Shown piece after piece: positions 1-64,000 of a stretch of 64,000 nt of DNA (position 1 is its first letter; every line of letters starts with the position of its first letter). The stretch comes from Euprymna scolopes (taxonomy: Eukaryota): NCBI GenBank assembly GCA_053919585.1, contig CM132816.1. One strand, 5' to 3'. Position numbers and translations under genes: made by a program. Under the pieces are notes generated by a model that was given only the letters and a program-made list of their open reading frames with translations, was not told where the DNA came from and made no database searches.

Positions 1-494
1 TCTGGGGAGGTTTTAGGTTTTTGCTGGAACATTTTTGAGGGTATGAAACTGTCTATACCTACAGTTAACTATTCCGTCAGGTCTGATATTATAGAGGACA
101 CATCCTTTTTAAACATGGCATGCAGAGGTAGGTCTGATATAAATGTACAGAAGCTATCCCAGTCAGTCATAGAGTATTGATATACTGTACGATGGGGAGG
201 TATGTCTGAAGACCTATTACATCTTGTTTTTATCTTAACTGATATGACAGAGTGGTCGGAGGATCCCAGTGGAGACTGAACGGAAGATGAGCATAGCTCA
301 GGGCAAGTTGTGAGAAAAAGGTCTAGGAGACTTGCATACTGACCGTCAGTGTTGGGAACACGGGTGGGTTCTTGGACAATCTGAGTGAGGTCATAAGCAA
401 TGGAGAAATCTTGGTAGAACTTCCCCTCATCATCAGTCTTGTTTGAGTGGGTTAATCATTCCATGTTGTGAACATTGAAGTCCCTACAAACGTG
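1..494 (-). mobile_element. CR1-group LINE fragment, APE endonuclease C-terminal half (runs off the window edge)
   Basis: Manual minus-strand translation gives HVCRDFNVHN...LTQIVQEPTRVP...LLDLFLT...PLGSSDHSVI...YSMTDWDSF. These match the GDFN, PTR, LDL and SDH motifs of LINE endonucleases. Internal stops are present. Confidence 0.85.
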
Positions 495-497
495 ACG

Positions 498-1183
498 ATA
501 TGGACACCATAGAGACCGATGTACAGGACTCCCAATCTGCATGAGATGTGGAGATAATGAGACACAATGACTGTCAAAAGGAACCAAAATGCGTTAACTG
601 TCACAAGCGCAAATTCAACGGAATGCAAAAAATGGAAAAAAGAAATTCTTAAAATAAGACACAAAAAACATAACTTTTCAAGAAGCTTGTAACTTTGCAG
701 AAAACACCAAATGTGCTGATATAACAAAAATAAGTATACAGTCTACCTCTGAACTAAATAATAATGCAACAAAAACCAACTCTTCCAACATCAAAATTGA
801 GGTCTTCACAAAACTAATCTATGAACTGAAAGAAGAACTAATGGAAGATTTAAAAAAAAAGAAAAAACTATGGAACAAATCATCACAGAAAGCAAAAACT
901 ATATAATAAAGATTATAACCAAAACAGAACAAAACTCCCAAACTGAAACACAACCCAAAAAACCCATGAAACGCCACCATCTATAGAAACAACCCCTCTT
1001 ATGAAAAAAAAAAAAAAAAACAAGTTTTAAAAGAACTCTGCGAAACCTCACCCAATAAGGAAAAAAAAGTAAAATTAACAGATCATGCTCAACGTCCAAA
1101 TCAAGAGTCACAACACAAAACAAATTTGAGGGAATGGATGTGAAGTAACAAAGATCAGACACACACGACCAAAAAACAACAAA

Positions 1184-1223
<40 letters not shown>

Positions 1224-1855
1224 AAACCAAACTTCTAGAATCTCTGTTCTTACCAGAGAAACAAACAAAAACTACCATAGGACAAAGCTTAAAACCAAAC
1301 TACAAAACCATGGGTAAAAAAATAATCCAATGGAACTGCCGTGGTTTGAAAGCAAATATGTAGTTCATTGAACTACAACTATTGATAACACAAAAACAAC
1401 CTACAATAATCTGCCTTCAAAAAGCCTTTCTGAAGCATGACAGCATAAACATCAAGAACTTTCAAACATTCAATTACACCCATAATTCCAGAGGCAGAGC
1501 CTCAGGGGGAGTATCGATTCTGATCCGAAGCGACACACCCCACAGTAAGGTAAATATCACCACAAATATCCAAGCAATTGCCATCTACACAAAACAATAA
1601 CAGTATGCTCTACATATACCCCACCAAACGAAGATATAGATAAAGACTATTTAAAAAACTAATCAATCAATTGCCCAAACCCTTCGTCCTGTTAGGTGAC
1701 TTTAATAATCACAATATACTATGAGGGTGTAAAGACACCAATAAAAAAAGGTAGAACAATTGAAGAGATCATCAACGAAAATAATATATGCCTGCTTAAC
1801 AACAGTTCACCTACATACATCAATCCATCTACTGGAAATCACTCCACTACAGATC
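498..1855 (+). mobile_element. Older degraded I/Nimb-clade LINE fragment (ORF1 zinc knuckles plus endonuclease N-half)
   Basis: YGHHRDRCTGLPICMRCG...CVNCH at ~498-605 parallels the ORF1 knuckles of the next element. ATG 1310 gives MGKKIIQWNCRGLKAN, followed by ASGGVSILIR, LLGDFNNH and TYINPSTGNHSTTD. Many frameshifts; a (TA)n tract lies at ~1185-1220. Confidence 0.85.
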
Positions 1856-2027
1856 CCAATAGCAATATCAAGAGAGAACAGATAATCATTATGATACCAC
1901 CAAAGTCGGTTATATCATCATTGTATCCCTGTGGAGGCTGGGTGAATGGGTTTCCCCCCAGGCTCTTCCCAAATAGGACTCCAAGGTGGGTGGGGAACAA
2001 AGATGACGAAAAAAGAAAACAAAATAT

Positions 2028-3245
2028 ATGGCTTATTCCTCCCAAAAACCACCCAACCACCCAAAGAGAACCCACTCTGATGTCAGAGGAAGAGACGATA
2101 AAACCAAGGAACTCAACATTCGTAGTAATAGAATCAATAGAGGAAACTCCTTTGAGCAAACTATCACCTTTTAAAATTTAAAGAAATCTTAAAACTTTAA
2201 AACCAAAGTCTATTAAAAAACAATTTAACGGCCGCCTACTAATAGAAACCCATAACGAAGAACAAACTAAAAAAATATTGAAACTAAAATTATTTGAAAA
2301 CATCAAAGTCAAATGCTACAGACATCCAACCCTAAATACCTGCAAAGGAGTTGTGAAAAGCCACGAACTTGCACTTTGTCCCTTGGAGGAAATCAAGACA
2401 AACTTACAGAAACAGAATGTGTTAGATGTTCGTAGAGTCCAAATCAAAAAAAAGTGAGAAAATCGATACCAACACATATATACTAACTTTTGATTCCCTC
2501 ACCATACCCAAAGAAGTGAAAGTTGGACATATGAAAATAAATGTAGAAATTTATATTTCAAACCCCTTCCAATGCTTCAAGTGCCAGAAGTTTGGACACC
2601 ATCAAGATCGGTGCACACGATTACCAGTGTGTGGAAGATGTGGAGAAAGCGGCCCACACATTGACTGCAGAAAAGATTTCAAGTGTGCCAACTGCCTTGG
2701 AAATCATGGCGCTGGCTCTAGATATTGTGAAATATGGAAAAGAGAAAAAGAAGTGGCCAAACTAAAACATACAAAGAATATATCCTACCTAGAGGCCAGG
2801 AAAATCATTGAAACTAAAACATATGCAGATGCAACTAAAAAAACTACTCCAATCAACAATCAAAATGGTCATATACATGTAACGGATACAACTGACAAGA
2901 AAATTGATGTCTTAAGCAAACTAATAAAGGAGATGAAAGAACTATTAGAAGAAATGAGGAAAATGAATAGTGCAATGTCTGCAACCAATCCAAGGATAAT
3001 ATTAAGTAAAGACACTACTGAACCACAAAAAGAAACAAAACCACAAACCATTTCTACAAAAACAACCGAACAACCATCAAACACATCACAAGCCAGAAAA
3101 GAATCAAAAATCCCCTCCAGACAAAAAAAACAAACAAACAAAAACAGGAAAAGAAAGATCCCGATCTATATCCCGAACAGGGACTCCGACAGAAAATAGA
3201 TTTGAGGGATTGGAGATGATGGAAGTTGAACACAATTCCAAATGA
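2028..3245 (+). pseudogene. LINE ORF1 (gag-like nucleic-acid chaperone, three CCHC-type knuckles), frameshifted
   Basis: ATG 2028 gives MAYSSQKPP. Later motifs: LSKLSPF, HPTLNTCKGVV, NPFQCFKCQKFGHHQDRC, CGRCGESGPHIDC, CANCLGNHGAGSRYC. At least two frameshifts and one stop. Confidence 0.88.
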
Positions 3246-6200
3246 TGAACAAAATATTACAATGGAATATCAGAGGGATAAAAGCAAACCAAAATGAACT
3301 CACATTATTAATAACAAATATGAGCCCAGCACTTGTCTGTCTGCAGGAGACCTTTCTGAAAGAAAATAATACCATCAACATAAAACACTACACATCTTAC
3401 AACTACATAAATAAAGATACGGACAGACCTTCTGGAGGCACATCAATACTCGTGAAGAATGAAGTCCCTCAAAGACAAATAAATATAAACACAAACTTGC
3501 AAGCAATTGCAGTTTCAGTGACTCTACATAGAACTATAACACTTTGCTGAATCTACATCCCTCCAAAAGATACAATCAACGAAACTGAGATAACTCAATT
3601 AATAAAACAACTCCCTAAACCCTTTTTTCTACTAGGAGATTTCAACAGTCACAATGTAATATGGGGAAGTAAAGAAACAAATAAAAAAGGAAAAGAAATA
3701 GAAAACATAATAAATAAAAATAATCTATGCCTCCTTAATAATCAAAACTACACCTATATGTACCCAGCAACAGGTACTTTCACCGCCATTGACCTTACCT
3801 TATGTGATCCTTCCATATATATGGACTATGATTGGAAAGTACACAATGACACCTGTGGGAGTGATCATTTCCCAATCATTCTGGAAAGTTTAAGTACTAG
3901 TACTGAACAAAAAACACCCAAATGGAACCTCCATAAAGCGAATTGGGAACACTTCCAGGAACAGTGCAAAAACCAATTAATTATCGAAAAGAAAGATGAA
4001 GATGACCATTTGAACTACTTCATTAAAACACTCACAAACATAGCAAATAATACCATACCGAAAACAACCAAAACCAACAATCACAACAAACCTTGGTTCA
4101 CAAAAGAATGCAGAAAAGCCATCAGAGCTCGATGAGCTGCCTTGAGAAATTTCGAAAAGTACCCAACAAGCGAAAATCTGGATTTCTTCAAAAACAACAG
4201 CAAAAGCCAGACGAATCATAAAGGAATCCAAAAGAACAACATGGAGAAATTATATATCCAAAATTAATGTGAATACCAAGGCAAAAACAGTTTGGAAAAT
4301 GATGAGGAAAATAGAAGGAAAGTGTAGTAGTACACCAATATCCCACATCTCTAAAGGCAACAAAATATACACCGATCAAAAAGACATTTCCAATAACCTG
4401 GCAGATAATTTATCAAAAATTTCATCATGTGACAAACAGAAATTCAAAAAGATTAGAGAAAAGGAAGAGAAGAAAATTCTATTTAAATCACAAAATACCG
4501 AAAAATACAACCAACCTCTTACCTTGCCTGAATTAAAAGAATCGTTAACCAAATCCCATGACACAGCTACAGGGCCTGATGAAATTCCATATGAAATCCT
4601 CAAAAAACTTCCAGAAACCTCAATGAAATACCTACTTGAAATTTTCAATATTATATGGTCCAGTGGAAACGTACCTGAGACCTGGAAAGAGGCCACAATA
4701 ATACCAATCCCCAAATCTGAAAACTCAAACATCCAATCCCAATCAAGTAACGTCTCAGATCCATTGAATTTCAGGCCAATAGCTCTAACAAGCTGCATTT
4801 GTAAAACCATGGAAAGGATTATAAACAAAAGACTAATCTGGTTCCTGGAAACAGAGAATCTTATTACAGAATTTCAAACAGGATTCAGGAAAAACCGAAG
4901 TTCAATAGACCACATAGTCAGACTTGAAACCTTCATCAGAGAAGCCTTTGTAAAGAAGGAACATTTAACAGCAGTGTTTTTTGACATGGAAAAAGCCTAC
5001 GATACTGTGTGGAAGTATTACAAGGGATCTGAAGGCGCTTGGACTAAAAGGCAGAATGCCAATTTTTATTGAAAATTTTTTTTAAAATAGACGGTTCAGA
5101 ATAAAGGTTGGCACAGCTCTCTCGGACTTGAAGGAACAAGAGAATGGAGTACCTCAAGGGAGTATACTGTCAGTGACCCTGTTCAGTATCCGAATTAACA
5201 ACATTGTAAAAAACCTTAACCCTGGGGTAGATTGCTCCCTATATGTGGATGACTTCCTAATATGCTGTAGATCTAGATATATATCTATAATAGAAAGGAA
5301 GCTTCAATTGTGCTTAAACAAAGTAATGAGATGGATGGAAGAGAATGGATTTAGATTCTCCAAAAGAAAAACGAAATGCATGCATTTCTGCAAACTAAAG
5401 AACATGCATAATGATCCTGTCCTAACCATGGAAGGAATTCCCATACCCGTTACTGACCAGTACAAATTCTTAGGGATTTTATTTGACAAAAAGTTAACAT
5501 TCATCCCACACATAAGCTATCTGAAAAAAAAATGTAACAAAGCTGTAAATCTTTTGAGAGTGGTAGCACATACCGATTGGGGTGCAGACAGGGAAACACT
5601 CCTTAAACTTTACAGAGCACTAGTCCGCTCAAAGCTAGACTATGGTTGTTTCATATATGGATCAACCCAAACATCATATATAAAAAGCCTAGACCTTATT
5701 CACCATACTGGCCTAAGATTGGCCCTAAGAGCATACAGAACCTCCCCCGTGAACAGTCTATACACGGAAGCACATGAACCCCCACTAGATCTAAGGTGAG
5801 AAAATTTAGCCCTTCAATATTTACTCAAACTGAAGTCTTTCCCAAACAACCCTGGATACCAATGTACCTTCTATCCTAAATATGAAGAACTCTTCAACAT
5901 GAGAGGAAAAACTATCAAAACTTTCGGGCTCCGAATGAAGGAAAGCATTGAAGAATCGAAAATTCCAATCTCCAGCATTCACAACTTCATACTGCCTAAA
6001 ACACCCCCATGGACCATTAAATAAGTAGAAATAAAACTGAACCTAAACAAAAAGTCCAAATCTACCACAAACCCTATTGAATACCACGACGAACTTCAAC
6101 ATTTAAAATTACAATATTCAGACTACACCTTTATCTACACAGACGGGTCTAAAAGCAACAATCACACTGGATGTGCAGCAACGTACCATAAAACCACAAT

Positions 6201-6922
6201 GAAGAGAAATCTTCAAAATGAAGCATCTATATTCACTGCCGAGACTATAGCTATCGATCTAGCACTCAATATAATTTCAGAGGAAACCACCAAAAACTTC
6301 ATCATTCTCACAGATTCTCTATCAGTCCTATTATCTATACAAAATCAAAAACAAGAAAATCCACTAACAACAAAATTAAGAGAAAAAAATCAATATCCTT
6401 GCAACCACTAAAAACATTATTCTTGTCTGGATCCCCAGCCATGTGGGAATCAAAGGCAATGACAGGGCAGATACAGCTGCAAAAAAATCTTCTCACCTTC
6501 CAACTGACAATTTTAAGATTCCACATACTGATCTTAGACCCCAGATAAAAGCATACATATAGGAAAAATGGCAACTGCGGTGGAGTCAGCAAGAGGGGAG
6601 CAAATTATACTCAATCAAACCTAAACTTAAGGAACGATGTCCGAACATCAAGAGATCACGCCGAGAAGATGTGATACTGACTCGGCTGCGCATAAGACAC
6701 CAACTTTACTCATTCTTATATACTAAATGGAGAATCAGCGTCAGAGTGCATCCATGCCAGGAGACACTCACAGTAAAACATATCCTAGTTGGGTGTGATG
6801 ACCTCGCCCCAACTAGAAAACTATATTATACAGAAAGCAATATGGAGGACCTTTTTGAAAAGGTCAACTCAACAAATATTCTAGCATAGCTAAGGAAAGT
6901 AAATTTATATAAGAAAATTTAA
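3242..6922 (+). pseudogene. LINE ORF2 polyprotein (APE endonuclease, reverse transcriptase, RNase H, C-terminal zinc knuckle), disrupted
   Basis: Endonuclease: ILQWNIRG, CLQET, GDFNSH, GSDHFPI. RT: FRPIALTS, QTGFRK, FFDMEKAYD, GVPQGSILS, LYVDDF. RNase H: YTDGSK, IFTAE, TDSLS, WIPSHVGIKGNDRAD. C-terminus: CQETLTVKHILVGC. Split by several stops and frameshifts. Confidence 0.95.
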
Positions 6923-7125
6923 GGAAATTTAAAGTCCCCCAAATATACACATCCATGTATAAATACAACATTTAATTTCTTAGTTCGATTTTATAAAAAA
7001 AAAAGGGAGGAAAGGCTGAAAAAGTCCCCCCCCCCCATAAAAATAGTTTTTAAAAAAAAAAAAGGACTCCGGCATTAAATGACCACATAGGTTGATATGC
7101 CGTAAAACCAATCAATCAATCAACC

Positions 7126-8706
7126 ATAATGACCCTTGTTTGAAACTTGAAAATACAGAAATTCCCATTGTAGACGAATATAAATTCCTATGTTTGACAT
7201 TTGATAAAAAAAAAAAAAAACTGACATTCATTCCCCCACCTGAAGAACCTGAAAACAAACTTCAATAAAAGACTGCAGCTGCCCACACAGAATCGGGTGA
7301 AGATCAAAACCTCTTCTGAAACTATACAGGTCATTGATTAGATCAAAACTTGACTATCGGTCGGCTAGAATGACTTACTAAACCCGATCTGCCATGGAGG
7401 GCTGAGACTGGCACTAGGAGCCTTCAGGACGTCCCGAGTTGAAAGTCTACACGTAGAGGCCAATGAGATACCAGCAGATATAAGGAGCCATAAATTAGCT
7501 GCCCAATACTAAACTAAAATCATGTCCAAACAATCCTGCATACAATGTCATATTCCATCCAAGATACAGTGAACTATTGAACAGCAAAAGAAAAAGCTAT
7601 AAAACCTTTCAACCTATGAATGAAAACAATATTACAAGAATCACAAATAACAACCAAAAATATCCACGAACATACTATGTCTGAAATACTTGGTTACTCA
7701 AAAAACCCAAAGTGATCCTCAAACTAAGTAAACTCCCCAAAGCAAAAACCCTAACCCACCTACCAAGAAAAATTCCACAAAATACTTCTAGACTATCCCG
7801 ATCATCTACACCTCAACACAGATGACTCTAAGGACCACAACAGGACAGCATACACAGCTGTTCTAAATGGAACACCTCACCAGAAGGCACTACCAACTGA
7901 AAGCTCTATTTTCACTGCAGAAGTCTGTGGTATCAACCTTGCTCTCAACATCCTAACAAAAAACAAACAAAGAAGTTTATAATTTTTTTCAGATTCACTC
8001 TCTGTTCTATCATCATTGAACAGATTAAACTCAATGACTACCCACAAAACGGTAATCATGTGCTGATTCCAAGCCATATCGGTAATGAAAGAGCAGACTT
8101 AGCAGCTAAATCAGCTTTAAACCTAAATCCTGAAACTATCAATATTCCTTACAGACTTAAAATACAAAACCAATAAACTATTTTATGCAAAATGGCAACA
8201 GCGCTGGAATAATAAAACAAATAACAAGTTCTTCCAGATTAAATCCACTTTGGGAGAATGGGAACCATCCCCACAAAAAATCAAGAAAAGAACAAGTGGT
8301 TATAGCCTGAACACATATTGGCCACACAAACCTTACTCACTCCTACATGCTCAGGTAAGAGCAACCATCACAATGCCTTACATGCCAGAAGACCTGCACA
8401 ATAAAACATATCTTTGTGGAATGTGGAGCCTATGCTACTGCAAGAAAACGCCACCTAAAATCAAACAATATGAAAGACATTTTTAAAAACACCTGCACAG
8501 ACAATATTCTCTGATTTCTGAGAGAGATCAAACTATACCTAAAAATATAATATCAAGCCCTTCAAAGAAAACTTTCAATTAACCTTGTCCTCATTCAAAA
8601 AAAAAAAAACTAAATTAACAAACATTTTGAAACAAATAAAACAAATCTTCAGCATTAAATGGCCCCACGAAGGTCAAATGCCAACTAACTGACCAATCAA
8701 CCACCT
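7126..8706 (+). mobile_element. Older degraded I/Nimb-clade LINE 3' part (RT thumb, RNase H, 3' tail)
   Basis: NDPCLKLENTEIPIVDEYKFL, LYRSLIRSKLDY, LRLALGAFRTS, ESSIFTAE and FSDSLSVL are recognisable. The tail cagcattaaatggcc...aaatgccaactaactgaccaatcaacc resembles the tail at 7070-7125. Confidence 0.88.
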
Positions 8707-9676
8707 TCCTCTCCCTTCGCTCTCTTCTAAAATAGTTGGATATTAGCATGATTAGTAATGATGCAAGTACATTTCAAATTTCCGCAAATTTGGAGTGATT
8801 AATTTTAAAGATCATCAAGAAAGGAACAGCAACATTTTAGTGTATTTTCAACCCAATCCTAGCATGTAGCTAAATTTCAGAAGATGCTGACCTTTATAGT
8901 TTCAAAGATATTTACATTTATACAAAAATGTTTCAAAAAAAGAATTTTCTGAATAGTTTCTTAAAATGCTTTCTTGTTTGTTAAGTGGATGCAGAAAACT
9001 TAAGTTTTTTCATAATGCTGAATTAAATTAATAAAATGTGTAGATATCTGTGAATTTACTGTTATTTTATGATATCTGTATATAAATTTGCATATATTTT
9101 ATTACATGCATGCTTTGAAATTGTTTAGATGAAGATATATAATTTGGATTATTTTGATTACTATTCTCATCTTGGTTGTTAAAAAAAAATAAGTATTAAT
9201 ATTACACATCAGGGCAAAATTAGGTTAAAGGTTGCCAAAATTCATACTAGAATTATCCACATAGGCTCATAGGCTGATGGTTAAAAGTGAGTTAGGGTTA
9301 AAAACTAGTCCTAGAAGTTGGAGGTTGATAACAGATAACAGAAAAACAGTTTCACCCAATCGTGGTTGATGGAATGAGAATAATCTACTCATATTGAGGG
9401 TTCAGTTTGAAATTTCATACAGCTTCCAGACTTTGACTTTAATGTAAAACTACATGTGGAGATCATTGAAAATTTCCGTATCTAAATTATTGGATTTGTT
9501 TTTTATTAGTTTTGTATTACTATGAGCCATTAATGAACATCTCCTTGTGTGTTAGAAATTCTAAGACAAGTGTTCTAATTTCTTTTTCTCTCGTTCAAAA
9601 TTCATGGTTTCATTCAAAAATTCTTTGTATTTTTAAAAGTTTTTGTTTTTGCTACATTTTTTTTTTTTATCTTTAG

Positions 9677-9826
9677 GGTATTGATGGCAAGAAATTGATG
9701 AGTTTGACCCGAGAACAGATTGTCAACACCACCGGAATGAAGTTTGGTCCTTCGCTGAAAATTTATGAACTTCTTCAACAACTCCGTCATCATGTGGGGG
9801 AACAAAATCATTTGCCTCCATCTTGA
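9677..9826 (+). CDS. Terminal coding exon of a Polycomb-type SAM-domain protein (Sfmbt/MBTD1/L3MBTL-like)
   Basis: Preceded by a polypyrimidine tract and the acceptor ...tttttatctttag (AG at 9675-9676). Reads GIDGKKLMSLTREQIVNTTGMKFGPSLKIYELLQQLRHHVGEQNHLPPS*, matching the IDGxxLxxLT...GMKxGPxLKI signature of Polycomb/MBT SAM domains. Confidence 0.88.
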   Translation, partial: GIDGKKLMSLTREQIVNTTGMKFGPSLKIYELLQQLRHHVGEQNHLPPS

Positions 9827-12800
9827 GCCTGAAATTAAAAAAAAAAAAAAGTTAATAGATTGTGCTCGTTCATTCTAATTAAAACCAGACTGTCCATCAT
9901 ACTTATATGTTCTCTCATATCTGGAAATGAGGGTTTGAAATCGGCTTTGCAACAAATCCAAGCATAAAGACTTCATATCCATTTTGTTGTTTGTGATATA
10001 AATGGAATTATTTTTAATTCAAAGTTCATCCATTTTTACTTCTGCTACCATTCTCCCATTTCAATTTGCCTTTCCATGATAAAATTGAAACAAACTTGAT
10101 ACATCGAGCCTTGTTTCTTCTATATATAAAAATGTTAGACAAGATCAAACACAATTTGTTTACAGTAGATTGCCAAAGTCTGAACTACCAAAATGCAAAA
10201 CGTTACATTATTTTTTTTTCATTATTAAAAAAAAAAAAAAAAAAAATTGTCTCTGTCCAGCCACTCCTCCTGTAAATACTCATTATCGTTGACCCTTCTT
10301 GTAACAACCAACCATAAATGTTTTACAATTTTATTCTAATGTTATGAAAAAATCATTGTGTTTCTCAATTTGAAATCTGTTTTCTTGTTCCACCTTTGCT
10401 CTTAAAAGTGCCCCCCATCCACTCTGTTATCCCTGCCCTTGTTATATCTTAGTCTTTTATCTTTATCCTGAGTAGAAGAATGGCAAATATGGTTGGTATT
10501 TGAAAGCAAATAAATGACTTAGTTTTATACTATAGAGTCTAATCTCGACTATCAATAGAAAAGAAAGTGTTGGTTGAGCTGACAGCATCATTGACTTGAA
10601 TTGTTTCAATTTGCTAATTCTACTCATCAACATTCTACCCACCATCATAACACTCTTGTTGTTTTATGGTTAAGAAAGTTTATTATAATTTCAGTTTGAA
10701 CCAAAACCTCTTCAAGTTTTATAATTGTTAAGCGTCTTCAGTTTTATAATTGTTAAGCTTGGAGTCTTGTGAAATTTAATATTATAGATTTTAGTTAAGG
10801 AAAAATAAACATTGCTCAATTACATGTGTAAAAATGATATTTATTTTCTCGGTGAAAAAAAAACAAAACAAAGTGAATAGCTATATGATATCTATAGTTC
10901 CAATTACAACATGCAATTCTGCTTGTGAATAAAATTTTATGTTGTATGCACTGCAGTCAATGGGTTGCTATTGATATTGAAATGTTTGCCTTCAGAATTG
11001 CATGTTGGTTCAAACCATAGCTATTCACTTTGTTTTTAGAATCAGCAAAATATGTGTATGTGTATACAATCATTAACGAAAGTTTAAAGCCATTTAGTTA
11101 GAATAAAATTTCTTTTAGGTATTGTATTGTATACTTTTTTTATAATTCGACATTATCAATACTTGATTCCAGTCATTGAAGTTTAAAAAATAAGTAAAAA
11201 TAAAATCTTCCCAATTAATGAAGAACGAATTGTGGTTTCATTTGTGATAATACAATAAGAAGCTCTGGTGTAATAAGCATAAATTATGTTTTAACAAAAC
11301 GTGTGTTTAAGTAAAAACCAGAAATGTGCAAAAAAAAAAAAAGCTATCAAAATGTAATAGAAAATGACTAAAACACAAATCTTATCAATAGAATGATTAG
11401 ACACAAATGATACAAGCTGTCTGGCTTTCAATTTTCTTGTCACATCATTCCTTTTTATAAAACTTTCTATGATCCAAGGCTTGCTTTTTCGCCCAGTTAC
11501 CAACAGTTTGCAATGAGCACACAAGTTCTTCAACCTATTATAAAATCCATTTAACCATTGCTTTAAAAAGATACAGATGTTAGTTTTATAATTGTTAAGC
11601 TTGGAGTCTTATCTTAACTTACTTAAATTGGCTTTCAATCCGATTACCATTTAGAAATTCAAGTGTCAGCCATTTTGTAAACAGCTTAAATCCTAACACC
11701 TGCTGATTGGGATACAGTCAGTTTTTTAACACACTGCAAGTTTTTGCAAATTTGATTTCTTGAAACCATCATACAGTATACAATTTGATGAAAACTGATT
11801 TGTGATGCGAATCATCAAATTTACAATTTTATTGCTTTCCACTTCTAATGAGAAACAAAAAATACACATTTATCATTTTTATTTATATTTTCATCCAAAA
11901 CTATTTCATAAAGGTCTGCACAATTTTAATGATTGTGCAAATCTTTTGTCTAAAAACAAACTTGATTGAAAATTTCAAGAACAAGAGTGTGTTTAAAGCA
12001 ACATCCATCTGCTGAATGTAAAATACTCATACACTTGTCACTGATCATTATTATGTGAAAAGAAGTAATCTATTATGATAATATTTCTTATAATAAATCT
12101 GTTATTTTAATGTTTTCTTCAGTCAGGCAATGTTGGGTCCAATTCTATTCATTATTATTGTTTTTTTAAATTTGTCATATTTTTAGTTCTAACATCTTAA
12201 CACCTTACAGAGTTATCTTAAATTTTAGTTAATGACTTTATCAGGTTCAGATCTGTGGATAAACGGACCAGCAAGTTTGTTTTTTTTATATTACACTTGA
12301 ATGTCGATTTCTTAAGTAGTTGTCTTGGATCTAAAACTAAAAGTGGAGATCAATTGAATTTTATTGTTCTTCCATGTCATCTTTGTAGATTTGTTATTGT
12401 CACTTCTGCTCAAATACTTTCATTTTGTAATAATTGTTGATTTTGATCAAAGCAGAAAAATTATCATCAGACAAGTGTTGTAATTTAAAACATTCTTCAT
12501 CCTACATATTATTTATCTACATATGTAAAAATCCATTTTATTGCCTTTTGTGGTTCATATGTTGATTTGGTTTAAAGTCTCATAAGCATTCAAGCCTAAA
12601 GGGAAGTCTTTCACTTCATACCCACTGCTGGTTGTAAAAATAGATACCATCACAAGGTTTGTTATTTCTTTACTCTCTACGTTGCCTCAATTACTGGTTA
12701 CACTATCCTGCCGTTGATAAAGATAAATTTTTAATATATTTTTTCTCGTTCTTGGTTGGTTGTAAAAGATTTACTGAACATATTTCGTTAGTATGGGTCT

Positions 12801-13570
12801 ATTCACTATTTCAAAACATTCAATTTATTTCACTTAACAAAAAATATACACGGAATATTTAAATGTATTTTCTTGATCCTCATTACCAGATATAACATCC
12901 TGTATGCTCAGTATGTAGCATCACATTTGATTAGTGATCAACCATTCAGATTGACTGTTGTCTTATTGTTAACATAACATTACATTGAAAAAGCTATTAA
13001 AAAAAAAAATCATAACATTACAAAGCATCGAGATTTTTTTTCTTTAAATCATGTGAACTTAAAAATATCACCAGCATTACAAATTCTTCAGGGTGCCATG
13101 ATTATGTTACCCACCTTTCTAAACCTTGGACCATCTTTTACCACTTAATACTCTTTGACCCCCTCCACACACTATTGTTATATCTGATTTATTTCCAAAG
13201 ACAAAAGAAAATATGTTGTTATGCCACTTTGTCTTCTCACAACCAAATACCACCATTTCTTTTTTCACCCCTACCCTTATCTAAAATTATCCCACCCTCA
13301 TGTCCTTTCTATTCTTTTTATGTACATAAATAACATGAAACTCTCATACTTATTTTTCATTTATCTTTTCTATTTTTGTTTTCCTTATTGTTTATTGGTA
13401 CTTCCCCCCGCCCCATCAGTGTTATAATCTATTGTCTATACTAAAAATGTGTACCAATTCTATTTGGCACACTTTTTTGTTTTTATATTGAAATATGATG
13501 TACAGCATTTTTTTTTTTTAACTGAAAATTCTGGCTATTCTATAAATATAATATAAAGTGAAATCATTTA
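9827..13570 (+). other. Probable long 3' UTR of the SAM-domain gene (end uncertain)
   Basis: About 3.7 kb of AT-rich sequence with no recognisable transposon after the stop codon, in a transposon-saturated window. AATAAA occurs near 10803, 10928 and 11102, and an AATATA variant near 13545. Confidence 0.45.
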
Positions 13571-13897
13571 AATCAATGGTATATATTTTTAATCCATCTA
13601 GAGGAAACTATGTAATAACTTATTAAGGACAATCTATATAATTATAAAACTCAAATACCCTTGTAACAATGTATGTAACCCACTTTCCAGTTTATGACAT
13701 CCGGTTGTGCATGCGCGCATAACCTGTGCACTGAAAAAAAGCAGATATATCAAAATTTGAATTTAACTATAAGTATTATGGTATCTGTTCAGTGCACATT
13801 TACCTATAAGTATGGCCAACCACTTATAATTCAGTAACTGTAAATTTTTTTTTTTTCAAAAATAATCAATTATAATAAACAGAACAACTCATAGAAA

Positions 13898-14025
13898 TCT
13901 ATCTATATTCTTTTTTTCTTTTTTATATACTTTCATAGAAATGTTTCTGTTATGTCAAAAAAACTATTTTGTTTACATCACAAGCTCATACATGAATTCC
14001 GTAGAATGGGCCACGGGTAGTCTAG
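13898..14025 (+). mobile_element. Short non-autonomous Helitron-like element
   Basis: a|TCtatctat start, and a 3' hairpin ccgtagaatgggccacgg followed by CTAG|t. Confidence 0.5.
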
Positions 14026-14311
14026 TCCTTAATTAAATCCTCAGTTGTATAATTAAATCCTTAGTTCCACCTTTTTTAAATGTCACTTCATATTTATTCT
14101 TCAATGGAATATCTTAGTTTTCACCACGAATTCAATTTTGATTTGGATAAATGATTCATTAAATAATAATACCTTTCCTGAAGAAGCATATTTATCCTTT
14201 TTATGATTAACTTATTAATCTTTAATCTTCTATTGATAGAATGAGGAAATGATCCAGACTTTCAATGTTCTTGATATATCACGTGCATGTTTTAAATGCA
14301 ATCTCCTCATA

Positions 14312-14460
14312 TACAGGGTGACCCCAAAAAAATATGGGCCCGACTCTAATTAGGCCCTGTTTCTTAGTGTTTCATTTGAATGAAATGAAACTTTGGTCAT
14401 AACTAGTTGATTATATTCAAAACATCACATCAAAACACTAGGGTCTTTGGCCTTTTTTTC
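14312..14460 (+). mobile_element. Possible Tc1/mariner-type terminal remnant
   Basis: TA followed by CAGGGTGACCCCAAAAAA is a typical Tc1/mariner MITE terminus. No partner TIR was found. Confidence 0.3.
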
Positions 14461-14899
14461 TGTTCTACATTATATGTTCTAGATGGCCTAAATTTAGCTT
14501 TTGTTTTTTTTTTTGGTCACCTAACAACCAAATTTTGAAGAGCAGTAGACACACAAAAGTAACTTTGCATCAAACATCAATTGCCTATTTCTGCTTTTGA
14601 TTTTATTTTTATTTCTTGTACATTGCTATTTCTAAGTCAAATTGCTTTCATACCTTTTTGTAACTCTCACATTTTCTTCTATTTGATGAAAACACAACTT
14701 TTCTTGAATGAAAACAGTTGTGTGCCACCTTTCTCTTGTTTTGCAATTTTCATTCTGGTATCATCCCAAACATCATTCTTAGAAGTCTACAAAAACTCTT
14801 AACATCTTATCAGTTAAGCTAATTTGATTATTTTTGTTGGAGGAGGGGGGGGGGGCTACTTACTTTTCCTGTGGGAATGAATTTTGATTTTATTATAGA

Positions 14900-16021
14900 C
14901 TAGCCTGGGTGCCCGGCATTGGAGGTGTGTGTTGAGCAAAAAAAAAAAAAAAGTGGTAGTAAGCAGACAGGCTCAAACCCATACTGCGAAGGAGAACATG
15001 GGGAAAAAAAAAAAAAAAGTGACGTCTTTGCTATTGCGCTCGTTGCTAAACCGGAAGTGACGTACGTTTAAATTAAGGCTAGACAATCGAAAAGAAGGGA
15101 TGACTTTCGAAAATATCGGCAAAAAAGCGACCTCCCTCCCTGTAGAAAACTGCCCAGTTGAGAGTGAAGGAAGTAATGTTTTTGGCCAATTTTTCGATAT
15201 TTGTTGCCCGAAAGGTTGACCTTCAAAATGATACTGATCTCTTGAAAATCTGTCAAAAGCTTTAGGCAAACATAGAAACATACATTTAAACAGACAGGTG
15301 AGATTTATATTATAAATTAGCTTAGGTGCCCGGTGTTGCTCGGGTGTTTGGAGGGAGGTGTGTGTTGAACAAAAAAAATAAAATAAAAAAGTGAGCCGGA
15401 AAGCTCAAACCTGTACTGCGAAGAAGGAAAAGAACATGAAAAAAACTGACATCATTGCTGTTGCGCCCATTGCTAAACCAAAAGTGACATAGGTTTATAT
15501 TAAGGCTAGTCACTCGAAAAGAGGTGTTGACTTTTGGGAATGTCGGTGAAAAAAGCGACCCCTCCCTGTAGAAAAGTGCCCGGTTGTGGATGAAAGAATT
15601 AATGTTTTTAGCCAATTTTTCGATATTTGTCATCCAAAGCGTCGAGCTTCAAAACAGTACCACTCTTGTGAAAATCCGTCACCTCTGTCAAAAGTTTTAG
15701 GCAGACATACATACATACATTAAAACAGATAGGTGATATTTATATTAAAGTTGGTTGGTTAGTTGTTTTTGTTTTACGGCATATCAACCCTTTTCGGGTT
15801 ATTTAATGCCGAATCCAAAGATTTTGAAAAAAAATTTTTAATAAATTATATGTGTTGTTTTTAACCCATATTTAGGACCCTAACAGGTACTACCACTCCG
15901 GGTCAGAGTGGACCTGGGAGCAATGGTAATTAAAGGGTGGCTCCACACTCTCCAAAGCCCGCAAGCTGGGGCCTCACCACTGGATATAGTTTGTCATATC
16001 CAGGACCTTATATTAAAGAGA
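14900..16021 (-). mobile_element. Two head-to-tail non-autonomous Helitron-like elements (14900-15316 and 15317-16021)
   Basis: The two copies are mutually homologous. Minus-strand 3' ends are caatgccgggcacccaggCTAG and caacaccgggcacctaagCTAA; 5' ends are T(C/T)...taatataaat. Same family as 18475-19317. Confidence 0.75.
15751..16007 (-). mobile_element. 5'-truncated SINE with a Nin/Deu central domain and an I/Nimb LINE-derived tail
   Basis: Minus strand contains ggagagtgtggagccaccc...ctcccaggtccactctgacccggagtggtagtacctgttagggtcc, recognised as the Nin/Deu core. The tail is cggcattaaataaccc...ggttgatatgccgtaaaac plus (CAAC)n-like repeats. 11-bp TSD ttatattaaag at 15740-15750 and 16008-16018. 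Confidence 0.85.
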
Positions 16022-16439
16022 CCATCTTATCAAAGTCTTAATATATATAGTTATTGATCTGGAAAGAAGATATGCAGGCATCTCTCTATCATCCATGAAA
16101 TAGTAGACAAGACTGACCTCATGAAAGGGCAATATTTTTAGAAGGTTGGTGAAGGTGTGGGTTGAAATAATACCTCTCCTAATGAAACATTGTATCTTCT
16201 GTACAGACTTCACTTACCTATTGAAGAGAGACAATTCTGCCATCTTGAATGAATCACACAGAACAAATTCATTTGTCAAGCTGATCTGATTATAATTTAT
16301 GGTCATCATCAGGATCAATCAATTACAATGAATATAGAATGCATTTGACTTTTTTTCTTTTCAAAATTCAAGTTGTATTACGATTTTGAATTCTAGAACT
16401 TATTAGTTTTAAGTACTGTATCAAGAGATTTATGACGAG

Positions 16440-16640
16440 CTATCTGGACAGATTGTGTGGCATATATACTGATATATTATTACTATGATTAATACCTACA
16501 GACGCTAGTGTTTCATCCTTTCTGGAATCATCAGTGCAGGGTGTCACGATTACAGCCGGTCGGGAGATTCGAACCCAACCACAAAGCTATCTCTTCACTT
16601 CATAAGCAAGGAACAAACCACACGGCAAACTATAACCGCA
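16440..16640 (-). mobile_element. tRNA-box (Pol III) SINE-like element carrying the hammerhead
   Basis: B-box GGTTCGAATC (plus-strand 16566-16575) lies ~25 nt upstream of the ribozyme, with an imperfect A-box TTGCCGTGTGG ~40 nt further upstream. A partial duplicate is at 16847-16898. Confidence 0.55.
16495..16540 (-). ncRNA. Minimal type I hammerhead ribozyme
   Basis: Minus strand reads CCUGCA-CUGAUGA-UUCC agaaa GGAU-GAAA-C acuagc GUC-UGUAGG. The core is complete, helix I is 6 bp with one G.U, helix II is 3 bp plus U.U, helix III is minimal, and the cleavage triplet is GUC. Confidence 0.75.
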
Positions 16641-16895
16641 AGAAATATTGTTGAAATTTAAACATTTATTATTAAATGTTGAGATGTCTGTTCATCGTGA
16701 TCTAATGATTATGATTTGCGCATGCGAGCTTAAGTGCTTAACAATAAGAACTGAGTTCTTAAAAGGGCTGACATAATGACGTGTTTGTGGGTATTTAAAA
16801 ATTATTATAATAATATATTATAATAATTTTTAAATACCCACAAACACTGGAATCATCAGTGCAGGGTGTCACGATTACAGCCAGTCAGGAGATTC

Positions 16896-16929
<34 letters not shown>

Positions 16930-16965
16930 GAATCTCCCGACTGGCTGTAATCAGTCCTGTTATAT

Positions 16966-17680
16966 ATATAACAGGACCGACACAGCACTATATCACACCA
17001 GGTGTCTCTAACCTCGTCGAACTGCACCTAATATGACAGGTGCTATGTTGTCTCATCACAAGTTGGCCTATTGATCATCTTCATATGTTGTGTTTCTCTG
17101 GTGGGGCCCTTCGCCTCTCGACTGAATTTTCTCCTATCCTGTGTAGTCTCCGGGTACATTAATCACTCTGCTGGTCCTTGCAGTTTGCTGCAAAATGAAG
17201 AGTTCTCACCACAAACAAACAGAACTCCGGTTGGTAACAATAACAAACTATATATTAATTTCATTACTTCACAATGGCTACTGTCTAAATTGGGGCGACT
17301 GACTATAGCAGTGAACGATGTATGACCAGACAAGTAAAGTCACAGATTTCCCACTAACACAGGCTAGTTAACATCATAAATCAGGCCTTGAGGGCCTCCA
17401 AGTCTTGATCAGCCCAGCCGTTCAGTTTGCTATGACTTTACTCTTTTTAGAATTCCTTTTTCTGAATCCAACCTCTTTTCCTCACTTCCCCCTCAGAGAT
17501 TAGTTAAAACCACCCTTTCTTTTTTCCTCTCAGAGCCTACCCTTGTCTCATCCACTCAACACTTCTCTCTCTCCTTCCTGGGAAAGGAGGTGGTTGCTTT
17601 TTTTTTTTTTTTTTTTGCCCCGCACTGTGTGCGGCCCTTATCATCTAATGTCACTTCTAATACAACCATCTCCTTTGACA
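16966..17680 (-). mobile_element. Possible solo LTR in a (TA)n tract
   Basis: Compositionally distinct block from ..taacagg to ..ctttgaca, flanked by tata/tatc. One terminus is imperfect. Confidence 0.25.
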
Positions 17681-18032
17681 TATCTGAGATAATTCCAATT
17701 CTGTCTCCACTTTTGAAACAGTATAACATCTTGTTTTCCTGTAACAAGCCCAAAATGACAGCTCGGTGATTGGTCCTATTTGCTAGCTAAGTCTTTGACA
17801 CAAATCGATTATTTGTTGAAGAATAGGTAACAAAAGTTGAAGAACACATGTACTAGTCATGTTTAGTTATGCATAATAGCTTGCTGCAATCTATAATATG
17901 GCAAAACTGCTGCGCAAAGGCTTTTTTGGAGAACTTTTTATATACTCTCTAGATTATATCTACGATTTGTGAACGTCTTTACATTTATTTTGAGCGAGTT
18001 AAAAAAAAAAAACTAGTTTCCAGTATTTCTTT

Positions 18033-19317
18033 ATCTTTCTCATATAAATATGAAACTGAATCGAAACAGTGATTCGTTGGCCAACACGTCTTGAATGCAA
18101 GACGCTTTGATCAATGTTGGGAAAACTCTTCATATTAGACAATTGCTATTCATTTGAGAGTTCCCCCTTTATCAAGGGAGCTTGGTTTCCCCAACATCGT
18201 GGGGAAACAAATAGATGAAACGATGGAAAACTGAATTGGCCTTCAGCCAACGTTCATTTCTGCACCTGCGTAAACTCATTCACTTAGCAAGTCAACTTTT
18301 TGATTGACATCGCTCAATTTGAACGCTTTTCACTTCCAATGGTCGCGTAGCGGCAAAATTTCACTTTCTTTTCCACCTTTGCATCACGACGTCACGTGTT
18401 CGAGCCTGCCTGACTACTAACACTTTTTCTTTCACACGTCCAAACACCTGTGCAAAGCCGGGTACCCCAGCTAGTCTATTATATAAGTCTCACCTGTCTG
18501 TTTAAATTTATGTTTGTATCTCTGCTTAAAATGTTTGACAGAAGCGATGGATTTTCACGAGATCGGTATCCTTTTGAAGCTTCGGACAACAAATATTGAA
18601 AAATTGGCCAAAAACATTAATTCCTTCACCCACAACTGGGCAGTTTTCTACAAGGAGGGGTCGCTATGTTTTTAGATTTGACCTCGAAAACCAAATGTTT
18701 GTTTAAGTGGGTTTTTTTTTATCCACCTTCGCCTCAAGGCTTCAGATTCAAGCCTATCTGTCTACCAAAACTTTTTTTCCTACACACATACACCACAAAC
18801 ACCTGGCCAATGCCTGGCACCCCCACTAGCCTATTATATACAGGCCTCCACACACTTGGGCAATGCCGGGTACCCCTATAAGTTTATTATATAAAAGGCA
18901 AAATGTGTGTGTTTGTATGTCTGCCAAAACCTTCTGACAGACATGTCGAAACATGACAAAATCAGTATCAATTTAAAGCTTTGTCTCTCAGATGACAAAT
19001 ATCGAAAAATTGGCCAAAAACATTAATTCCTTCACCCTCAACTTGGCCGTTTTTCTACAAGAAGGGATTGGTTTTCCTGTCAACATTTTCGCAAGCCGTG
19101 GTGTCTGTTGAATTGACTACTCTTAGGGTTTTTTTCACCTTTTCATCCTTCTCATTATGGGTCTGCCTGCCTACTACCAATTTTTTTTTTTTTTAACAAT
19201 TCTCTCCACTCGGGCTGCCTAGTGGTGTTTTGATTCCCCCTCACCCGCTACTACCACTTTTTTTAACACCTCTACACCTACTCTCCACACCCACGCAACA
19301 TCGGGTATCTCCACTAG
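18033..19317 (+). mobile_element. Tandem run of ~4 non-autonomous Helitron-like elements
   Basis: Junctions are CTAG|TCtattatataag (18474/5), CTAG|cctattatata (18829/30) and ctataag|tttattatataaa (~18882), with a final CTAG|t at 19314-19317. Each end is preceded by a gcaa..ccggg/tcggg hairpin. Confidence 0.75.
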
Positions 19318-19325
19318 TATTTAAT

Positions 19326-19364
<39 letters not shown>

Positions 19365-19650
19365 AGCCGCGCAAACAATCAAAATTATCTACTATAATAT
19401 TATTTGACCAAAAACGAAATATTTGAAATAAACATTAAATGGAAGTTCTTAGTGGGAGTAACCTATTTGAGAAAAGAATGTTGCAGATTGTTTGCTGTTG
19501 ATGCAAATGCTGTTATCAAGCTGTTGTTTGCAATGGACTGAATGGAACAACAGCTTTGAACTATAATAAGCGGAATGATCACACCCTGCACAGTGAACAT
19601 ACACGTCCAGCACCCAGAGAATTGGGATCATCTCTGCAAGGTGCAACAAC

Positions 19651-21315
19651 TAGTGTTGGGACGATTCCTAATTTTTATACGATTCCGATTCCGATTCCAG
19701 GAAAATATTGATTAACGATTCCGATACCAAGTACGATTCCGATTCCTAGCGAATTATTGTTTTGAAATATACCAGGTAGTTTTATACTTATGGTCGGTAG
19801 TTCCCAAATATGGTCCCTAACTTTGGAAGAGATATTTTATGTCTACACCGTCGTGTTTTGGTTTAAATAAAATTATTATATAGTAAACTAAACGGAAAAA
19901 TTAGCAAAATTTATTTTAGAGAAAATTTATTTTACTTAATTGGAATACAGAAAAAAAAAACCAAAGAAAATGGAATTTATCCTTCAGAGCAAAAACAAAT
20001 AAAATAATTTATATAACAGAACAAAAACAAGAAAATTAGAGAATAAATTACCACGATTCATTATTTTGGTCCTCATAATTAACAGATTTAATGAATTAAA
20101 TAAAAAAAAATATAGCGGAAGAGAAAATATATACTAATTAAATATAAAAAAGATAAATATTTAATTTAATAATTTATAAATGAATGTGCGCAATGAAAAA
20201 AACAATATACCACGTGACATGGCGCTGTAGATACAAAATAACCCTTCCAAAGTTAACGACCATATTTGAGAAATACCATTAATCGAAATAAACATTGAAA
20301 AATTACTTATCTCTCAAATTAACGTCCAATAAAGTAGATCCAGTCTTCATACAGGAATTCGGTTATAATAAATATATCTTTCCCAAACTTAAAAATCAAA
20401 TTTTTTTTTTTTTTTGAGAGAGAGTGCTTTCAAAGACGGTAATCATAATTTATTATCATCATTTAATTTCCTTTTTTCCTCCCCCACACCTTTTCACATT
20501 GTTCAGTAGTTAACAAAAAAAAACTTATAGAATTTAATTTTTGAAACCAATGTATAAAAGTTTACATAATGAAATGCAAATATGCATTTTCTTTTGAATT
20601 TTTTTTTTTTGGTTGACTGTGTTCAATTCACACATGGTTGATGCGGTTCAATATTGCTAAACTATAAGTCTTAAGTAAAATTCTATTTATAAATACTTTT
20701 TAAAATGAAATTATTTAATTAATCGTAAATATTATTTAGACATAAAAATTAATTGATTACAAAACCTTTTAAAAAATATATATTAATTTCTTTTTCGTTC
20801 GGCAAAAAACTGCGCCAAACACTTTTTTTTAATTTTCAATTTAAAATTCTAGAAAAAAGATTATATTATTCTGCTTTTAATATAATCAAATTCAGGGTTT
20901 TATCTTTCTGGAGAAAAAAATAAAAAAAATAATGGATTTTATTTCAATGAAATAAAAAAAAAAAAAAAACTTGACTGAATTGAATTAATTACCCTTAAAT
21001 TAACGGAGGGGTTATTTAATAACTTTAAGTTTGGAAGAGATAGGTATGGGGTCGATATTTTTGAAACTTCAAAAGAAACCGACTACTGTCAAAATTTTGC
21101 GAAATAATACGTGATCAATTTCATTTTAGAGATATTTCTTTCAAAAGCCTTCTTTTAAAAAAAGAAAAAAAAAGTATATTGTTCTATTAAACCTTTTACT
21201 GTTTAAATAATTTGACTTTGCTCGTTTTATTTTAAGAAAATATAAGTTGAAAAAGCATTTTCATTCACTATTAGAAGATTTGTCAGAAAAAAAAACAGTC
21301 GCCAAAAAGATAAGC

Positions 21316-21357
<42 letters not shown>

Positions 21358-21637
21358 CGCAATGTAGAGCCCTGCATACTTCTTTTCAAGTTAACGCTTT
21401 TGTAGTTTTGATTACAATAGATCTGAATGAATGAACCTTGTAAGGGAGGGGCACTAAGCATTGCCCGGTTAGAAATATCAGGAATTTTTTTTTCTTTTTT
21501 TCAACATCAGACTAAAAGAATCGTAATGAAGGAATCGGAAAATTAAGGTATTTTTTAACGATGCGATTCCGATACCTCCCAAAATACACGATTCTTACGA
21601 TTAACGATTCCGATTCCGATTAATCGTCCCACCACTA
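19651..21637. mobile_element. Complete non-autonomous hAT-superfamily DNA transposon (1987 bp)
   Basis: TIRs tagtgttgggacgatt / aatcgtcccaccacta (one mismatch). Perfect 8-bp TSD gcaacaac at 19643-19650 and 21638-21645. Clustered CGATTC subterminal repeats and an AT-rich non-coding interior. Confidence 0.93.
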
Positions 21638-21699
21638 GCAACAACCAAGAGATTCACAGTCCCAGAGTTAGTAAAGTAAAATCAAAAACCAGTATAATA

Positions 21700-23150
21700 G
21701 GTTTAGACCTGGTTTTAGGTTTAGACAACTGATATATTTCTTCAGTTCATCTGGGCTTGTTCATTGTTCTTTTTGGTTTGTCCAAAGGCTTTTTCTTTTA
21801 TTTTTTCTTTTCAATAGGTGGTGAATAGAAATCTAAAACCAAAAAAAAGTTGATAGAACTCAGTGATTGCCAAGGATCCCAATTAGAAAATTAGAGAGAG
21901 GGTTATGTTCTTGTGTGTATCAGGCCGGGGGGGGGGGATATAGTGATTAAGATGGGATAGATCTTTCTACTTAAATAAATTTACTTTATAAATATTAATA
22001 GAGGTAGGTTTTTGAAAGCATTGCCATTTAAAATTGCAACATTTTTTTTCTTATTTTTCTTTCTGTCCATTGGATAATTTCTTTGCGTGGGGAATCTGGT
22101 TGCTGAGCGTTTAAACGCTCAGCATCAGGTCATGATTTTTCATGGACTTTTAAAATGGATGAAAATTAAAATTGTAAAATTTTTATGTTAAATAGATTGA
22201 CTTATTTTTGAGAAATTTTTAAAATATAAATAAAAGTACTCCCACAATTTACACATTGGGAAGTATTTTATAACTACATGCACCTTCAATGCCGAGATTG
22301 CATATGCTCAGTGTTTGTGTAGCAGATGGTGTGGGATTGATTAGTAAAAGTATGTAATTTATTGAAAGGATATACTCTTTATATGTAAATTAATTTTTTA
22401 AAAAGTAATGAAAGAAATGCTTTAGTGAATGTGTTTTGAGTTTGTATTAATTCTTTACATGTCAGGTTTGAATGTATTAAATTTTGTATAAATGAAAATA
22501 TTAGTTATAGAAAGAAAAATAGGTTGGAAAATATTACTGTTGGCAGTTTGAGGCAAATGAATTGTGCGGGTTTAAGGTCGAAAAAATCAGCAGGATTAAG
22601 TAATTTGTATAGTGGAGAAATTTCAATATTCATGCGACACTGGTTTCTTTGTAAACTCTCCTGGACTGTTATATACTTTGAATGATTATTTGGGCCAATA
22701 AGACATCATCTACAAGTGTTGATTTGTCTAGTTTCTGTCTTACAGTTGGTATCAATTTGTTGACTGTCTTTTGTTGGGTCTAGAGAAGTTTAAACAATTT
22801 CGTCTTTTTTTAAATATTGTATCAGTTTTACTTTTTCAAACACTTCACCAATGTTGTTTTTAAATATTTTCTTCAATTATTTATACATATTGTGTTTTAC
22901 TATTATCTGTTGGTTTTTGTATCTATTCCACTTCTTAATCTTTCTTTTTAGGCCTTTATATAGGATTTTTTTTCCTAATTTTATTTGATGGCTTGTCTGC
23001 TTTTTTGTTTCCAGAGATTTTTTTTTTTTTTTTTTTTTTTACATGGGTCATACCAAGCTATTAAAATTATTTTACTGTTCTGTTATTTCATTGTATTCTT
23101 GTGTTAATTGTGTGATGAAGGGGTGCTTGTATTTTCCTTTAGGGCCATGA
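21700..23150 (-). mobile_element. Highly decayed LINE-like remnant(s)
   Basis: T-rich plus strand with scattered minus-strand motifs (EIIQW, LVDDVLL). No continuous frame. Confidence 0.3.
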
Positions 23151-23209
23151 CATAGGGCAGGGAGTCGATATAATAGAGAAAATCCTAATTAACTTGGCTA
23201 GTATGTATG

Positions 23210-24360
23210 TGGTTGTAATAAAAGTGGAAAGGAAAGAGGCTAAACTGGCGGCACGCCATTGGTTTTATGGTTGACGGTCACGTGAGCGATACAGACAGAC
23301 AAATGAGAAAAGTTGAATAAATACAGATGTGAAGTAAACAAGGGGATGAGTTGGAAGAAGGTATTGAAAGAGTGTCAAATCGTGGAGTTGGAAGTTTTGA
23401 CAGCAGTGTCTCCCTAAGAAATTAGGCTTTGATAAGTGGTGACTTTAAAAATAAAAAAAATATCGAATGATTCGATATTCGTTTGATACCAGATTTCGAT
23501 GGATCGTCTGGGTTGAGAAGGCTGAACATATCTGTAAATTGTGCAAAATAAAAGAACCAGCAACAGTCATTCCGTTGAGGTTAACCCAAGATGCCTATGC
23601 AGTAGGCAACAACTTTGAGATAAACCAGACTGGGATGAAATTAATCAGACCATATATAAGGAATGCCATAGTCAAAGTGGTATGAGACGTATTTATCCAC
23701 GGACACAGACTAATCTTGCAACTGTTTGGGAAATAAAGTTGGGGATAAGTTATTGTTGCTACCCTTGCCATTTGGCATACAAGAACAGAACGTTGGCGTC
23801 AAAATTGATGTGCAGTGTTTGGCACTCATAGACATGTTCCTGTTAGCGCAAATCGCTGTCAGATGTTGAGGAAGCAACAATCTCAATTGTACTGAGAACT
23901 GAAAAAGCTGAAGTTGATCACAGCGGCTTGGTTGAGGGAAAAGCAATCTATTTCTATTAAAGAAAAGGATTCTCTGCTACATTTAACGACAAAGGAAGGA
24001 CCAGGACTAAGGTTAGAAGTGCACCATGAGCGAGGCACCAGATCAGCTGTGCAATAACATAACAAAGAACAGACGTGGATTGAATAATGTGCAATAACAT
24101 AAGAACAGACGTGGATTGAAAACGGTTAGAACACATGAAGGATTAATTCCACTTATAGCTATTGAGCAACCGACTAAAGAAAAAAATTCGACCTGTAATG
24201 AATCGGGGTCGAATTTCGTACGTCCATGAAAACTGGCGGGCTGAAAAGATACATTAAGCGCCAAGAATATCCTCGGCAGAACAATCAATCATGGGGAGGG
24301 GGAGGGGGTCGAACCGAAAAATGAGAAGCCTGCTTATTTCTGCAGAATTTCTTACACAAA
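23210..24360 (+). mobile_element. Degraded Ty3/Gypsy LTR retrotransposon (LTR-like segment, gag, protease-region remnant)
   Basis: FDIRLIPDFDGS followed by WVEKAEHICKLCKIKEPATVIPLRLTQDAYAV matches the gag N-terminus of invertebrate Gypsy elements. A PBS-like TGGTGAC is at ~23437. Confidence 0.7.
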
Positions 24361-26316
24361 AGAAATAATGGAATGTACTTTAAAAAACTGTTAATAAGTG
24401 ATAGGTGGAAAATTTTCCTGAGAAACTTATTAAGTACAGTAATATTAATGAATTCAATGTTGCCAATTCAAAGTTTATAACCAGTAATTAACTAGATAAT
24501 AGAGAGAAAGTGACTTTAATTTCAGTGGAATTCAAGAATTTATTTTGACATTTTGTCTGTACAACTTGAATAAATCTATGGTGTCCCGCTGGTCAACCCC
24601 CAACGCAACTGAAATTAATCGCATGAGTTGCAATACACCATAGGTGTTTCATCATTGGCGAAATCATCCCAAGATTGTTTGGTTTGGGCAAAGTATTGTC
24701 CAACGTGTCCAACCTCATTCATTAAAAAATATTTAATAATCTATTAATATTTATTCTAGTTAATAAATGTTCTATAAATTTGTTTCACCTAACACCAAAT
24801 AAGTTGGCGTACATGAACGTGTGCAAATCATACAAAAACATTTTGACGTCCTAATTTAAAAAAAAAAAAAAATGTCCAATAAAATCCATGTTAAACAAAA
24901 TGATCCTAATGAAATCGCAGTTGAGACCCGGAGGGAGAATTTGGATTTCCGGCAGATAAAATAACACTTAAGTGCTGATTCAATAAAAAGTAAGGTGATT
25001 ATTTTTGTATGAGAAATTTTACATCGTATTAGAAAATAAAATGAGTTCTGATCAGTTCACATCATCCAATTCCAAGGTTCATTTTCAATATTAGAAAAAA
25101 ACAAACGATTTTGGTAAATGTCATGATAAAACAGATCCAGAAATTGAATCTTGACCAACGACACTTAAAAGCTTAAAAGCCTCTGATCCGAATTATTTGA
25201 ATTTAGTTTAACTTTCTATTGTTTGGCATATGAAGAGAATCTGCAGGAACTGTTCAAAGTTACAGAGAAAGTTATGATCGTAAACACTCGAAACTTAAGA
25301 GCATAAGTTATTGTGGGATTAATTTAAAAATGGTCCCATACTTTTAATTTAAATTTTCTTTTTCATTTCATTTTTGGGGTTCAATTTTTTTGGTTGCCAG
25401 TTCATCGGGACCATGTAGGTCTTCTGCTTCTAGCTGAAATTTTCCTGTCAAACTGACTTCCAGGTTTGTCAGTGGAGTTGGAAAAAGAAAAAGAAGTTGC
25501 ATCCTTTCTGCTTCATTTGTTCCATGATCATGATCCTGATTTGCTTGTTCCTAAATAGGAACAATAGGACAGAGTTAGACACCAGGCTCGTTTTTTTAAT
25601 GTGGAGAAAAGGAACAAAAATAAAAATTGTCTCAGTCGTTGAGGATTTCTCCTCCACTGACAAAGAAATTGAAGTGCAGCATCTGAAGAACAGATCTTGA
25701 CCAACGACACTTAAAAGCTGCAGTTGCGCGCATTAAAACTTCCGTCACGTACACAATTCCATTATGCTTAAGCATATCTGCGTCTTCACGTGGAAAAATA
25801 TTTTTTGATCCAATTCGAGCCAGTCTTACCGACATTGGAAACGTCTCGTCTTCGCCGACAACAACTTACAGCCATCGCTGTCGTCGCCATAACCAACCAA
25901 CTAACCAGCCTTATTTTTTATTTTTTAAAAACAATGTTTACAAAATGTCTACGCACGTTCGTAGACATTTTGTAAACATTGTTTTTAAAAAATAAAAAAT
26001 AATACTTCTATTATGTTTTAAACGACTGTAATAGTTTATTTTGGAAGTATATTTCATAAAGAAAATTGAAACCCACTTTAAAAACAGAAATTACGAGTTT
26101 TATATATTTTATTCGCAGTTTTTTGTTGGGGGTGTCAAAAATTCCGCCTAAAATTCTGATACACCTACCGGATCACGTGACTCTTCTGGCGGCCATGTTG
26201 TAAGCCCTAACGGTATTTTTGGAGATTACCATACTTTTTTTTTACGAACACTTCTTTTTTTTTTTACGTTTATAAAAAACAACCACGCAAAAAAAAAAAA
26301 AAAAAAAAAAAAAAAA

Positions 26317-26858
26317 GGTCGACCTAGACGAGAGTGCCCAAAATGCCGACCAGGACTGAGATATGACACGTGACCGGATGTAATGGAAGAAATATCTCAT
26401 GTATTTAATTTAAGCCGTCGTTTCGTATCTTACAACATCGTATCTTACAACATATACAACAAATATTTTCTGGGTGGACACTAGCTGTTTACTTTGGGCA
26501 TACTGTAATCCTTTCTCCTGGGTAAAATTAAGGAGAATTTCCATTCTTGGAGAAGTAGCCATTTTTTACAAGCGATACGGTAGAGAGAAGAGTGTTGCCA
26601 AAGTAAATTCAAGTGCCTATCAGGGTTGACAGCTTGGTTTCTTTTTCAATTTTGGCTTTTTTCTGATAATTTTATATAAATATTTATAAATTATTAAAGA
26701 TTAAAGAAAAAGTTACAATAAAGTATTTGTTGTATATGTTGTAAGATACGAAACGACGGCTTAAATTAAATACATGAGATATTTCTTCCATTACATCCGG
26801 TCACGTGTCATATCTCAGTCCTGGTCGGCCATTTTGGGCACTCTCGTCTAGGTCGACC
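26317..26858. mobile_element. Fold-back MITE with ~150-bp TIRs (Merlin- or Mutator-like)
   Basis: ggtcgacctagacgagagtgcccaaaatg... and its near-perfect reverse complement ending ...ctaggtcgacc. GG..CC termini inside a poly(A) run are compatible with an 8-9 bp TSD. The interior minus frame reads MATSPRMEILLNFTQEKGLQYAQSKQLVSTQKI. Confidence 0.8.
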
Positions 26859-28400
26859 AAAAAAAAAAACAGGACGAAAAGTCAATTGCCGAAAACATTA
26901 CTTATGTCAGTATTCGTCTCTCGAAATAAGTACCACGTCTTGCACCGGATGATGCACACAAAATTAGAAAATTCAGAATATTGTCTTTTTAACGCTTTTC
27001 CAAGTAATACCTTTCTTTGCTGTGCATTGACTGTATAAAATCGCATCAATCCAATTCGTTCCTTTCTTCTCGATTCGACGACACACGAGAACATATATCG
27101 TCGCTGCCAAAGCCAAGTTTATGGTCCGAATGCCCCTGGGGCAAGATAAAAAGTCTACGTCGAAATAAGTACCTAAGAAGGGACATACAAAGGGGGCGAA
27201 AGTGAAAGAACCCGAGAAATGGCGAAGAATACCACCGCTAATACCCGTCGTCGTCTATGACGGATCACGGGGACTAGACAGTCCCGTAACAAGACGTCGC
27301 GAGTCAAACCAAACTCTTCGACCCTGAGTGTTACTTTCCGTCAACATTAACAGCTTCGTTAACTGAGCCAAGTCTTTTTTAAAATCTGGTCCCCCTTTCT
27401 TTGCTGCGAGGCATTGACTGCGTCTAATTTTGGCCTTATGCCAAAATTAGACGCAGTCAATGCCTCGCAGCACTGAAGACTAAAGCGGAGGAACCCTTAG
27501 CAAAACAAGACGTCAAGAGCCTGTGGGACTAGACAGTCTTATCCAGTTCGTTTCAACGAGCTTCCGTAACAAGACGTCGCGAGTCAAGCCAAACTCTTCG
27601 ACCCTGATCAACCGAGTGTTACTTTCCGTCAACATTGCCTGAGGCTAACCTACTAACTTACCTCATTAGTTCAGTATCGGGTCCGAATGCCCCAGGGCCG
27701 AGATAAAGTCTACATTGCCTAGCTCTAGTTCGCTTCGACCAAGTCAGAGATGACATCCTGTAAGCGATTCGCAAAACTCTAGTAAAATCATCCAAGTTTT
27801 CCGCCGCAGGTATCCGTCAAGTTAAGTTATAGGACAAAATAAAAAGTCTACGTCGCCTCTTATCCAAAATGAGTACCTAACAAGTAGGCCACATATTGCA
27901 CCGGATGATCCACACAAAATCTGTCTCATCGTAACACCGGTCCCCGGATTGTGCGAGCGATAGGGTCCCGGTTTGTGCGGGTTTGAGGTTTGGAAACAAG
28001 TTCTTCGGTCGGGTTTGAGGTTTGGAAACAAGTTCTCATCGCCAGCCAGCAAGGCGTTTTTATGATAATTCCGTCATGTACTGTCTCCATTATGGTCCGA
28101 ATTGCCCCTACGTCGCCTCTTATAACATCCGATCGCCCTTTATAACATCCTAATTAGGCCACGTCTTGCACCGGATGATCCACACAAAATGTCTATTTCC
28201 CAGGACCAATTAGAAAATTCAGAATATTGTCTTTTTAACGCTTTTCCACGAAATACTCTTTGTTCTTGTATAAAATCGCATCAATCCAATTCGTTCTTTT
28301 CTTCTCGATTCGACGACACATGCATCGTCGCTGCCAAAGCCAAGTTAAGTTATGGTCCGAATGCCCCTGGGACAAGATAAAAAGTCTACGTCGAAATAAG

Positions 28401-28687
28401 TGTGGATAAAATGGCTTACCGTTAAAGAGGTTGCGCGTTTGTACCTGGAGAGCACAAACTAAAAATCAAGATGGCGCCCGCATGCGTTTATGTGGAAAAA
28501 AGTCTCGTGGAATCTCGTGGAATCTCGTACCCTGATTCCATAAATAACGAGAAAAGAAAAGCAGGAAGAGAGACGATTTTGAGTCACGAAAACGAACGGA
28601 CGTGTGTAGAAAGAAGAGGTAGAAGAAAAGAGTGTGGTAAACGAAACAAACAACGACTCGGTTGAAAGTAGAGTTGTAACCAACACA
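28401..28687. mobile_element. Solo LTR (287 bp) inserted in the satellite
   Basis: TGTG...CACA termini and a 5-bp TSD ataag (28396-28400, 28688-28692). It interrupts the satellite motif cgaaataagtacctaag. Confidence 0.85.
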
Positions 28688-31600
28688 ATAAGGAACTAAG
28701 GTCTGCTAAAGAAGGTATTCCAACAAAGACGTACGAAGGGGGCGAAAGTTAAAGAACCCAAGAGATGGCGAAGACTCCTATACCACCGCTATACTCGTCG
28801 GCGTCTATCACGGATTAAAACCGGCGGATTCTAGCTGATCAGCATGCCTTGCTACGATTGTTTGAATCGATAAGTTCGGTTCGCAGGCATCTTTGTCAAA
28901 TTTCAAGTTTTCCGCCGCACAATACCAGTCACTGAAGACTAACGCGGAGGAACGCTTAGCAAGACAATTCTAGCCTAGGGACTAGACCGTCTTATCGTTC
29001 CGACCTGCTTCAATTAGTTTCCGTGACGCCTCTTATCGAAAATAAGACCAGATCGAAAATGAGCATACACTGTCTCGAGTATGGTCCGAATTACCCCTAC
29101 GTCGCCCTTTCTAACATTTTAATTAGGCCACGTCTTGCACCGGATGATCCACACAAAATGTCTTTATTTCATCGCCAAAGCAAAGTCCGAATGACCCTGC
29201 GGCAAGATAAATAGTCTACGTCGAAATAAGTACCTAAGAAGTCTGTTAAAGAAGGCATTCCAACTTCAAGACGTACGAAGGGGGGGGGGGGCGAAAGGAT
29301 GGCGAAGACTCCTATACCACCGCTATACTCGTCGGCGTCTATCACGGATTAAAACTGGCGGATTCTAGCTGATCAGCATGCTTTGCTTACGATTGTTTGA
29401 ATCGATAAGTTTGGTTCGCAAGAATCTTTGTCAAAATCCAAGTTTTCCGCCGCACAATACCATTCACTGAAGACTAAAGGGGAGGAACGCTTAGCAAGAC
29501 AATCCAGGGGACGTATCAATCTTATCAATCCGGTTCGTTAGGAGCTTCCGTAACGCCTCTTATCGAAAATTAGACCAGATCGAAAATGATTGTCTTTTTA
29601 ACAAGAAATACTCTTTGTTCTTGTATAAAATCGCATCAATCCAATTCGTTCCTTTCTTCTCCATTCGACGACACATGAGAACATGCCTCGTCGCTGCTAA
29701 AGCAAAGTTATGGTCCGAATGCCCCTGTGGCAAGATAAATAGTCTACGTCGAAATAAGTACCTAAGAAGTCCGTTAAAGAAGGCATTCCAATTTCAAGAC
29801 GTACGAAGGGCGACGAAAGTTAAAGAACCCGAGAGATGGCGTCTATCACGGATTAAAACCGGCAGATTCTAGCTGATCAGCATGCCTTGCTACGATTGTT
29901 TGATTCGATAAGTTCGGTTCGCAAGCATCTTTGTCAAAATTCAAGTTTTCCGCCGCACAATACAATTCACTGAAGTGGAGGAACGCTTAGCAAGACAATT
30001 CTAGCCTAGGGACTAGACCGTCTTACGTTCCGACCTGCTTCAACGAGCATCCGTAACGCCTTTCATCGAAAATAAGACCAGATCGAAAATGAGCATGTAC
30101 TGTCTCGAGTATGGTCCGAATTACCCCTACGTCGCCTCTTGTAACATCCGATCGCCCTTTCTAACATCCTAATTAGGCCACGTTTTGCACCGGATGATCC
30201 ACACAAAATGTTTTTATTTCATCGTCGCTGCGGCAAGAGTCTACGTCGAAATAAGTACCTAAGAAGTTTGTTAAAGAAGGCATTCCAACTTCAAGACGTG
30301 CGAAAGGACGGCGAATACCAGTCACTGAAGACTAAAGCTTAGCAATACAATTCTGGGGACAAGACCGTCTTATCAATCCAGTTCGTTCCGATCTGCTGCT
30401 TCAACGAGCTCCCGTACCGCCCCTGATCAAAAATTAGTATCCTAACAAGTAGGCCACATATTGCACCGGATGATCCACATAAAATCTGTGTCATCGTAAC
30501 ACCGGTCCCCCTTGCTACGATTGTTTGAATCGATAAGTTTGGTTCGCAAGAATCTTTGTCAAAATCCAAGTTTTCCGCCGCACTCACTGAGGACCAAAGC
30601 GGAGGAACGGTTAGCAAGACAATCCTGGGGACGTATCAATCTTATCAATCCGGTTCGTTAGGAGCTTGCATCGAAAATTAGACAGCGAAAATGATTGTCT
30701 TCTTAACAAGAAATACTTTGTTATTGTATAAAATCGCGTCAATCCAATTTGTCCCTTTCTTCTCGATTCGACCACACATGAGAAAATGCCTCTCACTGCC
30801 AAATTATGGTCCGAATGCCCCTGCGGCAAAATACTCTACGTTGAAATAAGTACCTAAGAAGTCTGTTAAAGCAGCCATTCTAACTTCAAGGGGGGCGAAA
30901 GTTAAAGAACACGAGAGATGGCGAAGACTATACTCGTCGGCGTCTATCACGGATTAAAACCGGCGGATTCTAGCTAGCATGCCTTGCTACGATTGTTTGA
31001 TTCGATAAGTTCGGTTCGCAAGCAACTTTGTCAAAATTCAAGTTTTCCGCCGCACAATACCAGTCACTGAAGACTAAAGCGGAGGAACGCTTAGCAAGAC
31101 AATTCTAGCCTAGGGACTGATCAATCTTATTTATGCAGGTCGTTCCGACCTGCTTCAACGAGCTTCCGTGACGCCTCTTATCGAAAATTAGACCAGATCG
31201 AAAATGAGCATGTACTGTCTCGAGTATAGTCCGAATTACCCCTTCGTCGCCTCTTATAACATCCGATCGCCCTTTCTAACATCCGATTTAGGCCACGTCT
31301 TGCCCCGGATGTCTTTATTTCATAGTCGCTGCCAAAGTCAAGTTATGGTCCGAACGCCCCTGTGGCAAGATAGTCTACGTCGAAATAAGTGCCTAAGAAA
31401 GAAGGCATTCCAACTTCAAGACGTACGAAATGGGGCGAAAGATGGCGAAGACCGCTATACTCGTCGGAGTTCGTTCCGATCTGCTGCTTCAACGAGCTCC
31501 CGTACCGCCTCTTATCGAAAATAAGTCCTGATCGAAAATGAGTATCCTAACAAGTAGGCCACATATTGCACCGGATGATCCACATAAAATCTTTGTGATC

Positions 31601-34600
31601 ATAACACCGGTCCCCCTTGCTACGATTGTTTGAATCAATAAGTTTGGTTCGCAATCCAAGTTTTTCGCCGCATTCACTGAGGACTAAAGCGGAGGAACGC
31701 TTAGCAAGACAATCCTGGGGACGCATCAATCTCATCACTGGTTCGTTAAGATATTGCATAGCGCCTCGTATCGAAAATTAGACCACAACCCAATTTGTCC
31801 CTTTCTTCTCGATTCGATCACACATGAGAAAATGCCTCTCACTGCCAAATCTAAGTTATGCGGCAAAATAAATAGTCTACGTTGAAATAAGTACCTAAGA
31901 AGTCTGTTAAAAAAGGCATTCCAACTTCAAGATGTACGAAGGGGGCGAAAGTTAAAGAACCCGAGATATGGCGGAGACTATACTGGTCGGCGTCTATCAC
32001 GGATTAAAACCAGCGGATTCTAGCTAGCATGCCTTGCTACGATTGTTTCAATCGATAAGTTCGGTTCGTAAGCATTTTGTCAAAATTATAGTTTTCCGCC
32101 GCACAATACCAGTCACTGAAGACTAAAGCGGTGAAACGCCTAGGGACTGATCAATCTTATTAATGCAGGTCGTTCCGATTACCCCTTCGTCGCCTCTTAT
32201 AACATCCGATCGCCCTTTCTAATTAGGCCACGTCTTGCCCCGGATGATCCACACATAATGTCTTTATTTCATCGTCGCTGCCAAAGTCAAGTTATGGTCC
32301 GAATGCCCCTGTGGCAAGATAGTCTACGTCGAAATAAGTGCCTAAGAAAGTAGGCATTCCAACTTCAAGACGTACGAAATGTGACGAATGATGGCGAAGA
32401 CCGCTATACTCGCTGATGTTCGTTCCGATCTGCTGCTTCAACGAGCTCCCGTACCGCCTCTTATAAAAAATAAGTCTTGATCGAAAATGAGTATCCTAAC
32501 AAGTAGGCCACATATTGCACCGGATGATCCACATAAAATCTGTGTCCCCTTTGCTACGATTGTTTGAATCGACAAGTTTGGTTCGAAAGAATCTTTGTCA
32601 AAATCCAAATCCAATCTTATTAATGCAGGTTGTTCTGACCTGCTTCAACGAGCTTCCGTGATGCCTCTCATCGAAAATAAGACCAGATCGAAAATAAGCA
32701 TGTACTGTCTCGAGTATGATCCGAATTACTCCTTATAACATCCGATCGCCCTTCTAACATCTGAAGTGCCTAACAAATAAGGCATTCCAACTTTAAGACG
32801 TACGAAATATGGCGAAAGATGGCGAAGACCGCTATACTCGTCGGAGTTCGTTCGGATCTGCTGCTTCAACGAGCTCCCGTACCGCCTCTTTTTGAAAATA
32901 AGTCCTGATCGAAAATGAGTATCCTAACAAGTAGGCCACATATTGCACCGGATGATCCACATAAAATCTGTGTCATCGTAACACCGGTCCCCCTTGCTAC
33001 GATTGTTTGAATTTGGTTCGCAAGAATCTTTGTCAAAATCCAAGTTTTCCGCCGCACAATACCATTCACTGAGGACTAAAGCGGAGGAACGGTTAGCAAG
33101 ACAATCCTGGGGACGTATCAATCTTATCAATCCGGTTCATTAGGACCTTGCATAACGCCTCTTATCGAAAATTAGACTAGATCGAAAATGATTGTCTTTT
33201 TAACAAGAAATACTCTTCGTTCTCGTATAAAATTGCATCGTACCTTTAATCTCAATTTAACATGAGAAAATGCCTCTCACTGCCAAATCCAAGTTATGGT
33301 TTGAATCGATAAGTTTGGTTCGCAAGAATCGTTGTCAAAATCCAAGTTTTCCGCCGCACAATACCATTCACTGAGGAGTAAAGCGGAGGACGCTTAGCAA
33401 GACAATCCTGGGGACGTATCAATCTTATCAATCCGGTTCGTTAGGACCTTGCATAACGCCTCTTATCGAAAATTAGACTACAGCGAAAATGATTGTCTTT
33501 TTAACAAGAAATACTCTTTGTTCTTGTATAAAATCGCATCGTTCCTTTCATCTCAATTCAACATGAGAAAATGCCTCTCACTGCCAAATCCAAGTTATGG
33601 TTTGAATCGATAAGTTTGGTTCGCAAGAATCTTTGTCAAAATCCAAGTTTTCCGCCGCACAATACCATTCACTGAGGACTAAAGCGGAGGAACGGTTAGC
33701 AAGACAATCCTGGGGACGTATCAATCTTATCAATCCGGTTCGTTAGGACCTTGCATAACGCCTCTTATCGAAAATTAGACTACAGCGAAAATGATTCTTT
33801 TTAACAAGAAATACTCTTTGTTCTTGTATAAAATCGCATCGTTCCTTTCATCTCAATTCAACATGAGAAAATGCCTCTCACTGCCAAATCCAAGTTATGG
33901 TTTGAATCGATAAGTTTGGTTCGCAAGAATCTTTGTCAAAATCCAAGTTTTCCGCCGCACAATACCATTCACTGAGGACTAAAGCGGAGGAACGGTTAGC
34001 AAGACAATCCTGGGGACGTATCAATCTTATCAATCCGGTTCGTTAGGACCTTGCATAACGCCTCTTATCGAAAATTAGACTACAGCGAAAATGATTCTTT
34101 TTAACAAGAAATACTCTTTGTTCTTGTATAAAATCGCATCGTTCCTTTCATCTCAATTCAACATGAGAAAATGCCTCTCACTGCCAAATCCAAGTTATGG
34201 TTTGAATCGATAAGTTTGGTTCGCAAGAATCTTTGTCAAAATCCAAGTTTTTCGCCGCACAATACTGCGGACTAAAGCGGAGGAACGCTTAGCAAGACAA
34301 ATCCTAGGGACGCATCAATCTTATCACTTTGGTTCGTTAGGAGCTTGCATAACGCCTCTTATCGAAAATTAGACCAGATCGAAAATGATTGTCTTTTTAA
34401 CAAGAAATACTCTTTGTTCTTGTATAAAATCGCGTCAATCCAATTTGTCCCTTTCTTCTCGATTCGACCACACATGAGAAAATGCCTCTCACTGCCAAAT
34501 CTAAATTATGGTCCGAATGCCCCTGCGGCAAAATACTCTACGTTGAAATAAGTACCTAAGAAGTCTGTTAAAGAAGGCATTCTAACTTCAAGGGGGGCGA

Positions 34601-37600
34601 AAGTTAAAGAACCCGAGAGATGGCGAAGATATACTCGTCGGCGTCTATCACGGATTAAAACCGGCGGATTCTAGCTAGCATGCCTTGCTACGATTGTTTG
34701 ATTCGATAAGTTCGGTTCGCAAGCAACTTTGTCAAAATTCAAGTTTTCCGCCACACAATACCAGTCGCTGTAGACTAAAGCGGAGAAACGCTTAGCAAGA
34801 CAATTCTAGCCTAGGGACTGATCAATCTTATTTATGCAGGTTGTTCCGACCTGCTTCAACGAGCTTCCGTGACGCCTCTCATTGAAAATAAGACCAGATC
34901 GAAAATGAGCATGTACTGTCTCGAGTATGGTCCGAATTACCCCTACGTCGCCTCCTATAACATCCGATCGCCCTTTCTAACATCCGACTTAGGCCACGTC
35001 TTGCCCCGGATGATCAACACATGAGGTCTTTATTTCATCGTCGCTGTTATGGTCCGAATGCCCCAATGGCAAGATAGTCTACGTCGAAAGAAGGCATTCC
35101 AACTTCAAGACGTACGAAATGGGGCGAAAGATGGCCAAGACCGCTATACTCGTCGGAATTCGTTCCGATCTGCTGCTTCAACGAGCTCCCGTACCGCCTC
35201 TTATCGAAAATAAGTCCTGATCGAAAATGAGTATCCTAACAAGTAGGCCACATATTGCACCGGATGATCCACATAAAATCTGTGTCATCCCCCTTGCTAC
35301 AATTGTTGGAATCGATAAGATTGGTTCACAATCCAAGTTTTTCGCCGCACAATACCATTCACTGAGGACTAAAGCGGAGGAACGCTTAGCAAGACAATCC
35401 TAGGGCCGTATCAATCTTATCAATCCGGTTCGTTAGGAGCTTCTTATCGAAAATTAGACCAGATCGAAAATGATTGTCTTTTTAACAAGAAATACTCTTC
35501 GTTCTTGTATAAAATTGCATCGTTCCTTTCATCTCAATTCAACATGAGAAAATGCCTCTTACTGCCAAATCCAAGTTATGGTTTGAATCGATAAGTTTGG
35601 TTCGCAAGAATCTTTGTCAAAATCCAAGTTTTCCGCCGCACAATACCATTCACTGAGGACTAAAGCGGAGGAACGGTTAGCAAGACAATCCTGGGGACGT
35701 ATCAATCTTATCAATCCGGTTCGTTAGGACCTTGCATAACGCCTCTTATCGAAAATTAGACTACAGCGAAAATGATTCTTTTTAACAAGAAATACTCTTT
35801 GTTCTTGTATAAAATCGCATCGTTCCTTTCATCTCAATTCAACATGAGAAAATGCCTCTCACTGCCAAATCCAAGTTATGGTTTGAATCGATAAGTTTGG
35901 TTCGCAAGAATCTTTGTCAAAATCCAAGTTTTTCGCCGCACAATACTGCGGACTAAAGCGGAGGAACGCTTAGCAAGACAATCCTAGGGACGCATCAATC
36001 TTATCACTTTGGTTCGTTAGGAGCTTGCATAACGCCTCTTATCGAAAATTAGACCAGATCGAAAATGATTGTCTTTTTAACAAGAAATACTCTTTGTTCT
36101 TGTATAAAATCGCGTCAATCCAATTTGTCCCTTTCTTCTCGATTCAACCACACATGAGAAAATGCCTCTCACTGCCAAATCTAAATTATGGTCCGAATGC
36201 CCCTGCGGCAAAATACTCTACGTTTAAATAAGTACCTAAGAAGTCTGTTAAAGAAGGCATTCTAACTTCAAGGGGGGCGAAAGTTAAAGAACCCGAGAGA
36301 TGGCGGAGACTATACTCGTCGGCGTCTATCACAGATTGAAACCGGCGGATTCTTGCTAGCAAGCCTTACTACGATTGTTTGAATCGATAAGTTTGGTTCG
36401 CAAGAATCATTGTCAAAATCCAAGTTTTTCGCTGCGGACTAAAGCGGACGAACGCTTAGCAAACAATCCTGGGGACGCATCTATCTTATGACTTGCATTC
36501 GTTAGGAGCTTGCATAACGAAAATTAGACTACAGCGAAAATGATTGTCTTTTTAACAAGAAATACTCTTTGTTCTTGTATAAAATTGCATCGTTCCTTTC
36601 ATCTCAATTCAACATGAGAAAATGCCTCTCACTGCCAAATCCAAGTTATGGTTTGAATCGATTTGGTTCGCAAGAATCTTTGTCAAAATCCAAGTTTTTC
36701 GCCGCACAATACTGCGGACTAAAGCGGAGGAACGCTTAGCAAGACAATCCTAGGGACGCATCAATCTTATCACTTTGGTTCGTTAGGAGCTTGCATAACG
36801 CCTCTTATCGAAAATAAGACCAGATCGAAAATGATTGTCTTTTTAACAAGAAATACTCTTTGTTCTTGTATAAAATCGCGTCAATCCAATTTGTCCCTTT
36901 CTTCTCGATTCAACCACACATGAGAAAATGCCTCTCACTGCCAAATCTAAATTATGGTCCGAATGCCCCTTCGGCAAAATACTCTACGTTGAAATAAGTA
37001 CCTAAGAAGTCTGTTAAAGAAGGCATTCTAACTTCAAGGGGGGCGAAAGTTAAAGAACCCGAGAGATTGCGAAGATTATACTCGTCGGCGTCTATCACGG
37101 ATTAAAACCGGCGGATTCTTGCTAGCAAGCCTTGCTACGATTGTTTGATTCGATAAGTTCGGTTCGCAAGCAACTTTGTCAAAATTCAAGTTTTCCGCCA
37201 CACAATACCAGTCACTGTAGACTAAAGCGGAGAAACGCTTAGCAAGACAATTCTAGCCTAATGACTGATCAATCTTATTTATGCAGGTTGTTCCGACCTG
37301 CATCAACGAGCTTCCGTGACGCCTCTCATTGAAAATTAGACCAGATCGAAAATGAGCATGTACTGTCTCGAGTATGGTCCGAATTACCCCTACGTCGCCT
37401 CCTATAACATCCGATCGCCCTTTCTAACATCTGACTTAGGCCACGTCTTGCCCCGGATGATCAACACATGAGGTCTTTATTTCATCGTCGCTGTTATGGT
37501 CCGAATGCCCCAATGGCAAGATAGTCTACGTCGAAAGAAGGCATTCCAACTTCAAGACGTACGAAATGGGGCGAAAGATGGCCAAGACCGCCATACTCGT

Positions 37601-40600
37601 CGGAATTCGTTCCGATCTGCTGCTTCAACGAGCTCCCGTACCGCCTCTTATCGAAAATAAGTCCTGATCGAAAATGAGTATCCTAACAAGTAGGCCACAT
37701 ATTGCACCGGATGATCCACATAAAATCTGTGTCATCCCCCTTGCTACAATTGTTGGAATCGATAAGATTGGTTCACAATCCAAGTTTTTCGCCGCACAAT
37801 ACCATTCACTGAGGACTAAAGCGGAGGAACGCTTAGCAAGACAATCCTAGGGCCGTATCAATCTTATCAATCCGGTTCGTTAGGAGCTTCTTATCGAAAA
37901 TTAGACCAGATCGAAAATGATTGTCTTTTTAACAAGAAATACTCTTCGTTCTTGTATAAAATTGCATCGTTCCTTTCATCTCAATTCAACATGAGAAAAT
38001 GCCTCTTACTGCCAAATCCAAGTTATGGTTTGAATCGATAAGTTTGGTTCGCAAGAATCTTTGTCAAAATCCAAGTTTTCCGCCGCACAATACCATTCAC
38101 TGAGGACTAAAGCGGAGGAACGGTTAGCAAGACAATCCTGGGGACGTATCAATCTTATCAATCCGGTTCGTTAGGACCTTGCATAACGCCTCTTATCGAA
38201 AATTAGACTACAGCGAAAATGATTCTTTTTAACAAGAAATACTCTTTGTTCTTGTATAAAATCGCATCGTTCCTTTCATCTCAATTCAACATGAGAAAAT
38301 GCCTCTCACTGCCAAATCCAAGTTATGGTTTGAATCGATAAGTTTGGTTCGCAAGAATCTTTGTCAAAATCCAAGTTTTTCGCCGCACAATACTGCGGAC
38401 TAAAGCGGAGGAACGCTTAGCAAGACAATCCTAGGGACGCATCAATCTTATCACTTTGGTTCGTTAGGAGCTTGCATAACGCCTCTTATCGAAAATTAGA
38501 CCAGATCGAAAATGATTGTCTTTTTAACAAGAAATACTCTTTGTTCTTGTATAAAATCGCGTCAATCCAATTTGTCCCTTTCTTCTCGATTCAACCACAC
38601 ATGAGAAAATGCCTCTCACTGCCAAATCTAAATTATGGTCCGAATGCCCCTTCGGCAAAATACTCTGCGTTGAAATAAGTACCTAAGAAGTCTGTTAAAG
38701 AAGGCATTCTAACTTCAAGGGGGGCGAAAGTTAAAGAACCCGAGAGATGGCGAAGATTATACTCGTCGGCGTCTATCACGGATTAAAACCGGCGGATTCT
38801 TGCTAGCAAGCCTTGCTACGATTGTTTGATTCGATAAGTTCGGTTCGCAAGCAACTTTGTCAAAATTCAAGTTTTCCGCCACACAATACCAGTCACTGTA
38901 GACTAAAGCGGAGAAACGCTTAGCAAGACAATTCTAGCCTAATGACTGATCAATCTTATTTATGCAGGTTGTTCCGACCTGCATCAACGAGCTTCCGTGA
39001 CGCCTCTCATTGAAAATTAGACCAGATCGAAAATGAGCATGTACTGTCTCGAGTATGGTCCGAATTACCCCTACGTCGCCTCCTATAACATCCGATCGCC
39101 CTTTCTAACATCTGACTTAGGCCACGTCTTGCCCCGGATGATCAACACATGAGGTCTTTATTTCATCGTCGCTGTTATGGTCCGAATGCCCCAATGGCAA
39201 GATAGTCTACGTCGAAAGAAGGCATTCCAACTTCAAGACGTACGAAATGGGGCGAAAGATGGCCAAGACCGCCATACTCGTCGGAATTCGTTCCGATCTG
39301 CTGCTTCAACGAGCTCCCGTACCGCCTCTTATCGAAAATAAGTCCTGATCGAAAATGAGTATCCTAACAAGTAGGCCACATATTGCACCGGATGATCCAC
39401 ATAAAATCTGTGTCATCCCCCTTGCTACAATTGTTGGAATCGATAAGATTGGTTCACAATCCAAGTTTTTCGCCGCACAATACCATTCACTGAGGACTAA
39501 AGCGGAGGAACGCTTAGCAAGACAATCCTAGGGCCGTATCAATCTTATCAATCCGGTTCGTTAGGAGCTTCTTATCGAAAATTAGACCAGATCGAAAATG
39601 ATTGTCTTTTTAACAAGAAATACTCTTCGTTCTTGTATAAAATTGCATCGTTCCTTTCATCTCAATTCAACATGAGAAAATGCCTCTTACTGCCAAATCC
39701 AAGTTATGGTTTGAATCGATAAGTTTGGTTCGCAAGAATCTTTGTCAAAATCCAAGTTTTCCGCCGCACAATACCATTCACTGAGGACTAAAGCGGAGGA
39801 ACGGTTAGCAAGACAATCCTGGGGACGTATCAATCTTATCAATCCGGTTCGTTAGGACCTTGCATAACGCCTCTTATCGAAAATTAGACTACAGCGAAAA
39901 TGATTCTTTTTAACAAGAAATACTCTTTGTTCTTGTATAAAATCGCATCGTTCCTTTCATCTCAATTCAACATGAGAAAATGCCTCTCACTGCCAAATCC
40001 AAGTTATGGTTTGAATCGATAAGTTTGGTTCGCAAGAATCTTTGTCAAAATCCAAGTTTTTCGCCGCACAATACTGCGGACTAAAGCGGAGGAACGCTTA
40101 GCAAGACAATCCTAGGGACGCATCAATCTTATCACTTTGGTTCGTTAGGAGCTTGCATAACGCCTCTTATCGAAAATTAGACCAGATCGAAAATGATTGT
40201 CTTTTTAACAAGAAATACTCTTTGTTCTTGTATAAAATCGCGTCAATCCAATTTGTCCCTTTCTTCTCGATTCAACCACACATGAGAAAATGCCTCTCAC
40301 TGCCAAATCTAAATTATGGTCCGAATGCCCCTTCGGCAAAATACTCTGCGTTGAAATAAGTACCTAAGAAGTCTGTTAAAGAAGGCATTCTAACTTCAAG
40401 GGGGGCGAAAGTTAAAGAACCCGAGAGATGGCGAAGATTATACTCGTCGGCGTCTATCACGGATTAAAACCGGCGGATTCTTGCTAGCAAGCCTTGCTAC
40501 GATTGTTTGATTCGATAAGTTCGGTTCGCAAGCAACTTTGTCAAAATTCAAGTTTTCCGCCACACAATACCAGTCACTGTAGACTAAAGCGGAGAAACGC

Positions 40601-43600
40601 TTAGCAAGACAATTCTAGCCTAGGGACTGATCAATCTTATTTATGCAGGTTGTTCCGACCTGCTTCAACGAGCTTCCGTGACGCCTCTCATTGAAAATTA
40701 GACCAGATCGAAAATGAGCATGTACTGTCTCGAGTATGGTCCGAATTACCCCTACGTCGCCTCCTATAACATCCGATCGCCCTTTCTAACATCCGACTTA
40801 GGCCACGTCTTGCCCCGGATGATCAACACATGAGGTCTTTATTTCATCGTCGCTGTTATGGTCCGAATGCCCCAATGGCAAGATAGTCTACGTCGAAAGA
40901 AGGCATTCCAACTTCAAGACGTACGAAATGGGGCGAAAGATGGCCAAGACCGCTATACTCGTCGGAATTCGTTCCGATCTGCTGCTTCAACGAGCTCCCG
41001 TACCGCCTCTTATCGAAAATAAGTCCTGATCGAAAATGAGTATCCCACATATTGCACCGGATGATCCACATAAAATCTGTGTCATCCCCCTTGCTACAAT
41101 TGTTGGAATCGATAAGATTGGTTCACAATCCAAGTTTTTCGCCGCACAATACCATTCACTGAGGACTAAAGCGGAGGAACGCTTAGCAAGACAATCCTAG
41201 GGCCGTATCAATCTTATCAATCCGGTTCGTTAGGAGCTTCTTATCGAAAATTAGACCAGATCGAAAATGATTGTCTTTTTAACAAGAAATACTCTTTGTT
41301 CTTGTATAAAATTGCATCGTTCCTTTCATCTCAATTCAACATGAGAAAATGCCTCTCACTGCCAAATCCAAGTTATGGTTTGAATCGATAAGTTTGGTTC
41401 GCAAGAATCTTTGTCAAAATCCAAGTTTTCCGCCGCACAATACCATTCACTGAGGACTAAAGCGGAGGAACGGTTAGCAAGACAATCCTGGGGACGTATC
41501 AATCTTATCAATCCGGTTCGCCTCTTATCGAAAATTAGACTACAGCGAAAATGATTGTCTTTTTAACAAGAAATACTCTTTGTTCTTGTATAAAATCGCA
41601 TCGTTCCTTTCATCTCAATTCAACATGAGAAAATGCCTCTCACTGCCAAACTTGGTTATGGTTTGAATCGATAAGTTTGGTTCGCAAGAATCTTTGTCAA
41701 AATCCAAGTTTTTCGCCGCACAATACTGCGGACTAAAGCGGAGGAACGCTTAGCAAGACAATCCTAGGGACGCATCAATCTTATCACTTTGGTTCGTTAG
41801 GAGCTTGCATAACGCCTCTTATCGAAAATTAGACCAGATCGAAAATGATTGTCTTTTTAACAAGAAATACTCTTTGTTCTTGTATAAAATCGCGTCAATC
41901 CAATTTGTCCCTTTCTTCTCGATTCAACCACACATGAGAAAATGCCTCTCACTGCCAAATCTAAATTATGGTCCGAATGCCCCTGCGGCAAAATACTCTA
42001 CGTTTAAATAAGTACCTAAGAAGTCTGTTAAAGAAGGCATTCTAACTTCAAGGGGGGCGAAAGTTAAAGAACCCGAGAGATGGCGGAGACTATACTCGTC
42101 GGCGTCTATCACAGATTGAAACCGGCGGATTCTTGCTAGCAAGCCTTACTACGATTGTTTGAATCGATAAGTTTGGTTCGCAAGAATCATTGTCAAAATC
42201 CAAGTTTTTCGCTGCGGACTAAAGCGGACGAACGCTTAGCAAACAATCCTGGGGACGCATCTATCTTATCACTTGCATTCGTTAGGAGCTTGCATAACGA
42301 AAATTAGACTACAGCGAAAATGATTGTCTTTTTAACAAGAAATACTCTTTGTTCTTGTATAAAATTGCATCGTTCCTTTCATCTCAATTCAACATGAGAA
42401 AATGCCTCTCACTGCCAAATCCAAGTTATGGTTTGAATCGATTTGGTTCGCAAGAATCTTTGTCAAAATCCAAGTTTTTCGCCGCACAATACTGCGGACT
42501 AAAGCGGAGGAACGCTTAGCAAGACAATCCTAGGGACGCATCAATCTTATCACTTTGGTTCGTTAGGAGCTTGCATAACGCCTCTTATCGAAAATTAGAC
42601 CAGATCGAAAATGATTGTCTTTTTAACAAGAAATACTCTTTGTTCTTGTATAAAATCGCGTCAATCCAATTTGTCCCTTTCTTCTCGATTCAACCACACA
42701 TGAGAAAATGCCTCTCACTGCCAAATCTAAATTATGGTCCGAATGCCCCTGCGGCAAAATACTCTACGTTGAAATAAGTACCTAAGAAGTCTGTTAAAGA
42801 AGGCATTCTAACTTCAAGGGGGGCGAAAGTTAAAGAACCCGAGAGATGGCGGAGACTATACTCGTCGGCGTCTATCACAGATTGAAACCGGCGGATTCTT
42901 GCTAGCAAGCCTTGCTACGATTGTTTGAATCGATAAGTTTGGTTCGCAAGAATCATTGTCAAAATCCAAGTTTTTCGCTGCGGACTAAAGCGGACGAACG
43001 CTTAGCAAACAATCCTGGGGACGCATCTATCTTATCACTTGCATTCGTTAGGAGCTTGCATAACGAAAATTAGACTACAGCGAAAATGATTGTCTTTTTA
43101 ACAAGAAATACTCTTTGTTCTTGTATAAAATCGCGTCAATCCAATTTGTCCCTTTCTTCTCGATTCGACCACACACGAGAAAATGCCTCTCACTGCCAAA
43201 TCTAAATTATGGTCCGAATGCCCCTGCGGCAAAATACTCTACGTTGAAATAAGTACCTAAGAAGTCTGTTAAAGAAGGCATTCTAACTTCAAGGGGGGCG
43301 AAAGTTAAAGAACCCGAGAGATGGCGGAGACTATACTCGTCGGCGTCTATCACAGATTGAAACCGGCGGATTCTTGCTACCAAGCCTTGCTACGATTGTT
43401 TGAATCGATAAGTTTGGTTCGCAAGCAACTTTGTCAAAATTCAAGTTTTCCGCCACACAATACCAGTCACTGTAGACTAAAGCGGAGAAACGCTTAGCAA
43501 GACAATTCTAGCCTAGGGACTGATCAATCTGCATAAGCAGGTTGTTCCGACCTGCTTCAACGAGCTTCCGTGACGCCTCTCATTGAAAATAAGACCAGAT

Positions 43601-46600
43601 CGAAAATGAGCATGTACTGTCTCGAGTATGGTCCGAATTACCCCTACGTCGCCTATTACATCCGATCGCCCTTTCTAACATCCGACTTAGGCCACGTCTT
43701 GCCCCGGATGATCAACACATGAGGTCTTTATTTCATCGTCGCTGTTATGGTCCGAATGCCCCAATGGCAAGATAGTCTACGTCGAAAGAAGGCATTCCAA
43801 CTTCAAGACGTACGAAATGGGGCGAAAGATGGCCAAGACCGCTATACTCGTCGGAATTCGTTCCGATCTGCTGCTTCAACGAGCTCCCGTACCGCCTCTT
43901 ATCGAAAATAAGTCCTGATCGAAAATGAGTATCCTAACAAGTAGGCCACATATTGCACCGGATGATCCACATAAAATCTGTGTCATCCCCCTTGCTACAA
44001 TTGTTGGAATCGATAAGATTGGTTCACAATCCAAGTTTTTCGCCGCACAATACCATTCACTGAGGACTAAAGCGGAGGAACGCTTAGCAAGACAATCCTA
44101 GGGACGTATCAATCTTATCAATCCGGTTCGTTAGGAGCTTCTTATCGAAAATTAGACCAGATCAAAAATGATTGTCTTTTTAACAAGAAAATCTCTTTGT
44201 TCTTGTATAAAATTGCATCGTTCCTTTCATCTCAATTCAACATGAGAAAATGCCTCTCACTGCCAAATCCAAGTTATGGTTTGAATCGATAAGTTTGGTT
44301 CGCAAGAATCTTTGTCAAAATCCAAGTTTTCCGCCGCACAATACCATTCACTGAGGACTAAAGCGGAGGAACGGTTAGCAAGACAATCCTGGGGACGTAT
44401 CAATCTTATCAATCCGGTTCGTTAGGACCTTGCATAACGCCTCTTATCGAAAATTAGACTACAGCGAAAATGATTGTCTTTTTAACAAGAAATACTCTTT
44501 GTTCTTGTATAAAATCGCATCGTTCCTTTCATCTCAATTCAACATGAGAAAATGCCTCTCACTGCCAAACTTGGTTATGGTTTGAATCGATAAGTTTGGT
44601 TCGCAAGAATCTTTGTCAAAATCCAAGTTTTTCGCCGCACAATACTGCGGACTAAAGCGGAGGAACGCTTAGCAAGACAATCCTAGGGACGCATCAATCT
44701 TATCACTTTGGTTCGTTAGGAGCTTGCATAACGCCTCTTATCTTGCATAACGCCTCTTATCGAAAATTAGACCAGATCGAAAATGATTGTCTTTTTAACA
44801 AGAAATACTCTTTGTTCTTGTATAAAATCGCGTCAATCCAATTTGTCCCTTTCTTCTCGATTCAACCACACATGAGAAAATGCCTCTCACTGCCAAATCT
44901 AAATTATGGTCCGAATGCCCCTGCGGCAAAATACTCTACGTTGAAATAAGTACCTAAGAAGGCATTCTAACTTCAAGGGGGGCGAAAGTTAAAGAACCCG
45001 AGAGATGGCGAAGATATACTCGTCGGCGTCTATAACCGGCGGATTCTAGCTAGCATGCCTTGCTACGATTGTTTGATTCGATAAGTTCGGTTCGCAAGCA
45101 ACTTTGTCAAAATTCAAGTTTTCCGCCACACAATACCAGTCACTGAAGACATTGTACCGGATGATCCACATAAAATTTGTGTCATCATAACACCGGTTGC
45201 TACGATTGTTTGAATCGATAAGTTTGGTTCGCAAGAATCTTTGTCAAAATAGAAGTTTTCCGTCGCACAATCGCGGAGGAACGCTTAGCAAGACAATCCT
45301 GGGGACGTATCAATCTGATCAATCCGGTTCGTTAGGATCTTTCGTAACGCTTCTTATCGAAAATTAGACTACAACGAAAATGATTGTAATGTAAGAAATA
45401 CTCTTTGTTCTTGTACAAAATCGCATCAATCCAATTCGTTCCTTTCTTCTCGAGTCGACGACACATGAGAAAAGGCCTCTCACTGCCAAATCTAAGTTAT
45501 GGTCCGAATGCCCCTGCGGCAAGATAAATAGTCTACGTCGAAAAAAATACATGCATTCCAAATTCAAGACGTACGAAAGGGGGCGAAAGTGAAAGAACCC
45601 AAGAAATGGCGAAGACTCCTATACCACGTCTATCACGGATTATAACCGGCGGATTATACCTGATCAGCATGCCTTGCTTACGATTGTTTGAATCGATAAG
45701 TTCGGTTCTTTGTCAAAATTCAAGTTTTCCTTCGCACTATTGTGGAACGTAGGAACTCTTAGCAAGACAATTCTTAAGAGCCTGAGGACCGTCTTATCAA
45801 TCGTATCAATCCAGTTCGTTTCGATCAATCCAGTCTTTATTTCATCGTCGCTGCCAAAGTCGTTATGGTCCGAATGCCCCTGTTGCAAGATAGTCTACGT
45901 CGAAATAAGTACCTAAGAAATCTGTGAAAGAGTATTTCTTGTTAAAAAGACAATCATTTTCGATCTGGTCTTATAAGAGGCGTTATCTTGCCGCAGGGGC
46001 ATTCGGACCATAACTTGGATTTGGCAGTGAGAGGCATTTTATCATGTGTGGTCGAATCGAGAAGAAAGGAACGAATTGGATTGATGCGATTTTATACAAG
46101 AACAAAGAGTATTTCTTGGAAAAGCGTTAAAAAAGACAATCATTTTCGCTCTGGTCTAATTTTCAATAAGAGCTTGTAACGAACTGGATTGATAAGATTA
46201 ATCCGTCCCCAGGATTGCCTTGCTTGGATTTGACAAAGATTCTTTCGAACAAACTTATCGATTAAAACAATCGTAGCAAGGGGACCGGTGTTACGATGAC
46301 ACAGATTTTATGTGACTCATCCGGTTCGCCGTTTAGGATACTCATTTTCGATCAGGACTTATTTTCGATAAGAGGCGTTACGGATATTCGTTGAAGCAGA
46401 TCGGAACTTCGCAGGGCATTCGGACCATAACTAGCGACGATTAAATAAAGACATTTTGTGTGGATCATCATTTTGTGTGGATCAGCAAGACGTGGCCTAA
46501 TTAAGATGTTAGAAAGGGCGACGTAGGGGTAATTCGGACCATGCTCATTTTCGATCTGGTCTTATTTTCGATAAGCTCGTTGAAACAGATCGGACCGACC

Positions 46601-49037
46601 TGCATTGATAAGATTGATAAGACGGTCTAGGCTAGAATTGTCTTGCTAAGCGTTCCTCCGCTTCTTCAGTGACTTTGTGCGACGGAAAACGTGAATTTCG
46701 ACAAAGATGCTTGCGAACCGAACTTATCGATTCAACGCAAGGCATGCTGATTAGCTAGAATCCGCCGGTTTTAATCCGTGATAGACGCCGACGAGTGTAG
46801 CGGTCGGCGTCTATCACGGATTATAACCGGCGGATTCCAGCTTGCGTTGATTGTTTGAATCGATAAGTTCGGTTCGCAAGCATCTTTGTCAAAATTCAAG
46901 TTTTCCGCATCACAATACGAGTCACTGAACAGTAAAGTGAAGGGACGCTTAGCAAGACAATTCTAGCCTAGGGACTAGACCGTCTGATCAACGGCTTCCG
47001 TGACGCCTCTTATTGAAAATAAGACCTGATCGAAAATGAGCATGTACTGTCACGAGAATTACCCTTACGTCGCCTCTTATAACATCCGATCGCCCTTTCT
47101 AACATCCGAGTTATGCCACTTCTTGCCCTGGATGATCCACACATAATGTCTTTATTTCATGTCGAAATAAGTACCTAAGAAGTCTGTTAAACCCGAGAGA
47201 TACTCGTCGATTGGATTGATGCGATTTTATACAAGAACAAAGAGTATTTCTTGAAAAAGCATTAAAAACACAATATTCTGAATTTTCTGAATATTCTGAA
47301 TTTTCTAATTTGGAAAAAAAGACATTTTGTGTGGATCATCCAATGCAAGACGTGGCCTAATTAGAATATCATAAAGGGCGATCGGATGTTATAAGAGGGG
47401 ACATAGGGGTAATTCGGACCATACTCGAGACAGTACATGACGGAATTGTCATAAAAACGCCTGGGACCGACCGAAGGAGGAACCGCACAAACCGGGACCC
47501 TATCGCTTGCACAATCGGTGTTACGATGAGACAGATTTTGCGTGGATAACGCGGTGCAATATGTGGCCTACTTGTTAGGTACTCATTTTCGATCTGGTCT
47601 CATTTTCGATAAGATTGATAAGATTGATAAGACGGTCTGGTCGCCAGGCTCTTAAGAATTGTCTTGCTAAGCGTTCCTCCGCTTTGGTCTTCAGTGACTT
47701 GTGCGGCGGAAAACTTGAATTGTATATTTATTCAAACAATCGTAAACATCGTAAGCATGCTGATCAGCTAGAATCCGCCGGTTTTAATCCGTGATAGACG
47801 CCGTATAGCGATGGTATAGGAGTCTTCGCCATCTCTCGGGTACGTCTTGAAGTTGGAATGCCTTCTTTAACAGACTTCTTAGGTACTTATTTCGGCGTAG
47901 ACTAATTATCTTGCCGCAGGGGCATTCGGACCATAAAGGGCGATCGATGATAAATTATAAATGATAAATGATAGGATGATAAAAGAGGCGACGTAGGGGT
48001 AATTCGGAAAATATCATTTCCGATAAGACGCGTCACGGAAGCTCGTTGAAGCAGGTCGGAACGACCTGCATTGATAAGATTGATAAGATGGTCTAGGCTA
48101 GAATTGTCTTGCTAAGCGTTCCTCCGCTTTAGTCTTCAGTGCGGCGGAAAACTTGAATTTTGACAAAGATGCTTGCGAACCGAATCTATCGATTCAAACA
48201 ATCGTAGCAAGGCATGCTGATCAGCTAGAATCCGCCGGTTTTAATCCGTGATAGACGCCGACGTATAGGAGTCTTCGCCATCTCTCGGGTTCTTTAACTT
48301 TTCGTACGTCTTGAAGTTCCAACTGCTTTAACAGACTTCTTAGGTACTTATTTCGACGTAGACTATTTATCTTGCCGTAGGGGCATTCGGACCATAACTT
48401 GGCTTTGGAAGCGACGATGCCAGTGAAGAGGCATGTTCTCATGTGTCGTCGTATGGAGAAGACAGGAACGAATTGGATTGATGCGATTTTATACCAGAAC
48501 AAAGAGTATTTCTTGGAAAAGCGTTAAAAAGAAAATCATTTTCGATCTGGTCTAATTTTCGATAAGAGGCGTTACTGAAAGCTCGTAACGAACTGGATTG
48601 ATAAGATTGATACGTCCCCAGGATTGTCTTGCTAAGCGTTCCTTCGCTTTAGTCTTCAGTGAATGGTATTGTGCGGCGGAAACTTGGATTTTGACAAAGA
48701 TTCTTGAGAACCAAACTTATCGATTCAAACAATCGTAGCAAGGGGACCGGTGTTACGATGAGACAGATTTTGTGTGGATCATCCAGTGCAATATGTGGCC
48801 TACTTGTTAGGATACTCATTTACCTATTTTCGATGAGAGGCGTTACGGAAGCTCGTTGAAGCAGGTCGGAACGAACTGGATTGATAAGATTGATAAGGCT
48901 CTTAAGAATTGTCTTGCTAAGCATTCCTCCGCTTTAGTCTTCAGTGCGAAGGAAAACTTGAATTGGGGGGGGGAGCCTTTTAGTGCGTGTGCTTCTGCGA
49001 TAGTTCAGATTCGGGCTCTGGATCTGGTTCCACCTCA

Positions 49038-49473
49038 TCAGACGAAGGAGGGGGCTTTACTGAATCCGTGTATCGGCAGCTCATCTTCACTGCTTTCTTC
49101 CGGTAGAAGTTTTCGGGAAGCAAATTTTTCATAGGCTCCATGGCGAATGCCTTTGTACAGCGCAGCTATAATTGCGGTGACATTGATCTTTCTCTTCGTC
49201 CAACTTGGACACAGCCTGACGCTCACTATAGTATGTGATATGTGATATAGTACATTGATGAAGATGTACAGTTTGCGTCGTGTGTCAAAGAAAAGTTGGC
49301 TTAGTTTTGTCTGGAATGCAAGAATCCCAAACGTTAGATGGAAGAAGCACGTGTATCTCAATACACGTGCTTGGATGTTTATGAGGAAGATGGCACCCCA
49401 TAATGGAGGCGTGGCAGCGAAATTCCAACAAGGCCGACCGTTTTTGCATAGCCACGGGTTGTTGGGATGACAT
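49038..49473 (-). pseudogene. Orphan intronless ORF, apparently disrupted; product unknown
   Basis: Lies in a unique ~550-bp island in the satellite. The frame from ATG 49473 joins the C-terminal frame ending at 49038 if one TGA (49285-49287) is read through and a 7-bp tandem duplication (tatgtga x2, ~49232-49245) is removed. Confidence 0.35.
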
Positions 49474-51450
49474 ATTTGATGATTACGCACCCACACAACA
49501 CACAAACACGCGGGCGCTTGTATCGGATAAGTCCTGGGCCAAGATAAAAAGTCAACATTGCCTAGCTCTAGTTCGGTTCGACCAAGTCAGAGATGACATC
49601 CTGTAAGCGATTCGCAAGAATCTTTGTCAAAACTCTAAGTAAATCATCCAAGTTCTCCACCGCAGGAATCCTTCAAGTTATAGGGCAAAATAAAAAGTCT
49701 ATGTCGCCTCTTAACGAAAAGAAGGTCAAATCGAAAATGAGTACCTAACAAGTAGGCCACATATTGCACCGGATGATCCACACAAAATCTGGCTTATCGT
49801 AACACTGGTCCCTGGATTGTGCGGTTCCTCCTATGGGTCGGGTTTGAGGTTTGGAAACAAGTTACCACCGCCAGCCAGCAAGGCGTCAGTATTGTCTGAA
49901 TACCCCTGGGTCGATGGAAATAAGTACCTAAGAAGTAGGCCACGTCTTGCACCGGATGATCCACACAAAATGTCTATATTTCCCAGGACCAATTAGAAAA
50001 TTCAGAATATTGTCTTTTTTAACGCTTTTCAAATAAAATCGCATTAATCCAATTCGTTCCTTTCTTCTCGATTCGACGACACACAAGAACATGTCTCTCA
50101 CTTGCATCGTCACTGCCAAAGCCAAGTTAAGTTATGGTCAAAATGAGGCAAAATAAAATGTCTACGTCGAAATAAGTTCCTAAGAAAGGAGGGATTCCAG
50201 CTCCAGGACGTACAAAGGAGACAAAAGTTAACGAACCCGAGAGACGGCGGCATCTATCACGGATTAAAACCGCATTACGATTGTTTGGATCTTGAATCGA
50301 TAAGTTCGGTTCGACCAAGTCAGTGATTCGCAAGAATCTTTGTCAAAATCTTTAACTCTAGTAAAATCATCCAAGTTTTCCGCCGCACCATACCAGTCAC
50401 TGAAGCAAAGGAACCCTTAGCAAAACAATTCTTAAGAGCCTGGGGACTAGACAGCCTTATTTAGTATCGGATATGCCTAGCTCTAGTTCGGTTGGACCAA
50501 GTCAGAGATAACATTCTGCAAGCGATTTACAAGAATCTTTGTCAAAACTCTACAAGTTTTTCGCCTTAACCGTATTGGTTAAGTTAAGCAAAAAAAATCT
50601 ACGTCAGATAGAAAATAATTACCTACAAGTAGGCCGCATATTGCACACAATATCAGTCTCATCATTCTTACCAATCCTTTCTTCTTCCTTTCTTCACACT
50701 TCGTCGCCGCCAAAGCCAAGAGGGGCAAGTGCCTTCGCCAAGTAAGCGAGAATTCCGAATTAGGCAGAAAACCCAGTCTCGGCGCCGAAACTCTTCACTT
50801 ATCTCCTCCTCCGAAACCCTCATCCCCTCCTGCAGAGCAAAAGGGTCCCCGTGTATTGTGCGGGTCCCACTTCGGTCTACCAAAGGGTCGGTTTTGAGGC
50901 AGCAAGGCGTTTTAATGACAATACTGGAGGTTACTGAGGTGGGCTTAACAAACTAGTAATGACTAGTTTGTTAAGCCCACCCCAGTAAGTTAAGCCCACC
51001 CAGGTAAGTTAAGTTATGGTCCGATTATTAGACCTCTGGAGCAAGATAAAAAGTCTACGTCGCCTCATAACATCCGATCGAAATAAGTACCTAAGAAGTA
51101 GGCCACGTCTTGCACTGGATGATCCACACAAAGACAATATTCTTTTTAACGCTTTTCCAAAAAACCCAGAAGTACTGTTTGTTGTATAAAATTGCATCAA
51201 TCCAATTCGTTCATTCTGTCACTTCCTTTCTTCACGCTTCGACGACACACTTGCATCGTCGCTGCCAAAACCAAGAGAGGCAGTGCCTTCACCAAGTAAG
51301 GGAGAATTCCGAATTAAGCAGAAAATCCAGTCCCGGCGCCGAAACCCTCCACTTCCGCCTCCCGAGCAAAAGGTTCCCCTACTACCAAAGGGTCGGGTTT
51401 GAATTTGGAAACAAGTTCTCAACCACCAAGGCGTTTTTATGACAATTCCA

Positions 51451-51695
51451 TCATGACTGATGTAGCCGTAAAGAATGGGTTCCAACTTGAACTCAGCACC
51501 TGAAAAGTAACATTCAAATTCTCTAACCAGCAACTGTCCGAGAGACTAGTTAGAGTCCGAACACGGTACCCCAGTTCGATACAAAACACCTGATGAAGGC
51601 AAAACGGCCGAAACGTTGTGACTATAACAACCAGTCCGACAATCTCAATAAATGAAAACACCTCATCTCAAAAATACAGACAATTAATATTTTGA
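51451..51695 (+). mobile_element. Penelope-like element pLTR fragment with hammerhead motif (51587-51620)
   Basis: CAC-CTGATGA-AGGC aaaacg GCC-GAAA-CGTT-GTG followed by AATAAA (~51647) is the usual layout of Penelope-like pseudo-LTRs. Confidence 0.7.
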
Positions 51696-52253
51696 CCTCT
51701 AACCAGTTTTTGCGGACAATCCCCGATTGTCAACTTGTCAACTGAGTAAGAGTTTTTAAGACTGAGTAAAAGTTTTTAAGAGTTTTCATATCCCGGTACC
51801 TCACTCTTAAATCGTACAATGCTTCAATTGAAAAATGTTGCAGCCATTTTGGCATATTACAACGCCATTATGTCATTAAAATTACATAAAGTAAAGTTGG
51901 AACAGTTTACAATTTAAATCGTAAACCGTTCGAACACGGGACTGATTTTCAGCAATTTTAATAAGCTCAATGTTGCTTAATTTTGATGATGACTAAGATT
52001 AAACTTGCTTAAGTAGATTAAACTTGGTTTACTTCATTTTGACGGTGACTAACATTAAACTTGCTAAACTAGTTAAACTTGCTTAATTAGTTAATAGGTT
52101 ATCTCTACTGGTAATGGTAATGGTAATACCAAGTGACTTCCCTTCTGTTCATGTTGTGATTTAAGTGATTTAAGCTGCAGTATATTGGGATTGTTGCTGG
52201 AGACGAGTAGATTTAATGGGTGATTGAAATGCCATTAAAGCGATCAATCTATA

Positions 52254-52373
52254 GACAGATTTTGTCTGGATCATCCGGTGCAGGACGTAGCATACTTTTT
52301 AGTACTTATTTTGATCGGATGTTAGAAGAGGCCATTTTAATTTGCCCCACGGACATTCGGACCATAACTTAGC
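52254..52373 (-). repeat. Isolated inverted copy of satellite modules outside the array
   Basis: Reverse complement of aagttatggtccgaatg, taacatccgatc, aaataagtac and gcaccggatgatcca..caaaatctgtct. Confidence 0.8.
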
Positions 52374-54431
52374 TAGCCTGTTATTGAATTAATTAAGTGG
52401 GCTTTACAGGGAGTAAGGCCAAAATTTGACGCTCAGGAGGACCACATTTTAGCACTGAACCTGAACCTGAACCGCAGGAAGTTTAGTAACGAATTGAGGC
52501 ACAACAATCAGATAGGCCGATGAAGTCTGCATTCTCGGTTTGGACCGAGAGAGCTGGAGAAAAACTGGTCGGAGAAAAACTGAATCGTCGGTTAAGACCT
52601 GGAAGGGTCTTTCGCTCATCCTTTACTCTTTACTTGTCTGTACTGCAAGACCGGCTTACCTCGATTGCAGAAAGTTCAAACGAGGGCGCCTTGGGACTTT
52701 ACTTCGTCTGAAATGTCTAGTTAAAATGTCTGAATTATCGCTACTTGCAAAATCTCAATGTCAATATCTCTTTTTTCATCACATCCTTTCTGCTTCCATG
52801 ATTTACTTGTTTGCCCCTGTTATTTAACAGGTCTCACTCAGCTAGACTTAAAAACTGCAGTTGTGCACACACATCAAAATTTCCGTCACGTATACGCGAA
52901 GAATTACATCTACGCGAAGAATAAAAACAAAATTGCATCCTGACGCTGAGCAGGTGACATACCACGTGATCAATTTTTTTGATCATTAGACATAGGGGAT
53001 CGTCTTGTCTTTGCCGATCGTCTTGTCCGTAAATATGCTGCTGTCGCCACGGGACTTGAAGACAGGCAAACACAGCCATTAGACCATGCGGTTCGAGAAG
53101 TCTCAACTAGAACGACAATGCTGACAACTGGGTCTTACAAAGCAATAAACTAGGGGAAATAAAAAAAATTGTTCTGTCAACGTAAATTCGTCACGCAACT
53201 GAACATCAATGATAGATAAGAATTGGAAGGCGAGTTTGTCAAATCTGCCAAAGTTTTACACATGGTTGAGTCGAAAACAGACTTGTCCTGATAAACTAGT
53301 GCAACTGGCATAGCGTACCTCACTGCTTCTCATGCAAAACCACAACAGTCACGGCAACTCTGAACCAGACAAGCCCAGCAACGAACTAGGACACAAAGAC
53401 CGCTATGCCTTAGGGGAATGAACTTGTTTCCATCGTCACACTCAAGATGACTTTTAAGAGGATATTCACTTTTGGCAGAACGAGAACGCCCTATCCAATA
53501 TCCAATCCAGGGATTGCGAATATCTCGCTGTCGTCAGGGATTGCGAATATCTCGCGTGTCTTACAGTTAAACCCAGGATGACGGTTGGTAACGACCAACC
53601 GTCATCCTGGGTTTAACTGTAAGAAAAATGATTTCATTTTTTTTTGTCTCAGCAGAATTACATAATTGCATAAATGATTAAACCATTAAATTCCACATTA
53701 ACAGTAATGTGGAATTTAATGGTTTAATCATTTATGCAATTATGTTTTCATCATCTTTTCTTTTACATCATGTAAAATGCAGAAAAATATGAATGACCTC
53801 GCAAACATTTCACATTTGCATTTCTAGTTGTTTGATACTGATGATGTTTGATGATGTCTGGAGTGGCTTTATTAAGCCACTCCAGACAACTTCTTACAGT
53901 TAAACCTATAGATGAAGCCTAACAAATTTACACAAATAAAACAAATTAAAATAGCCTTGATAGCAAGAGAAAATATTGCTCATACATACCCGGTTAATTA
54001 GGTTAAAATTATTTCCATATATGATATTTAAAATTCGTCTAAAATGAACTTCAATTTTCTCATTCTGAGCAGCGCTGTTTTGATTTGGTAACATGTTAAT
54101 ATATTTAATTGGTATATGATATATTTAATTATATACCTGCATTTTTATTACACACCAATTGAAAAAGACTCAGTTCTTGACATTCAATTTTCCGTCATAG
54201 CAATCGAACTAAATTTTTAATTCATCTGTTTTGCTTTGAAAGACATGTTTTGAAAGAATTTGTCTGCCTTTTGACGCAATTTTCAAGCAATCTAAAAAGA
54301 AGTTACAAAGCCTCATCGGACGACAGATTTGTAAACGTGTCCGACACGTTTTTACAAATTTTTTACAAATTGTTTTTACAAATTTTCATGATTGTTTTTA
54401 CAATTTTTAGAGCGTCCCGTGTACAAAATAT

Positions 54432-54960
54432 CTATAATATAAAGCTGAATGTGTGTGTGTTGTCATGAATGTGGTTGACTATTTTTAAAAACTGATTACA
54501 TATAATGATAGAAGATGTATCGAGACACAGGAATGGGTATGTTTGATCCTGCAGAACAGTGGTTCCTTAAAATTGTGGGGTCTGCGTTCACGCCTGATCC
54601 AAAAAGTATGGAAATAAAAAAACTAAAAATTAAAAAGAACGGTTACAAGTGTTTGTGTACATAAGAATACTTTGATAAGTTTATTTTAACTTACATAGGG
54701 ATGGTATAATAAAATTGTGGGGTCTACGTTCGTGCCTGGCCTCCATAGAAGGGAAATAGGCACAAACTTTAATAAAGACTTTTCATATTTATCTGCGTAA
54801 GTATACTTTGATAATTATATTTCAGTTTGAAAAAATATGGTATAATAAAATTATGGGGTATTCGTTCGCGCCTGACCTCCATAGAATGGAAATATGTCAC
54901 AAAGTTTTTTTAATATAGATCCACAGAATATGGTGATAAGTGTTTCAGTGTATGTTATGG
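54432..54960 (+). mobile_element. Helitron-like non-autonomous element with three ~140-bp internal repeats
   Basis: a|TCtataatataaag..gtgtgtgtg head. The motif aaaattRtggggt..cgttcRYgcctg recurs at ~54569, 54711 and 54847. Confidence 0.5.
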
Positions 54961-55399
54961 GGTTTTATTTTATTTTTACTTTGGTTTTGATACCCTCGAA
55001 GGCTATCTCTTTTAAACCCTTCCTTTTCATAACCTATCATACTTTAATAAATCAGAGTCCATTTTCTTTAGACTGTTTCTGAACCAAGTCAACAATGGGT
55101 ACTTTTATATATATATATATTTATTTCTAAGCAGTAAATATACAAGTAAATATTTATTTATTGTTATTAGCAAGTTGAGAAAACCGATTTAAAAACACAA
55201 GTATTGCATAATTTGCTATTAAATTACATAATTTATTATAAATTGAAAAAGAAATTAGGGGTTGAATTACCTTTTTTCAGCTTGGAAAGATAGTAGGTCG
55301 AATTATTCAATTTTTTTCACACATTTTTATTTTCGGTTTCTGATATTTCGCCGTCCAATTTCTCGTATCCTAGAATTTCAATTTCCTCTCCTCTCAGTG

Positions 55400-56330
55400 T
55401 TTGGATCACAGATGGCTTCTCAGACCAATCTGAGTGTGGAATTTGTGTGGGCAGAGAAGGCAAGCAATGCTTGGCAGGGGGCGCTGTTGTTCAGCACGAT
55501 TTTTTCTTGCCTCCTTTGTATGATGGATTGGTGCCACAGGCACCGATCCTGAGATGTGAAGATCAAATTTAGGGTGGATTTGAGTTGGTCCTGATATCGC
55601 AGTAGAGGGCGGCCGATCCCAACCAACGAGGTCTGTGCCTCATGATTGTGGCCTCAATACTGCAGCTGTTTGCTCTCTCAAGAACAATTGTGTTGGTTAC
55701 ATAGTCATACCATTTGCTCGAAGTTTTTGTTGGTGGAATTTTTCGAGTTTAATGAGATCACTTTGGTCTCACACCCATACAGAAGCATATCCGGTGGTAT
55801 ACCATGAGTTTAGTTTTTATTGAAAGATGTTTATTATTGAAGACGTGCTTCGTCAGTTTACCGAAAGCTCCATAGGCGAGGCAAATTCGGCTTTCTATTT
55901 CATTCTCATTTGAGCACTTTTCTGATTTTATGCTACTGAGATATGGAAACTAGGAGTGTCATTTATGCTTACGTCCTGTAACATCGTATTGAGTACTGGT
56001 TGTACACTTTTGTCTTACGAAGAGAGTCCGAAGCAATGGTAGGCTGCCGTGAAGTTGCTTACGGATCTCTGAATGTCTTCCTTGGCTAAGGACCATGTTG
56101 TCATCTGCATCTGTGATGTTGTTGGAATTTCACAAGGCTTTGAGATTTTAGTCAAACTCTTACCAAGCTGTTGATAGAATTCTCGTTTCACTTCACCCTC
56201 GGCGTCTAGGGTTGGTGCATATGCCGAAATGACAGTAATGAAGTAAGGCAGTGGGACTGTAAGACACATAAGTCTCTCATTTACAGCTGAGGCACGATAT
56301 GTGACTTTATAGCAAAGCCGCTTAAACGAT
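55400..56330 (-). mobile_element. Internally deleted RTE-clade LINE remnant
   Basis: Endonuclease segment ITVISAYAPTLDAEGEVKREFYQQL. Post-RT segment ICLAYGAFGKLTKHVFNNKHLSIKTKLMVY and LEKFHQQKLR. Confidence 0.8.
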
Positions 56331-56842
56331 ACCCTTTATAGCAAAGCCGCTTAAACGATACCCCACAGATGCAATATTACAAAATAACAATCTCAACATT
56401 CTTCTTATAATTAAGAAACACCAGAAAACTTACTTTGTCATTGAAAACTTCTTAAACATTTGATAAACATGATGCATTTCATTAGAATATTTTAACATAA
56501 TTTTCAATACTTTTATGGTGCTTAATCATTTCTACTAAAGGAATTTATCAGTACTTTGATTATTTCTTTAGCTGATATTGAAATTGCTTTCATAAACAAT
56601 ATTTATAGACATCAAGTATAGACATAGTAGTATATCTTTCATTTTGGTCTCTTGTTCTTACTGGATTCCAGGACAAGAATTTATCTAGTCTGGTGGAGCT
56701 TGAGGTCACTTGGAGAAAGTGCACCATTCCTTGTAAAAGTTAGCTATAGTGAGAAGATCTTATTTGGACTGCGAATACTATGTGATTTTAAATATTTGGT
56801 CAGGGCTTACTTCTAGTGAAAAAGTATCCTCATGCCATGTTT

Positions 56843-56983
56843 TTCTGACAAACCCCTGTACAGAGGGACCTTAGACACTCGAGGACAGTGTCTAGTAAGC
56901 ATTCAAGTTCTCTCAGAACTTGAACGCCTACTAGACACTATCCTCGAGTGTCTAAGGTCTCTCTGTACAGGGGTTTGTCAGAA
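56843..56983. repeat. 141-bp near-perfect inverted repeat (hairpin)
   Basis: ttctgacaaacccctgtacagag...aagttct ctc agaactt...ctctgtacaggggtttgtcagaa, with ~69-bp arms and four transition mismatches. Confidence 0.9.
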
Positions 56984-57099
56984 TTTCTATTTAGAAATAG
57001 AAAAACTAAAACTATTTATTTGAAATATTTATATTTTTTAAATTTTTGTTTTGATATAGATAAACATTAAATAAGTTCTTGGATATAACTTTAAATTTA

Positions 57100-58600
57100 A
57101 ATAACCTTGATTTCAGTAAAACATTCCAATTATAGTGCTGAAAAAGCTTCAAACAGAACTAGCTTTTAAGCTGTTTAAGTATTGTTTTAAGAAGAATTGC
57201 TTCTCAACACCCTGGAAAACCTCGTCTCGTATATAAAAATCCAGGTGATCGGTCATCTCCTTCTCAATACAGACCAATCAGTCTCCCGTGCGTCATGAGT
57301 AAGTTACTGGAATTTGTGTTAAATAGAGTAGTAGTAAATCACCTCAGCAAAAATAACCTTCTCAGTATTATGCAAGATGGTTTCTGTTCTGCTAGATCTA
57401 CAGCAGATCTTATAGGATTAGTGAATCTCTCGACAAAGGCTTCTTTTCTAGGACAATTGCTCTGGACATATCAAAGGCCTTTCATATGGCATAACGGTCT
57501 ACTCCACAAAATTCCAGCCACGGTATAGCTGGAAATGTCTTTTCAATTATTAAATCATTTCTCTCTGATAAGTTCATAAGAGTAGTGGTTGATGGGCAGA
57601 AATCAGAAGCCGGAGTTCCTCAGGAGTCCATCTTTGGCTCTTCCTGCTCTCCATCAATGATCTGCCAAATCACATCATAAGATCATTTGTAGACATTTAT
57701 GCTGATGGCACTCCCATCTATGGCAACACTTCAAAGAACAAGTTTTTTCTGATTCTCTCTCCTCTGATCCTGATCATGTGGTACAATGGGGAAAAAGTGA
57801 CTGGTTACTTTTAATGCATCTAAAACCAAGCTTCTATCTTTACATCTGATGATGGAAATACTCTGATCTCCATCTAGCATCAATTGAAATGAATGGCTCT
57901 TATAAGGCTCTATGTTTTGACAAGCTTCTAGGTCTGATCTTAACTCATGATCTGAGATGAAACATGTATCCATTGCAAAGGTTGCTGGAAAAATGGTGGG
58001 ATCGTTCTACCACTTCAGTAGATATCTCACTGCTGATGATAAGAGGCAAATATGTCCAAGGATGGAGTACTGTTAACACATTTGGGCAGGATAAGCTGCT
58101 AGAAGCAGCTTATTCTGCTTTGACAGTTAAAAATAGACTTCATAACCTAGTGAGGGATGCCCTTTTCTCTTCTCTGCAACCTCTTTCCCACAAAAGAGAC
58201 ATTGCGAGCTTGTTTCTGTTTTATCATTATTTCATGGCAAATGCTCGTCTGAGCTTTAATTTCATGAAAAACACTTGTCTAGTTGAAACCACTATCAATA
58301 ATTTCCCCCACTTTTTATCTCTTTATAAATGTTGATTCCATGAACTAAACTTCTTTCTTAGAGCTGCATGCATGTGGAACTCTGTTCCGTTTTCCTGCTT
58401 TCCAACTGACTATAATATGGTGTCTTCAAGTCCAACGTAAACAAATTCTTAATAAGTCATCCCCTTAAGTAATCCAATTCACCAAATTTCCACTACTAAC
58501 GATTACAACAACATTTTCCCACTGACTAATGTACACATTAACTCTTATCGTCGAGTGGCCTCTTAGCCTTGATAAGTGGTGACTTCTTTGCAAAAAAAAA
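57100..58600 (+). mobile_element. 5'-truncated CR1-group LINE (RT to 3' end), degraded
   Basis: QYRPISLPCVMSKL, GFCSARSTADL, AGVPQESI, DIYADG, LQPLSHKRDIASLFLFYHYF and WNSVP are recognisable; ends in a short poly(A). Confidence 0.85.
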
Positions 58601-59784
58601 ACTTCAGAAATATGAATATAAAACAGCCTTGAAAAGGTGAAATAAAAATTAAAATAATAGAAAACTAAATATAATTTGGTTTAATCCATGTGAAGTAAAA
58701 GCAAAGTATATCTAAAGTTATCTAAAATTATTCAGACAATGGTAAACTTAGTTATTGTTGTATCGTAAATATGCAAACAATAATAAATGATAACAATAAT
58801 TAATAATAATACAGTGGGTGTAATAGTAACAGTAATAAAAGCATTTCTGTAATTGTAGAATCAAAAGCAATGTTTATTTCTTGATTGACCATTTTTTATC
58901 ATCTGTTCAAGTTTCTAAGATTTGTGGATCAAAATGTTTTATATTCAAAATGGCCAAGTCTTTAATGTCCAGTAATCTTCAAATTTCCTGTTATATATCC
59001 AATAAAAGATTGCAATAAAGGAATTCCATTCCCAATCTTGGCACTGCAAGAGAATTAAATATTTGATTATTAAAAATATATTTGTATTAGACAAATTGTG
59101 TTATAACATTGTACATTAACTTAGTTAAGGGAGAGGAAAGTCAACAGTTCAAATCAACAGCAGCAGAAATATAGAGATGACATGATGATGTGAGAATATA
59201 ACATGAGTAAAGAGCTGTAAAAATTAATAAGAAAGCATACAACTCCACATGAAGATGGAATGCCCTTGTGAACATGTCGTTAGTCCATTAGTGTCACAAT
59301 GTTTGTATTTAGTTGAGCCAGATTCAAAATATAAAAAACAAATATATTTACATCGTTTTCCACAAATGATGTAAAAAATGTCAGGATAATAGATAAAACT
59401 GAGGTTCGAAATACCATTAGATGTTAGTTCGAATCCTCTAGCCACACTGATGATTCTTTGTTATGAAAAATATGTATATAGATATTGAACAATATTTATT
59501 ATAAGCTGCCTTTAAGAAAGAGTTCTCTGTAAGGGAAACACAAAAGAAATATTGCAAAGTTCCATTACAGAGGTTGACTTTCTCTGCTTGATAAATATTA
59601 GTTCCTTTTTTTGTTTGTTGTGTATTTTATTTCAGTAGCCACAAACATTGGATGGAAGTCAAAAATGACTTCAATCCAGGGTTCTAATCCTGTGACTGGT
59701 GGTATGATTTTATCTAGCCCTATCAATAATTCATTAATAATATATGTATGTGGATATTGAAAAATATTTATTATCCAATATATT

Positions 59785-60018
59785 AATAGGATAGCGTGTG
59801 TGTTACTTATTTTGTGTGTCACGCTTACATTTGAGTGTCATTTAATTATTATGGACTTCCATTTCTTGTAATAAATAATTTTTAATAAGAATTCTTCATA
59901 AGTTTCGATTATAGCTGATGGTACTCAAGGTCATTTATTTTTTTTATAAATAATTTTATCAAGAATTCTTCATAAGTTTTAGTTTCGGTTTTGATTATAG
60001 CTAAAGCAACTCAAATTA

Positions 60019-60049
<31 letters not shown>

Positions 60050-61740
60050 TTTTCATAAGTTTCCATTTCAGTTTCGATTCAAGATGATGCATCCAAGACA
60101 TATGGATATATTTTTTTATTTTTGAAATCGCAACTTTATAATATATAAAAATTGATAGAAAATTTATCATATTTAAATGTACTTTATGACTGGGCTATGC
60201 CGGGCGTTCCTGCTAACTTAGATAATTACTTTTGCAGTTTTAACAAAATACCTACAATAATATCTGGGCACCTCCATTTATGCTGAACATCCACAGAATG
60301 CCAACATCAATATATTACATATGAAAGAGTAATTATATATATAATAGAAAGAACAGATTTCAGTAAGGATATTTTTAACAGTTATTTATTCATCCGTCTG
60401 GTCAATCAAAGGTTTCAACCATATCTCAAACTTTCCAGGAAATGGATTCATGAGAAAAAAATATACCTGCAAAATTGAAAAATCGATTTTTGTTTGTAAA
60501 TAATATTGCATCTATATCTATTCATAATGTTAAGCTATCCACATATGCTTCTATATATAGTATTTTCAAGGTTATGAGAGGTTTATCTCTACAATTATAT
60601 AAATGCAACGTTGTCTGTGTGTGCATGTGAGTTCGTTCCTTATAGATTCCGAAACGACTGAACAGATTTTCTTTAACATTTGCAGAACTTCAGTCTGGGA
60701 GTGGTCTTAGTTGAGTTTTGCCGCAGAATACCCCAGATAATTACCGATAATCAAAACCGTTATTTTAATTTATTTATCATCGGTAAAGTCATTTTTTCCA
60801 TGTCGTTGCTTAGCAACAATGATAGAACAACAGGCCATGAAAATTCTACTGTGTTTTTTGTTGTTGTTTTTTTGCATGGCGTGGTGTGTAGGTTAAAACT
60901 CTGCATGTAAATTTCTTAATTTTATCTTCATTAATTGCAATGAATTTTATAAGACTTGAAAATTTATGCATTCTTCTTTTTTTTGCATGATGTAGTCTGT
61001 AGGTTCAAACTCTGCACGTAAATTTTTTAATGTTTTTTTTTTCGTTAACTGGAAAAAAGTTCTACTTATATATAAAAGGCACTTTGTCTATGTGTGTGCG
61101 AGTTCGTTCTCTATAGACTCCAAAACGATTGAGCCTATTTTAAAAAAAAATTCACACACATGTACCTTATGTGCCTGAGAGTATTTTTAGATAGGTTTTG
61201 TATCAGAATACCTCTGATAAGTATCAAAAATCGATAATCAAAGAAATATGATTAAAGAAACAGTCCAATTTCGGCCAAAGTTAACACTTTTATGTAGCCT
61301 ACCAACATAATTGCATTCAAGAAGTTTTATCACCACACAAGTCGAATGGCTTGGTCTGTAAAATCAACAGTAGATTCTTTGATAAGACAGAGGCGCGTTC
61401 AAAATGAATGCTTCACTTCAGAGTATAATTGGACCATTGTACTTGACTTTTGCATTTTAAACTTAATTCAAGTCATTATATAAAATTAAAAATAATTTCA
61501 TAAAATCAACAGTAGGTTCTCTAAACTGCAATGTAGACTACAATGACTAACTCACTACAGAGAGGCATGTGACGCTTCCTCCCAGTGCACAGCAGTGAGT
61601 TCCTGACTACAGCAGACAATGAGTTGATTTGATTGATGAATGTGCAATTTCACCGATTTCGATGACAATAAAAGTATTAGAAGTGTGGAACATTTGTTAA
61701 TCCTCTTTAAATCCCGAGCAATGTCGAGTCGCCCTGCTAG
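59785..61740 (+). mobile_element. Cluster of Helitron-like non-autonomous elements
   Basis: Related heads tctctacaattatataaatgc (~60586) and tctacttatatataaaaggc (~61061). 3' ends gggctatgccgggcgttcctgCTAA (~60216) and cccgagcaatgtcgagtcgccctgCTAG|t (61740). Confidence 0.55.
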
Positions 61741-62115
61741 TGAAGCATAAAAACGATGTTTTATATTTAATGTTTTATTTTTATATTTCAACTTGATCAC
61801 AAAATGTAGCAAAATAAAAATGAAGTTGGAAAAAACTTGAAATTTGTTTATTGGGTTGTGTTTACGTGAATTAGTTTTACCGTTTATGAAGGAAGAATGT
61901 TGTACTTTTAAAATTTTTTTAATTTCTAATGTATTCGCATTCATTTCAACCGACAACAAACAAGACACAATCGATTTCAGTATTTATAATAAATGTTTAG
62001 AAACTGAAACAAATGTGATGAACAGTAAAAATAATAATATTATTATTAATAATAATAATAAGAGTTGAAACAAAAATGATAGTAAATAAATACAGTAAAA
62101 TATAAACAACATTGG

Positions 62116-62204
62116 TAATAATAATAATACTTCCTGGGGAACAGAAAATATGGTTATAATAATAATAATAATAATAATACTTCCTGAGGAACAGAAAATA
62201 TGGT

Positions 62205-62238
<34 letters not shown>

Positions 62239-62260
62239 CCTGAGGAACAGAAAATATGCT
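62116..62260 (+). repeat. (AAT)n microsatellite interleaved with a triplicated ~25-bp unit cttcctgRggaacagaaaatatg
   Basis: Directly visible in the sequence. Confidence 0.9.
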
Positions 62261-62890
62261 AAAAAGGAAAAAGAAGAACACACAGCCTATTATATATAGA
62301 CCAAAGAATCACGAAGGAGGTAAAAAGTAGAAAAATGAATATAGCCATGGCATGGATCGATTACAAGACATACAATAAGTATGGATAATAGAATGCCTGA
62401 GGATGTACAAAACACTAGGTAAGATTATCAATTTGATAGAAAATGCAATGAGGACATGGAGACTTGAACTGACAGTTGATGGACAATACATAGCTGTGAT
62501 CAAAATACAAAAAGGTATCTATCACCACTACTGTTCATCATAGCCATGATGCCCCTTAACAATATACTAAGAAAATGACAAGTCAGTTACAAGTTTACTA
62601 ATGCAAATGAAAGAATGAATCACCTGAAAGTATTTGCAAAAACCAAGAATGAACTAAAGACAAAAAAAATCAGAATTTTCAGCCAGGATATGCGAATAAC
62701 ATTTGGCATGGAAAAGTGTACACTGCTAATCATGAGAAGGGGAAAACTAGAAGCAATGGAAGGTATGGTACTACCCATTCTGAAAGCAGCACCATCAAAA
62801 TAACAGAAATAAAAGAGAAAATTAGAACGGAATACCTCAGAAAAATAAGAAAGCTTCTCGAAACGAAACTATTGTGAGAAATTCTGCAGA
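62236..62890 (+). mobile_element. 5'-truncated Dong/R4-clade retrotransposon RT fragment
   Basis: LPEEQKIC, AMAWIDYK, WIIECLRMY, NAMRTWRLEL, SPLLFIIAMMPL, MNHL, IFSQDMRITFGMEKC and KLLETKL are motifs of R4/Dong RT. It begins in an (AAT)n tract. Confidence 0.8.
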
Positions 62891-64000
62891 AATAAGCAGG
62901 CTTCTTATTGGTCAGTTTGTCTGCCCACAATTTTGTTTGAACTATTCAGATTGCTTGTTATTTACTAATTGCCGAGGATGTGCTTGGCACCAAATTTATC
63001 CTTTCAGATCATCAGTTTCGATACAGACTCGGTTGAAGATGGACGCTCGAAATTCACTCAAAATTACTTTCTCTCTTTGAGACATATTGATGCCCTAATG
63101 TGGGGCGAAATATCATGCCCTTATGTTGGGTGAATTACACTATTGTGCTCTGTAAATCAATTGACTTTCTTCATTACAATATAATGTCTGTCAGAGATGA
63201 AATTAAGGTCTACAGTTTAACCTGTCATTTGTCTGCCATTTGGACAGTTATCTACAGTGGACTCCTCGAGGCTAGCCGACTTGCAGTAACCATCTTGGAA
63301 GATATCACTGAACTCTTCAACCTGTACAGTGTTCTTCATCGGCAGAGTTTTGTACACAGCGTTTATCGAAGATGAACTATTGCTCCTTTGGCGATATTAC
63401 CAGCCCATTACGGCAGATAGCTGAAGATGACGCATCTTTTGCAACTTGGATCTTTTTGCTTTAATAAAATTTACGTTGAAGTTTAAAAGGTGAGTCTGTT
63501 GTAATTCTGATTGGTTTTCTTTTATTCTGCCAGGGGCAAAACCTATGTGTGAAATTTCCTCACACCGGTTTTTTTTGCAAGAGTTGTAGTCCCCCCACCT
63601 CTTATTTGTTTTTTTCTTGCAAGAGTCACGTTGATTTATAATTGTAGTTTAAATTCTTAACCTGCAGTATAAATGTTGACATTTCTTTTGTTCTCATTTT
63701 TTATATTGAAGCGTTCTTAGATTTGTTGTAATTTGTAAATTTAAAAAAAAAAGGTATATTATCCATCTTATTAAAAAAAAAAAAACCACATCCATCTTAT
63801 TAATTTGTATCTGCTTGAAAAAAAAGAAGCGTTCATTCTTAAATTGTAATTTGAAAAAAAAACAAAACAAAAAAAAACGTTTTTTGTTTGTTCATTATTT
63901 ATCAAGTGAAGATATTATTGATATTCCTTGATCAGAAGATAATATAAAAAATTATTAATTGTAATTATATTGATGTTGTTTGTCTGTTGCTTAAATGTTG

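What the first reader, a model, noticed from the sequence alone, without database searches (positions are those of the whole stretch)
26900..45926. Satellite birth visible in order: long ancestral unit, then deletion-derived monomers, then higher-order repeats
Seen: edge copies (27.7-28.4 kb, 47.2-47.7 kb, 49.5-51.4 kb) keep segments missing centrally, such as ggaccaattagaaaattcagaatattg and gggtttgaggtttggaaacaag. At 28.7-33 kb there are ~530-bp monomers in which the hub gatcgaaaatga branches into three alternative cassettes (gcatgtactgtctcgag.., ttgtctttttaacaag.., gtatcctaacaagtagg..). A deletion joining aagttatgg to tttgaatcg creates an exact 300-bp monomer (33601, 33901, 34201). One marker then recurs at 34345, 36025, 36791, 38472, 40153, 41805 and 42571, giving spacings of 1680, 766, 1681, 1681, 1652 and 766: two interleaved higher-order units. 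Inference: a homogeneous core with divergent edges is the layered architecture known from centromeric arrays, here compact, modular and with its ancestor preserved.
Basis: partly seen in the sequence, partly recalled or inferred. Interest (0 to 1): 0.78.

Follow-up and report, generated by a model that had tools for sequence, protein, structure and literature searches.

The report
Single-locus satellite built from transposon scraps
A 24.5-kb block of tandem repeats, found at only one place in a 5.9-Gb (probably cephalopod) genome, grew from a scrambled fragment of a LINE retrotransposon plus a piece of an LTR-like promoter, and it still shows the steps from long unit to short unit to higher-order repeat; it is a clear but ordinary example, and nothing marks it as a centromere.

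Summary

**Structure.** The array runs from about 26,915 to 51,460 and has three nested shells:
- Outer copies: best partner 76-89 % identical.
- Middle shell of 420-630-bp monomers: 78-97 %.
- Core at 33.0-44.6 kb: 98-100 %. It holds 300-bp monomers and a 1.68-kb higher-order unit present 4-5 times at 97.2-99.6 %.

**Origin.** The ancestor is a patchwork of two dispersed elements.
- Most modules are antisense pieces of the ORF2 of a dispersed LINE (nhmmer E down to 4e-20).
- The module with the CCAAT and TATA motifs matches a dispersed 0.9-kb LTR-like element.

With these two elements as outgroups, the central monomers are the deleted, derived state.

**Centromere reading.** This is not supported.
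- The monomers match nowhere else in the assembly.
- Short-read contig depth fits only a few to about a dozen copies per monomer contig.
- Poly(A) RNA reads are absent over 27.0-32.4 kb.
- Homogeneous centres with divergent ends are a general property of tandem arrays (PMC5615363).

This is a new member of a known kind, the transposon-derived satellites. Earlier reports of this scan describe other single-locus satellites in the same genome.

The parts
26915..28402 (+). Left outer shell: long, little-deleted units (modules B-Cc-Ct-A-D-E, F long form, L2, cas1-B-Cc-Ct-A). Includes a 38-nt-arm palindrome at 27397-27477.
   Evidence: Module map; best partner 82-87 %; LINE profile hits at 27710-27789 (E 3e-13) and 27114-27162; X1 DNA contigs at depth 12-16 with 0-1 differences; palindrome.
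28403..28705 (.). Insertion of an unrelated, very high-copy dispersed repeat between modules A and D of one outer unit.
   Evidence: No self-match within the array; X1 contig word depth is 20,000-50,000 against about 14 for neighbouring single-copy sequence.
28706..33011 (+). Left middle shell: 420-630-bp monomers of types F-G-hub-Ct-A-D and F-G-hub-cas1-B-A-D, with fragments.
   Evidence: Module map; best partner 82-97 %; all F modules carry the 34-bp deletion relative to the LINE.
33012..34200 (+). Run of four 300-bp monomers (F-G-hub-Ct) in which modules A and D are deleted at the junction aagttatgg|tttgaatcg.
   Evidence: TRF period 300, 4.7 copies, 96 %; junction positions; identical copies.
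34201..44580 (+). Core of higher-order repeats. The 1.68-kb unit (a 1381-bp composite plus a 300-mer) lies at 34201, 36652, 38329 and 40010, with a diverged copy at 42924. A 770-bp pair of monomers lies at 35882 and 41662. A 5.8-kb super-duplication joins 33636-37198 to 39454-42978.
   Evidence: Self-BLAST; unit identities 97.2-99.6 %, diverged copy 94.9-96.4 %, 770-bp pair 99.87 %; tiles 98-100 %.
44581..45930 (+). Right middle shell in + orientation: divergent monomers.
   Evidence: Best partner 79-92 %; module map.
45931..48955 (-). Right middle shell in mixed, mostly inverted orientation: - at 45954-46804, + at 46803-47151, - at 47210-48946. Keeps one copy with the Cc module (47270-47310).
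   Evidence: Inverted HSPs; module strands; GC-skew flip at 46-50 kb.
48956..49530 (.). Unique island inside the array, holding a 155-aa ORF on the minus strand with no Pfam match.
   Evidence: No self-match; ORF 49038-49505; Pfam blank.
49531..51460 (+). Right outer shell: the most LINE-like copies (F long form at 49557-49664 and 50474-50552; L1 at 50698-50789 and 51256-51344; L2 at 51378-51434; A-hub-B at 51011-51132) and the LTR-like Cc-Ct module at 49986-50127. Palindrome at 50931-50988.
   Evidence: nhmmer E 4e-20, 1e-16, 3e-11, 2e-8, 2e-11; alignments A2 and A3; palindrome.
52203..52645 (+). Degraded relic of the same LINE family outside the array, in the opposite orientation (LINE sense on the + strand).
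   Evidence: nhmmer hits on the minus strand to the antisense profiles: 52380-52251 (E 1.9e-13) and 52645-52508 (E 1.1e-11).

Best explanation
This is a private, single-locus satellite derived from transposable elements. Shown: its building blocks are pieces of the ORF2 of a dispersed LINE, from the end of the endonuclease domain to the C-terminal region, lying antisense on the window's + strand. They are joined to a roughly 150-240-bp piece of the CCAAT/TATA region of a dispersed 0.9-kb LTR-like element. Inferred: this scrambled patch was duplicated in tandem. Shown by outgroup comparison and nested shared deletions: copies in the interior then lost segments step by step. First came a 34-bp deletion in the RT-derived module. 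Then the CCAAT part, or alternatively the cas1-B part, was lost, giving monomers of about 500 bp in several sublineages. Then modules A and D were lost, giving the 300-bp monomer. Inferred from the pattern: unequal crossing-over or gene conversion amplified a block of monomers from at least three sublineages into a 1.68-kb higher-order unit (4-5 copies, 97-99.6 % alike), and later a 5.8-kb block containing it. The centre is thereby kept homogeneous, while the ends, which take part in fewer exchanges, stayed divergent; the right end was also inverted. No function is indicated, and the array is most likely neutral by-product DNA.
For: Repeat extent and periods. All reader strings verified. Module map with strands. 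Identity gradient of 76-89 %, 78-97 % and 98-100 %. Higher-order copies at 97.2-99.6 % against 80-90 % between different monomer types inside a unit. LINE origin: the family encodes Exo_endo_phos and RVT_1. nhmmer profile hits are E 4e-20 (F), 3e-11 (L1), 2e-8 (L2), 2e-11 (A-hub-B) and 9e-5 (D, weak); tblastn agrees. LTR-like origin of Cc-Ct. That element has TG..CA ends, 4-bp target duplications readable in four of the five complete aligned copies, and at least 1776 candidate copies. Polarity: alignments A2 and A3. Tree: the outer copies are separated by 100/100 branches, and the core falls into at least 3 lineages, two of which have middle-shell relatives. Private to the locus. Copy number: X1 contig depth is 46-156 in monomers against 12-16 at the single-copy edge.
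Against: The exact founding structure could not be reconstructed. The module order is not collinear with one LINE copy, and modules E and most of G have no identified source. The homology of module D to the LINE is weak (E 1e-3 to 9e-5). The genome search scores only the best candidates and skips very common words, and one query failed to return even its own locus, so 'nowhere else' is a strong indication rather than a proof. The order of units in the near-identical core was not checked against long reads. Expression of the core itself was not tested.
Confidence: 0.8

Rival explanations
1. The array is a centromeric or neocentromeric satellite of this chromosome, and its layered structure reflects centromere evolution.
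For: It has a homogeneous core with divergent flanks and higher-order repeats. It sits at 31.7 Mb of an 87.6-Mb contig, an interior position.
Against: The array is only 24.5 kb in a 5.9-Gb genome. The monomers match no other place in the assembly. Short-read contig depth implies roughly 3-11 copies per monomer contig. The flanks are ordinary AT-rich sequence with no further satellite within the window or 10 kb beyond it. Layering is generic to tandem arrays (PMC5615363). No library paper linking cephalopods, satellite DNA and centromeres addressed this repeat.
Confidence: 0.03
2. The array is a working source of antisense LINE RNA, such as piRNA or siRNA precursors. Each unit keeps the TATA part of the LTR-like promoter, which points along the + strand and so would produce RNA antisense to the LINE ORF2 pieces.
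For: The LTR-like module has the same orientation as the array's + strand, and the TATA motif is kept even in the 300-bp monomers. All LINE-derived modules are antisense on that strand. One poly(A) RNA library (X15) has two perfect contigs, at 27106-27309 and 27732-27882.
Against: Two raw poly(A) RNA-seq runs give essentially zero depth over 27.0-32.4 kb. The few reads there run on into unlike sequence and belong to dispersed copies. The CCAAT part is lost from all central units. LINE similarity in central monomers is reduced to stretches of about 25-80 nt. The X15 contigs may be DNA carry-over. Small-RNA data were not available.
Confidence: 0.06
3. The near-identical core is partly an assembly artefact, with mis-ordered, over-expanded or collapsed copies, so the apparent higher-order pattern is unreliable.
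For: Many 250-bp tiles are 100 % identical to a partner, and blocks of 1.7-5.8 kb are 97-99.9 % alike, which is hard to assemble. No raw DNA reads or long reads could be laid. My one read-laying run covered only 26401-32400.
Against: Higher-order copies differ by private substitutions and indels (unit lengths 1681, 1677, 1681, 1652) in a consistent pattern. A 2019 short-read data set reproduces the edge sequence with 0-1 differences per contig, and shows monomer contigs at a few-fold to about 11-fold single-copy depth, in line with the assembled copy number.
Confidence: 0.08

Closest known systems
Transposon-derived satellites, e.g. tandem R1 (non-LTR) and Bari1/hobo arrays in Drosophila (McGurk & Barbash 2018, PMC5932611)
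   Same: A tandem array whose unit is recognisably transposon sequence. It is at one locus and expanded from a few copies by unequal exchange.
   Different: Here the unit is not a whole or simply 5'-truncated element. It is a scrambled, heavily deleted internal ORF2 fragment fused to a piece of a second, LTR-like element. No head-to-tail junction of complete elements is visible, so the double-insertion mechanism is not shown.
Single-locus satellites derived from LTR retrotransposons in plants, e.g. Sobo of Solanum bulbocastanum and potato centromere repeats (from my own knowledge, not checked here)
   Same: A long, complex monomer partly homologous to LTR sequence, restricted to one chromosomal site, and young.
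   Different: Those arrays are hundreds of kb to Mb long and, in potato, bind CENH3. This one is 24.5 kb, with no evidence of any chromatin role.
Primate alpha-satellite higher-order repeat arrays with monomeric flanks
   Same: Monomer sublineages diverged first, then a multi-monomer block was amplified. Higher-order copies are far more alike (97-99.6 %) than the monomers within a unit (80-90 %). The flanks are older and more divergent.
   Different: The scale is kb rather than Mb. The array is private to one locus, its monomers are of unequal length (274-630 bp) created by deletions, and it is not known to be centromeric.
Other single-locus satellites already reported by this scan in the same genome (s1-244913, 51-bp unit; s1-272079, 13-bp unit)
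   Same: Single-place arrays with nested higher-order structure, read as ordinary products of unequal exchange.
   Different: Those have short simple units of unknown origin. This one has long composite units whose transposon origin and deletion series can be traced.

Membership tests
Satellite DNA with higher-order repeats | Head-to-tail tandem copies of a monomer | tested here: met
   TRF period 300; self-BLAST; module map.
Satellite DNA with higher-order repeats | Multi-monomer units more alike than their constituent monomers | tested here: met
   1.68-kb units are 97.2-99.6 % alike. Monomer types inside a unit are 80-90 % alike over the shared F-G-hub part.
Transposon-derived satellite | Monomer sequence homologous to a dispersed transposable element, with the element as the source | tested here: met
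   LINE ORF2 profiles hit modules F, L1, L2 and A-hub-B at E 4e-20 to 2e-8. The matched LINE regions are coding (Pfam RVT_1 and Exo_endo_phos). The LTR-like element has at least 1776 candidate copies, and the array keeps only fragments of both.
Centromeric satellite | Major, abundant repeat forming very long arrays, usually shared among chromosomes | tested here: not met
   24.5 kb in total. All genome matches lie inside the window. Contig depth is 3-11 times single copy.
Centromeric satellite | Bound by the centromeric histone (CENP-A/CenH3) and located at the primary constriction | not testable with these tools
   No ChIP or cytological data were available.
piRNA cluster | Dense small-RNA production from the locus | not testable with these tools
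   No small-RNA runs were offered. Poly(A) RNA reads are absent over 27.0-32.4 kb.
piRNA cluster | Accumulation of fragments of many transposon families, often antisense | tested here: inconclusive
   Fragments are antisense to a LINE. However, only two element families are represented, and both were amplified as one unit rather than accumulated by independent insertions.

The most novel reading that the evidence does not exclude
The array is a home-grown silencing locus. It would consist of dozens of tandem units, each keeping the TATA-containing part of an LTR-like promoter aimed so as to transcribe antisense copies of a LINE ORF2, giving a unistrand source of antisense or piRNA precursors against that LINE family in a cephalopod.
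Probability: 0.05. Interest if true: 0.6.

Novelty: new member of a known kind. Interest (0 to 1): 0.3.

Why it matters
Satellites are known to arise from transposons, but the intermediate steps are rarely kept together in one locus. This array keeps them together:
- The source elements still exist as dispersed families, so they can serve as outgroups.
- The deletion series is nested in space.
- The higher-order stage is visibly built from older monomer sublineages.

That makes it a tidy teaching case and a possible calibration set for models of array evolution. It does not change what is known about satellite birth, and it gives no handle on cephalopod centromeres.

Tried and rejected
- **RNA genes.** An Rfam scan at gathering thresholds and a tRNA scan of the whole window found nothing, so the units are not RNA gene repeats.
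- **Coding repeat.** No ORF of 120 aa or more lies in the array apart from the unique island, and that ORF has no Pfam match.
- **Genome-wide satellite.** Searches of the whole assembly with the 300-mer and with modules D and E returned only this locus. A third query (34500-35330) returned almost nothing, not even itself, and I treat it as a tool limitation rather than evidence.
- **Whole ancestral unit as a dispersed element.** This is rejected. Dispersed copies share only 45-90-nt stretches with the array.
- **LTR-like element and LINE being one element.** There is no similarity between them.
- **Same family as the LINE at 1.7-5.8 kb of the window.** Only 26 % protein identity, so it is a different family.
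- **Collinear reconstruction of the founding LINE fragment.** The module order is not collinear with one LINE copy, so I give no single founding structure.
- **Organism.** It was not named by any tool.
- **Consensus sequences.** The profile HMMs of LINE copies served only as search queries.
Full report
**1. What is there**

Self-comparison of the window shows one repeat-rich block from about 26.9 to 50.5 kb and nothing related elsewhere in the window. Nothing related lies in the 10 kb fetched on each side of the window either. Tandem Repeats Finder reports a 300-bp period at 33.0-34.4 kb and again at 35.3, 37.8, 39.5, 41.1 and 44.0 kb.

The block is richer in G+C (about 41-45 %) than most of its flanks (27-39 %). 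Its GC skew flips at 46-50 kb, which matches inverted self-matches there.

There are no Rfam families, no tRNAs and no long ORFs in the repeats. A degraded LINE with endonuclease and reverse-transcriptase domains lies at 1.7-5.8 kb, so this is a eukaryotic genome. The window is C34:31,744,001-31,808,000 of a 5.9-Gb, 925-contig assembly, and the contig is 87.6 Mb long. RNA runs that hold parts of the stretch are labelled mollusc or invertebrate metagenome. An earlier report of this scan calls the genome a cephalopod. I did not verify that label.

**2. Check of the observation**

- The two 'edge-only' markers occur only at 26963/28203/49986 and at 27979/28011/49840.
- The hub gatcgaaaatga occurs 36 times and is followed by one of the three named continuations.
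- The junction aagttatgg|tttgaatcg occurs 14 times, all within 33.3-44.3 kb.
- Five full-length copies of the 300-bp monomer are letter-for-letter identical (33601, 33901, 35582, 38029, 39710). The copy at 44280 is identical over the 190-bp F-G-hub part.

With the anchor tttgaatcg, the core reads as A(300) B(1381) A C(496) D(274) B A B A B A' C D. The 1.68-kb unit A+B is present four times at 97.2-99.6 % identity, plus a fifth, more diverged copy (94.9-96.4 %). The C+D pair is present twice with one mismatch in 770 bp. A larger duplication joins 33636-37198 to 39454-42978 at 97.6 %.

The identity gradient is real. The best non-self partner of 250-bp tiles is 76-89 % in the outermost parts, 78-97 % in the middle parts and 98-100 % at 33.4-44.5 kb.

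Three corrections apply:
- The array continues beyond 45,926, in mixed orientation, to about 51,460.
- Middle-shell monomers vary from about 420 to 630 bp.
- The three cassettes are not equivalent (see section 4).

**3. Where the units come from**

Whole-genome searches with the outer copies returned hundreds of short matches on many contigs. I fetched 18 of these places. They belong to two dispersed families.

*An LTR-like element.* This is a discrete repeat of about 0.9 kb with TG..CA ends. Target-site duplications of 4 bp can be read in four of the five complete aligned copies, and there are at least 1776 candidate copies, all stand-alone. It is a solo-LTR-like element. It carries a CCAAT motif, a TATA motif and a conserved stretch downstream. 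This part aligns with array modules Cc-Ct at 28203-28345, 49986-50127, 26962-27118 and 51130-51275.

*A LINE.* Its ORFs match Exo_endo_phos and RVT_1. Profile searches built from its copies hit the array as follows:

| Module | LINE region | Window position | E-value |
|---|---|---|---|
| F and the start of G | N-terminal RT | 49557-49664 | 4e-20 |
| F | N-terminal RT | 50475-50548 | 1e-16 |
| F | N-terminal RT | 27710-27789 | 3e-13 |
| L1 | ORF2 C-terminal region | 50698-50789 | 3e-11 |
| L2 | ORF2 C-terminal region | 51378-51434 | 2e-8 |
| A-hub-B | end of the endonuclease domain | 51011-51132 | 2e-11 |
| A | end of the endonuclease domain | 27114-27162 | 6.5e-7 |
| D | RT (weak) | 50185-50249 | 9e-5 |

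A translated search agrees for the RT and endonuclease pieces. The array's + strand corresponds to the LINE's antisense strand.

Modules E and most of G have no identified source. In a whole-genome search, the stretch 27130-27720, which holds D, E and a fragment of G, matches only this locus.

A separate relic of the same LINE lies at 52.2-52.65 kb, in the opposite orientation.

**4. Direction of change**

Because the two dispersed families are independent of the array, they can serve as outgroups.
- In the LTR-like element, the CCAAT part and the TATA part are contiguous. The outer array copies keep both, and all copies between 29.5 and 46.1 kb lack the CCAAT part.
- In the LINE, module F is about 108 nt long. 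The copies at 27714, 49557 and 50474 keep it, the copy at 50303 has lost 17 nt, and every copy between 28.86 and 48.7 kb has lost 34 nt.
- The A-D deletion that makes the 300-mer is found only at 33.3-44.3 kb.

The derived states are thus nested like shells.

The profile match also shows that A-hub-B is one continuous LINE stretch. The other two continuations are successive parts of the longer unit cas1-B-Cc-Ct-A, which is preserved at 28075-28402.

In a maximum-likelihood tree of the shared F-G-hub part, drawn with a midpoint root, the outer copies are separated from the inner ones by branches with 100/100 support. The core monomers fall into at least three lineages, two of which have a middle-shell relative. 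Monomer sublineages therefore existed before a block of them was amplified as the higher-order unit.

**5. Is it more than neutral DNA?**

The 300-mer and the stretch holding modules D and E match only this locus in the assembly.

In a 2019 data set held as contigs, the outer shell is reproduced with 0-1 differences per contig at word depth 12-16. Monomer-type contigs have depth 46-156, a few-fold to about eleven-fold. For comparison, an unrelated insert at 28.40-28.70 kb has depth 20,000-50,000. This fits the assembled copy number and argues against a large hidden array.

Two raw poly(A) RNA-seq runs give essentially no depth over 27.0-32.4 kb. The few reads near 28.2 and 28.6 kb run on into unlike sequence and belong to dispersed copies. 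One RNA library held as contigs has two perfect short contigs in the left outer shell, which may be low-level transcription or DNA carry-over.

No raw DNA reads were offered.

**6. Comparison with what is known**

That repeats in the centre of an array are homogenised more efficiently than those at its ends, and that divergent end variants can seed new satellites, is stated as a general rule in the review PMC5615363. That many satellites originate from transposons, and that tandem transposon copies can expand into arrays at single loci, is the subject of PMC5932611.

The present array fits these descriptions. It differs from the Drosophila cases in that its unit is a scrambled internal fragment of one element fused to a piece of another, not a complete element.

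A library search for cephalopod, satellite DNA and centromere found no paper whose title or abstract addresses a repeat of this kind; I did not read them in full.

**7. Verdict**

The order-of-events interpretation is supported and strengthened by outgroups. The centromere analogy is not supported.

The finding is a clean, well-preserved example of a known process: a new member of the transposon-derived satellites, at one locus. I score interest at 0.3.

The most novel reading still open is that the retained promoter pieces drive antisense LINE transcripts. I give that about 5 %.

Noticed in passing
window 26317-26858: A foldback or MITE-like element abuts the left end of the array. Its inverted arms are about 150 nt long (26317-26469 against 26720-26858, 97-100 % complementary), and A-runs flank it. 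RNA reads that map here carry loose ends, so they come from dispersed copies.
   Followed up: partly
window 28403-28705: A short insert of a very abundant dispersed repeat sits inside one outer unit. Contig word depth is 20,000-50,000 against about 14 for single-copy sequence. It contains a small 10-bp tandem (tctcgtggaa, 2.6 copies). The family was not identified.
   Followed up: no
window 27397-27477 and 50931-50988: Two near-perfect palindromes lie in the outer shells, with 38-nt and 27-nt arms and 4-5-nt loops. They may be scars of fold-back repair or inversion breakpoints.
   Followed up: no
window 52203-52645: A degraded relic of the same LINE family that supplied the array modules lies about 0.75 kb beyond the array end, in the opposite orientation. 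It may be what is left of a second copy present when the array formed.
   Followed up: partly
window 48956-49530: A unique island inside the array holds a 155-aa ORF on the minus strand with no Pfam match. It is already noted by the scan as a separate finding.
   Followed up: no
window 1696-5799: A degraded non-LTR retrotransposon on the + strand has its endonuclease and RVT_1 domains split over several ORFs. It belongs to a different family from the one in the array (26 % protein identity).
   Followed up: partly
L001-L008 and the genome at large: The 0.9-kb LTR-like element begins with a variable (CA)n or (TC)n microsatellite directly after its TG end. It has at least 1776 candidate copies at 83-93 % identity. 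No paired copies flanking an internal region appeared among the 40 best hits.
   Followed up: partly
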